Below, piece after piece: positions 1-64,000 of a stretch of 64,000 nt of DNA (position 1 is its first letter; each line of letters opens with the position of its first letter). Under the pieces are notes generated by a model, which did not search any database, was not told the origin of the DNA, and saw only the letters and a program-made list of their open reading frames with translations. The translations under genes and the position numbers were made by a program. This stretch comes from Anthoceros angustus. Taxonomy: Eukaryota; Plantae; Anthocerotophyta. Location: positions 556,581-620,580 of the forward strand of contig MU008158.1 of assembly GCA_010909165.1 (NCBI GenBank), read 5' to 3'.

Positions 1-2325
1 AAGCTGCTTCCCAAACTCCAAAGCGGACATGCCAATGCCTGCACATGCCTGCAGGAGGCACACAAAAGTCACGGAATCGGGTAGAACCATGCCGTCTGTT
101 TGCATATTACTGTAGAGACGAAGGGCTTTCCACCCCTTCCCCTGCTGAGAATATGCTATCATCATGGCATTCCACGTCACCACATCTTTGCAACCAAGCT
201 TGTCAAACAATCTCTGAGCGTCTGCCAAGCTGCCACACTTTGCGTACATGTTCACCAAACTGTTGGCTACAAACAAATCAGCTTCACGTCCTCGTTCTCT
301 AATCTGAGCATGTAGCTGTCTCCCCTTCTCTAAAGCTGGGGTTCCTATACTTGCGCATGCCTGTAGGAGGCAAACAAAAGTCACTGAATCAGGTATACTG
401 TTACTTTCTTCTGCCATAGAAGTGTAAAGACGAAGGGCTTCCTGACCCATGCCCTGCTGAGAATATCCTGCAATCATGGCATTCCACGTCACGACACCTT
501 TTCGGCCAATCACATCAAAGACACTCTGAGCATCTTCCAAGCTGCCACACTTTGCATACATGGTCACCAAACTGTTGGCTACACACTCATCTGCCTCAAG
601 TCCCTGTTCTCTAATCTGCACATGAAGCTGCTTTCCGATTCCCAAAGCTGGGTTTCCCACACATGCACATGCCTTTAGAATGCACACAAATGTCACAGAA
701 TCAGGTACAGCCACGCCTTCTTGCATAGCCCAGAAAAGACGAATTGCTTCCTGCCCCATGCCGTGCTGAGAATATCCTGCAATTATGGCATTCCACATCA
801 CCACATCCTTCTGACCTAGACCATCAAACACACTCCGAGCATCTTCCAAGCTGCCACATTTTGCATACATGTTCACCAGACTGTTGGCTACAACGTTATC
901 AGCTTGATGTCCTTGTTCTCTAATCTGCACATGTATCTGCCTCCCCTTCTCCAATGCTGGGGCCCCAAGACGTGCACACGCCTGCAGGAGGCACACAAAA
1001 GTCACGGAATCAGGTGTACTGTTGCCTTCTTCTCCCATAGCAGTGTAGAGACAAAGCGCTTCCTGTCCCATGCCCTGATGACAATATCCTGCCATCATGG
1101 CATTCCACGTCGCCACATCTTTTCGACCAAGTCCATCAAACACTCTCTGAGCATCTGCCAAGCTGCCACACTTTGCATACATGTTCACCAAACTGTTAGC
1201 GACTAATACATCAGTTTGACGCCCTTGTTCTCTAATCTGCGCATGAAGCTGCTTCCCCAGCTCCAAAGCTGGGATGCCCTCACTTGCACATGCCTGCAGG
1301 AGGCAGGCAAATGTGATGGAATTGGGTACAGCGCCGCCTTCTGCTCGCATAGCCCTGTAGAGACGCAGGGCTTCCTGAGCCATGCCCTGCTGGGAATATC
1401 CTGAGATCATGGCATTCCAGGTCACCACATCTTTTTGACCAAGTCCGTCAAACACTCTTCGAGCATCTTCTAAGCTGCCACACTTTGCATACATGCCCAC
1501 CAAGCAGCTGCAAACGAACAAATCAGGCTCAACACCAATAGCCAACACATCAGCATGCAGCTGCTGCCCAGTAATCAAGTCTGCTCCCCTTGCACAAGCC
1601 TGAAGGGCTGCCACAAACACATGCCCATCTGGCTTCACACTTGACCTGCGCATGCTATGATACAGTTGTATGGCTTGCTCGTCTTCTCCTTGTTTAACAT
1701 ACGCAGAAATTAAAGACGACCACATGAAGGCATCCGGTGTGGCAACCATGGTGAACACATCCATCGCATCTTGCAACCTGCCATGGGAGGCATACATTCG
1801 CAGGATGTGGTTGCAGATGAACGTGTCCGTCCCGTGTCCCGTCTTCACCGTGAAGGCATGAATGCGGCGACCCAGAGCAACATCCTTCTTCAGTACACAT
1901 TCTTTCAGGACCGTATAAAAGAGAGATCTGGAAACGCAAAAGTCCGTCTCCACCAAAACTCCCAAGGCCTCAACAGCTTCAGCGAGATGGCCTTGCTCAC
2001 ATAGAATGCTCACAGTTTCCGCCGTTACAATGCTTTCGTATCCTGCAGGACTGTTATTCCGCCACAGAGTGTGGCCTCCAAGCAGGCGCTCGCTGGAAGA
2101 CCCATGTCCTGGCAGCCATCCTGTTGGACGTGCTGGTTCTGTTGCAAAGCTTTTGCACCTCGCACCTGCAGTGTTTCCCAACGGTGGGCTCCATGAACTG
2201 AGACCAGCTGGGGCTTTTCCAACAGTGCCTGTGAACCCACCACTTTGTTGGGTCCACGGCAATCGCTCCCACCACGGGTCCACTTGCCCCTTGCGGAGCT
2301 CAATTGCACCACTCCAGACAGCCAT
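1..2325 (-). CDS. PLS-class PPR protein (PPR1), 3'-partial; frame runs off the window start
   Basis: Manual minus-strand translation from ATG 2325 gives MAVWSGAIELRKGQ...PAGYESIVTAETVSILCEQGHLAEAVEALG...FICNHILRMYASHGRLQDAMDVF, followed by P-L-S triplets like those of PPR2-4. It is absent from the ORF track, consistent with having no stop inside the window. Confidence 0.9.
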   Translation of the reverse strand, partial: MAVWSGAIELRKGQVDPWWERLPWTQQSGGFTGTVGKAPAGLSSWSPPLGNTAGARCKSFATEPARPTGWLPGHGSSSERLLGGHTLWRNNSPAGYESIVTAETVSILCEQGHLAEAVEALGVLVETDFCVSRSLFYTVLKECVLKKDVALGRRIHAFTVKTGHGTDTFICNHILRMYASHGRLQDAMDVFTMVATPDAFMWSSLISAYVKQGEDEQAIQLYHSMRRSSVKPDGHVFVAALQACARGADLITGQQLHADVLAIGVEPDLFVCSCLVGMYAKCGSLEDARRVFDGLGQKDVVTWNAMISGYSQQGMAQEALRLYRAMRAEGGAVPNSITFACLLQACASEGIPALELGKQLHAQIREQGRQTDVLVANSLVNMYAKCGSLADAQRVFDGLGRKDVATWNAMMAGYCHQGMGQEALCLYTAMGEEGNSTPDSVTFVCLLQACARLGAPALEKGRQIHVQIREQGHQADNVVANSLVNMYAKCGSLEDARSVFDGLGQKDVVMWNAIIAGYSQHGMGQEAIRLFWAMQEGVAVPDSVTFVCILKACACVGNPALGIGKQLHVQIREQGLEADECVANSLVTMYAKCGSLEDAQSVFDVIGRKGVVTWNAMIAGYSQQGMGQEALRLYTSMAEESNSIPDSVTFVCLLQACASIGTPALEKGRQLHAQIRERGREADLFVANSLVNMYAKCGSLADAQRLFDKLGCKDVVTWNAMMIAYSQQGKGWKALRLYSNMQTDGMVLPDSVTFVCLLQACAGIGMSALEFGKQL

Positions 2326-2907
2326 ACACTCCAGTCACGGAGCATGCATTGCCTGGAATACGATGCGTTCCATGAGCGATCCTTCTCACAGCTCCATCAG
2401 ATGCTGCATCTAAGAATTCGAGGACTGATAGAACATCGATCCAAAATCGCTGCCCATCAGAGAACAATTTGGAGTGTGGTGATGTTCGAGCTGAAACGGC
2501 AACCACTCCCCTGCGCGGACGCCAGGTAGATGCCGCAGTCTAACACGAACAAGGAGGGCAGATTCAAGGATCAAGACCTGAGCTATCTCGACAGAATGTA
2601 TAAGCTTTTCGGAGATTTCTCACAGCTCTGAGGCGTACTATGTCATCGCAAAATGCAGGAGTAGCTACGCAATAGCCTGCGGTCGCAATTTTGAGCAAAC
2701 CGTCATCATGCGTCCTGGACCGGCTTTTAAAGAAAAGTTGAAGAAGAAAACAGAAACCGGTTATTATGAGCGCATAACGAAGAAAAAAACTTTTTATTGA
2801 AGTCCACTAAGGAAGAACTACCTCCACGGATGGCACCCCGTAACGGATGAAGAGATAAACCAGGTCCTCCCTTCAAGGTGTAGACATCCGGTGATTAGAA
2901 CTCCACA

Positions 2908-3035
2908 GTTAAGCGTCCTTGGTGGGATCGGTTTTTGAAAATCCAGAGTTAAGTATACTTACCAGGATCGATTCTTGGCTGCGATATTATCCATGGGAGG
3001 ATCCGTTAAGTGTCCTTAGGTGGATCGGTTCTTGG
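2908..3035. repeat. Three imperfect ~30-bp direct repeats (GTTAAG...GATCG.TTYTTG)
   Basis: Copies start at 2908, 2948 and 3005. Confidence 0.6.
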
Positions 3036-3334
3036 GTGGGGTGTTGTCCATGGGGGATATGTCCAAATGGATATAGATTTGCGCTTCAATCGGTATTTAC
3101 ATGGGTTGTCTAAAGGAAGTGGATGCCCTTGTTGCAAGTAGCTTAGGCCCTCCATGGTAGAAGTTGTTAAGTACCAAGTCCCATAATAGGAACATTCCGT
3201 CCAAGTGAACTATGATATATTCTTTTTCTTCTTCTTGGATGGGGTGTTGTGCATCCCTAGCTATAAATATCATGCTCTTGTCTCCCAATGTATAGGGTCA
3301 TGGGTTGTTAGTACTCTACAAGGTTACTTCAGTC

Positions 3335-3431
3335 GTTATGGCCCTAAGAGTTACTTTCCGTTATGGCCCTAAGAGTTACTTTCCTTTATGGCCCTACGGG
3401 TTACTTCCCATTATTGCCCTACTGGTTACTC
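3335..3431. repeat. 25-bp tandem repeat x4 (gttatggccctaagagttactttcc)
   Basis: Two perfect copies followed by two degenerating copies. Confidence 0.85.
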
Positions 3432-4887
3432 CTTATTAAATTTCAACACGGGACTTCGATGTATACTTTGAAATAAATATATAAAGTTTTTCAATGCGTT
3501 AAGAAAGAGATAAACCAAGATAAATTTATACTCATTAGTTTACCATGAGTTAGGCACGGAGAGCACATTTCGGGTCCATTTGTGCTATATTTTGAGCAAT
3601 TTTAAAAAATAATTTAAAAAATAGAACAATAAAGGATGTACCAAATATTTTCTTTTTAGTTTAAAAAATATCTTTTAAATAAAGAAATCACACTTCCCTT
3701 GTTCCAAAGGCTCAACTTGAGCCTTTGTGTCTAGAAGGCCTAAGCGGGCTTTTCTACTAATTAAGCATACTAGAAAAGAAAAATCCAATAGACATGTTCC
3801 AAACTTTCATAATTACCGCGCTGGTGCTCATATCTATACATGAAGCGTTGAACGCATGGAGAACTCATGTGGAATCCATGGAAGAACGCATCCATCTAAG
3901 AACACATGGAATCCAAGTTAGATTCCTTCAATGCTTCTCATGAAACATTGATCCACATGAGCATGTGATCTTTGGACATTTTGTTAGGGCGGGATGTTGT
4001 CCACGGAGAAAATGCTCGAGAGTTTTTGGTTCGCCCCAAAATTTTGGTTGGCATTGTTGCCATCTTTTTAACCTCTTCCTTGTTTTCTTGGGCATTTTTC
4101 TAGTTTGTTGCTGGTAAGCCAACAAAGGGTCGATCAATGCTGGCCTAAGGAATATGACCAATGGAATATGTTCCACTGGTAAATGATATCTGAGATAGCC
4201 TAATGATAAAAGGGAAAAGAAGACTTTACTATAAAAAAGAGATGGGAAAAATTCATCCACAAAAAAATCAAAGGACACCATGCCAAGGGGGACTAGCCCC
4301 CCACAACTACCAACCGCCCAAAGAACTTCGTGGTCAGGCTGTGAAAAGGCCTACTTACTACCAGCAGTGAAGAAGCTGACTCTCGTTGTGCACACTAGAT
4401 TTTGAGAAACATTCAATATCAAAAGTTGTAGTGGCTTTGCAAGGTGTCTATGCTTTTCACCTAGACAAATCCAAATAGATGATGGTGGTAGCAAGATTTT
4501 CCTGGAAGAATACAGGGTGTGGAAACTCCACACGAGCACCATTTCCAAGAGCTTGCCACCAATAGAGCTCCGAAGTTGTGTTCGTAATTCACAGGTGTGC
4601 GTATCGAGAACTAAGGAAGCTGGCAGGTATCAACTCTCGCTCTGCCAAGAGCCAGATGCGGAAGGCTAGAAGTTTGAACGGCATACTGTAGTATGACAAC
4701 CCGATGTGATCTGTGACATGCCGTTGCTTCGCAGCACTATACAGTGCTATGGTCGTCTCTGTCGAGTCTGCTGCTCCAGGATTTGATGTCGGCAAAGTTA
4801 CCAGGCCTGGCTGTTTCCTGCATCATCCAATTGCATGGTGTTCCAAGTAAGCTGCAGCCACAGGCTCAGCGCGTGGTGCTCCGAACC

Positions 4888-7800
4888 ATGGCTGCATGGA
4901 GTGTTGCAATTCAGTCACGCAAAGGGCAACTGGGCCCATCCATTGGGCCTTTGTGGGCACCGATTTCGGCAGCTTCATGTGCAGTTCGGTTCTCTGGATG
5001 TGGGTATGGAGATGGGGAGTGGTGCTTCCAAACCCAACTGGAGCTTGCTGGACGATTGTAATCAACCTCGCAGGCCTGCAGGATACGAGCACGGCGTGAC
5101 GGCTGAAACAGTGAAGGAGCTATGTCAGCAAGGCTATCACGCTGAGGCTGTTGAGGCCTTGGGAGTTCTGCTGGAGACAGACGGTTGTGTTTCCAGATCT
5201 CTCTTTTATTATGTGCTGAAGGTTTGTGTAGCGAAGAAGGATGTGGTTCTGGCCCGCCGTGTTCATGGTTTCACGGTGAAGAAAGGGCGTGGGGGGGACC
5301 CCTTTCTGTGCAACCACATCCTGCGAATGTATGCTTCCCATGGCAGGTTGCAGGACGCGATGGATGTGTTCAACATGGTTGCCAGTCCGGATGCCTTCAT
5401 GTGGTCTTCCATAATTTCTGCACATGTGAAATACGGACAACACGAGCAGGCCCTCCAACTGTATCATCAGATGCGCAGATCAAGTGTGAAGGCAGATGGG
5501 CATGTGTTTGTGGCAGCTCTCCAGGCGTGTGCAAGGGTGGGAGACTTGAAAATTGGGCAGGAACTGCATGCTGATGTGTTGGCTAGTGGCACTGAGCCTG
5601 ATCTGTTCGTTTACAGCTGCCTTGTGGACATGTATGCAAAGTGCGGTAGCTTGGAAGACGCTCAGAGAGTCTTTGACGGGCTTGGTCGAAAAGATGTCGT
5701 GACGTGGAATGCCATGATCGCAGGATATGCCCAGCAGGGGATGGGTCAGGATGCCCTGCGTCTCTACAGGGATATGGAAGTGGAAGGCAGCGCAGTTCCC
5801 AATTCCATCACTTTCTTGTGCCTCCTGCAGGCATGTGCAAGTGTGGGCAAGCCAGCTTTGGAGATGGGGAAGCAGCTTCATGCACAGATTCGAGAACGAG
5901 GACATCAGGCTGATGTGTTTGTATCCAACAGTTTGGTGACCATGTATGCAAAGTGTGGCAGCTTGGAATATGCTCAGCAACAGTTTGAGGGACTTGTTAA
6001 AAAAGATGTTGTCACATGGAATGCCATGATCTCGGCATATTCCCAGCAGGGCTTGGGGCTGGAGGCCCTTCGTATTTATAGTGCCATGCAAGAAGAAGGC
6101 ATAGTTGCACCCGATGCTGTGACATTTGTCTGCCTCCTGCAGGCATGTGCAGGTCTAGGCAGCCCAGCTTTGGAGAAGGGGAAGCAACTCCATGCACAGA
6201 TCAGAGAACAGGGACATCAAGCCCATGTAGTTGTAGCAAACAGTTTGCTGAACATGTATGCAAAGTGTGGCAGCTTGGGAGATGCTCGGAGAGTGTTTGA
6301 TGGGCTGGTTCAGAAAGGTGTTGTAACGTGGAATGCCATGATGTCAGGATATTCCCAACAGGGTATGGGACAGGAGGCTCTTTGTCTTTACTGCACTATG
6401 CAAGACGAAGGCATGGCTGTACCTGATTCTGTGACATTTGTGTGCCTTTTGCAGGCGTGTGCAAGTCTGGGCCACCTAGCTTTGGATAAGGGAAAGCAGT
6501 TGCATGAGCAGATTAGAGATCGAGGATATCAAAATGATGTGTTTGTCGGCAACAGTTTGGTGAACATGTATGCAAAGTGTGGTAGCTTGGAGGGTGCTCA
6601 GAGAATCTTTAACGGACTTGGTGAAAAGAGTGTGGTGACGTGGAATGCCATGATGGCAGGATATTCCCAGCAGGGTAAGGGGCACGAAGCCCTTCATCTA
6701 TACACTGTTATGCTAGACGAGGGGATAACTTCACCTGATTCAGCGACATTTGTGTGCCTTCTGCAGGCATGTGCAAGTGTGGGCACTCCAGCGCTGGAGA
6801 AAGGGAAGCAGCTTCATGCGCAGATCAGGGAACGAGGACTTCAAGTTGATGTATACGTTGCTAACAGCTTGATCAACATGTACGCAAAGTGTGGCAGCTT
6901 GGAAGATGCTCAACGAGTGTTTGACGGACTTGGCAGAAAAGATGTGGTGACATGGAATGCGATGATAGCAGGATATTCCCAGCTGGGTATGGGTTGGGAA
7001 GCCCTTCGTTTTAACTTTGCTATGGAAGAAGAAGGCATTTCTGTACCTGATTGTGTGACATTTGTATGCCTCCTGCAGGCCTGCACAAGTTTGGGCACCC
7101 AAGCTTTGGAGATGGGGAAGCAGCTTCATACTCAGATTCGGGAACGAGGACATCAAGCTGACGTGTTTGTAGCCAACAGTTTGGTGAGCATGTATGCGAA
7201 GTGCGGCAGCTTGGAAGATGCTCAGCGAGCGTTTGACGAACTTGTCCTGAAGGATGTCGTAACATGGAATGCCATAATTACAGGATATTCCCAGCAGGGC
7301 ATGGGGCAGGAAGCCCTTCGTCTTTACACTGACATGCAAGAAGGCATAACCATTGCTGACTCCTTGACTTATGTGTGCCTCCTGCAGGCATGTGCTAATG
7401 TGGCAGCTTTGGATCTGGGAAGGCGGCTACATGCACAGATAGAAGAACAAGGGCTTCAAGGTGATGTGGTGATAGCCGGCAGCTTGATAAACATGTACGG
7501 AAAGTCCGGGAGCATGGTTGATGCGCAGCAGACATTTGATGCAATGTCTGACAGAGATGTTGTCACTTGGAGTGCACTGATTGCAGGCCACACCTGTCAG
7601 GGAAACAGTGAAGCCGTCTTTGACTTGGTTCAGAGAATGGAAGAGGATGGCATACAGCCAGACAGCGTCACATTCCTTAGTCTACTAACAGTGTGCAGCC
7701 ATGCAAATCTTGTAAATAAGGGGAGAGAGTACTTCGGTTCTATGAGCAGACACTATGGCATAACTCCCACGGTGGAGCACTACACTTGCATGGTGGATCT

Positions 7801-8155
7801 CCTTGGCCGTGCAGGCCGACTGGATGACGCACTAGCTTTGGTGAGGACAATGTCTGTGCTGCCTAATGCTGCAGTCTGGCACAGTGTGTTGGGTGCTTGT
7901 CAAAAGTGGAGAAACGTGGAGGTGGGACGCCATGCCTTTGAACAAGCGATAGGGCTAGATAAGAAAGATGCTGCAGCATACGTCTTGATGTCGAACATTT
8001 ATACAGGTGCCCAGATGTGGGATCAGGCAAAGAAGATCTTGGAGATGAGAAAAGCATTTAGGGTATGGAAACAGCCTGGTCAAAGCTGGTGGACAGACAT
8101 GGACGGCCAGGTGCATAGTTTTCTAGCTGGGACTAAAACGCATCTTGACGGTTGA
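4888..8155 (+). CDS. PLS-class E+ PPR protein (PPR2), organellar RNA-editing specificity factor; start uncertain
   Basis: ORF 4835..8155 (1106 aa) has repeated P (VVTWNAMIAGYSQQG), L (VTFVCLLQACAS) and S (SLVNMYAKCGSLEDA) motifs, P2-L2-S2, E1/E2 and WKQPGQSWW...VHSF. The ATG homologous to those of PPR1/PPR4 is at 4888, in another frame (see findings). Confidence 0.93.
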
Positions 8156-8350
8156 GCAAGGTCGAAACAGATGGGTTCAAAGCAAAGAACAGGGATTTGT
8201 GGTGGTGGTGGTCCGCTTAACAGGGTATGAACTTTTATGAAGATGTGAGTTTGTGACGAAGAATTTGGATGGGCGTACAGTTCTTGGAACTCTGCATGGC
8301 AACTACCTGCATGACGGTCTTTTTCGGAGAGCAGTTTTTGTGGAGCCAGG

Positions 8351-10327
8351 TCAATCTTTGGTCCTAATTATTGTCAGAGTCCCCGAGCCTTGAGTATGAA
8401 TGGTTCTCAGGCTCACCACTGACTTCCCCGAGAGGCCTATTCCAGTTTCTGAAGGGTTTGCCCGACTGCCATCCTCGGCAAAGGTTGGAATAGATGGCAT
8501 TCCAGTGCGCGCCTTGGGAGTAGAAATCCGTTCATTTATGTCGTCCAGTGTCACATTGCCCCCCACTCCTGGAAGGGGTTTCACGATATCAAATGGACAT
8601 AAGGGGACGGGCGTCACTAGTTTTGGTTTTGGTTTGCGTTGAGTTGATTGCTGGCTGCCTGCACCAGTCAGAAAGCAGTTGCTCAGGCAGCTCAGAACAC
8701 CGTCCAGGTTTGTTTGCTCTCTGGCACTGAGAACTCACCAGGGGTAGAAGGCCTGCTGCGAAAGGGTGTATGAGTGCCTTGCGCTCCTATCTCTTCACGC
8801 CCTACCAGCATCTGCAAACCTGAATTCCCCACAACTACGTTAGACATACGAGTTCACATCAACCAGCTTGGCCTGGAAAGCAGGGCTTCACCACTATCAA
8901 TCTTTGTTTACCTGGGGACGCAAAGACACACCGCATGGGATTCCTGGATTTGGAACCCAACAAACACTCGGATTGTCAGGGTGGGAGGACAAAAACATCA
9001 CGACGTCATGCCCAACGTAGCTCTGGGACTTGGATTAGAGTAAAGACACACTTCTCATGACTATATCGGTGTTGGGAAACACAGGGCAAACGCTCGACAC
9101 CGTAATCCGCTTGACTTTGCTGAGAGCATTCATCAGTCCAGACCTTCGTGTCGAGGAACTCATGGTCTTGAGAGCATTCATCAGTCCAGACCTTCGTGTC
9201 GAGGAACTCATGGTCTTGAGAGCATTCATCAGTCCAGACCTTCGTGTCGAGGAACTCATGGTCTTGAGAGCATTCATCAGTCCAGACCTTCGTGTCGAGG
9301 AACTCATGGTCTGCATTCTCGTCTTTGGCAAACGTGGGAAGTCCTTCCTGCAATTGGGGATGCCCATGTACCCACGCTTGCCCCTTGTGCAATAATCCTC
9401 CTTCGGTCTTTGGTTGGTGCAGAGCATGTAGCCCCAACCATCCATGCTCCTCGGTATGGGCATCGCCTACGGTACTGCCTGGAGAGAGCATCACTTTTGA
9501 GGTCCTGGCAGCACCTGGAGCTAGTGCCCTTTCTTGTGCACTTGCATCCCACCCAACCTGGACTTTACACCAACTTACCAGCTTTTGGATACCAGTATGC
9601 ACTGGAGGACATCCTGCTGTAGTAACCAGATCTCTGAGATGCTTCCGTGAACGACGACTCCTGGGATGACTGTGGGTGGTGACCATATTGCACTCACATT
9701 TCAACAGTAAGTATACCGCCCAAACTTCCTCACCTATCAAGAAGCATGAGCAAGATGGTGAGTGCAAAGGCGGCTGGGTTTGTACTTACTTCAACTTGGT
9801 ATTCCGGATGCTGAGAGTTGGTGCTATAATCAGAAGCTGCCTCAGGATACTCCAACATCCGCCTCCTTTTCGGTCGAGGGCTACCGACAGCATCTGGGGG
9901 CTCTACTGCACACCCCGCTATGTTGCCATCTGAGCATAACAAGAATTGCAGAGCATCAGCACCATAGAATTGCAGAAAAACAAGAGCCAAAGGAAACAAA
10001 AAACAGTATGGAGGTACGGTGGGCACCTTGGCTACAATGGGAGTAGAATACTGGTGAACTTCCCGGCATCCGGGAGATGGGAGTCCCTGACTCGGTCGAT
10101 CTTCGATGGGCGTCCTGCACAATCTCAGCTATCTCGTCCCACAACGAAGGAGAGATACCTGACAAAATTCACTGTGAATTGAGCACCTGGGTACCACTCT
10201 GTACTTAGCAACCCCTGCTGTATGGCAAGAGCATGAAGCCAAAATTGATCGTCCTCCACCAACCTGGCGGATCGCCATCGTCCGGCCAGCTGGGAATCGC
10301 GTCAGCATCATTCTCCCTGTTCGCCAT
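8351..10327 (-). CDS. XRI1-family protein, multi-exon
   Basis: Last exon PFDIVKPLPGVGGNVTLDDINERI...GLSGKSVVSLRTIHTQGSGTLTIIRTKD* resembles the XRI1-family C-terminus. An internal exon has PKRRRMLEY and another SPSLWDE. GT-AG junctions are visible. Start (ATG 10327) and the middle exons are approximate. Confidence 0.72.
9122..9312. repeat. 48-bp perfect tandem repeat x4 inside the XRI1-like gene
   Basis: Unit gagagcattcatcagtccagaccttcgtgtcgaggaactcatggtctt; on the minus strand it reads (DHEFLDTKVWTDECSQ)x4. Confidence 0.97.
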
Positions 10328-10939
10328 GCGGGCTGCCGCTGCAGCCTGCGCATGGACGACAAGGAAGGAGGTAGCAGCTCCAGTCTACAACAAACTAGAG
10401 CACGGCATCTTGCTCCTTCTGATTAGTCCTCGCCCGCAATGACTCCCCTCCCTCTAAGCAATCCCAATTGCGCTACGCAGAATCCCCAACGGCACAGCGC
10501 AAGATCCCGGCAGCGGCAAAGAATTGACCCTCTCCCGCAGCATTGCTCACTCAGGGGGTCGGGCCGGGGCCCGGGAAGCGGAGAAGAAGCACACGGCCAG
10601 ACAGGACAGAATTCCGGCGCCGCAATTCTGTCCCGCGGTCGGTCTTAGTCCATGTGTTTACGTTGCGGAGTTCATGAACCCAAGAAAAGTGGATGAGCTC
10701 CCATTCTCCTGAGTTCAAGGAATCAACACCTGGCACACGTAAAGATTGCGATGTGCAGCACTTCCAACAGAACTAGCAGAACAAGGGGGTCAGACAGAGG
10801 AGTAACTTCTAGAAGCCAGCTTGGGTGGATGCGCAGCGCGGGTCGCTGGATGTGGGCATGGACATGAGTGGTGGTGCCTGGAAGTACAACTGGAGCCTGC
10901 TGGGTCATGTAGGAACGCGCAGGCCTGCTAGATCCGGAA

Positions 10940-13900
10940 ATGGCTTTAACGTCTGAAACTGTGACCAAGCTATGTCATCAAGGCCATGTGAAGCAGGCTG
11001 TTGAGGCTTTGGGAGTTCTGGTGGAGACAGACTGTTGTGTTTCCAGGTCTCTCTTTTATGCTGTTGTGAAGGAATGTGTGGTGAAGAAGAATGTTGTTTT
11101 GGGTCGCCGTGTCCATGCTTTCACAGTGAGGAAGGGTTATGGGGCGGACACGTTCCTGTGCAACCACATCCTGCGGATGTATGCTTCCCATGGCAGGTTG
11201 CAAGAGGCGATGGATGTGTTCACCGTGGTTGCCGAACCAGATGCCTTCATGTGGTCTTCCATAATCTCTGCGCATGTGAAACACGGACGAGACAAGGAGG
11301 CCCTACAACTGTATCGTCTGATGCGCGGGTCGAGTGTGAAGCCGGATGGACATGTGTTTGTGGCAGCGCTTCAGGCTTGTGCAAGGGTAGCAGACTTGAG
11401 AACTGGGCAGGACCTGCATGCAGATGTGCTGGCTAGTGGCGTTGAGCCTGATGTATTTGTATGTAGTTGCTTGGTGCACATGTATGCAAAGTGCGGGAGC
11501 TTAGACGACGCTCAGAGCGTGTTTGATGGACTTGGTGAGAAGAATGTAGTGACATGGACTGCACTCATTGCAGGATATTCCCAGCAGGGCATGGGCCAGC
11601 AAGCGCTTGCTCTCTACAGGGTAATGCAAGCCGAAGGGATAGATGTACCGAATTCAGTCACATTTGTGTGCCTCCTGCAGGCCTGCGCGAGTGTGGGCAC
11701 ATCGGCTTTGGAGCTGGGGAAGCAGCTTCATGCAGAACTTCGTGAACGAGGACATCTTTCGGATATGATTGTTGCCAACAGTTTGGTGAACATGTATGCA
11801 AAGTGCGGCAGCTTGAAAGATGCTCAGAGATTGTTTGATGGGCTTGATAAAAGAGACGTGGCTACGTGGAATGCCATGATGGCTGGATATTCCCAGCAGG
11901 GCATGGGGCAGGAGACACTTAGTCTTTACAGTGCTATGCAAGAAGAAGGCATGGTTGCCCCCGATCCTGTGACATTTGTGTGCCTTCTGCAGGCCTGTGC
12001 AAGTGTGGGCACCTCAGCTTTGGAGATAGGGAACGAGATCTATGCACAGGTTAGAGAACGAGGATATGAAGCTGATGTTTTTGTGACCAGCAGTTTGGTG
12101 AACATGTATGCAAAATGTGGCAGCTTGGAAGTTGCTCAAAGACTGTTTGATGGACTCGGTCAAAAAAATGTGGTTACCTGGAATGCATTGATGGCAGGAT
12201 ACTCCCAGCAAGGCATGGGAAAAGAAGCGCTTCATCTCTACAGTGCTATGCGAGAAGAGGGCTTGGCTGTGCCTGATTCTGTGACATTTGCGTGTGTCCT
12301 GCAAGCATGTGCAAGGTGTGGCAATTTGGAAGACGCTCGGACAGTCTTTAACGGACTTTGTAGAAAAGATGTGGTGATGTGGAATGCCATGATAGCAGGA
12401 TATTCCCAGCAGGGCATGGGTCAGGAGGCCCTTCTTATTTACAGTGCTATGCAAGCAGAAGGCGTGGCTGTACCTGATTCCATGACATTTGTGTTCCTGC
12501 TGCAGGCCTGTGCAGGTATTGGCACCCCAGCTTTGGAGATGGGGAGGGAGCTTCACGCTCAAATTAGAGGATACGGGCATCAAGCTGATGTATTTGTTGC
12601 CAGTAGTTTGGTGAATATGTATGCAAAGTGTGGCAGCTTAAGAGATGCTCAAAGAGTGTTTGACAGACTTGGTAGAAAAGATGTGGTCACGTGGAATGCC
12701 ATGATGGGAGGATATTCCCAGCAGGGCTTGGGGGAGGAAGCCCTTTGTCTTTACAATGTCATGGAAGAAGACGGCGTGACTGCACCTGACTCTGTGACGT
12801 TTGTGTGCCTCCTGCAGGCATGCGCAAGTGTGGGCACAGCAGCTCTGGAGAAGGGGATGCAGCTTCATGCGCAAATCAGGGAACGAGGACATGAAGCTGA
12901 TGCGTTTGTCGGCACCAGTCTGGTAAACATGTATGCAAAGTGTGGCCGCTTGGAAGATGCTCAGCGAGTGTTTGGCATACTACGTCACAAAGACGTGGTG
13001 ACGTGGACTACCATGATAGCAGGATATTCTCAGCAGGGCATGGGGCAGGAAGCCCTTCGTCTTTACTCTGCTATGCAAAAAGAATGTTTTGCTGTACCAG
13101 ACTCCATGACATTCGTTTGCCTCTTGCAGGCTTGTGCAAATGTGGCAGCACTGCATCTGGGTAGGCAGTTACATGCACAGATTAAGGAACAAGGGCTTCA
13201 AGGTGAAGTGTATGTAGCCGCCAGTTTGATAAACATGTACAGCAAGTCTGGGAGCCTTCTTGACGCTCAGGAGGTTTTTGATGCAATGTCGCACAGAGAT
13301 GTTGCCTCCTGGAGTGCACTGATTGCAGGTTACGCCTGTCTAGGAGACAGTGAATCGGTCTTCAACTTGGTGCAGAGAATGGAAGAGGATGGCATACAGC
13401 CAGACAGCATCACTTTCCTTAGTGTATTAACTGTATGCAGTCATGCCAATCTAGTCGATGAAGGCAGAGAGTATTTTGAAGCCATGAGCAAACTCTACAA
13501 AATCCCTCCCACGCTGGAGCACTACACATGCATGCTAGATCTCCTGGGCCGTGCAGGCCGTCTCCATGAGGCACTAGCTTTGGTAAGCACAATGCCTTTA
13601 CTGCCTAATGCAGCAGTTTGGCACACTCTGTTGGGTGCTTGCCAAAAGTGGAGAAATGTAGAGGTTGGACGCCATGCCTTCGACCAAGCAGTGAAGCTAG
13701 ACAAGAAAGATGCTGCAGCATATGTGTTGATGTCGAACATTTACAGAGGTGTGCAGCTGTGGGATCAGGCACAGGAAATGCACGCAAGGAGAAAGGATTT
13801 TAGGGCGTGGAAGCAGCCTGGTCAGAGCTGGTGGACAGACATGGACGGGCTGGTGCATAGCTTTTTGGTTGGGGATGATAAAGCATCCCCAGAGTCACGC

Positions 13901-13957
13901 AAGGCTGACGCAAGTAGTGAACAAAATGACGAAAGGAGCCAAGCCGGCGTGAAGTAG
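10940..13957 (+). CDS. PLS-class E+ PPR protein (PPR3); 5' leader disrupted
   Basis: 1005-aa ORF with P-L-S triplets, E1/E2 and WKQPGQSWWTDMDGLVHSF; no HxE/CxxC deaminase motifs. Confidence 0.93.
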   Translation: MALTSETVTKLCHQGHVKQAVEALGVLVETDCCVSRSLFYAVVKECVVKKNVVLGRRVHAFTVRKGYGADTFLCNHILRMYASHGRLQEAMDVFTVVAEPDAFMWSSIISAHVKHGRDKEALQLYRLMRGSSVKPDGHVFVAALQACARVADLRTGQDLHADVLASGVEPDVFVCSCLVHMYAKCGSLDDAQSVFDGLGEKNVVTWTALIAGYSQQGMGQQALALYRVMQAEGIDVPNSVTFVCLLQACASVGTSALELGKQLHAELRERGHLSDMIVANSLVNMYAKCGSLKDAQRLFDGLDKRDVATWNAMMAGYSQQGMGQETLSLYSAMQEEGMVAPDPVTFVCLLQACASVGTSALEIGNEIYAQVRERGYEADVFVTSSLVNMYAKCGSLEVAQRLFDGLGQKNVVTWNALMAGYSQQGMGKEALHLYSAMREEGLAVPDSVTFACVLQACARCGNLEDARTVFNGLCRKDVVMWNAMIAGYSQQGMGQEALLIYSAMQAEGVAVPDSMTFVFLLQACAGIGTPALEMGRELHAQIRGYGHQADVFVASSLVNMYAKCGSLRDAQRVFDRLGRKDVVTWNAMMGGYSQQGLGEEALCLYNVMEEDGVTAPDSVTFVCLLQACASVGTAALEKGMQLHAQIRERGHEADAFVGTSLVNMYAKCGRLEDAQRVFGILRHKDVVTWTTMIAGYSQQGMGQEALRLYSAMQKECFAVPDSMTFVCLLQACANVAALHLGRQLHAQIKEQGLQGEVYVAASLINMYSKSGSLLDAQEVFDAMSHRDVASWSALIAGYACLGDSESVFNLVQRMEEDGIQPDSITFLSVLTVCSHANLVDEGREYFEAMSKLYKIPPTLEHYTCMLDLLGRAGRLHEALALVSTMPLLPNAAVWHTLLGACQKWRNVEVGRHAFDQAVKLDKKDAAAYVLMSNIYRGVQLWDQAQEMHARRKDFRAWKQPGQSWWTDMDGLVHSFLVGDDKASPESRKADASSEQNDERSQAGVK

Positions 13958-14224
13958 TCGGTGATAAAGAGCACCTCTGGAACTCCTTGCCCCCAAAGTC
14001 GGGCAAAGTTCTCTGTAACAAGAGTATATAAGAATGTCTCTACAATATGGAACTAACAGGTCTGAAGAATGATCAATTTTTCTAACAAAAAGGGATTATT
14101 CTGATGGTCGTCAGAAGTGACCTAACCATAGGTCAACGATGGCGTGAACTAGAGGGACATCGTTGAAATGAGGGATATGATGATAAGAGTGACACTGGCA
14201 AGGTCAAAACTGTAACCGCCAGGG

Positions 14225-16551
14225 CTATGACAACATTCCTCCGGCAGCAGCTTCTCCAATCCGGACAATCAGAGCCCCTAAGGCCCAGTCAAGCGAAACT
14301 TGTCCAACGTGGTTAGTAAACTGGATACTGCATAAACAGCAAAACAAGCATAAGCTCAGTAAGAGTGTCGGCAGCTGATTCGTCTTCGGAATCTTGCCAA
14401 ATTTTACGCAGCACTGGTGGTAGAGAAGTTCACGAACCTTTCATCTTGAAAACCAATGTCGAGACTATCGTGCAGTAGTGCTACTATGTATGACGTGGAG
14501 AAGCAATATTTTAGGAGGTCCTCAGTTCTCACCCCAGGGTGCTCTTGCTGGAGAGCACCCCACTCTGTTTCGCAGTAGTGCTCTCCAGCATTCCTGATCT
14601 GTGACAGTGTCGCATTTGCTGGCAACCCAAAGAACTGATCACAGGCAGACGAGAACAGAAAACAATAAGCAACTGTATCAACCTTGTGAGGGCAAAATGG
14701 CCCACACCTAAAGATACAACTGCCAGTGTGCATGTGACAATGATAGCGTACCTGTGACGTGTAAAAGAAATTCTCAGTTCCAAAAAAGTTCCCACGAAGC
14801 TTGGGAATAAAATGGGAGCTGATAGCACATTTCTTGTATTGGCAGGTATCTGGCAATGAGTTCCCATGTCAAAACCAGACGACCTGCTTTCATCCATAGA
14901 ACAGAAAGGTGTCGAAAAAATGGACCCACGACAAACCTTTGCCTTGCTCTAGGAGATAAAGAGCTGCTTTACGGCACTGGGCAAAATCCCCGGATGAAAC
15001 GATGGTCGAAGGTGGCAACTGATCCGTGGGTATAATTGAGGCCTCCTCTGCCGCAGCCTCTGGAGTTCGATGGTAACCCTTGGGAGTACAGGGGTCCCAT
15101 ACGCGCCCAGTTTCTGCAGCAGGCGAAGCTGCACATGAGTTCCAGCAATGTGTGTTAGTAACTAGATCGCCAAGTTCAAAACAAGGCTACGAACTTCGTT
15201 GGATCAGTAGCAATGGACACAAGTACAGGTCAGATTGCTTCAGCCGGAGTCCTGAACGTACATGCTCTAACAGCACCAGAGTAGAGTAGGTGAAAGAGTT
15301 CCTTCCATGCTGCTTCCTGCAGGGACGGCAAGCACACAATCAATACAACACATTCCTTTGACAAAACCGCAGTAAGCCACTTCTGTAACACAAGACATTG
15401 TTTCACCTGTCCCAACCGCAGAAAGCTATGTATGTACAGCGAATACGTTACACCTCCCAGCTCCACCTTCTCCAGATACTCCTTAGGAGGCGGTGAATCT
15501 GGCACAAATGTCACCTGCGAAGATATCAAACTTAGTTTCCGCCAAAGTCATGGTGAAACTACGCAAAAGGATGCAAATTCCAAAAGCATTGTGCTACCTG
15601 AGCTGATGCTCCCCCCAGCTCAACAATCCCAACAGTGTCACGGGGATCATTCCCAAGCTTATCCAGTGCATAGTTGGCAGCGACCCAGGCGAATTTCCCC
15701 TCATCACTGCCTGAGTAAATGAAGAGCAAGTGTTACAATCTCCGTTGCTTTGACAAAACCTGGCTCCCTGGCAGCTTCTAATCGTTCACTCCGTCAGCCC
15801 ATTTTTCATCCAAGCAGGGAAGGGAAGGGAAGGAGAGGGGAGGTGGACCTGATATGACGGATGCCCAGTGATCTTCAAAGAAAAATGCTGAGCCTCTCAG
15901 AATTGCCCTACAAGAGTCTAATATCCTTTCTCTGATAGGCTCCTCCACTAAGCGCAGCCCAGCTGTGGCCATCAAGTACAGCCTGGTCCGTTGCCACTCC
16001 TTGGCTGGGATGTTGTCCTGAGCGAATTCCATGAGTTCCATCAGCGACGGGCCGGCACCCTCCGGCTCCCCCGCAAACGAGGACAATCCTGGAGTCACCT
16101 TCTTGGACACATCCGATTCAACCCGAGGGATTTTCCCATCGAACACGAACTTGAACACATGAAGCCTGGATCCGCTGCTACCTGCATCAATCACTATCCC
16201 GTACCCCGGAGTGCCTGCCTTCTGAATTCCAGGCCCTCTTGACAGGGAAAACGCGAACAAAGTGACAGAGCAGAATGCGAGGACTGCAACCAGAGTCCAA
16301 ATGTTCCGTTGACAAGCTCCGCGCCAGATGCCACCCGCCACATGCCCCGAGTAGTGGACACGAGGAGTCAGCTGCGTCGTCTTGTGAGGAGCCGGGAACG
16401 CGGAAATGCCTCTGGACAGCAGCTTTGAGGCAGACTCCATTTTGTGAGGAGGGGTACCGGGATCTTCCGAGGCGGCCAAAGATAAGTTGGAACTGGCGCT
16501 TGCAGAGCGGCGCATGAAGCTGCCTATGACCGCGGGTTCATAGCCGCTCAT
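14225..16551 (-). CDS. GDA1/CD39 apyrase (paralog 1), multi-exon
   Basis: N-terminal TM segment; ACR1 IVIDAGSSGSRLHVF, ACR2 MATAGLRL, ACR3 SDEGKFAWVAANY, ACR4 IVELGGASAQ; KYCFSTSYIV; last exon FTNHVGQVSLDWALGAL...MLS*. Alternative in-frame ATG at 16569. Confidence 0.9.
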
Positions 16552-17617
16552 GCTTCCTTCCTGCCTCATCTACCATGCCTTTTCCTTGATCTTGTGCATC
16601 GGGACTGTGGGGTAGGTCACGTCCTCGGGACATATCCCATTCCCGTACTCTGAGTGCCTCGCTTCTGGATGAATCCAAATATAGGACTGGCCCTTTGCCA
16701 AAAGAGATTTCGCAGAGGCTTCAGCGGAGGAAAGGATGTACCATCTCCTAGCTCCCTCGGAACAAAATCTGCGACTGCTCTGTTGCCAACGGAAAGCGCC
16801 AGCCGCCAGAGATCGCACACGGGATTCCTGAGTGGCGAGGCCTCGACGGAATGCGAGGCAGTAAACAGCAAGGACTGTCGGGCAGAGTAGAGAGAGCGGC
16901 GGCATTGGGTTCAGCGGCCAGCCTAAAGCTGCCGTCACATTCCCCCTGAATCGTCGTATCACGCCAAAAACGGGTTCTCTGCGGCAACACTTAATCCACC
17001 CACGCGACATGTAGGTCTTTCATACCGGGTTTGGCAAGTCCTAGACCTGGTGCTTCAGTCTAGCATAACCGCGTGCCGCGGACAGAGAAGGGAAGTTCTT
17101 GAGCGGGTGCCAGAGCGAGGCTGCGCCGATCAGCCCATGGTGAACACATGGGCCAGCTTCAAGTTCGAGTCCCGTCCAAGTCCAATGCGGAGAACGTGCC
17201 TGCGGACTTTGGTCAAGCTTTTCAAAGACAGTAACAATTAATAGCTCATAGCTCTTCATATGACAAAAACCGTGTTCGTGGATTCAGATTTTGACAAACT
17301 GAAGATAGAGTTTCCTGATTGATGAGTTATTGAGGTGTCTTTAACGTTTCTTTTAGAACGATTGCTTTTACCCTGAGGCATTGCTTTTAGTAACTACAAC
17401 CCTGCTGCACATGCACCCTGACAGGGATTCGTTTGGACTGAAGACGTGGCGCTGAAACTCGTTTGGAGGTCCATGGCGGAAGCTGCTTGTTGGGGGAGCT
17501 GGCCTGCTGGTGCTGCCTTTCGGAGACAGGTATCGGACTCTAGCTAGTCTGAGTTTTGGATGTACAAAAGCAGACATGATTGTGTAAATTATGCGCCAAG
17601 GATGATGCTGGCCGGGG

Positions 17618-18956
17618 TCACGTAAGCTCACCCTCCTCAAGCTCTTCACCCTCCTCAATCTCTTCCTCCCGGAAGACCTTGATTTTCTCACAATCTTGTG
17701 TTTCTGGCAATGGAGGCTGAAAAGCTTCCGCAATGATTTGGGTAGGACGAACTTGAGGTTGACCGTCCACAAGAGGGAACCTGGAAGTTCCCTCAGGTAA
17801 AGCTACATAGATCACTGGATACTCGATGATGCATTTGTACGCCAGCTGGGCTCCAATAGGGTCTGACGACTGCAACTCGTAGTAGAGCTGCTTCTCTGCC
17901 TGCAGAGGAGATGAAACGGGTGAGTTCAATGAGGCAAGAAGCAAATGACCTCAGCTCCCTTTGGAAGAATACGCACTGAGCAAGGTTCCTTTCGAATGAA
18001 GAACTTCAACTCGTCCACGGGCACACTTAGGTAAGCCCTCAACTTCCGAGCTGGCACCACACAGGTGCCTCCTTGAGGTGCTAATTGCTTCTCTACCGCG
18101 GTCCTCAGCAATATGTTCTCATCTACTCTGCAAACATGTGACACACGAACGGGCTCTCAACAAGCCTGAACTCCGAGTCTCCGAGCATCAGTTCCTTCAA
18201 CATGTAAGGAGGAAAACCTACCCTGCGTCTGCTACTCGTACATCAGTTGAATCGAATACCCACTCTACCCTCCAATTGATTCTTTTGAACCTGCAAACGC
18301 TCATCGGAACCGAAATTAGGGCAAACGATCGTTTTCCAGCGCAAGCAACCCAAACCTCCATGAAGCGGAAAGGGACAACCTACTTCCTGCAATAGCGACT
18401 GGAGTTGTCCACTCTTCTCGACATCCCATGAGCAAGAAACAGCAGTGTGATGTTGCGGTTTTTGGCCTGTTGCTGCAGTGCCACCTGGACGGGAGTCATG
18501 TGATACTTCAAGCCTCCAAACGGTGCCCTCATCCGCCTAGCGGCATCGGTTAGCCTCACAGCCTCCTCCAAAAAGTGGTAATCTGAAACCAAAACAAAGC
18601 TTGAGAAATTCGAAGAATGTTCCCTGCTGCGAAGGCCACCGAGCTGAGGAATCCGCAACTCGACATCACACGCTCACAGAAAGGGGCCTGCCTAGCAACA
18701 GGTGAGCATCAACCTCTTACAGGTAAGGGAGAAAACCTGAATGGAGCCAATTATCGTCGAATTCCGAGAGGGGCACGAACGCCGTCCGGTCGCGCTTCCC
18801 CGTGCAGGAAGTGCGTCTCTTGTGAGAACTCACGCACTCCAGCCCGCAGGACCGCAACCCGCATCCTGGACACCGGTACTTGGCCGCATTACGCCTGCAC
18901 TCCCCACAGACTGCGTCGCCACGCGGCGACGCAGAAGCCTCCTCGTCCGCCGCCAT
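17618..18956 (-). CDS. ZNHIT6: Box C/D snoRNA protein 1 (HIT zinc finger; BCD1/ZNHIT6-like), about 4 exons
   Basis: CGECRRNAAKYRCPGCGLRSCGLECVSSHK...CTGKRDRT (zf-HIT), then DYHFLEE, GMSRR..N.S, IIEYPVIYV and an acidic tail EEEIEEGEELEEGELT*. Confidence 0.9.
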
Positions 18957-19038
18957 CCGGAGCAACACAGACGGCGGGTAAATACATTGCCTGTGGGTGC
19001 GACGGTGCGACTTAACACGTATATGTAGATCGCCTGTC

Positions 19039-19046
19039 TATATATA
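19039..19046 (-). promoter_or_regulatory. Candidate TATA box for the ZNHIT6-like gene
   Basis: TATATATA about 85 bp upstream of ATG 18956. Confidence 0.35.
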
Positions 19047-19374
19047 TTCTGGATGCCTAACGTAGGACTTCTCTAATAGGCAATCGCTCTCCCAAATTGT
19101 AAAAGTCCGCGAAAGTGATAATTTGGTAGGAAAGTATCGTGACTTGAGCCCATCGCCCATCGAGCAAAAGGACATCACACGAGACCCCTAGGGTGGTAGT
19201 AGTAAGAGGGAGCATCTAAAGTTTCCCATGGTTTTTATTAGGAAGAATGAAAGGCCTACATATTATAGAGGTTGGAGAGGAAGCATCACTTCTATGGTGG
19301 CCGTCCTATCTTTAAATGCACCTTGGAGGGCAATGGACATCCGCTGCCAAAAAGAATGTCGCGACTCATGAGAG

Positions 19375-19438
19375 AGGTAGCCCTGCATCATGTCAACAAC
19401 CCTAATAGGTAGCCCTGCATCATGTCAACAACCCTAAT
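19375..19438. repeat. 32-bp direct tandem duplication
   Basis: aggtagccctgcatcatgtcaacaaccctaat x2. Confidence 0.9.
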
Positions 19439-19698
19439 AGGCTTTAACGAAGGACTTGATAAGTTTAGCAAAGTCCTAAGTCAATACCCCGTACGTTTCC
19501 AAGGCAAGCGAGATGAATTGGTGGCCTACTTGCATCCTCTTTCCTTCTTAGTCTTGGCTGTCATCCAACCTGGATGATTAGTAATGACATGTGTACAAGT
19601 GGCGTCTCGTGTAGGGTCAGTGACCACCATGTCTGCCACTGTGACTTGGTCACCTTGAACAAGGTACAAGTCAGCCCTAACCGTCTAACCTGTGCAAA

Positions 19699-21095
19699 GA
19701 GTGTACCAAATTATGCTCCCTTCATGTCGTATAATCACTTTCGCGGGCCATTGCAAACATGACGTCCAGAAATTAATGTTATCATGGGTGGCAATGCAAT
19801 GACCCCCATTGGAACAACGAGCAAGATATATCCCACGTGCATCAAGGCAGAGCTGCATTCACAAGAAGGAAAGGGGGAAGCCATTGGTTGCACCAAGCCC
19901 ATACACAATCACATCTCAGTTGTGGAAGTTGTTAGTGCAATGTGGAACCCTTAGGTACATGGACGAGCCAGTAGCCAAGAACCCACACCCTTCCCATGAC
20001 ATGAGCGAAGACGGGCTCTTGTGGACCTTGAGATGGAGATGTCTAGAAGGATGGACTTCAAAATTCCTTGCCATCAATCCACCGGTTTCAAGTCATGTTG
20101 CTGTTCCGCCCTATCTCGGATCATTTGACGTTGAGATAATCAGCGAGCTAATCAGCCAACACATTGCCCTGGCTTTCATGCTTTTGGCTACTTTGCGAAA
20201 TATTGTAGCGGACACTCCAAACATTGCTGCCAAAGTTATAAATGCCATAGTCACACAATGCTTCACTTCCTATATGAAATTCCAGAATACGTCCTGATTT
20301 ACCATTTGTGCAATTTTTTCTTGTGGTGAATGTTGAATAAATTCTAATGGGAGACTAAGATGCGTGAGCTTTGGCCTCTGCTTGATAGGGAATCTGGGGC
20401 GTTCATGTTTACTCATCCAGATCCAGATCCTAGAGCATCGTGGCCAAGCCATCACTATCATGTGTGCAAGTAATTAATTAATTATAGTAATTAGGAAATA
20501 AGTGATAATTAGGTATTTTCGGGAATTAAGAAATGGATAACTCCATGGAATGTATGAGAGCCCAACCTGAAATAGGTTGACTGCGAAGATGGTGGGAGAA
20601 AGCAGTGAACATGATCTGGTGGCCGCAAGTAGGCGCAAGATGGTGATTGCGAGAACGGCGAGATACCGGCAGCCAAGTCTAGGAACAAAACCATACTCAT
20701 TGCAAGATTGAGTAGCTGTAAGCTTGTATCTTCTGATAAAAAATCTAATGTGTGTGTGTTTGCGAGATAATACAATCGTGTGCAGATTGAAGAGTTTGGC
20801 TATAGCTCGAAGTGGGTTGAGGTTGAAGTGTGGAAATGACTGTACTTTGTGGTGTGTGTGAATGCGTGGGAGGGGGCGAAAATCTTATTGTACATGCAGC
20901 CTGCGTAGAACGCATTGTTGTGCATGTATGTATGTGCATATATACAAGCCACAATGACTTGCCAATTGCCTCGCTGGAATCACGAAGAGAGCATAATTTG
21001 GTACACTCCCAATTGCCAATTGCCTCGCTGGAATCAGCTCAAACTTTTTATGGTGCCCGAGATTCAGGGGTAAGGGAGCATAATTTGGTACACTC
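19699..21095. mobile_element. Possible non-autonomous DNA-transposon relic bounded by a 24-bp perfect inverted repeat
   Basis: 19699-19722 gagtgtaccaaattatgctccctt is the exact reverse complement of 21072-21095. No TSD or transposase is seen. Confidence 0.3.
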
Positions 21096-21160
21096 CCAAT
21101 TGCCAATTGCCTCGCTGGAATCAGCTCAAACTTTTTATGGTGCCCGAGATTCAGGGGTAA
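20989..21160. repeat. 87-bp tandem duplication x2
   Basis: Unit gagcataatttggtacactcc...gattcaggggtaa; the overlapping ORF shows the 29-aa unit twice. Confidence 0.9.
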
Positions 21161-21702
21161 TTAACTGCAACTGATCGTGGATGGGCAAATGAAATACATT
21201 GCATGTGAAATCAACAGGAGTTCAGAACAAAGACCAGCAAGTAGCTAGCCAAGATGTGGCGACCACCATCTTTGGAAGTCACCAAAAAAGCCTGTAAAAG
21301 AACACACTGTATGTATAGAGCATGAGTTCATCCATGTTAGTCAGAACATTATACCATAAATACCATCATCCAAAGCAAGTGTGGAGTGTGCACAATCATG
21401 CTGTTTAAGAAACATGAAACACACACCATGACCTACAAACCTCATGACTGTGATGAGACAAAAACTCAGCAGCAAGGAAACTCCAGGAACTATCATGAGG
21501 ATGCAGATCCCAAGAACTAGATGTTGCAAAGAGAAAGCATCACAGACACGAGGCTTTTTATTGGCTGCAATATGGCGGGAAGGTAAGTTAATAGCCGCCC
21601 AATATCTAAGAACCCGTCAGTATCATCAAAAATTGAAAACAAAAAATTGAAGCCACGCAATGGCTAGCTACTGGTTGGCAGGCAACAAAGTGTAAGTGAT
21701 GC

Positions 21703-21710
21703 TATGTATG

Positions 21711-21744
<34 letters not shown>

Positions 21745-21850
21745 TGTATGTATGTATGTATGTATGTATGTATGTATGTATGTATGTATGTATGCATGTA
21801 TGTATGTATGTATGTATGTATGTATGTATGTATGTATGTATGTATGTATA
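21703..21850. repeat. (TATG)n microsatellite
   Basis: About 36 near-perfect tetranucleotide units. Confidence 0.98.
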
Positions 21851-22050
21851 TCATGGTGTGAAAAAACCTGATGAATTAATTAAGCGTGTATGCACGACAC
21901 ACCTCCGCACAGTACGACAGGCGGATCTTGAAGACTACGAGTTTGATTTGGTTTCTTGCTTCTTTCGATGTTAAAAAGGGTGTTCTTAAGGTAGTTTAAC
22001 CTTATGTTAATCATGTCATTCTTCTTGTCGTGTCGTATCTAGTGTTGTGA

Positions 22051-22897
22051 ACACTGTTGCTACTGTAGTTTCGGGAAATGTTGTAATAAATGTGGTTATT
22101 CCTGTTGTTCTGGAAGTGTTCTAAAGATATCATAGTTTATCATGAAGCTCTTTCCATTATTAGTATGATAATTAGTTAACCCTATAGTAAAAAAATTTTA
22201 ACCCTATATTTTTATCTGGTCGCACACTGTTGCTACTGTAGTTTCGGGAAATGTTGTAATGAATGTGGTTATTCCTGTTGTTCTAGAAGTGTTCTAAAGA
22301 TATCATAGTTTATCATGAAGCTCTTTCCATTATTAGTATGATAATTAGTTAACCCTATAATAAAGAAATTTTAACCCTATATTTTTATCTGGTCGCACAC
22401 TGTTGCTACTGTAGTTTCGGGAAATGTTGTAATGAATGTGGTTATTCCTGTTGTTCTGGAAGTGTTCTAAAGATATCATAGTTTATCATGAAGCTCTTTC
22501 CATTATTAGTATGATAATTAGTTAACCCTATAGTAAAGAAATTTTAATCCTGTATTTTTATCTGTCGCACACTGTTGCTATCGGGAAATGTTGTAATGAA
22601 TGTGGTTATTCCTGTTGTTCTGGAAGTGTTCTAAAGATATCATAGTTTATCATGAAGCTCTTTCCATTATTAGTATGATAATTAGTTAACCCTATAGTAA
22701 AGAAATTTTAATCCTGTATTTTTATCTGTCGCACACTGTTGCTATCGGGAAATGTTATAATGAATGTGGTTATTCCTGTTGTTCTGGAAGTGTTCTAAAG
22801 ATATCATAGTTTATCATGAAGCTCTTTCCATTATTAGTATGATAATTAGTTAACCCTATAGTAAAGAATTTTAACCCTGTATTTTTATCTGGTCGCA
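22051..22897. repeat. AT-rich ~173-bp tandem repeat x5
   Basis: acactgttgcta starts at 22051, 22224, 22397, 22569 and 22733; the last two units share a small deletion. Confidence 0.95.
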
Positions 22898-23089
22898 ACC
22901 AGTTACCTGCTAATGTGACATCCTCCGTAGAAGAGAGAAACTTTTACAACGTTAAAATATTTGATAATGATAACTCGCACAATTGACACATTGAAATTGG
23001 ACTTTTTTTTACTAGAAAAACTCAAATAAAAACTGACATTTGCTCGTTGCAGGGATCTACGAGTGAGGCGCATCTTTTTGACACTTTCA

Positions 23090-23800
23090 GCAGTCGCTTT
23101 TCAAGCAACAATTGGATATATCCAAGCGGAGATGGAATGAGAGTATAAGCTCAGGGGCACCCCAGCAAACCAGCAACAATGGGATAGTTGCAGGCTATAC
23201 CCATGGAATTTGACAACACTCAATTTGTTCCAGGAACGATGTTTCAAGTGCGGGGAAATTGGCCATAGGGACATTCAACGTTGAGGAGGACAAGAAGGAA
23301 GACCAGCTAATGTAGCCCCTTGGATATATTGTGTTTAGATTGAGGAGTCTACAGCAAGTGAGTTAGAAAAGGACTAGGTCTGATACAAATTAGGGATTTA
23401 AACATCAAAGCCTTTTTGTTCCTCAAAGTAGAAGTGTCCGAGCTCTAAAAATTTCCTGCAGGTTTGAGGGGACACGAACGTACAGTTCTACTAGACTTTG
23501 ACACCAATGCCAACTTTTTATCGAAAACGTTTACCGAGAGTAAAAACATGTTTACAGAAGTTGAGTGTGGCCCAATCGTTTTTGCAAACGGTAGCTCAGC
23601 GGCTAGCTCATTAGTACAGAGCATGCCGGCGAGGCTTCAAATGGGATCTTATGGCGAGCAGTAGGAGTTTATTATAACAGATCTTGATGTGGGCTGCGAG
23701 GTCTTGCTAGAAATGCTCTGGCTCAAAAAACACTTGCCTACAATTGATTGGAGCATAAAAAGGATTCAATTTATGCATAATGACGAGAAGCTCCCGTTAC
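23090..23800 (+). mobile_element. Degenerate Ty3/Gypsy LTR-retrotransposon gag-protease relic
   Basis: PMEFD (~23200), broken zinc knuckle CFKCGEIGH (~23240), decayed aspartic protease VLLDFDTNANFLS (cf. LLDSGA..NF) and VLLEMLWLKKHLPTIDW (cf. ILGMPWL...NP.IDW), with stops. Confidence 0.75.
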
Positions 23801-26348
23801 AGGGAATGACCAAGGCAAAGCATGCCACCTTCATTACCCATTACATTTCTTGGGCAGCCATATTCCATGAGATGCAAAAAGAAAAAAAACTATGTTGTTA
23901 TACCTTGTGCAAGAGTAGAAAAAGTAATTGTTCTTAAATGCACATCCGAGCTTATTGTCATTGTGGATGCCTCTTGGAACACAGAGTAAGAGGCATGATG
24001 TACTGATGGGAACTACCTCCATGGTTTGCAGGCCGTTTATTCTTCCTGCATATGACATTGTGGGTGCAGTATGTGACTTTAGGTGGGGAGCTCAGTTGCT
24101 CCTCTTCACCTCGACCCCCTGGTCCCCTTTGGTTGTCCCCTCGTGGATGGGCTTTTCCCATCGTTTTTTCACCTCAATAAAATCCTCTTCCTTCAAGAAT
24201 TAAATGGTGTTTACTCAATGTGTGTATATGAAACTACACAACAATAGCCATCCTAGCAAATAAAATACCACTCCTAAAAATCCATTCTATCACCGCTAGC
24301 AGCCATCTCATGTACATATGTGAAATATGAAGCCACATAACTGAATACAAAAATCAAGCTTTTTAATAGCATTGCTTTTGGCGAGATAGAGAGCCCATCT
24401 TCTGTTTCAAGCCGTCTCTCAAATACAATTCCATGCCACAGACCCTAACTCGGCCGCGGCTGTAACTTAGGGTTGTGAGGAATCAAGGTTTGCGCATGCA
24501 AGCCTTCAAGCCCGTGATTCTGGATGATCAACAAAGGTAGACATGCGAAGTGGATCTGCTGATGCAAGCAGCAAGTGAGGGTTGTGCATGTACCACTACA
24601 GGATAGGGGCTTCATCGTGTCGAGGCGGTGGTACCGCTGCGAGCCATGCGGAGCCTATGGAAATCACGGTTGCTCTGGTCAGTGGGGAGCAATACACAAA
24701 CAAGGAACCCTTGTACATGTGGCACATGGACTATGAGGGTGCCCAACTGGGACCGTATTGTGAATAATGAGTTCAAAAGTTGAGGCATTACGCATACATG
24801 GGATGCTAACGAGTGCAAATCCTTTGCTGCAGCGTATGACAAGATGTGTATGTTCCACTTCAGGGTGCACGCGGCTGTAGATGAAGCAACGCACTATATA
24901 AAGTCTATAACGCATTTTATATAATATGTTATCTCATATTTCTCCACCTACAAGGTAAGGTGGAGATAAGTGGGAAGGGTATTATTTGCAATTGGGTGTT
25001 TGTAGATAGCTGGGAGGCAGTTGGCGTGTGCGATAGCCAGGTGCAGCAAATGACGACGTGGTGGGTGGGTTGGTGGGTGGCAGTGGATCGAACACTTCTA
25101 GAGGGCGCTTAACCTCAGAATGATGAGAGGCTTTTTTGCAAATTTTATGCAAATATTCATTATATTTTTTCGGAGGGCATGTTAATTTTTTTATTTTTCT
25201 ACCAACTGCATAATTGTGAACGTGCTATTCTGTTCAAAATGATGTAGCCCACTCACGATTTTGATGTGTGTACATTCTTGCACCAAAATCCATGTAATTT
25301 TTCGAGAGCCTCATTTCTTGGTTTTCGCGTGGAATCTTTTGCTGTTTATGATGCTACAGTCCACGCTTCCTTGAGCAAAAATTTTCATGAACAGCCAGCA
25401 CTGTCTTCTAGGCGTGTGCAAAGAAATGGAGTTAAAAAGTCACGTTTGATTTTCAAAGAATTTTCACAAACGCCAAGAACCTTGCAAGGGTCCCAACCAT
25501 GGTTAGATGAAAAAGTGCGTTCGACATATGCACCCATGTGAACGCACACAAAATTGCAGACTGGGTGCTGGAGCGAGGCAAGGGTTCAAAGCATCAATTA
25601 GAATCTTTGAGGTAGAGGTCGAATTTTCAGGTATTTTTTTATTTTTTTAAAGACCTGATATTGAAGAACTAGACCATCAAAATATATGCTCAAGGTTAGT
25701 TAGTTCCAAATATGGGTAAAATAAAATGCATGTAGTGATACGTATCGTCGAAGACTCATTTTGAGTAGATTCGTAATTCTAGAATTAAGGAGAAGTGGGG
25801 CTTCGTGTACAAAAGGTACATGACGGAGATGTAGGACAGCCATAAATTGGATTCGACCAACCCTTGCTACATACACTCCTTACACACAGCATTCATGCCG
25901 ACCATGAGGAAAGAGCCGACGACTTTTGTTCGGGTGTGGAGTTTGCACAGGGTTAGAAAAATGAGTTTGGGGGACAATGATATACCAAGGCACTTCCCCG
26001 CGGAGGCCTTTCAGGAGGAGGAGCAGCTGGTAGGTCTTGTAGGACCGCTTGCGTATGGGGTAGACGACGAGGACGACAATGACTACTATGTCCCTGGACT
26101 AAAGTTCGCGTGTTGCACCAGAGGTGTCTGCGTTTCCTCTCATTCCATTGCTGACAGGGTTAAGTTGAGTCCAGTACAGACCGCATTGGTCAGGGTTTGC
26201 TTAGCTTAACCCAACTTGGTCATACCCCCTGGTATCTTGTACCGAAGAGGTACAACTCTTCAAACACAGGCTAAAAAAGCTCACCGATTATAATCAATTA
26301 GTAAAGCACTAAACTTTGATCAAACACTTCCGTAAAGCACCTCAAACT

Positions 26349-26359
26349 TGGTATCAGAG
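26349..26359 (+). other. tRNA-iMet primer-binding-site-like motif (TGGTATCAGAG), possible LTR-element remnant
   Basis: 11-nt match to the canonical plant LTR-retrotransposon PBS; no paired LTR or downstream gag is seen. Confidence 0.3.
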
Positions 26360-27460
26360 TTATCTCTCGATTACTAGGTCCACAATGCATTATGATGTGA
26401 ATCTAGATGTTCTTCTTATACTATAGAATATCGTACTAATACCTTTGGTGTTTGCTTTATGAAACTACTTTATATTCATACTTATTCTTAGTTTCATCTA
26501 TGTTCAACTAAACATATTTTCCTAATAAAATAGTTTAACTTTTCTATAATTAATATTTATATTCCTTAAAGTTTCACCCTCAATTCGGTTCGCTACCAAA
26601 GCGGACACAAGCAAGCATGAAGGTAAACGTATCGTATAAAGAAAAATTTGGTGTGGAAAAAACAAAGTGCTCCGTCCAGTTTGGTAAGCCGTACTCCAGC
26701 AGCAAAGAAAACTTTAAACTCACCGGGTGGGAGGAAGTTCGGTGCGAAAACAAAGCAGGTTGAGTTTGTGTGCGTGACGGCTTTGGTTGGGTCACCCTCA
26801 ATTCACTCCGCACCTCAGTTCGCTCCGTGCTGTGTGAAGAAAAGTTTGGTGTCCCGTCCCCTCTGTCCTGTTTGTTATGCAATACATGGGTCCGCTCGTT
26901 GAGTCTGGAAACCTTGGAAAACTGACAAAGCAAGGACGAGAAACTACCTTCCGGAGTGTCCGTAGGTCAACGCGCACGTTGTCTGAAGAGCGGGAGTCGC
27001 GGACTCGGGAACACAGAATGTGCTCGACCTCCCCACGCTCCACCCTCCGATGGAACCGAGCTCACATATATCCACCGAATTTATTAGCTGCGAGGATCCC
27101 GAGGACACATTCCGCCCTCTCCTCTTGTCTAGGAATCCTGATTGATGGAATACATTTCTCATGCTTGATTTTTCATCCTCAAAGCTAGCAGCTGCACTCT
27201 CTACAGATGTAGATGTTGGTTCTCTTTTCTCTTGTTGGACGCAGCATTCTCCCCCCGGAGATGGCTGTTGAGAGATTAAAGCAGCGAGGGTGGGACCGCC
27301 TATGAAAAGCGGACCTCCAATCATGCATCCAGATGTCGCACCAACCCGCACCAGCTCACGGCGGGGCGATGTCGATGCGGGTTCTTGCTTCTTAGTCTTT
27401 CGCTTCTCTGCCAACTACGCTGCAATGGCTTCATGAGAGATCCGTTTTCTGCGGAAGGAA

Positions 27461-28986
27461 ATGACGCAGAATGCGACGGTGCGGCGGCCCCCGGAAGGCT
27501 GCATCCGGATGGTAATGGCGGGGGTGCTCACCGGGGGAGGCCTTCTGGCGCTGCTGGCGCTGCTTTGGCCCCTGCTGCTCCCGGAAGCCAGGCCCCTGCC
27601 ATCGCAGGACTCCCCGAGGGCCGACTCGGGGGGGCAGGGCAGCATGGGAGGCCACGGCCGGCTGCGGCAGTTCGCGGAGCACGGGCGGGTGTCCGCCCTC
27701 TTCGTGCAGATGGGCGCGTATCGGGGCGGGGAGAACACGTTCGCGGTCGTGGGGCTCTCCTCCCGCCGGCTGCACGACGTGGGCACTCCCTGGTTCCATT
27801 GCGCGTGGGAGGAGCCCGGGGAGCTCGAGGTGCGTGGGAAGGTCGAGGTGCTCAAGCCGGACTGGGGGCTGGGCCAGATCTACACCGTCCTGGTGCTGAA
27901 TTGCTCCTTCCCGAGCCCGGTCGGGACGCTCGGGCGGGGAGGCTCCCTGCTGGTGGAGGCCGGGTACGGGAAGTCCGATAGCTTCTCTCCGCCGGAGATG
28001 TTCACTGCGCTGGAGGAGGCCGCGGGGGAGTACAATTCCCGGCTCTATTCCGGCGAGGAGCCCCCGGCGTACGAGTTCCTCTTCTGCGGCTCGCCCTTGT
28101 TCGGAAGCCCGAGCCCGCAGCGGATTCGGGAGTGGGTGGCGTACCACGCGCGCCTCTTCGGCTCGAGATCCCTCTTCGTCTTCCACGACGCCGGGGGAAT
28201 TCACGGCGGAGTCCGGGAGGTGCTGGAGCCCTGGGAGCGGCTGGGGCGAGTCGCCGTGGAGAACGTGCGGAACCAGGCCCGGTACGACGGGTACTACTAC
28301 AACCAGTTCCTGGTGCTCAACGACTGCCTCCACCGCGCGCGGTTCCTGGCCCGCTGGGTCTTCTTCTTCGACGTCGACGAGTTCCTTGCGGTGGCGCCAG
28401 GGGCGACGCTGCTGGAAGTGATGGAGGGGTTCGGTAACTTCACCCAGGTGCTGATCCCACAGCAGCGCATGTCCGACGGGCTTTGTGCTTACGATCGGCG
28501 GGACGCTGCTTCCGAGTAAGGCCCTGGCCGAGGCCGGGCTGTGTCTGCGGGCAATATGGGATAATTGCGTTAGGGTTTGCTGCTGATGTGGGCGGGTGTT
28601 GTTGCTCGTGTGGCAGCGACCAGGAGCTCTGGGCGGTGGAGAAGCTGGTATACAGGGTGGTGGTCTCGGCGGGAAAGGGGCTGGAAACGAAGTACGCGGT
28701 GCAGCCCGGGAATGTGTTCGCCACCGGCGTGCATCGCACAGAGCAGTTCCAGGGACTGAGCACGATTGCTGAGGCCGGCAGGTTGCGGTATTACCATTTT
28801 CATGGCAGCATTGGCAACAGGGGCCAGGTGTGTCGGGAATTCCCTAGCCGGGATCTCAGCAACTCCTCTCTTTTCAGGAGCTCGAAGGGGGATGCTTTCG
28901 AGTTCGATGACGGCTTGGCGCGCTTCATTCCCTCGGTTCGAGAGTTTGAGCTTGGAACAATAGGACGGCAACCATTCGTTCCATGA
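27461..28986 (+). CDS. GT92 galactan beta-1,4-galactosyltransferase-like (GALS-like copy 1); intron 28516-28616
   Basis: N-terminal TM, LFVQMGAYRGG.NTFAVVGL, FCGSPL, IREWVAYH, FFFDVDEF (DxD), KYAVQP.NVFATGVH; a 101-nt GT-AG intron joins the two ORFs in frame. Confidence 0.93.
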
Positions 28987-31311
28987 GTCATGACTTGACA
29001 GAGCTTGCGTCCTTCAAGTTAGGCACCATATCAGGAAGATGCGGCCGAGGATGGGTCTCCTGCGTGTGCGTGGTCCGTTGCTGCATGTGATTCCACATTT
29101 GGGGCACATGATTCAGCATGTGTCTTGGTAGGGTTGGAATGTGGAGTGCTTGATAATGCCATGGAGTCAGCTTGCAACAACCCCTCACAGCCACAGGTGC
29201 AGGTTGGTCCAAGGCTACTACGTATACCGTAACAGACCAGTGTGAAAACAATCAGGTCATGGGCGAGACAGCCTTACCTGCAACGTACAATGGAAGCATT
29301 TCAGCTGGCTCATGTTTGGTGATCTTCAACTGCGAGCTCGTAAGCAGGTTGGTGACAGAGCCAGGGGAGTAGCGTTTTTAGTCTTCGATGAATCATAAGT
29401 ATGAGGCAGAGATGCAGCGAAGGGGACAGAGGGGCATGTTCATTGCGCTGCTGCCATTCCTCACAGCTTCTCCGTCTGTCTGGAAATGTCCACTACAACG
29501 TTCTGTTGCAGAAGGAGAGACTGTGTTATTTGCGCACCCACAAGATTCATCACTTAAGAACCAGGAACCTGCACTCTCTTCTTTCCCGATGTGCACGCAA
29601 TATAGTCCAGGCAGTTGGATTCTGATTATGAGCTCCTCCACCTCCAACGGGGCATTTGAAGCAGGTTCACCGAGAGGTTGTTTCCTGTCAAGCCGGACTC
29701 TCTTCGCGTCATAAGGGGCTAAATGAACATTGTCCCATATCAGCAGAGCCTACCTCCTTGTCCTAAACAACCCAGCCAGGAGGAACATCCTTGAATAAGT
29801 ATCTACCTTGTCACCATGTCCGCTCCTGGTTTTGCACTTCATAACACAAGCGATCCAGAACAAGCAATCCAGAACTCCCTGTGATCCCTTGTCATCAGAT
29901 GAAAGCCGGCCAAGGTCCTGATGATTGTGCCAAAGTAACTCTCCGTAAAGAAGAAAGGTTGACGAACCGCGTACAGTAAGGCACAGCTATGGAAGTTGTA
30001 GCAAGGATAGATGTGGAGCAGCTCCTCACTGCATCTCCATCTCTAGCTCAAGGGCACCATACATACCTCTACGTATGATTCACATTTGCAGTTGAGTTGA
30101 GCACGCTCTTCTTGCTCATATCGAAGCCCTTGTGGAGAGCAACGGATCTCGTCGGTTTAGGGTTCCCAAGGTTGATGCTTGTCAAGAACAGAGCTCGATC
30201 TTTCAAGTTCCAAGTACCCTGAGAGGCAGTGGCAGGTCGGCGTGGGTAAGACTGGTCCCCCACTCCGTCAGGTCAGCTGTGTCAGACACCCGCAAGCTCT
30301 TCGAAGATAGTCGGGAACTGGAACTGCTGCAGGCAATGCGTCCGCCTTCACCCTGCTGTGCACCAGGCCAGAGGAGGAATGAAAAGCGCGAGGCGACAGA
30401 CGTGGCATTTCCGTGGCTTGGGTCATCCTTCTTCTTCCTGGCCGGTGCCATCAGTCTGTCTTATTGCAAGTGTACAGAATCCGTAGGGCTCTACAAGTAG
30501 AAGTGCGTCGGCTAGTCTTCTGGGTCCGAGCAAAATGCAGGCCCGTCAGTGGACAGCGGCTGCTTCGGAGACACGTCTCTGCACCTGCCTCGGGCTCGGG
30601 TGACGAGCAGGCAGTCCTTGGCACTGCATGGAAGGAGGCAAGGAATGAATATAGTTGGGCAATATCTGATGCGTGGATTCTCCGCTGCCTTCCTCACGGA
30701 ATGCATCGGTTTGTGCTAGCGGGCAACTTGTCTGTGACCATGTCTCCTAGAAGCTGAACTGGAGCTTGAGTCTTGACAGGAAATGACTGTTCACAGCTGC
30801 GGAGGCCGATGGGGCCGACTGGACAGTGGACGTACACAGTGTGCAATGGTGTACAGCTCTTTCACATCTCCACCAAGTGGACACATTTCTAGAAGCAGCG
30901 ACGATTCCATGTACCTACACATTCCCACATGATTCACCTCTTGTCCAGAAATTCTGACTCACAACGTAGGAGGTTAATTTAGCAAACACACATAATACGT
31001 ATGTCGAGTTTCTCCTCCCCAAGCTTGATGGCAGCAGCGATTGGCCCCGGGAGATGGCGTGACGGTGGGTCCGCCTCTAAAGTTAGATCTCCAATCCCAG
31101 GATCCAGAGATCCCAGGTACTTCCTGGCTGGCTGCACGGCAGCGTGTCAGTCTGTTCTGTGGGCGGTGAGTCAAGCATCCCCCACATTGCCTATGTGGAC
31201 CCATTGCGGCTCTGATCCGCCTTAGCTTCTCTTGCAATTTCTCTGCACTGAAGGCCACATGAGAGCCATTCGATCTGTTGTTGTTGCACGAGGTGTGTGT
31301 GTGCGAGGAGG

Positions 31312-32835
31312 ATGAAGCACAATGCGAAGGTGCGGCAACCGCCGGAAGGCTGCCTCCAGCTGGCCATGGCGGGGCTGCTCACAGGGGGCGGCCTCCTGGC
31401 ACTGCTCACCCTGATCTGGCCCTCGCTGCTCCTCGGGGCGAGGCCCCTGCGATTGCAGGCCCCCGGGGCCGACTCCGGAGAGCAGGGCAGCCTGGGAGGC
31501 CACGGCCGGCTGCGGCAGTTCGCGGAGCACGGCCGGGTGGCCGCTCTCTTCGTGCAGATGGGCGCGTACCGAGGCGGGGAGAACACATTCGCGGTCGTGG
31601 GCCTCTCGTCCCGCCGGCTGCACGACTTGGGCAACCCCTGGTTCCATTGCGACTGGGCGGAGCCCGGGAAGCGCGCGGTGCGCGGCTGGGTGCAGGTGCA
31701 CAAGCCGGACTGGGGGCTGGGCCGGATCTACACCGTCCTGGTCCTGAATTGCTCCTTCCCCAGGCCGGTGGGAACGCGGGGGCGGGGAGGCTCCCTCCTG
31801 CTCACCGCCGGGTACGGGAACTCCGACAACTTCTCTCGCCCGGAGACGTTCGCGGCGCTGGAGGAGGCCGCGGGGGAGTACAACCCTCGGCTGTATTCCG
31901 GGCAGGACCCCCCAGCGTATGAGTTCATCTTCTGCGGCTCCCCGTTGTACGGTGACCTGAGCCCGCAGCGGATTCGGGAGTGGGTGGCGTACCACGCGCG
32001 CCTCTTCGGCCCGAGATCCCTCTTCGTCTTCCACGACGCCGGGGGAGTTCAGGGCGGAGTCCGGGAAGTGCTGGAGCCGTGGGAGAAGCTGGGCCGGGTC
32101 GCCGTGGAGAACGTGCGGAACCAGGCCCGGTACGACGGGTACTACTACAACCAGTTCCTGGTGCTCAACGACTGCCTGCACCGCGCCAGGTTCCTGGGCC
32201 GCTGGATCTTCTTCTTCGACGTGGACGAGTTCGTGGCGGTGCCGCCGGGGGAGACGCTGCAAGAAGTCATGGAGGAGCTCGGTAACTACACCCAGGTCAT
32301 GATCCCGCAGCAGTTCATGTCCGCCCGGTTCTGCGCGGACAAATGGCGGGACTCCGATTCTGTGTAAGACTCTGGCTGAGGCCGCGCTGCCTCTGCCTGC
32401 AATATGGGTTAAATGCGTTAGGGTTTGATGGTTGATGTGGGTGGGTGGTGTTGCTTGTGTGGCAGCGACGAGGAGCACTGGGCAGTGGAGAAGCTGGCTT
32501 ACAAGGCGGTGGATCCGGCGGGCAGGCAGCTGGACCCCAAGTACGCGGTGCAGCCCAGGAATGTGTTCGCCACCGGCGTGCATCGCACAGAGAATTTTCA
32601 GGGATGGACCAAGTTTGCTGAGCCGGACAGGTTGCGGTATTACCATTTCCATGGCAGCCTCAACAACAGGGGCCCCGCGTGCCTGGAATTCCCTCCTCCG
32701 GATCCCAGCAACTCCTCTCTTTTCCGGAGCTCGGATGGCGCCGCGTTTGAGGTTGATTACGGGTTGGCGCGCTCCATTCCCTCGGTGAAAGAGTTTGAGC
32801 TGGAAACCATAGGACGGCAACCCTTCGTTCCATGA
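31312..32835 (+). CDS. GT92 galactan beta-1,4-galactosyltransferase-like (GALS-like copy 2); intron 32364-32465
   Basis: Same motifs and same intron position as copy 1; 102-nt GT-AG intron in frame. Confidence 0.93.
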
Positions 32836-34524
32836 GTCTTGACGTGACAGAGCTTGCGTCCTTCAAGTTCGTCATCTCAGGAAGATGCGGCCGGGAATGG
32901 TCTCTCCTGCGTGTTCTGAGTCGTTGCTGCATGTGGTTCCACACTGGACCACATGGTTCCGCATGTGTCGTGCTAGGGTTGGAATGTGGAGTTCATGGTA
33001 ACAGGTGGCCGGGTGTCACGCCAGCTTGCGACAACCCCTCACGGCCACAGGTGCAGGTTTGTCCAAGGATATCAGATTATCTTACAGTAACTGCCCAGTG
33101 TGAAGACAATGAGGTCACGGGCGAGTCTGCCTTACCTGCAAGGTGCAATGGAAGCCTCTCCCAGCTAATGCTTTCTGATCTTCAAGTGCTAGCCGGTAAG
33201 CGAGTTGTGACAGAACCAGGGACTTCGCGTCTCAGTCTTTGACAAGCCGTAAGCAAGATGCAGACAGATGGCCATGTTCATGGCGCTGCTGTCATTCCTC
33301 GCAGCACCTCTGTCTGCCTGGAAATGTCCGCTGCAGCCTTCTGTTGCTGAAGCAAAGCCAGTGTCACACATCAGCACAGCCTACTTCCTTGCCCTACACA
33401 ACTCATCCATGAAAGAACACCTTGTACCTCGGATAAGTATCTGCCTCTGTCACCACATCCGCTCCTGGTCTCGCACATGACAAAGTACATCCCTTGCTCT
33501 CTATAAGAAGAAGCAAAGGTTGACGAACAGCGCTCAGTACAGCACAGCCATGGAAGCCGAATCAAGTTCAGCATGTCTCGAGGACGGACGAGGGCCAGCT
33601 CCATGGATACATAACTCGCACTTGCAGGCGAGTTGAACCTGCCGCGATCAAATGCGCATTAGAGCCGTTGGCGCAGTTAAGCAACCGGACTAGACGTTCA
33701 TTGAAGCCGTGTTAATCGGAGTCCGCTGGCCAGTGCACGTATAGAGTGGCGGCAGCTCGACACGATCGCCTGAGAAGCAGGCCGCGTCTTCTGCCTTGGA
33801 CCCTGCGCTGCGGGGTCCTGCGCCTGCCATCGTCTTTCCTCCTCGCGTCGCCCCTCCGATCTCTCACCCAGGCACCGGAGGCCGGAGAGGCGGACGACCG
33901 GTCCGACACCTCCCTTCTGCGTCATCTCCAATTCCACATTTTTCTCGGCCCGGCTCGGGCTGGGCGTCCCAGGCTCGCCTGGCATCCGGCGCGGATCTCG
34001 TGGCGCCTTTGCATGTCCCGCTCGCCGGCCTGGGTTATCGCATCGCATTGCACCTGCGGGGAAGGTGCCCGCGCTCTGAATCTCATCTCACGCCTGGAGC
34101 AGACGGGAGAACAGGAATTGAGTTCTCGCACTGGCTGCCATCACGCGAGCTTCGGGGGAGGAGGCGACGCCGGCAGGGCCTCGGGAGGAGGCCGGGGAGG
34201 AGGGTATGCGGGGTGCGGAGCAGGGTTGCATGTGGGCATGTATGTGGGTGTAGGGTTGGATCTGGCAGGGTAGAGTAGGCGCATTGGGTGGGCCAGGGAG
34301 TGGGGAATGCAGTACGCGGGCGATGCTGTGGCAGCAGGGAAGGAAGGGGTTGCATGCGCACAGCTGGGCAGGGGAATTTGAATTTGTTGGGTGACACACG
34401 GCAGGTCGGGAGAAGGTAGAGTAGGGAGGACGTATGACGAGGGAGCGTGTGGTTGTTGTTTCCAGGTGGTGGAGGAAGGGGTGCGGGGAGGAGGGGCGGG
34501 CGCAGGGGAGCTTGATATGGTAGG

Positions 34525-37068
34525 ATGAGTGGGCATGACACGGTGCTGGTAGGCAGCTTCATGCGCCGCTCGGCTAGTGCTGCCTCCGGTTCTGGATTGG
34601 CGTCGGCCGCGGTGCAGCCCATTTCTCCGCCCCCGCGCAGGATGGAGCCTGTGTCCAAGCTGCAGGCCCGGGGCATATCGCCCTTCCCGGCTGCCCATAA
34701 GTCGCAGCTGCCGCCTCGGGCGGTTTATCCGGGGCATCAGGCTGCTGGGTGGCGGGGATCGTGCCATGGAAATGTATGGCTTGTGTTTGCAGTCCTGGCA
34801 TTCTTTTCTGTCTCGCTCTATGCCTTCTCTATGACAAGAGGTGTGCAGTATTCCGCCCATTTTCGGCGCTTTAGTAACCGGGGTTATGGGATAGTAATCG
34901 ATGCAGGTAGCAGTGGATCAAGATTGCATGTCTTCCAGTACGTTGAAGAGGGCCAGCTCCCTCGTGTAGATCCCCGGTATTCGATCTCCAAGAAGGTGAC
35001 TCCTGGGTTGTCCTCGTTTAGAGATAAGCCCGAGGCTGCTGGCCAGTCGCTCATTGACCTTATGGAGTTTTCTAAGGGAAACGTACCTGCAAAGGAAAGG
35101 CCTGCAACTAGAATATATCTTATGGCCACTGCTGGGTTGAGACTGTTAGACAAGGAGACGCAGGACAAGATTTTGGAGTCCTGTAGAGCCGTTCTTAGGA
35201 GGTCAGGATTTCTGTTCAGGGATGAATGGGCCACTGTCATTTCAGGTCATATAGCCTGCCTCTTCTTTTTGCAACTCTTGTGCTCGACTATGTTGTGGCA
35301 TGAATTGCTCCTGGCTTGGAGTTGTTTGAGGATGGTATGGTTGGGGTGTGCAGTCATGGAACACTGATGTAATTACCTCTGCATTCTCGAAACAGGCACC
35401 GATGAAGGAATTTATGCTTGGGTTTCTGCCAATTATGTGCTGGGCACCTTGGGACGTGACCCGCATGAGACTGTCGGTATTGTTGAATTGGGAGGAGCGT
35501 CAGCTCAGGTATATAGCAGCCTTTTGCTTGATTTTGTTTCTTGACCCATCAAAGTTCATCTTGACTCATTTCACTTTGGCTTTGCTTTGCAGGTAACATT
35601 TGTCCCTGACACACCCCCTCCACCACAGTATTTACAGATCCTGGACCTTGGTGGGGTTACCTACACTCTATATACTTACAGCTTCCTTGGCTTGGGGCAG
35701 GTGACGTTAACCTTAGTTCTTGACCATCCCAATTCATACGGATTTGCTTTTTTCTAGACAATGTCTCTGAGGTGTATCCTCGCGTTGTGGCATTTCAGGA
35801 GGCAGCATGGACGGCTCTCTTCAAACTGCTGTATTCTGGTGCTGTCAGGGCAGGCGAGTGCTTGTTTTGCATAGCAGGTGCCTTGTTGGTGTGTCGCATG
35901 CAATGACCTCTTCCATTGCTCAGCCTGTTGTCTGTGTTCGACCTGCAGGGTTGCCTACTACAGAGGAAAACGTGGTTGTAGATCCTTGTACTCCGAAGGG
36001 CTATGTTAGGAGTCTAGATGATGTGATATTAGCCTCTGTGCTACCTGGCTCTGGTGACGATAAGCGGCCAGTTTCAAGCATCCTTTCAGCTGGGAACTTC
36101 ACAGAATGCCGTAAAGCCGCTCTCTCTCTACTTCAGAGAGGCAGAGGTATGTGAGTATTTCATAGCACAGGCAACAATCTGTTTCAATCGGGACTGTTGT
36201 TGCTGTTGTGGATGAAATATCCTTCTCTCATGAATGCCTAATTGGCAGGGGACTGTCTGTACCATCGTTGTGCCATTGGAACGGAATTCATTCCCAACCT
36301 CCGAGGAAAATTTTTTGGTACCGAGAATTTCTTCTACACGTCCCAAGTATGTGTCTTCACCCCATTCACACATTGCTTTCTATGATGGAGGCAGGTAGCT
36401 CTCAGAGACACTTGTCTGTGCGTCTGCGGTTGGCAGATGGTTTTTGCCTCTGAGTACTGAGACTCCTCTTGTCCGACTCTTGGAATCAGTTTTTCGGGTT
36501 GCCATCTAATGCAACTCTGACGGAAATCGAGGCAGCCGGAGTGCACTACTGTGAGAAGGACTGGAGTGCCCTACAGCTGCAGCACAACCAGATCCTAAAA
36601 GAAGACCTGCTGAAGTACTGCTTCTCCACATCTTACATTGTGGCGCTATTGCATGATGGCCTTGGTATTGCTATGCAAGATGAAAGGTCTGCCCCTGTCC
36701 CCACCCATGGTTATGCAGGAATGCGCACGTTGTGTTACCATTTTACTCACTTGCTGCCTCGGATACCTAGCTCTTAACCTTTGCTGTTGCCCATCACCAG
36801 AATGAAGTTCACAAACCAGGTCGGCAAGGTTGCTCTGGACTGGGCACTCGGTGCCTTCATTGTGCGAATGGGGGAAGACGGCCTCCAGCTACCGCCGGTT
36901 GGCCTGTTTGGAGACGAGGTGGTTACCGTACTTTCATTGATGGGCTCTGTTTGCATACTTGCATTTGTGCTATGGTTTGTCATGCGCTGGCGAAGGCCAC
37001 ACTTGAAAACCATTTATGATTTGGAAAAGGGGCGGTACATTACTACAGCAACTCGGTTACATAGATGA
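34525..37068 (+). CDS. GDA1/CD39 apyrase (paralog 2), about 8 exons, N- and C-terminal TM
   Basis: IVIDAGSSGSRLHVF, MATAGLRL, TDEGIYAW, VELGGASAQ, KYCFS, DWALGAF and C-terminal TM plus KTIYDLEKGRYI tail. Confidence 0.93.
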
Positions 37069-37647
37069 TGGACGTTTTGCTTAGGTCACAATTCAATGGG
37101 CAGCTTCACATTTTTGGGTTATCTCTGATGACTTTGGGACTCATCCCAGTCCCTTCCACGTTTGCCTACTATTCCTCTATCACTTTCTGATGGTATAACT
37201 TGAGCCATGGTTTCATGCAGCTGCGGGCGCCAGGTTTCTGCCCAATTGGACGTACTCACCTTTCCCCCGTGTTCTTAATCGCCTGCTCTGGAACGACCTG
37301 TGACTCGTTTGATGGGGAGTAAAATCCAACGTCCGTCCGGAGGTTCCTTGTTCCATGCTTGCAGCTACTGTACTGTATTGAAGACCTAATGTTCCAGATT
37401 GCCTAGGTCGTAATCTTGTATTATGCCGTGAGAATTAATAGTTTAAACGAATGGCCAACTAAAAGTTTACCGTAATCGATGTCGGCACTACCAGTCTGCA
37501 GACAGGAAAGAGTTGTTTGAGCGGAAAATATGTTCCACAATCTATTTCGCCATCAGCAGTTTCGCCGGGAACCCTTTTCAGGGCTCTGCAACAAAGTCCT
37601 GGTTGTGCGAACAAGCTCGGAATGCTTCTGCGGAGATCCGTGTGGCT

Positions 37648-38517
37648 ATGGCGTCGTCTGCAGCGAGGCACACTGGGCTCAGGCTTCTGAAGTACCAGGC
37701 GGAGCTTCCAGCCTCCTTTCTGGCCATCCTGTCGTCCGCATCCGCGAGATCTGCAGCTGCTGGAGCTGGAGCTGCGGGGCCTGCCATCCACTCTGCTGCC
37801 GGCTCGGGGGTCGGCGCCGGAGCTTCCAGCTTCACACCGCTCTTGCAGCAGCGGCAACATGCATCCACATACTCGGCTTCCTCGAGGTTTCCATACCATG
37901 TAGAGTGGGACTACCGGGGGCAGAGGCAAATTCTTCCCATTCAGGACTGGGTGCCGGATGTGGCTGTGAATGCGTTCGTGGCTCCCAGCGCCGTGCTGGC
38001 GGGCTTGGTGGAGATACAGGACAGGGCGTCGGTCTGGTACGGGTCTGTGCTGCGAGGCGATTTGAACAAGATTTTTCTTGGCTTCCTGTCGAATGTGGGG
38101 GACAGGTGCGTGATCCACGCCGCGGAGTCCTCTCCCACGGGTTTCTCGGCTGCCACGAGCATAGGGAGGATGTGCACAGTAGGCGGCTTCAGCACCATCA
38201 GGTCCAGCACCATCGAGAACGAGGCTGTGGTCGGGCAGAGATGCGTGTTGATGGAAGGCTCCCTGGTCGAGAAGCATGCCTACCTGGGTGACGGATCAGT
38301 CCTCCCTCCTGGCAGGCGGATCCCTTCTGGAGAGCTATGGGCCGGCAACCCTGCCCGATATGTGCGGGACCTGACGAACGATGAGATTCTGGCCATCCCT
38401 AAACTGGCAGAGGCAATCCACGATGTGGCCGAGGATCATGCTGCCCAGTTCTTACCCTACAGTACAGCGTATATTGAAGCTGAAGAACTCAGACACTATT
38501 CGGAACGCCTGCAGTGA
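37648..38517 (+). CDS. GAMMACAL: Gamma carbonic anhydrase-like subunit of mitochondrial complex I (gamma-CAL), intronless
   Basis: WDYRGQRQI...AFVAPSAVLAG.V.I.DRASVWYGSVLRGDLNKI...IPSGELWAGNPARYVR.LTNDE.LAIPKLAEAI (hexapeptide left-handed beta-helix); presequence-like N-terminus from ATG 37648. Confidence 0.92.
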   Translation: MASSAARHTGLRLLKYQAELPASFLAILSSASARSAAAGAGAAGPAIHSAAGSGVGAGASSFTPLLQQRQHASTYSASSRFPYHVEWDYRGQRQILPIQDWVPDVAVNAFVAPSAVLAGLVEIQDRASVWYGSVLRGDLNKIFLGFLSNVGDRCVIHAAESSPTGFSAATSIGRMCTVGGFSTIRSSTIENEAVVGQRCVLMEGSLVEKHAYLGDGSVLPPGRRIPSGELWAGNPARYVRDLTNDEILAIPKLAEAIHDVAEDHAAQFLPYSTAYIEAEELRHYSERLQ

Positions 38518-38962
38518 GTGAGGCATTTGATTTGGCAGTATAACTCTGAACGCAGGTGGGCCGCCAGGGATTAGCAGCACTACTAGCATTTGCATCCTCT
38601 GATCTTTCAAGACAAGCCGGAATTGTATGCATCATTTTAGGTTATTTGGAACACTCTAAATGTCTCCTGTCGGGATGTTGCTGCCAGGCGTTTTGTGCTG
38701 CTGAAATGCTTCACATTCAGTGTTGTTGCTTGTCTTCCAGCTGCAATTGTCGCGATGGGCTGTTTAACTACACTCCCGCAACCTGAAAAAATCGTGCCTT
38801 CTCTAAATTCTTCCATTGGGTCTGTTGGACGCATGGAAATCCAGAGACATCTCCATATATATAACAAGTCCAGCCCGGATGCACACTCATCTACTGCCGG
38901 CAATGACCTTGCTTTGACGTAGGCTGTTAACAAGCGACCTCCTAGACTGCACTCATTCCTTC

Positions 38963-39731
38963 CTAACGCTTCGAGTACTGGGGACGCTTGCGTGCCTTGT
39001 GCAAACCGTACTTCTTCCTTTCCACAACTCGAGAATCTCGAGTGAGGAGGCCTTGTTTCTTGAGTGGATCCCTGTTTGCCTGGTTAGCAACCAGCAAAGC
39101 TCGTGCAACTCCTAGGAGAATAGCTTGGGCCTGAGCGGAGACTCCTCCTCCGTGAGCCTTGACGATAACGTCATACTTGGATTCAAACCCCAGGCTTACG
39201 AGGGGGAACTTCACAGCTTGCAGCCACACTGGATTTCCTTGAAGATAGTCCTGCCAGAGCGAAGGAGATCCCGCATTGAGAAAAAGCAAGCAGCCTCAGG
39301 CCACACATTTTTTCGCTCACCCTGACCAGCAATACATCACAGGAAACACGCACCTGCGCAGTGCGATTGTTGATGATGATCTGCCCGGTTCCCTCTACCA
39401 GGCACACTCGGGCTACCGCGCATTTGCGCCGGCCAGTACCGAGCAGGCGCTGCGCAGCGAATCCCCCCGGCAGCGACTGCTTCACGAAAGCCTCCAAATC
39501 TTGTCTCTCGGTCGGCGTAGCTACGGCGGCAGTCGCTGCCACCTCTAGAGCAGAAGCAGGATACCTTCTGGCTCTAGACTGCAGAGGCGCGATCCTCACA
39601 GCAGGCCTCAGGCTCAGCCCGCACAGGGAGGAGGACTTGCTGAAAGAGGTGGAACATTTTTCCGTAGAGCCGAGGGCAAGGGAGGCGAATGCCAGAGTCT
39701 GAGCCGCTACAGCGGCAGCTGCCATCGCCAT
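38963..39731 (-). CDS. PRPS9: Plastid 30S ribosomal protein S9; intron 39251-39353
   Basis: Ser/Ala-rich transit peptide, [59 protein letters not shown]. Confidence 0.95.
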
Positions 39732-39933
39732 GGCAGCGTGGAGAAGAGAAAATGCACCCGATAGAACAGATTGGATGGGGTTGTGGGTTTAGTGGTTAAC
39801 CCCCCTCCCGGTGAAAAGCTCGACCCAGGCTAGGGCTTTCCGTCTCATTAAAAGACTTTGGTTTTAAATGAAGTAACTCATCAGAAGCCTTGCACTCGAA
39901 GTCGAAGCTAGGTCGAACGGACACATCGCAGGT

Positions 39934-41472
39934 ATGGACACCATGGCGAGCGACTGGATGAACTCTGCCCACAGCATGGGGACAACGATTATGGCAGTGC
40001 AGTACAAGAATGGCGTCGTCTTGGGAGCTGATTCCCGAACCACCACTGGTAAGCTAATTTTGCTTGGTCTGCGCAGGATTTTCAATGTCCCCTCATTTCT
40101 AGGGGTGGCTTCAATCTGTTTTTCGCAGGAGTATATGTTGCGAACCGAGCTTCGGACAAAATTACCCAGCTTACGGACAACGTCTACCTTTGCAGATCCG
40201 GATCAGTATGTGCCTCATTCAATTGCGCACCACATGTCTAGGACCTTAACCATCTGGGAATTTTGTGAATTTGGATGTGATGCTCTTTGTGTCTCAGCTA
40301 GCTGCAGTGCTTAGCTTGGCTATCTAATTGTATGTCATGCAGGCGGCAGATACCCAGGTTGTTTCAGATTATGTGCGGTACTTTCTGAATCAGCATACGT
40401 ACGTGGTACTTCTAAGTGCAAGTCATGTTTTGTTGAAGATGACCCTGTTGGTATGAGGTTGCTTTATGGAAATTAGTCCCTGATGGAGCTCCCGTTGTGT
40501 CCGTTTCAGAATTCAGCTTGGCCGTCCAGCGACTGTGAAGACCGCAGCTACCCTAATCCGGCAGTTATCGTATCAGAATAAGGTAGAGTTGTAAGTCAGC
40601 GAGGACATTTTCCTTTCTTCTCCATGAGGAACAGCCAGTGCAACATTTCTGCATGTCTCTTGATGGGAATTGTGCTCCCTGACAGTCCATTTTACAAGCT
40701 GGCATGATTGTTGGTGGGTGGGACAAGTATGAAGGACCAGCGGTGTATGGCATACCTCTTGGCGGCACCTTGTTGCGCCTCCCGTTTGCTACTGGCGGTA
40801 TGTGAAAACACAAGTCACATTCATAGATAGCCGAATGCCCTGCAAGGCACTCTTACAGGCTTCACAATATTGTGGCCGCACCCTGAATATTGCAAGGCTG
40901 ACTAACATCTTCATGTGCCTTTGTTTGCTGCAGGATCTGGGTCTAGTTACCTGTATGGGTTCCTGGATCATGCGTGGAGAGAAAACCTGAGTGAGGCAGA
41001 AGCAGAGGTTTTGTAACTTCTCGACAGCCCTCGTCTTTGGCAGAAGAAACTGCTGGCATGTTACAAGCTGTTCTATTTCCTGGCATTTGCTGTATGGTCT
41101 GCATGACAAAATGTCTTTGGTTGTTCAGGATTTGGTTGTGAAGGCAGTTTCCCTTGCGATGGCCAGGGACGGTGGGAGCGGTGGTGTTGTTCGGACTGTC
41201 ACTGTAAGTTTTTTTTGGGGCTCTGTATGATCTACAGCTATTCGTGCTGTTACTTGGTTATGCTCCCTCAACATCGTGTAAGAACCTACATGTCCCGATG
41301 GACAAACAAGAACGTCAGACTTCGCCTCTTCTGACCTGCTTAGTTTCGCTTTGTGTAGGTCAATGAAAAAGGAGTCAAACGTAGCTTCCATAGTGGGGAC
41401 AAGCTTCCCCTCTGGCATGAGGAAATAGCACCGAGAGAAACACCCGTTGAGGTTGATGCTATGCACAGTTGA
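39934..41472 (+). CDS. PBA1: 20S proteasome subunit beta-1, 8 exons
   Basis: [24 protein letters not shown] (N-terminal Thr nucleophile), [55 protein letters not shown]. Confidence 0.95.
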
Positions 41473-42319
41473 TTGTCGTTTTGTCGTCCAGCAGGTAGAA
41501 AACCCAAACCAATATAAGGTAACTGTTCTAGGGACTGCTTGACCACAGTAGATGCAGAATGCACATTAAGCGCTGTTGTCCTGTGGTATTTCTGAAACAG
41601 AAGTTTAAAGGCAAGGGCAAATTGTACGATGTAGACGAGTTGCCGAGGGAGCATAGTATGGAGTTTGAGCCAATTCGTGTGTGATAGCCGAATGGCACTC
41701 TTAGGCAAATGTAGGTACGGCGTGCAGGAGCGTCCTGTCGGAAACAGTGTCTACTTTTCATCCTGGACGATGCCCAGGCCCATTTGTTGTGGCCTTTTGT
41801 CTCCCAATTCATGGATTGTGTGGGAACGTTCTCATACTAAAAATCGTACTCTTAATACGCCCCGTGAAGGCACTGCTCGTTAGGACTCCCCGATTACTAG
41901 ATTCTCTACCGACTGATAGTCGGTGACACAAAAAAACAGGTTTACCGCTTGTTCATGGGTATCGAAGTTCCTCATACGACGCTCCTGTACAATACACTTA
42001 CGAGTTCAGGAATCGCCTATTTTCAACTATCAACTAAGACGTTACTAAACCAACCTGCTGGTACCCAAAGAATTCATCGTTTCACGGTTTGTCCAATCAT
42101 TGATTATACATAGCTGGGCAAAATAGCAGCTGTCTAAAAACTCAGTCCTCTCCTTTCTACTGGCAGAGTGTATAACCTTGAACCAAGCGTGTAAAACCTG
42201 TTCTCGCATTGCCTCAAGGTGACACACACTCGATGAATGTTCATGATGGGCGAACGCTTCCATACAGATCCTTCCACACATAGAGGCCAAGCGGTTGGTC
42301 GCCCAGAAGGACCATGAGC

Positions 42320-43875
42320 TCAGGGCTCAAGCCGGGTATAATCTGGCTCGGAGACGTTCAATTTTGAGAGGCTGAACGATCTGGAGTAAGCTGGCCCAGA
42401 ATCGTAAAACTCAAACCTCGTATACGCAGGCTTGGAGCCGGCAGAATTGTCCAAACCCTGCTGCACCTGCTGATGAGATGAATGGTCCCGGGAACTCCTA
42501 CTCCAAGTACTGGATGACTTGGGGGTGTCCGAAGGGGTTTCACCGTCCTTGACTTCCATGGCCAAAGCTTCCGTGAGCTGTTTGACAACATCGCTCATCG
42601 TAGGCCGATGAATAGACCGAGGCTCCACACTAAACATGGCAACTTCTGCCACCTTGAGCAACGAGTCAATACCATAGTCAGACCCCAGCAAAGGATCAAC
42701 AATGGCTTCCGCATGGCCATCCTGCATCAGTTTCCTTGCCCACTCGCTAATCCGCCACCTCGACTTGGACTCCTCCTCTATCACAGGCTCCCGCCCAGAA
42801 ATGATCTCCAGCAGCACAATCCCAAAGCTATAAACATCGCTCTTCTGGGTGAGCCGCAGCGACTGGAAGTACTCCGGGTCCAAATACCCCGACGTCCCCT
42901 TCACGATCGTGGTCACATGGCTGGCATCCGAGTCCGCAGGAGTGAGCTTGGACAGCCCGAAGTCGGCCACCTTGGCCATCATATTCTCCGCCAGGAGTAT
43001 GTTGCTGCTCTTGATATCCCTGTGAATAATTGCAGGGCTGCACTTGTGCAGATACTCCAACCCCGTTGCGGCATCCAGAGCAATGGTGAGCCTAGTCCCC
43101 CAGTCCAGCCCCTGGCTGTTAATCGGCTCATGCAGCTGCTCCTGCAACGTCCCCCCCGAGCAGTACTCGTACACCAGCATCCGTTCATTGTCCTCGTTAC
43201 AGTACCCCACCAGCGACACCAGGTTCTCGTGGTGCACTCTGGACAGCACGTGCACCTCGTTGTAGAACTCCTGCTCCCCTTGCTGCGAGTCCCCCGCCTG
43301 CACCTTCACCGCCACCTTCTGCCCCGACGGCAGCTTCCCGTAATACACCGGCCCAAACCCTCCCTCCCCGATCTTGTGCATAAAATTACGGGTGGCCTTC
43401 TTCACCTGCGCCAACTGGAAAAGCTGCGTCTCGTAATGCCGCTCCTGGGACGGCGTCCGAGAGTGCGCCCGCGACCGCGGCTGCGACTGTGACTGCGACT
43501 GCGACGGCGTCCGAGGCCGCAACCTCGGGGGAACCGCCGCCCCCGCTGCGGGACCTCTCCCCTGCCCTGCCACCGCAATCCTGAGCGCGGCCGGAGGCGG
43601 AGTGAAGGCCGCGGCCGGATTGTTGTGCACAGTCACCTTCTCCGGCGCTCTGCCTTTGCTCTTGAAGCACACAACGTAGAGCGCCACGGCCAGAGCCACC
43701 ACAATGAGCACCAAACCTCCCGCCACTCCCCAATCACCAGGCCATAGGTGCTGCTGCTAGTAGTGCTCTCCTCGTTGTTGACATTGGCCTTGAGGTTCCC
43801 AGGCTCCTCAACCATGAGCCATATGCCTAAGATCGGATCCCGCTGCCTCACATTGCCGCCCCCGCCAGTCCAATT
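42320..43875 (-). CDS. RLK/Pelle receptor-like Ser/Thr kinase with TM; kinase domain intronless; 5' end uncertain
   Basis: IGEGGFGPVY, VAVK, HRDIKSSNILL, DFGLSK, GTSGYLDPEY, KSDVYSFG. TM YGLVIG(G)VAGGLVLIVVALAVALYVVCF is restored by adding one base to the 4-base run at 43728-43731. Confidence 0.88.
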
Positions 43876-44623
43876 CTGCAATCACGACTCAAATCAGATG
43901 GCTCGCGTCTCAAACACCTCCAGCGCCATCAAAGCTTCTTTTGCTTCTGCTTCTGGAGAAGCTGCATTGCCAGATTCTTGCGAAGCGAGTGTGGAAGGAG
44001 CCGAATAAACAGAAGGAGGAAGGCGGGGATTGGCAATGGCAGCCGAGGCGGCTGACACCTGGAGAGAGCGTGCTCCACGCCTCCTCTCCCGCGCTGGGGC
44101 GCCTTCTCTTACTACTTACCCGCCGGCAACTCGATTCAGATTCGGCCACCCAAGTCCGTGCAGTCGGCCGAAACGGGTCGCGACAAGACAGCCCCGCCAA
44201 CTCCGGTCGCAAATACTGGGACGGTTACCAGGACATGGACTGCACCTCGTGATAACAGTAGTGTCCATTGCAATGTGCTATCTTAGGGCTACAGCACAGG
44301 GAGTTTCAGCGGGCTGTAGCTGCAAGATGGGGATATATATAGGAAAAGCGCAAGGTAACAATATTCCTTCCCCACGAGCATAAAGACTACCACCTAGTCA
44401 GGTAACCAATTTCCTGGACCAACCCCTGCATTCCTTTAATTCCTTGAAGCCAGCCAACTATCGTCACCACCTGTAGAGAACCTTTCGGAGAGGGAGGAAG
44501 CCAAAATTCCCAAGATCTTGAGAGGGTTGGCCTGGTGCCGGGGAGTTTGAGGCGCGCAAAACTGCAGCTTTGACCCTGCTGGCTTTTGCGATGGTGATAT
44601 CAGCGAGCATCAGCTGTAGTGGC

Positions 44624-47600
44624 TCACGCCTCCGACTTGCTGGCGCTTGCGGTGAGAGATGAGAACAAGTTTGGCATCGATATCTCCCCAAAAGTGTCCT
44701 TCAACCTGCCCACTTGCCCATCGGTCAATATAGAGCCCAGCTTCAAGGTGCTGCTTCCGACCTGCATCTCACGTATGACTCGTTAGGTGAAATGACTTCG
44801 AACCTTTTCCAACAGACGGAGGGTCTTTCAGCCAGCAACGAACGGAGGAAGCTTGGGGGACGCGGAAGTGAAGGCACACACGCTACACACCTGGGTCATG
44901 AAATTCTGGAAATTTTTAGCATTGGACGCTGAAGCGGGACTGTCCTCAAACTGAAATGCAGAGGCATCACCAGCACTGCCATAAGGTCTTAACCTGCTGG
45001 TGTCCTCCTCCTTTCTCCTTGGCCGAGAAGGTGTTGATGATCCATTTGTTGATAGATTTGGACCACTGCATGAAGCAAGGTTGGTGGCCGTTACCACTGC
45101 GAACGACACAGCTGTTGAGCACAAGTGACAATGGTCGGGGACCAGAAAGAGATGCACCTGACTGGGAGGTATGTGAATCGAGGGACTGTTGCCGACATGT
45201 TCAAAACGTTGGCATCAGAAGAAGATGGTGGTCGTTGCACATTGTCTTTGTACAGGCGATTGAGCTGCATAAGCAACCCAAACAACACAGCTGATCTCTG
45301 ATAGAAGCGTCGCTCGTTTTCCCAGAGATGAGGTTCGTAACTGCAGCCCAAATCAGTATTGAAATTAGCACGGCATCGTAGATGCAGGTCTCTGAAACAA
45401 AGCACATTGGCACAGGTGCAGCTAAAAGAGAATCATCCGAGCAGTGATGGGAGATATACTCACGTGGCCCAGTCAATTGGATCCAGCCTGCTATGCAATT
45501 TAGACGCCAGCTTTACTGCCCACTTTTTACGGGTTGATGCTAAAGCATCAGACGAACTGTGCGCTTGACTTCTCCTTATATTGGAACCTGTACCAAGAGG
45601 CTCAGAACCTCTGTCCCCTTCAGGTGCGTCCATATCTTCAGCTTTGATACTTTGGCCACCCGAAAGAACGTCTCCCAAAAAACGTACATCAAACAGGAGC
45701 TGTAGCAATCCTTTTTCTGAGATTTGAATGCGACTTGATGAAGAATCGTCAACAATACTTTCATATAAAGAAAACACCTGCACTACAAAGAAGCAGGTAA
45801 GGAAATCAGTGGTCGGAAAAATATATATACGCACATCTGTACCATACACATCTACTTCAGCACAAAACACAGTCATCGAGGCCCTACGGTTGAAAGAAAT
45901 AAATTGGCACTCTGAGCCAGCCATAGAAACTTGCGCACTTACATGTTCACACAGTCTCCAGGCAAACATGCGGAGAATCACTCTGTCAAGCATGTGCCCA
46001 CCAATCCTTCGTATTTCTTGGCAGGCGGCAAAGAGAGAAGCAACTGCATAAGCAGAAGGCATAGCTGGCAGTGCCATTTGCATCTCAACAAAACCACCCC
46101 CTTCTTCTTTTTGCTTCAGCACCGTCTCCTCCCAACCCTTAACAGAAAGAAGTGTCAGGACACGACAGCACAAGAGGCATACAACAACTACACTAAATTT
46201 CACAAGCCCACTTTCTTACCTTCAATGGATGTGTTGTTGCTAGACATTCGTCTTTAAACAAGTCTCTCATTAGGCAGGTAACGAGTTCCTCGGTGCTCCA
46301 TGAAATCCAGATTTCATGAGCAGCAATGCTCTGACGCCTTAAACTCCGCTGTAGATGTGCAAGCTTCAACGAGCCTTCATCCTCACCACCTGCGCCAGCC
46401 CGCCGTGTGTGCAACCGCCTTCCAGTTCCCTGTGGTTCAGAATCCAGCCACGAATGCTGCCTCCATGACAACAAAGTTCCCCTAGAATTTGAGCTGGTGG
46501 TCTCTCTTGAGATCCAAAGGGCTGGAGGCCCAAGAATCACACAAAGTGCAGACGAGTTGCGGGCCAAAGCAGCTGCTAGCCTTCCCAAAAATAAAGATCT
46601 CTCGACAATAAGTGACACATCTCCAACCTCTGGAACAGCCATCTCTGAATCCTTGAGGGAGACCGGAGGCTGCTTTGTCACATTTTTGGAGGACCTGCCC
46701 TCTGTATTTACATTCACATCGGACAGAACCCTATTTGAGCTTTCGGATGCACGCTTCTTGCTCTCAGCCAGAGATGTAAGTCTGGTAGAAATCTCTGAAA
46801 CCACGCTTGCCACGCACTTATGGCACTGCTCCTGGAGAAAAGGAGCAAGCTCTGTCATCCTTGCAGAGGTCTCAGGACCCTGCAGAAAGGTCACAGCGTC
46901 TTCAAGAATCTTGTGCAGTCCTCCATCAATGGTGTCCTTAACCCCTGCAACATCCTGACCGTACCAGGAGTTCAGGCTGTCCGAGAGGTCTTTCACATCC
47001 TTAGATGACTTCCAAAGAGGATCCCCACCGGTCAGATTGCCCTGACCAACAGAAGCCTCAAGCCCTTTCATCGTGTGGCTATCTTGGAAGGAAGAGAACG
47101 CGCCACCATGCAGAGCATACGGACTGTCCAAGCTCAGGTACTGGACCAACGACGACGATGACTTGACAGCAGCAAGACATTCGTCTAGCTTTGTCCCTAC
47201 ACTGATTTCACCGAACTTCAAGGTGATGATTCCCTTAGCCCTCCTCACAAAAACCTTCTCAAATACGGCAGCCCATATGTTAACCGGCTGGTTGAGCAAC
47301 AGATCACACACACGGTCCCACGGGGAATCAATGTCCTTGCCGAAGGCACTTTTCAGCCAATCTAAACTGGCGTCCATTGCAGCATGTGTCTCCAAAGCCT
47401 CTCTTATCGATTTCTCTATGTCCGCAAGCTCACTAACGCTCTTGATCTCTTCAAGCAGGAGCTTGCCCTCTACAGATATTTCCTCCGCACACGCACTCAG
47501 CCATGAAACACAGGCCTGCGATATCTGCTTGCTACTCAACGGAACCATGCAGCTCTCCACCTTGTCTCTGTGAGCCTTCCAAAGCCGGACTTCCTTTTCC

Positions 47601-48565
47601 GGATTCGGAATACCACCAAAGAGCTGCGATGCCGGAGGGGACGTCAGCACCGTGCTGAACAAAAGTGGTGCCTTCCCATTCGACACCTCCAGAAACAGTT
47701 CCCCGACATGACACAGGGAAGACTGGATCATGAACACCAGTCTGTGAAGCAGTGCAGAAACGGCCGCCACCTCCAACAAAGGGGCTAAATCCGCTCCTCC
47801 AGCTCCCTTATCCCTCACCAGCCTATCCCTACCAGCAAAAGCTGCCCTGAGCTGACTCCGGATCCACGATCTGCGAGTCTCCAGGAAAAGAGAGAACACC
47901 TGCCCAGACGTGAGCTCATCCGTAGTCGCCACAGCCGCAAGAGCGACGGCGTACTCAGCAACCTGCAACCCGGGCTCCTGCAATCGCTCCCTGCTCCTCT
48001 TGGAAATCTGGTCTCGAAGACTCTCCACCAGCGGCCCCCGCTGCTTGAGCAGCGGGCAATTGGCCAGCAACTCCGTCTTCTCCTCCGACAGCAGCGCGTG
48101 CACCTCCCTGGCCCTCCAATACCTCTCCGACCCCTCCAAATACATATGCTTGTCCAAACACCCCCAGATCTTCTCCGGCGTGTCCACCAGAAACTTGAGC
48201 CGGCTGGCGGTTCCGTACAGCTGCTCCCTCCTGCTCCTCTCCTGGTCCGCCTCCGCAGACGTCCGCTGCACTACAATAGTCCGCTTCAAGCTCTCAAACC
48301 CGTGCTCCATTTTCCGGATATTGTCCGCCACAGCCTCGCACGATTTCTTCATCAACACGATAGAATCCGCGCTCTCGATCAGGTCCCTATAGCTGGCCCC
48401 GACCAGCTGCCGTAGCTCCTCCTTCTTCTCCTCGATCTCCCTGCGCGTCCTGCTCTCCACCTCCCGGATCTCCGCAACCGTGCGCGTCTCGAACAGCGCC
48501 TCGGCATTCCGAATGTTGGCATCGTCCGCCGCTCCGATCGCGGGGAATCTGCCCCCCATCCTCAT
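44624..48565 (-). CDS. COG1: Conserved oligomeric Golgi complex subunit 1 (Vps51/COG1 family), multi-exon
   Basis: AEALFETRTVAEIREVE...KKEELRQLVGASYRDLIESADSIV, VDTPEKIWGCLD, GWEETV, LLQLLFDVRF, RLDPIDWAT/YEPHLWENE, TLKLGSILTDGQVG. Confidence 0.9.
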
Positions 48566-48756
48566 CCTGCTGCATCTGCTGCTCCACCTCCTGCTCCCGC
48601 TTTCCTGCACTGCGCTGCTCTCCCGAGCAACCAACAACGCCTTTCCCTCCCCCGAGTCGGGCCTTTTTCGTTTTATACCAATTCCAAGCTCCACTCTGCA
48701 TATGCCAGTCTGCAACAACTTTTTTTCATCTCCACCATAAGGGTGGAAACGATATT

Positions 48757-48764
48757 TAGGGTTT
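48757..48764 (+). promoter_or_regulatory. Telo-box (TAGGGTTT) in the 328-bp COG1/PRP16 divergent promoter
   Basis: Exact reverse complement of AAACCCTA between two head-to-head start codons. Confidence 0.45.
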
Positions 48765-48893
48765 TCCCTTTCCCATTAAATGGTAGTCTCGTCGCCTCAT
48801 TCTGTTTCCAGCACGCCTGGAGACCGCGCTTTGCCGAGGCCTTGCTATGGCGTGAGAGTAGAAGGTGCTCGCGGCCTTCAGATCAAAGCGTAA

Positions 48894-51800
48894 ATGGCCG
48901 GCTTCAAGGTGGCCGGATTCGCTCAGGTTCTGGAGCGGCTGGAGGCGGAAGCGCCGGCATCAGGAGGTCTCCAGCAGCCTACTGGCGCTGAGCGAGTGGT
49001 GTTCAAAGTGCCGGCTGAACGGAAGTCTGTTCTAGGGCTTGATGCCCTGGCTCGAGCCAAGAGAGCAGCCGAGGGAGAGCTGCCCGGCGCCGGGGCCAAG
49101 CGGACGCATGTGGAATCGGAAGCAGCATCAGCAGCAGCTCAAGACCGGGATATCGATGATCAGCGGGAGCAGCAGGAACAGGAGCAAGGTCACGATGAGG
49201 AGCAGGAGAAATTGCAGGAGAGGAAGGCGCCTGGAAATGGAGCTCACCCGGGGCCGAGCAGCAGGATCGTGGCGGGGAGGAATTACCGTAGCCTGCGCCC
49301 GCCGGACACGCCGTCTCATCCAGGAGGAGTGAACGAGGATGTGGCCGCCGCCATTGCCAAGCGGGCCAAGGACAGGCGACCGCCGCTGGATCCCGCTCGG
49401 AACCGCGGGAGGGACGACCGGTGGAACCCGGGCGGTGACCGGCACAGGCCGCCACGGAGCGAGGATCGGAGCAGGGAACGGGACAGGGATTGGAGGGACG
49501 GGAGGGAGCTGGGTTCGCGGAGCAGCGGGAGCGGGAGCGGGAGCGGGAGCGGGAGCAGCAGGGGGTCGAACCAGCACCAGCGGAGGAGCTCGAGCTCGGC
49601 GTGGGACGATGGGAGGTGGGAGTGGGAGGACACTCCTCGGCGGTCAGGATCGTCGAGGGAGCACTCCCGGGGGCCTCCGTCGCCTGCGCCGTTTATCCCG
49701 CCGTCGCCGGCGGAGTCGCTCCTGGTGTCGCCTTGGGGCGGGGACACTCCCTACGACCGGGGCGTCGGCGTGGGACATGGCGTCGCCTGCCCCGGAGAGG
49801 ATACGGGCCGGGAGCGCGGCGTCGAGGGAGAGTTCCGGGAGTGGTGGGCGGAGGGAAAGGCATCACATGACGTTCAGGCAACAGGGGAGCTCAGCGTCTG
49901 GGGATGGGCAGGAGATTGTGTTCCGGAGCAGGAGGCAGCTGACTGAGGAGGAGATGCGGGCGGAGATGGAGGCTGCGGAGATGGTGTCCGACAGGTCGTG
50001 GTACGACCGGGATGAGGGGGGTTCCACTGCGTTCGAGGCGGAGGGGAGCGAGCCGTTTTTGGGCGACGAGGCTACGTTCAAGAAGAGGGAGGCTGAAATG
50101 GCGAAGCGACTGACGCGGAGGGATGGGTCGCAGATGAGTCTGGCTCAGAGCAAGAAGCTCTCGCAGCTGAGTGCGGATAATGCGCAGTGGGAGGATCGGC
50201 AGCTTCTCAGGTCGGGGGCGGTGCGGAGCACGGAGCAGCAGACGGAGTTTGATGACGAGGAGGAGAGCAGGGTGATTTTGCTGGTGCATGATACCAAGCC
50301 ACCGTTTCTGGACGGGAGGGTGGTGTTTACCAAGCAGTCTGAGCCCGTGATGCCGGTTAAGGATCCCACGTCTGACATGGCTATTATTGCGAGAAAGGGT
50401 TCTGTGCTTGTTCGGGAGATTCGGGAGAAGCAGAGCCAGAACAAGTCCCGGCAGCGGTTCTGGGAGCTTGCTGGGTCGAAGTTGGGGAACATTCTGGGGG
50501 TTGAGAAGACGGAGGATCAGATTGATGCTGACAATGTTGAGGTGGGTGATGAGGGTGAAGTTGACTTCAGGAAGAACAACAAGTTTGCGACTCACATGAA
50601 GGACAATAAAAGTCAGGCTTCCAGTAACTTTGCGAGGGAGAAGACTTTGATGGAGCAGAGGCAGTATCTGCCGATATTTTCTATAAGGGATGACCTTCTC
50701 CAGGTGATTAGGGACAACCAGGTGATAGTGGTTGTTGGAGAGACGGGATCTGGAAAGACTACTCAGATGACTCAGTATCTGCATGAGGATGGATATACTA
50801 GGAACGGCATGATTGGTTGTACTCAGCCCAGGCGTGTGGCAGCGATGAGTGTTGCTAAGCGTGTCAGTGACGAGATGGATTGTGAGCTAGGTGAGAAGGT
50901 TGGATATGCTATCCGATTCGAAGATGTCACTAGCGACAAGACTGTCATCAAATACATGACAGATGGTGTGCTTCTTCGAGAGACGTTGCGAGAGTCTGAC
51001 CTTGACGGTTACAGTGTGGTGATTATGGACGAGGCCCATGAACGATCTCTGAACACGGATGTGCTGTTTGGCATTCTGAAGCAGGTTGTGGCACGCCGAC
51101 GAGATTTTAAGCTCATTGTGACTTCAGCGACTCTGAATGCTCAGAAGTTCTCCAATTTCTTTGGGAGTGTTCCTGTATTCCATATCCCAGGGCGAACGTT
51201 TCCTGTGAACATTCTTTACAGCAAGACTCCTTGTGAAGATTATGTGGATGCAGCAGTCAAGCAAGCCATGGCAATACACATCACCTCTCCGCCAGGTGAT
51301 ATTCTCGTTTTTATGACTGGCCAAGACGAAATTGAGTGTTGCTGTTTTGCACTAGCAGAACGAATCCAGCAATTGGAGGACAGCTCAGACAAGGCAGTGG
51401 CTCCTCTGTCAATTCTTCCCATATACTCTCAATTGCCAGCTGACCTGCAGGCCAAGATATTTCAGAAGGCAGATGATGGTGCTCGCAAGTGTATAGTGGC
51501 CACCAACATTGCAGAGACATCCTTAACTGTGGATGGTATTTACTACGTCATTGACTCGGGGTATGGAAAGATCAAAGTCTACAACCCGAGAATGGGTATG
51601 GACGCGCTACAAGTTTTTCCGGTGAGTCGTGCAGCAGCAGATCAACGCTCTGGCCGAGCAGGCCGTACGGGTCCAGGAACTTGCTATCGCCTCTACACGG
51701 AAACAGCTTATCAAAACGAAATGTTGCCGAATCCGGTGCCAGAGATTCAACGCACCAATTTGGGCAACGTGGTTTTGTTGCTGAAGTCTCTCAAAATTGA

Positions 51801-52767
51801 AAACCTGCTGGACTTCGATTTCATGGACCCACCACCACAGGAGAATATTCTGAACTCCATGTACCAACTGTGGGTTCTGGGTGCTCTGGACAATGTAGGT
51901 GGGCTCACGTCTTTGGGACGGAAGATGGTGGAATTCCCTCTCGATCCATCTCTAGCAAAAATGCTCCTGATGGGGGATGAATTAGGCTGTGTGAGTGAGG
52001 TTCTGACCATTGTGTCCATGCTGTCAGTTCCTTCAGTCTTCTTCAGGCCAAAAGACCGTGCTGAAGAGAGTGATTCTGCAAGGGAGAAGTTCTTTGTGCC
52101 AGAAAGTGACCACCTTACTCTCCTAAATGTGTACCAGCAATGGGAAGCTAACCAGTGTCGGGGTGATTGGTGCAACGATCATTATCTGCATGTGAAGGGC
52201 CTTCGTAAAGCTCGAGAGGTGCGTTCTCAGCTTCTTGACATTCTGAAGATGCAAAAGATAGCACTGTCTACATCACCTTCTGATTGGGATATGGTGCGGA
52301 AGGCAATTTGTTCATCTTATTTCCACAACTCTGCCCGTCTCAAAGGTGTTGGTGAGTACGTGAACTGCAGGACGGGCATGCCCTGTCATCTCCATCCAAG
52401 CAGTGCCCTGTATGGGCTCGGATATACACCGGACTATATTGTCTATCACGAACTTGTCCTGACCTCAAAGGAGTACATGCAATGTGTCACAGCTGTTGAG
52501 CCGCAGTGGCTTGCAGAGCTGGGTCCAATGTTCTTCTCAGTGAAGGACTCCAATACGTCGAGACTTCAACAGATTCGGAAGCAGCGAGAGGAAAAGACAG
52601 CTATGGAGCAGGAAATGGATGAGCTACGGAAGAGGCAAGCTGTGGAAGAGGAGATGAAGAAGGAGAAAGAACAGGCAGCACGACAGAAGGAGAAGCAGAC
52701 ATTGTCCACTTTTAGCCGGAGAGAACCTGGAACGCCAGCTCGTACTCCCAGGCGGCTGGGCCTGTAG
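48894..52767 (+). CDS. PRP16: Pre-mRNA splicing DEAH-box helicase PRP16/DHX38, apparently intronless, with a +1 frameshift near 49750
   Basis: N-terminal [14 protein letters not shown] and WEWEDTPRR (ORF 48894); [38 protein letters not shown] and HA2/OB regions (ORF 49339). Confidence 0.95.
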
Positions 52768-53386
52768 AGATGGGATCATCTCCAGATTAACTGCAGACTT
52801 GCAGTCGGGCACTTGATCTTTTTTTCACGACCTCAGTATATGCTCCTGGGTGTATTGTATGTCAAAAGTTTTTCCACAGTTTCGGTCCGATCTGTGATTT
52901 TTTTCGTTTGTAGGATCACTTCCTGTCATCAATTGCTTGGAACATTCCTTCCAATCGTGGTTGATTGTGGAGGTTCACTGTGTGGTTTCTCAGGCTTTAC
53001 ACATATTTGTCGAAGAGAAAAGGCTGTCAACGGCTGAACCAAGGGTGTTTATGTGACAGCTATTTGAGCTTAGGATTTTCTAACGGTGAGATGGGTAACA
53101 ACCTTGAATGGTTACTTAAGTTATCACTACTATGTTTGAGGTGTGCTTCGGTGGTGGTCTGATGAGGCTGCCTATCTCCTGTCACAGTTTTGCAGCCGCT
53201 GGAAGAGGACGGACATCTAGGTGGTGCTGTATGGCAGGCTGGATTGTAGTGACGAGGGTAACTGAACGAAAGCGTACCGTCCAAAGCTTGTATATACATA
53301 GTGAAAGCCTGTAGCTAGTATGAGTGTGATTTTGTTAACTCGAGCGGCGTCTTGCATACACCGCAGCTCTTATTAGGCAGTGAGCC

Positions 53387-55510
53387 ATGTCAGTGTGGAG
53401 TGTGGTTGCACTCGAACCATCCAAATTGCAAGAGAAGCCGTTGTGCATCCGATTGAGTGTTGTAGGAACAGCTCCCTCCCGTCTAACCTCCTCCAGGAAC
53501 CAAGGCTCGGGACGCAGGCATTTTGGGAGGTGGACCATATCTGCAATCAGCCTAGTCCCAGCCCGTCAAGCTGCTCTGGATGGTCGCTCTATCTCCTACA
53601 AGAGCTTGCCGGAGGAGCGGCCGGAGTACGGCAGGCGCGTGTCGGGCAGAACTGTGAGCAAGCTATGCCAAGACGGCCATCTCACTGAGGCCGTTGAGGC
53701 TTTGGAGTTTCTGGTGCACACCGGCCGTTCTGTCTCCAAAGCTTTCCTCTACGCAGTCCTGAAGAAATGTGCAATCAAGAAGGAACTTGGTCTGGGAAGC
53801 CGCGTCCATGCTTTGACTGTGAGAAAGGGGTACCAGGCAGACCCGTTCCTGTGCAACCACATACTGCGGATGTATGCTTCTCATGGCAGGTTGCAAGACG
53901 CGATGGATGTGTTTCAAGGTGTTGCCTCACCGGATGCCTTCATGTGGTCATCCATAATCTCTGCGCATGTTAAGCATCGACGAGATGGGCAGGCCGTAGA
54001 ACTGTACCATCGGATGCGCAGGTCCAGCGTGAAGCCAGACGGGCATGTGTTTGTGGCAGCCCTCCAGGCTTGTGCCAGGAGCGGAGACTTGAAGTCCGGC
54101 CAGCGGGTGCATGCTGATGTTTTGGCCAGTGGCCTTGAGCCTGATCTATTCGTCTGTAGTGGCTTGGTGGACATGTATGCAAAGTGTGGCAGCTTGGAGG
54201 ATGCGAGGGGTGTGTTTGACGGACTTGGAGCGAAAAATGTGGTAATATGGAATGCTATGATCGCTGGCTATTCCCAGCATAACATGGGCCAGGAAGCCCT
54301 GCGTCTTTACAGTGCTATGCAAGAAGAAGGCAAGGCACCCAATGGCGTTACATTTTTGGCTGTGCTGCAGGCATGTGCAAGTGTTGGCACCCCGGCCTTG
54401 GAGAAGGGGAAGCAGCTTCATTTAAAGATCAGGGAACTAGGGCATGAAGCTGATGTATTTGTAGCCAGCAGTTTGGTCAACATGTATGCAAAGTGTGGGA
54501 GCGTAGAAGACGCGCAGACGGTGTTTGACAGGCTTGGTCACAAAAATGTGGTCACATGGACTGCCATGATAGCAGGATATTCCCAGCAGGGGATGGGCCA
54601 GGAAGCCCTTCGTCTTTACAGTGCTATGCAACGAGAAGGATTGGCGGTACCCAATTCTGTGACATATATGTGCCTCCTCCAGGCATGTGCAGATGTCGCA
54701 GCTCTGAATTTAGGAAGGCAGCTTCATGCACAGATTGTAGATCAAGGGCTTCAGGCTGATGTGTGTGTAACCGGCAGTCTGATTAACATGTATGGGAAGT
54801 GTGGGAGTATGGTTGATGCACAGCAGGTGTTCGACGCGTTGCGTGAAAGAGACCTTGTCGCCTGGAGTGCACTGATTGCAGGCTACACCTATCAGGGTGA
54901 AAGTGAAGTGGTCTTTGGCTTAGTACAAAGAATGAGAGAGGATGGACGGCAGCCAGACAGCATCACATTCCTCAGTCTACTAACAGTATGCAGCCATGCG
55001 GGTCTGGTGGAGAAGGGCTGGGAGTACTTTCATGCCATGGCCAGCCAGCACGGCATCACTCCTACAGTGGAGCACTACGCTTGCATGGTGGATATCCTGG
55101 GCCGTGCAGGACGGTTGGACGAGGCACTGGCGTTGGTGAACTCAATGCCTGTATTGCCTACTACTGCAGTTTGGCACACACTGCTGGGTAGTTGTCGAAA
55201 GTGGAGGAACGTGGATGTGGGACGTCATGCTTTCAATGAAGCAGTGAAGATAGACAAGAAAGATGCCGCAGCACATGTGTTGATGTCAAATGTCTACGTT
55301 GGTGCGCATATGTGGGAGCTTGCACGGAAGATACAGGCGAGGAGGAAAAAAATCAGGGCGTGGAAGCAGCCAGCGCAAAGCTGGTGGACAGACAAGGACG
55401 GACTTGTGCACAGTTTCTTGGTTGGGGATGAAAAGCTTCCGGAGAATCGGACAAGTGTGACTCTTGAACTTTCGAAGGTGAAGGGTACATTCGGTATCGT
55501 ATGTATCTGA
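53387..55510 (+). CDS. PLS-class E+ PPR protein (PPR4), shortest paralog
   Basis: 707-aa ORF with leader MSVWSV..., P-L-S triplets, E1/E2 and WKQPAQSWWTDKDGLVHSF. Confidence 0.93.
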   Translation: MSVWSVVALEPSKLQEKPLCIRLSVVGTAPSRLTSSRNQGSGRRHFGRWTISAISLVPARQAALDGRSISYKSLPEERPEYGRRVSGRTVSKLCQDGHLTEAVEALEFLVHTGRSVSKAFLYAVLKKCAIKKELGLGSRVHALTVRKGYQADPFLCNHILRMYASHGRLQDAMDVFQGVASPDAFMWSSIISAHVKHRRDGQAVELYHRMRRSSVKPDGHVFVAALQACARSGDLKSGQRVHADVLASGLEPDLFVCSGLVDMYAKCGSLEDARGVFDGLGAKNVVIWNAMIAGYSQHNMGQEALRLYSAMQEEGKAPNGVTFLAVLQACASVGTPALEKGKQLHLKIRELGHEADVFVASSLVNMYAKCGSVEDAQTVFDRLGHKNVVTWTAMIAGYSQQGMGQEALRLYSAMQREGLAVPNSVTYMCLLQACADVAALNLGRQLHAQIVDQGLQADVCVTGSLINMYGKCGSMVDAQQVFDALRERDLVAWSALIAGYTYQGESEVVFGLVQRMREDGRQPDSITFLSLLTVCSHAGLVEKGWEYFHAMASQHGITPTVEHYACMVDILGRAGRLDEALALVNSMPVLPTTAVWHTLLGSCRKWRNVDVGRHAFNEAVKIDKKDAAAHVLMSNVYVGAHMWELARKIQARRKKIRAWKQPAQSWWTDKDGLVHSFLVGDEKLPENRTSVTLELSKVKGTFGIVCI

Positions 55511-55653
55511 TAATTGGTGCAGGCACAGGGCGAAGCTGTCGACCTTGTACGCCCTAAGCAACACTTCCGAGATGACCATAATAAATGTGAACTTCTCCTC
55601 ACTGTTACATCATGATGAATTGAGTCCATGTCGAGAGCTTGTGGTTAACAGTC

Positions 55654-55786
55654 GAACACTCCGTGCGTCATACCACAAAATGAGACACTCCGTGAGTCAT
55701 ACCACAAAATGGAACACTCCGCGTGAGTCATACCACAAAATGGAGTTCGAACAGTCTGTGAGTCATATCACAAAATGGAGTTCGAA
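55654..55786. repeat. Four imperfect 29-37-bp direct repeats (gtgagtcataccacaaaatg core)
   Basis: Copies start near 55654, 55684, 55712 and 55749, immediately left of the large array. Confidence 0.85.
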
Positions 55787-56135
55787 TGAAATGATGGTAA
55801 ACATCTTGTACTGATTCTATGCATCAAACAATTCAAATGTATCCTTTCTAACCACTCTGACGCACGCAACCGTGGCATCCTCGGACTATCATGTACATGA
55901 TGGGAGTGGGTCGTCCCGGGACTCATGGCGCGATTCTCTCGTCCCGAGAATGTCATGTATGAGTCGCGGTGGTCCGTCGTAGGACTCCTGACGCGCACGA
56001 GTGGAACGATAACTTTGAAGAAGGTTTTAACATAACGTATAAAAATATGGATTATCTAGCTAAATCCGGTTGGTTACATAGGACTTTGAGGCTCCTTGGC
56101 TTCCGTGAATAGAGTATTTCAACTGAGTTTTATAG

Positions 56136-56743
56136 CTAGTGACCACGAAGCAGGTTAATGCAATTGTAATGACTTCCTCCGTCGTACCATATGGTGATGG
56201 TACGTGAATCATTCTTGCGCGCTTTGGTGGGCTCATACGTCTGCGGGGCATGACACCGCCTCGCCTCCACATAAATGCGGATGGGTCGGTGTAGAACCTG
56301 CTAGCATCGATCTCGAGTTCGCCGCCCCACTCCGTGCTCCTCTTCATCCTTTTGACATAGTCGGTGAAGTCCCCTTCGACTACATCCTCGTAAGTCCGCT
56401 TTGTCTTTCCAACTCGGCAACGGCCGGAGGACGCCCGCCACACGCCTGCCTCGTCATCCAACGGTGGTTTCAACCATGGAAGTTTGAGGCTGCCACGGAG
56501 CGGAATAGGCACTTGCCGTCCCAACGCGCCCAACTTCGTACTCATCTTGTTTGAGTATCCGAGTTCCTTTAGGTGCTACAAAGGGACCAAAAATAGTTGT
56601 CGGCGCCGTCTTTTCACGCTTGTTCACTACTTTTGATGGTGTACATGTGTCGCGTGTCTTTGTTCTCTTGCACGTTTTGCCGCCTCCACCTTGGGCGATG
56701 CATCCAAGTCCCATAGTTTGCGTTTAACCCCAACGCGCCTCAT
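56136..56743 (-). CDS. OTU-domain cysteine protease, array copy A (frameshifted as assembled)
   Basis: Pieces across frames: MRRVGVKRKLWDLD..., DGKCLFRSVA, YVKRMKRSTEWGGELEI, IWYDGGSHYNC. Confidence 0.7.
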
Positions 56744-58330
56744 CGATTCTCTTGAGTCGCAAGACTAGCTGCAATTTGTCTCTCAAGCTTTCAATGTTGC
56801 CAAGTCAAGAAAAACTTTGTGCCTAGTTTTAGAACCGGGGCCCTACTTATACCTTTGAGCTATAACGAACGCACCATGCTCCAAGGAGAAACATGTCCTT
56901 GACCTTCGACACATGTAGTTTTATTTAGAGAATGTCGACACATGTGATTTGGGGCATGAGAGGAAAAATCCGGGATCGGAAAATTAATGCACCAAATTCT
57001 CTAGAAAAGCGACAAAGCTTGCAGCAGTGACGCTCAATAGTAGTGACCGTTGAGACTTCTTGCGGGGCTTGTTGGGTCAGATTGACAAAACTCTATTGCA
57101 AGTGTTTTGTGTCCGGCGATTTAGATCGATCTTGCTCCACACGCATGTTACTCCGCCTCCTTTGATCATGACCTCATCCCGGGGTGGCATGTCGGGATTG
57201 TTTTGTCCTGTGAGTCATGACGCGTGAGTGTCGCATCCCGGAGTGGTGCGTCCGTGCGTCGGTTGTTCCGTTCACAATGTGGACTTAGTGGATGGGTGGA
57301 CTTGCCTTTAGGCATTAATTACGAGGCCTACAAAGATTTAACACTGGTCATCTTAGCTCTAGATGACGCTACGAGTTTGGTTTCGCATAATATTTAGTCC
57401 TAAGTATGGACATCATGCCCGCTCCTCTCACCCATCCACTCTTCCCAACCTTCCTCATCTCCATTGACACACGTGAAACCTTTGGTGCGCTTGCTTGGGA
57501 AGTCTTCAAAATCCGCAACCTCTTGACTACGGCGATGCATATGACTCCACGGAAGTTCCATCGTAGCTGCGGTCAGCATGCGAAAGATTGGTATCAAAAC
57601 CACGCGAGGCGTACTCGTGCACGCGCGCATGCATGATTACCACGACTCGTGTTTGCATGTGATCATCATTGTGATCTCTATGCTCGTGCCTCGTAAGCGG
57701 CGGTGGCCGTTTGGAACATGGGGAACAATGGTCTCCCTTGCGGACATCCGGTGATCGCACAATTGTAGATTCGTGTGAATTCCTAACTCATTGCGGTTGG
57801 ATGTGCAACGATCGCAAATGATGCGCTTTACAATGCAATGCTTTTACTCTATCGTCACTGCCTACCTATGTACTACAAAGTGAGACCAAGGTCCAAGGAA
57901 GAAAAAAATGAACCAATCAACGGTATAACTTACGATATTTCAAGGCCCAAGAAGATATCCTCCACGATTGCTTGCGGCTTAATTGTTTGAATCACTTTGT
58001 GTTGCTGAAGTTTGCAATTGCCCGTCGATGCCACTCGGGTGAGTTTAGGTGTACACCATCCCGGAGTGCCGATGTGCGCAAGTGTCCCGTCCGGAGGAGT
58101 TGTGTATCGCGAGTGTTCCGTCAAGGAATCTTGGCGCACGCAACCGTGCCATCCCGGGACTCTCGTGTACATGATCCCTAGGACTCGACGCACGAGTGGA
58201 ACGATAACTTTGAAGAAGGTTTTGACATAACGTATAAAAATATGGATTATCTAGCTAAATCCGGTTGGTTACATAGGACTTTGAGGCTCCTTGGCTTCCG
58301 TGAATAGAGTATTTCAACCGAGTTTTATAG

Positions 58331-58939
58331 CTAGTGACCATGAAGCGAGTTAATGCAATTGTAATGACTTCCTCCGTCGTACCATATGGTGATGGTACGT
58401 GAATCATTCTTCGCGCTTTGGTGGGCTCATACGTCTGCGGGGCATGACACCGCCTCGCACTCCACATAAATGCGGATGGGTCGGTGTAGAACCTGCTAGC
58501 ATCGATCTCGAGTTCGCCGCCCCACTCCGTGCTCCTCTTCATCCTTTTGACATAGTCGGTGAAGTCCCCTTCGACTACATCCTCGTAAGTCCGCCTTTGT
58601 CTTTCCAACTCGGCAGCCCGGCCGGAGGACGCCCGCCACACGCCCTTGCGTCTCGTCATCCAACGGTGGTTTCAACCATGGAAGTTTGAGGCTGCCACGA
58701 GCGGAATAGGCACTTGCCGTCCCCAACGCGCCCAACCGTACTCATCTTGTTTGAGTATCCGAGTTCCTTTAGGTGCTACAAAGGGACCAAAAATAGTTGT
58801 CGGCGTCTTTTCACGCTTGTTCACTACTTTTGATGGTGTACATGTGTCGCGTGTCTTTGTTCTCTTGCACGTTTTTGCCGCCTCCACCTTGGGCGATGCA
58901 TCCAAGTCCCATAGTTTGCGTTTAACCCCAACGCCTCAT
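58331..58939 (-). CDS. OTU-domain cysteine protease, array copy B (frameshifted as assembled)
   Basis: Same motifs as copy A, with frameshifts at different positions. Confidence 0.7.
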
Positions 58940-60506
58940 CGATTCTCTTGAGTCGCAAGACTAGCTGCAATTTGTCTCTCAAGCTTTCAATGTTGCCAAG
59001 TCAAGAAAAACTTTGTGCCTAGTTTTAGAACCGGGGCCCTACTTATACCTTTGAGCTATAACGAACGCACCATGCTCCAAGGAGAAACATGTCCTTGACC
59101 TTGACACATGTAGTTTTATTTAGAGAATGTCGACACATGTGATTTGGGGCATGAGAGGAAAAATCCGGATCGGAAAATTAATGCACCAAATTCTCTAGAA
59201 AGCGACAAAGCTTGCAGCGGTGACGCTCAATAGTAGTGAGCGTTGAGACTTCTTGGGCTTGTTGGGTCGATTGACAAAACTCTATTGCAAGTGTTTTGTG
59301 TCCGCGATTTAGATCGATCTTGCTCCACACGCATGTTACTCCGCCTCCTTTGATCATGACCTCATCCGGGGTGGCATGTCGGGATTGTTTTGTCCTGTGA
59401 GTCATGACGCGTGAGTGTCGATCCCGGAGTGGTGCGTCTGCGTGCGGTTGTTCCGTTCACAATGTGGACTTAGTGGATGGGTGGACTTGCCTTTAGGCAT
59501 TAATTACGTAGGCCTACAAAGATTTAACATCGGTCATCTTAGCTCTAGATGACGCTACGAGTTTGGTTTCGCATAATATTTAGTCCTGTTAAGTATGGAC
59601 ATCATGCCCGCCTCCTCTCGCCCATCCACTCTTCCCAACCTTCCTCATCTCCATTGACACACGTGAAACCTTTGGTGCGCTTGCTTGGGAAGTCTTCAAA
59701 ATCCGCAACCTCTTGACTACGGCGATGCATATGACTCCACGGAAGTTCCATCGTAGCATGCGATCAGCTCGAAGATTGGTATCAAAACCACGCGAGGAAC
59801 GTACTCGCGCGCATGCATGATTACCACGACTCGTGTTTGCATGTGATCATCATTGTGATCTCTATGCTCGTGCCTCGTGGCGGTGGCCGTTTGGAACATG
59901 GGGAACAATGGTCTCCCTTGCGGACATCCGGTGATCGCACAATTGTAGATTCGTGTGAATTCCTAACTCATTGCGGTTGGATGTGCAACGTCGCAAATGA
60001 TGCGCTTTACAATGCAATGCTTTTACTCTATCGTCACTGCCTACCTATGTACTACAAAGTGAGACCAAGGTCCAAGGAAGAAAAAAATGAACCAATCATC
60101 GGTATAACTTACGATATTTCAAGGCCCAAGAAGATATCCTCCACGATTGCTTGCGGCTTAATTGTTTGAATCACTTTGTGTTGCTGAAGTTTGCAATTGC
60201 CGTCGATGCCACTCGGGTGAGTTTAGGTGTACACCATCCGGAGTCTTGATGTGCGCAAGTGTCCCGTCCAGAGGAGTTGTGTATCGCGAGTGTTCCGCCC
60301 AAGGAATCTTGGCGCGCAACGTGCCATCCCGGGACTCTCGTGTACATGATCCCTAGGACTCGACGCGCACGAGTGGAACGATAACTTTGAAGAAGGTTTT
60401 GACATAACGTATAAAAATATGGATTATCTAGCTAAACCGGTTGGTTACATAGGACTTTGAGGCTCCTTGGCTTCCGTGAATAGAGTATTTCAACCGAGTT
60501 TTATAG

Positions 60507-61126
60507 CTAGTGACCATGAAGCGAGTTAATGCAATTGTAATGACTTCCTCCGTCGTACCATATGGTGATGGTACGTGAATCATTCTTGCGCGCTTTGGTG
60601 GGCTCATATGTCTGCAGGGGCATGACACCGCCTCGCACTCCACATAAATGCGGATGGGTCGGTGTAGAACTGTGCAGCATCGTGATCTCGAGTTCGCCGC
60701 CCCACTCCGTGCTCCTCTTCATCCTTTTGACATAGTCGGTGAAGTCCCCTTGACTACATCCTCGTAAGTCCGCCTTTGTCTTTCCAACTCGGCAACAGCC
60801 CGGCCGGAGGACGCCCGCCACACGCCTTGCGTCTCGTCATCCAACGGTGGTTTCAACCATGGAAGTTTGAGGCTGCCACGGAGCGGAATAGGCACTTGCC
60901 GTCCCCCAACGCCCAACTTCGTACTCATCTTGTTTGAGTATCCGAGTTCCTTTAGGTGCTACAAAGGGACCAAAAATAGTTGTCGGCGCCGTCTTTTCAC
61001 GCTTGTTCACTACTTTTGATGGTGTACATGTGTCGCGTGTCTTTGTTCTCTTGCACGTTTTGCCGCCTCCACCTTGGGCGATGCATCCAAGTCCCATAGT
61101 TTGCGTTTAACCCCAACGCGCCTCAT
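60507..61126 (-). CDS. OTU-domain cysteine protease, array copy C (frameshifted as assembled)
   Basis: ORF 60507..60821 contains GDFTDYVKRMKRSTEWGGELEITML and TITIWYDGGSHYNCINSLHGH*; GDGKCLFRS at about 60880-60906. Confidence 0.72.
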
Positions 61127-62686
61127 CGATTCTCTTGAGTCGCAAGACTAGCTGCAATTTGTCTCTCAAGCTTTCAATGTTGCCAAGTCAAGAAAAACTT
61201 TGTGCCTAGTTTTAGAACCGGGGCCCTACTTATACCTTTGAGCTATAACGAACGCACCATGCTCCAAGGAGAAACATGTCCTTGACCTTCGACACATGTA
61301 GTTTTATTTAGAGAATGTCGACACATGTGATTTGGGGCATGAGAGGAAAAATCCGGGATCGGAAAATTAATGCACCAAATTCTCTAGAAAAGCGACAAAG
61401 CTTGCGTGATGACGCTCAATAGTAGTGAGCGTTGAGACTTCTTGGGCTTGTTGTCGATTGACAAAACTCTATTGCAAGTGTTTTGTGTCCGGCGATTTAG
61501 ATCGATCTTGCTCCACACGCATGTTACTCCGCCTCCTTTGATCATGACCTCATCCCGGTGTGGCATGTCGGGATTGTTTTGTCCGAGTCATGACGCGTGA
61601 GTGTCGCATCCCGGAGTGGTGCGTCGTGCGTCGTTGTTCCGTTCACAATGTGGACTTAGTGGATGGGTGGACTTGCCTTTAGGCATTAATTACGAGGCCT
61701 ACAAAGATTTAACACTGGTCATCTTAGCTCTAGATGACGCTACGAGTTTGGTTTCGCATAATATTTAGTCCTGTTAAGTATGGACATCATGCCCGCTCCT
61801 CTCACCCATCCACTCTTCCCAACCTTCCTCATCTCCATTGACACACGTGAAACCTTTGTGCGATTGCTTGGGAAGTCTTCAAAATCCGCAACCTCTTGAC
61901 TACGGCGATGCATATGACTCCACGGAAGTTCCATCGTCGGTCAATCGCTCGAAGATTGGTATCAAAACCACGCGAGGCGTACTCCGTGCAGCGCATGCAT
62001 GATTACCACGACTCGTGTTTGCATGTGATCATCATTGTGATCTCTATGCTCGTGCCTCGTAAGCGGCGGTGGCCGTTTGGAACATGGGGAACAATGGTCT
62101 CCCTTGCGGACATCCGGTGATCGCACAATTGTAGATTCGTGTGAATTCTAACTCATTGCGGTTGGATGTGCAACGTCGCAAATGATGCGCTTTACAATGC
62201 AATGCTTTTACTCTATCGTCACCTGCCTACCTATGTACTACAAAGTGAGACCAAGGTCCAAGGAAGAAAAAAATGAACCAATCGTATAACTTACGATATT
62301 TCAAGGCCCAAGAAGATATCCTCCACGATTGCTTGCGGCTTAATTGTTTGAATCACTTTGTGTTGCTGAAGTTTGCAATTGCCCGTCGATGCCACTCGGG
62401 TGAGTTTAGGGTGTACACCATCCCGGAGTCTTGATGTGCGCAAGTGTCCCGCCCAGAGGAGTTGTGTATCGCGAGTGTTCCGTCAAGGAATCTTGGCGAC
62501 GCAACTGCCATCCGGGACTCGTGTACATGATCCCTAGGACTCGACGCCGCAGTGGAACGATAACTTTGAAGAAGGTTTTGACATAACGTATAAAAATATG
62601 GATTATCTAGCTAAATCCGGTTGGTTACATAGGACTTTGAGGCTCCTTGGCTTCCGTGAATAGAGTATTTCAACCGAGTTTTATAG

Positions 62687-63301
62687 CTAGTGACCATGAA
62701 GCGTGTTAATGCAATTGTAATGACTTCCTCCGTCGTACCATATGGTGATGGTACGTGAATCATTCTTGCGCGCTTTGGTGGGCTCATACGTCTAGGGCAT
62801 GACACCGCCTCGCACTCCACATAAATGCGGATGGGTCGGTGTAGAACTGTGGCAGCATCGTGATCTCGAGTTCGCCGCCCCACTCCGTGCTCCTCTTCAT
62901 CCTTTTGACATAGTCGGTGAAGTCCCTTCGACTACATCCTCGTAAGTCCGCTTTGTCTTTCCAACTCGGCAACAGCCCGGCCGGAGGACGCCCGCCACAC
63001 GCCTTGCGTCGTCATCCAACGGTGGTTTGAACCATGGAAGTTTGAGGCTGCCACGAGCGGAATAGGCACTTGCCTCGCAACGCGCCCAACTTCGTACTCA
63101 TCTTGTTTGAGTATCCGAGTTCCTTTAGGTGCTACAAAGGGACCAAAAATAGTTGTCGGCGCCGTCTTTTCACGCTTGTTCACTACTTTTGATGGTGTAC
63201 ATGTGTCGCGTGTCTTTGTTCTCTTGCACGCTTTTTGCCGCCTCCACCTTGGGCGATGCATCCAAGTCCCATAGTTTGCGTTTAACCCCAACGCGCCTCA
63301 T
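62687..63301 (-). CDS. OTU-domain cysteine protease, array copy D (frameshifted as assembled)
   Basis: WGGELEITML and RPIRIYVECEAVSC are visible in the ORF track; the Cys-loop region (~63070) carries small changes in this copy. Confidence 0.62.
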
Positions 63302-63767
63302 CGATTCTCTTGAGTCGCAAGACTAGCTGCAATTTGTCTCTCAAGCTTTCAATGTTGCCAAGTCAAGAAAAACTTTGTGCCTAGTTTTAGAACCGGGGCC
63401 CTACTTATACCTTTGAGCTATAACGCACCATGCTCCAAGGAGAAACATGTCCTTGACCTTCGACACATGTAGTTTTATTTAGAGAATGTCGACACATGTG
63501 ATTTGGGGCATGAGAGGAAAAATCCGGATCGGAAAATTAATGCACCAAATTCTCTAGAAAGCGACAAAGCTTGCAGTTGACGCTCAATAGTAGTGAGCGT
63601 TGAGACTTCTTGCGGCTTGTTGGGTCGATTGACAAAACTCTATTGCAAGTGTTTTGTGTCCGCGATTTAGATCGATCTTGCTCCACACGCATGTTACTCC
63701 GCCTCCTTTGATCATGACCTCATCCCGGAGTGGCATGTCGGGATTGTTTTGTCCTGTGAGTCATGAC

Positions 63768-64000
63768 GCGTGAGTGTCGATCCCGGAGTGGTGCGTCCGT
63801 GCGTCTTGTTGTTCCGTTCACAATGTGGACTTAGTGGATGGGTGGACTTGCCTTTAGGCATTAATTACGTAGGCCTACAAAGATTTAACATCGGTCATCT
63901 TAGCTCTAGATGACGCCAGCGTGAGTGTCGCATCCCGGAGTGGTGCGTCCGTGCGTCTTGTTGTTCCGTTCACAATGTGGACTTAGTGGATGGGTGGACT
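63768..64000. repeat. 151-bp local tandem duplication nested in the last array unit
   Basis: gcgtgagtgtcg... at 63768 restarts at 63919, directly after tagctctagatgacgc. Confidence 0.85.

Follow-up and report, generated by a model that had tools for sequence, protein, structure and literature searches.

Gene-bearing macrosatellites, of which D4Z4/DUX4 and the TAF11-like macrosatellite are arrays comparable to the one described here, are typically variable in copy number and heterochromatic. In the bryophyte Marchantia polymorpha, repeats of the Y chromosome reportedly embed multicopy protein-coding genes that are expressed in male sex organs. The human RS447 megasatellite carries the USP17/DUB-3 deubiquitinase gene (Burrows et al. 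2010, PMC2874809). Among plant deubiquitinases, Arabidopsis OTU4 has several splice forms (PMC3950621) and cleaves both K48- and K63-linked ubiquitin chains, an activity that requires its catalytic Cys (Radjacommare et al. 2014, PMC3950621). In the catalytic arrangement of OTU proteases, an Asp or Asn stands two residues after the His (PMC3950621).

Here, we have analyzed a 64,000-nt stretch of Anthoceros angustus DNA (contig MU008158.1, hereafter the window, in whose coordinates all positions are given), which ends in a tandem array with one OTU-type cysteine protease gene per unit. The array shows the features by which macrosatellites are recognized, i.e., near-identical head-to-tail units of more than 1 kb with one intron-free ORF each. 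It shares with RS447 the kilobase scale of the units and the presence of a deubiquitinase ORF in each of them, although the frames are broken here; the gene belongs to the OTU rather than the USP family, the host is a plant, and the unit is 2.18 kb long compared with 4.7 kb in RS447. Like the Marchantia Y repeats, the array amplifies a bryophyte gene as part of a repeat unit, but its surroundings are ordinary genes, with a PPR gene adjacent, nothing ties it to a sex or accessory chromosome, and the gene family is a different one. The OTU fold and catalytic motifs are also shared with viral and Helitron-type OTU proteases, whereas the array has no accompanying viral or transposon gene and its nearest kin are host genes. 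The gene belongs to the same fold family as plant OTU4 (At3g57810) and has the Cys box, central WGG helix, beta strand, and His box arranged in the same order, but it differs in carrying Asn in place of Asp two positions past the catalytic His, in its distinct, basic N-terminus (approximately 70 residues), in its intron-free domain, and in its tandem amplification. Considering the activity of Arabidopsis OTU4, cleavage of K48- and K63-linked chains is, by analogy, the most likely chemistry of the array protein.

The explanation that we favor, with a probability of roughly 60%, is that the array is a young, methylated, strongly homogenized, gene-bearing macrosatellite built by unequal exchange, whose damage is mostly base-calling noise; both the methylation and the noise are what we infer from the sequence itself.

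Layout of the array and content of the unit

Self-BLAST of one unit and a repeat search revealed 3.7 head-to-tail units of 2176-2195 nt, extending from position 55858 to the end of the window, with an inter-copy identity of 96.0-96.3% (gaps counted). All units are read on the minus strand. The first (2195 nt, 56137-58331) contains a broken OTU gene at approximately 56136-56743, followed by a 1.5-kb spacer, and the second (2176 nt, 58332-60507) has its broken gene at approximately 58331-58945. In the latter, the first ATG is missing through a 2-nt gap, and no other copy has the N-terminal half in frame over so long a stretch. The third unit (2180 nt, 60508-62687) has a broken OTU gene at 60507-61126, within which a 104-codon ORF (60507-60821) covers the central helix and the His box. 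The fourth (62688-64000), which is cut by the end of the window, carries a broken gene at 62687-63301 and a stretch of about 150 nt that was found duplicated near 63780-64000 by the repeat search. At the left edge lies a partial and more diverged unit (55858-56136, minus strand), recognized by BLAST and local alignment to the unit. Its homology covers 55858-55901, is interrupted by a 78-nt insert (55902-55979), and continues unbroken from 55980; this unit contains no more of the first gene than its 3′ flank. A preliminary description of this DNA had proposed a tandem, satellite-like array with an OTU-type cysteine protease gene in each unit, starting at 55860 and with OTU stops at 56136, 58331, 60507, and 62687. 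Self-BLAST, the repeat search, and the Pfam matches described below bear out this proposal, all four stop positions are correct, and the proposed start agrees with the homology edge at 55858.

No unit-like sequence was detected by self-BLAST anywhere else in the 64-kb window. The absence of an array match in TRF is explained by the unit length, which exceeds the longest TRF period (500). A higher-order repeat of two units was considered and rejected, since most variants are private to one copy. The array adjoins the downstream side of an intact PPR gene, and its surroundings are gene-rich plant DNA, in which six long ORFs of 468-1142 codons flank the array, all of them intact. A word search with the neighboring PPR protein returned thousands of PPR proteins (best identity 55%) and no orthologous locus, and exact look-up of eight proteins of the window in the protein collection found none of them.

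Approximately 100 nt upstream of the first ATG, a TATA-like element (61224-61236, minus strand) is present as an exact 13-mer with identical copies at 56841-56853, 59037-59049, and 63399-63411, i.e., four occurrences when none is expected. The stretch from this element to the ATG is invariant in the four copies, and the element may be regarded as a putative promoter. A scan for bacterial promoters and terminators was set aside as irrelevant to a plant.

The remainder of each unit is a spacer of approximately 1.5 kb (58985-60507, not assigned to a strand), which is the same in all units and contains no recognizable gene, RNA family, or internal repeat. No Pfam family was found in 68 stop-free segments of at least 40 amino acids from both strands of three spacers or in ten ORFs, and no Rfam family in 50000-64000. 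The unit itself has no internal, terminal, or inverted repeats beyond chance size. The statement in the preliminary description that the unit lacks transposase, RepHel, RT, or RNA genes was confirmed by these Pfam and Rfam searches.

The same description had also raised the idea of a concatemer of a mobile unit, or of virus or transposon cargo, which found no support. A Helitron-type element or a circular viral replicon with an OTU protease could in principle have produced the array by rolling-circle replication, considering that OTU proteases occur in viruses, that the size range of small circular replicons includes 2.2 kb, and that the third-best cluster of the array protein in the protein Atlas comes from Nucleocytoviricota. 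However, Rep, helicase, transposase, RT, capsid, and any other Pfam families are absent from both strands of the spacer in three units, no relative was found among 2.9 million viral contigs, and the sole significant relative belongs to a streptophyte host gene family. In the part of the array covered by the window, neither a hallmark gene nor terminal repeats or defined ends of transposon or viral cargo were found, and the partial, diverged unit at the left edge is what unequal exchange would be expected to leave at the border of an array. We thus consider a mobile origin very unlikely.

The OTU gene and its kinship with plant OTU4

Each unit has one recognizable gene, on the minus strand, which encodes an OTU cysteine-protease domain. 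Cys box, central helix, and His box are colinear, and the oxyanion Asp and the catalytic Cys, His, and Asn are all present. Against Pfam OTU (PF02338), the pieces score 13-18 bits each in colinear order; these were scored separately (13.3 and 17-18 bits), and the gathering score of the family is 23.3 bits. The Cys box of unit 3 (60856-60924, minus strand), with the oxyanion Asp and catalytic Cys in GDGKC, matches Pfam OTU positions 2-13 with 13.3 bits, and equivalents in other units (56473-56541 and 58659-58775, minus strand) were located with the OTU4-family HMM and tblastn. On that HMM, the Cys box corresponds to positions 197-214 (12-16 bits), and it is 78-82% identical to the protein P0002 across 9-11 residues in tblastn. 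Units 2 and 3 show the motif as GDGKC and unit 1 shows it as DGKC, in agreement with the D-G-x-C signature of OTU proteases. The central helix piece, represented by WGGELE of unit 2 (58504-58611, minus strand), occurs in every copy and reaches 17-18 bits at Pfam OTU positions 36-78 and 19-28 bits on the OTU4 HMM, with 50% identity to P0002 across 36 residues (tblastn). The C-terminal 54 codons are in a single frame in unit 1 (56139-56300, minus strand) and comprise, according to the OTU4 HMM and tblastn, the beta strand and the His box. The latter reads His-Tyr-Asn in all four copies, aligned to His-Tyr-Asp of the family, and corresponds to the His box of OTU proteases.

The best match among solved structures is yeast Otu2 (E = 0.0056); the 54-codon C-terminal piece by itself matched no OTU structure. 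The protein Atlas gave 0.93 to OTU clusters, among which Streptophyta are commonest. In a full HMMER search of 1.84 billion representatives, one true relative was found, a Mesotaenium OTU4 (44 bits) belonging to the streptophyte OTU4/At3g57810 deubiquitinases. The other three of the four hits (P0001, P0003, and P0004) were discarded as chance matches of repetitive proteins to a WYDGG stretch; for P0001, this judgment is based on 14 short matched stretches and partial inspection. The OTU4-family HMM matches only the minus strand of the array and in identical order in all four copies, and hhalign of reference-only pieces against the OTU4 family gave a probability of 96.7% (E = 3.8e-10). Together with the colinear Pfam pieces and the streptophyte OTU4 relative, this result upholds the OTU protease identity proposed in the preliminary description. 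The motifs that it had named (GDGxC, WGGxxE, and YxGxxHY) are likewise all present but are spread over different frames, and its consensus of about 205 amino acids was stitched across frames, with no such ORF existing in the window.

The array domain is only 30-34% identical to all 120 members of the OTU4 family, which is below the conservation level of an orthologue; between alga and angiosperm, the OTU4 domain is 60-67% identical. In addition, 131 residues of P0002 map onto 379 contiguous nt, so the array OTU domain has no space for introns and lacks the multi-exon structure of OTU4 orthologues. Judged by these sequence comparisons, the array gene is a divergent, intron-free paralogue of OTU4 and not an orthologue. 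Sequence damage may account for some of the shortfall in identity, though by no means for the whole. A nucleotide word search with 58258-58659 returned no match, and an exact 53-mer of the OTU gene was absent from metagenome contigs.

Copy differences, CAG/CTG loss, and frame breaks

An uninterrupted OTU frame was found in none of the copies, each of which needs 3-5 frame changes, and the frame is still broken in the majority consensus of the four copies. If the gene starts instead at the ATG that heads the ORF at 60837-61097, one frame change fewer is needed, and the basic KRKL stretch, a putative nuclear localization signal according to the preliminary description, lies upstream of that start. 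At the same time, a frame that stays open for 192 or 202 codons can be threaded through the array by using only variants found in at least one copy. It reads the main motifs and gives 49 bits (E = 2e-17) as a single domain on the OTU4 HMM. None of the four copies is in frame across the junction of the beta strand and GGVMP, and the threaded frame must skip the OTU4-like GGVMP stretch.

The array differs from the rest of the window in composition. CAG/CTG is approximately 7-fold rarer (6.6 vs. 44 per kb; observed/expected 0.19-0.23), and the drop begins at the array edge, where, from 55857 on, the median spacing of 15 nt gives way to spacings above 100 nt. CpG, on the other hand, has an observed/expected ratio of 1.06 in the array and 0.66 elsewhere. 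The CAG/CTG deficit of 37.6 per kb is offset by gains in TAG/CTA and TTG/CAA (+21.5) and in CpG (+20.6). Differences between copies are concentrated at related sites. In a comparison of three copies, 92 columns contain gaps and 51 substitutions, and a CpG is found no more than 2 nt away from 77% of the difference events (35% expected). CAG/CTG columns are variable in 23 of 26 cases, with C-G, CCG, CGA, or TCG as the alternatives, and 72% of CAG/CTG occurrences overlap a variable column, compared with 23-28% for CG-containing words and 1-10% for others. The copy alignment has 52 gap runs and 14 isolated substitution columns; of the latter, 11 are transitions and 7 fall at CpG.

This CAG/CTG- and CG-linked pattern of damage fits base-calling noise at CHG- and CG-methylated DNA, as does the intact state of the six long ORFs that flank the array, and most of the gene breaks look like sequencing noise at methylated cytosines. 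Since most differences between copies are small indels in sequence contexts of cytosine methylation, the apparent breaks would largely be a data-quality problem, and a consensus from this assembly therefore cannot decide whether the gene is intact.

Alternatively, the OTU copies might be true pseudogenes in a junk satellite with a former gene, with CAG/CTG loss resulting from C-to-T deamination of a long-methylated repeat. The broken majority consensus, one frame error common to all copies, the excess of transitions and CpG sites among isolated substitutions, and the enrichment of TAG, TTG, CAA, and CTA (the C-to-T products of CAG/CTG) all point in this direction. Furthermore, at one site whose context is free of CG and CAG/CTG, TGA stands in three copies and TCA in the remaining one, and this may be a true nonsense difference. 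Likewise, the half of the CAG/CTG loss that is matched by C-to-T products could be true deamination. However, the CpG excess is opposite to what methylation decay would produce, the copies differ at CAG/CTG sites through indels and complex changes (a simple transition in only one of 23), and the ratio of gap runs to isolated substitutions (52:14) is unlike natural mutation. Moreover, all catalytic motifs have been kept despite approximately 68% divergence from OTU4, and an open OTU frame exists within the inter-copy variation. We therefore regard a dead array as rather unlikely.

A second alternative is that noisy long reads were mis-assembled, making an array out of an OTU locus that has only one or a few copies. 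Repeats are places where assemblers fail, and because most differences between copies are noise-like, they are no proof that the copies are distinct. On the other hand, the register is regular over 8 kb with identical junctions, the edge copy is diverged and has an insert of its own, some variants are common to subsets of copies, and a few differences lie outside methylation contexts, which together make an artefact of this kind highly improbable.

Possible origin and use of the array

Under the macrosatellite explanation, a 2.2-kb segment would have been duplicated in tandem and then expanded, and the units would be kept uniform through unequal sister-chromatid exchange and gene conversion; away from gaps, only 14 columns differ in 2.2 kb. 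Like other plant repeats, the array would have been CG- and CHG-methylated in the sequenced tissue, and long-read base calling, uncorrected in the repeat, could have turned methylated CAG/CTG into CG- or T-containing strings, generating most of the frameshifts, including some present in all copies. If the breaks are noise, the OTU genes may be intact. They would then encode a small isopeptidase that acts on ubiquitin chains, like OTU4, but has a new basic N-terminus, and this protein might be made only where methylation is lifted.

If the copies are intact and expressed, the array would parallel, in a plant, the human USP17 megasatellite, with deubiquitinase dose set by repeat number and methylation, and the origin and use of gene-bearing macrosatellites would become testable in a haploid plant. 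A broader and quite speculative idea, which we think improbable, is that the genome runs a family of methylated macrosatellites, each carrying a rapidly evolving paralogue, without introns, of a protein that regulates gene expression or protein turnover. As ampliconic or selfish gene families of a plant whose haploid phase dominates, these arrays would be unmasked together in one cell type, e.g., when sperm are formed.

With respect to annotation, the combination of CAG/CTG loss and CpG gain may serve as a mark of methylated repeats in this assembly, where it would corrupt any ORF that they contain; within CAG/CTG-poor methylated repeats, neither gene models nor "pseudogene" calls should be trusted before re-calling. 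A second CAG/CTG-poor island, at 2979-4111 of the window, has no excess of CpG, which counts against the explanation that we favor.

Layout of the array and its left edge

Self-BLAST of one repeat unit against the window recovered head-to-tail copies at 56137-58331, 58332-60507, 60508-62687 and 62688-64000 (units 1-4, the last cut by the window end), with 96.0-96.3% identity and 63-70 gap positions per unit pair, and no unit-like sequence elsewhere in the window. Since a separate repeat search of the window gave spacings of 2170-2202 nt in the same register, the tandem array proposed in the preliminary description is borne out, and an assembly artefact, in which these copies would be a product of the assembly process, is considered very improbable. 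The array was not reported by TRF because the longest period of that search was 500. Local alignment to the unit revealed that the left rim is a partial copy, more diverged than the full units, whose homology covers 55858-55901 (86%), resumes after a 78-nt insert and is unbroken from 55980. The array starts approximately 280 nt downstream of the stop of the first OTU gene and 350 nt past the stop of an intact 707-codon PLS-E pentatricopeptide (PPR) gene.

Two smaller repeats were also observed. A 29-nt minisatellite (55654-55744, 3.1 copies, 88% matches) occupies part of the gap from the PPR gene to the array edge, and unit 4 contains an internal duplication in which 63780-63848 is identical to 63932-64000 at a spacing of 152 nt, the sequence returning to unit position 1078 past position 1224.

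The OTU-type gene and its reading frames

The minus strand of every unit carries one OTU domain in colinear pieces: the GDGKC Cys box comes first, then a stretch that closes with the WGGELE helix, then a beta strand and finally the His box (His-Tyr-Asn). Against the Pfam OTU model, the Cys box scored 13.3 bits (profile positions 2-13) and the central piece 17-18 bits (positions 36-78), each below the cut-off of 23.3 bits when scored singly. The best solved-structure match was yeast Otu2 (E 0.0056), and a 104-codon ORF of unit 3 was grouped with OTU clusters at 0.93 in the protein Atlas. A word search gave no match. In a full HMMER search of 1.84 billion representatives, the sole genuine relative was a Mesotaenium (alga) protein of 243 residues, at 44 bits and 34-37% identity. 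This protein is a member of the plant OTU4/At3g57810 family, in which conservation between the alga and angiosperms is 60-67%. Three other HMMER matches were rejected as chance matches to repetitive proteins. Using tblastn with the Mesotaenium protein and a family HMM built from 120 OTU4/At3g57810 members, matches were confined to the minus strand and to one order in all four copies, with family-HMM scores of 12-16 bits for the Cys box, 19-28 for the centre and 4-5 for the His box. Profile-profile comparison, with a query made from window references alone, aligned the C-terminal two-thirds with 24 OTU4 proteins (probability 96.7%, E 3.8e-10). The early assignment of an OTU-type gene is thus upheld by the colinear Pfam and HMM pieces, the Otu2 match and the Mesotaenium relative. 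Plant OTU4 is the closest protein family, and on identity and exon structure the array gene does not qualify as an ortholog.

OTU4 of Arabidopsis acts as an isopeptidase on K48 and K63 ubiquitin chains and depends on its catalytic Cys; the catalytic triad of OTUs is completed by an Asp or Asn at the second position past the His (PMC3950621). In the array gene, the catalytic Cys, the His and the Asn two residues on are all kept. Since all catalytic motifs are retained despite approximately 68% divergence from OTU4, selection acted on the gene through much of its past. The amplified copies may be in use at present, for example in a cell type with methylation lifted.

In none of the four copies is the OTU frame uninterrupted: each requires three to five frame changes, and a majority consensus of the four is still broken, so the approximately 205-aa consensus proposed earlier is a stitched reading and not a real ORF. 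An alternative start at the second ATG, heading the ORF at 60837-61097, saves one frame change. When the four aligned copies were threaded at 21-22 variable sites, each restricted to variants that one or more copies carry, an open frame resulted that spans 202 codons, or 192 if read from the second ATG, and keeps Cys box, central piece, beta strand and His box in frame. It matches the OTU4 HMM as a single domain (49 bits, E 2e-17), with 30-34% identity to every one of the 120 family members. The junction between the beta strand and GGVMP is out of frame in all four copies, and the GGVMP stretch resembles GG-I-I-S-I-Q of the family. Directly past the Cys box, the reading frame of units 1-3 contains TGA (56451-56516, 58653-58718 and 60834-60899) where unit 4 has TCA (Ser; 63009-63074). 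This G/C transversion, in a context without CG or CAG/CTG, is a candidate for a genuine nonsense polymorphism between copies.

As 131 domain residues map onto 379 contiguous bases (tblastn), the OTU domain is intron-free; five splice forms exist for Arabidopsis OTU4 (PMC3950621). Signs of retroposition, such as a poly(A) tract, were not seen, and hence the label of retrogene stays a guess. All four copies share a 13-nt TATA-like element, which precedes the first ATG by approximately 100 nt. In the spacer (the remaining 1.5 kb of each unit), no Pfam family (68 stop-free segments, three units, both strands), Rfam family or meaningful internal repeat was detected, in agreement with the initial impression that the unit lacks transposase, RepHel, RT and rRNA sequences. 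A rolling-circle or viral concatemer would be another source of such an array, and the absence of relatives in 2.9 million viral contigs, together with a spacer devoid of Pfam families, speaks against it; this origin is given very little credence.

Sequence damage at CAG/CTG and CpG

Alignment of the three full copies contained 92 gap columns versus 51 substitution columns, and 52 gap runs versus 14 isolated substitution columns, an excess that is unlike natural mutation. Of 56 difference events, 77% were within 2 nt of a CpG (35% expected; maximum 55% in 2000 random draws), and there was no tie to homopolymers. CAG/CTG occurs at 6.6 per kb in the array, compared to 44 in the rest of the window and 51 in flanking genes. 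Based on the array's own dinucleotides, its observed/expected ratio is 0.19-0.23, every other trinucleotide having at least 0.63. In 1-kb bins, the ratio is 0.13-0.30 array-wide and 0.68-1.39 elsewhere except for two small patches, and the drop begins at 55857, the array edge. CpG observed/expected is 1.06 in the array and 0.66 outside. Among alignment columns bearing CAG/CTG, 23 of 26 vary between copies, the alternatives being C-G (middle base absent), CCG, CGA and TCG, with a simple transition once only. Overlap with a variable column was found for 72% of CAG/CTG occurrences, 23-28% of CG-containing trinucleotides and 1-10% of the rest. The CAG/CTG deficit (-37.6 per kb) is about matched by TAG/CTA and TTG/CAA (+21.5) plus CpG (+20.6).

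Plants methylate repeats at CHG (mainly CAG/CTG) and CG, and short-read polishing passes repeats by. Judged from base composition and copy differences, CG and CHG methylation of the array is very probable, and the assembly is unstable at both contexts, with methylated CAG/CTG apparently written largely as other strings. Such miswriting is the effect expected of native long-read base calling with models not trained on the methylation of the sample, a general point made in PMC9749173. Six long ORFs beside the array are intact, which indicates a local sequence problem. We infer that the frameshifts in the OTU genes are largely technical and partly systematic, and for the latter reason consensus building offers no repair; the value of the finding depends on re-called sequence and expression data. 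Of the isolated substitutions, 11 of 14 are transitions, 7 of them at CpG, implying that some real methylation-driven mutation is also present, and genuine mutation could likewise underlie the C-to-T part of the CAG/CTG loss. A dead array, whose sequence decay would be real throughout, is unlikely while retaining appreciable weight.

Outside the array, an AT-rich intergenic island upstream of a PPR gene (2979-4111) is almost without CAG/CTG (3 sites in 1.1 kb versus approximately 22 expected). It holds a short tandem repeat of about 25 nt near 3330-3420, lacks a CpG excess, unlike the array, and may be a methylated transposon relic. CAG/CTG-free gaps of approximately 300 nt were also noted at 19049-19344 and 26355-26677 in a low-GC stretch (19-27 kb), the bin 19001-20000 having a ratio of 0.48.

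Origin, parallels and genomic setting

The most likely history involves tandem duplication, exchange and methylation. A copy of an OTU4-type gene that by then lacked introns and had its own promoter would have been tandemly duplicated as a 2.2-kb segment; the pair would have grown by unequal sister-chromatid exchange and gene conversion, which would also maintain uniformity, and the array would have drawn CG and CHG methylation because it is repeated. A diverged partial rim copy is the usual mark of arrays shaped in this way. Parallels include D4Z4/DUX4 and the multicopy genes found within repeats of the Marchantia Y chromosome. Nearest of all is human RS447, a megasatellite with a USP17 deubiquitinase gene in each 4.7-kb unit (PMC2874809). 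In the literature searched, no paper was found on such an array in a bryophyte, and in the Anthoceros genome paper the tandem-repeat search stopped at a period of 2 kb.

The window outside the array is ordinary gene-dense plant DNA, including a kinase, a VPS51-like gene and glycosyltransferases. Three PPR genes of the PLS class (4835-8155, 1106 codons; 10940-13957, 1005 codons; 53387-55510, 707 codons, adjoining the array) are intron-free and end in an E motif, with no DYW deaminase domain detected. A DEAH helicase with HA2 and OB domains (49339-52767) is read as one uninterrupted ORF of 1142 codons; plant genes of this type are rarely so intron-poor.
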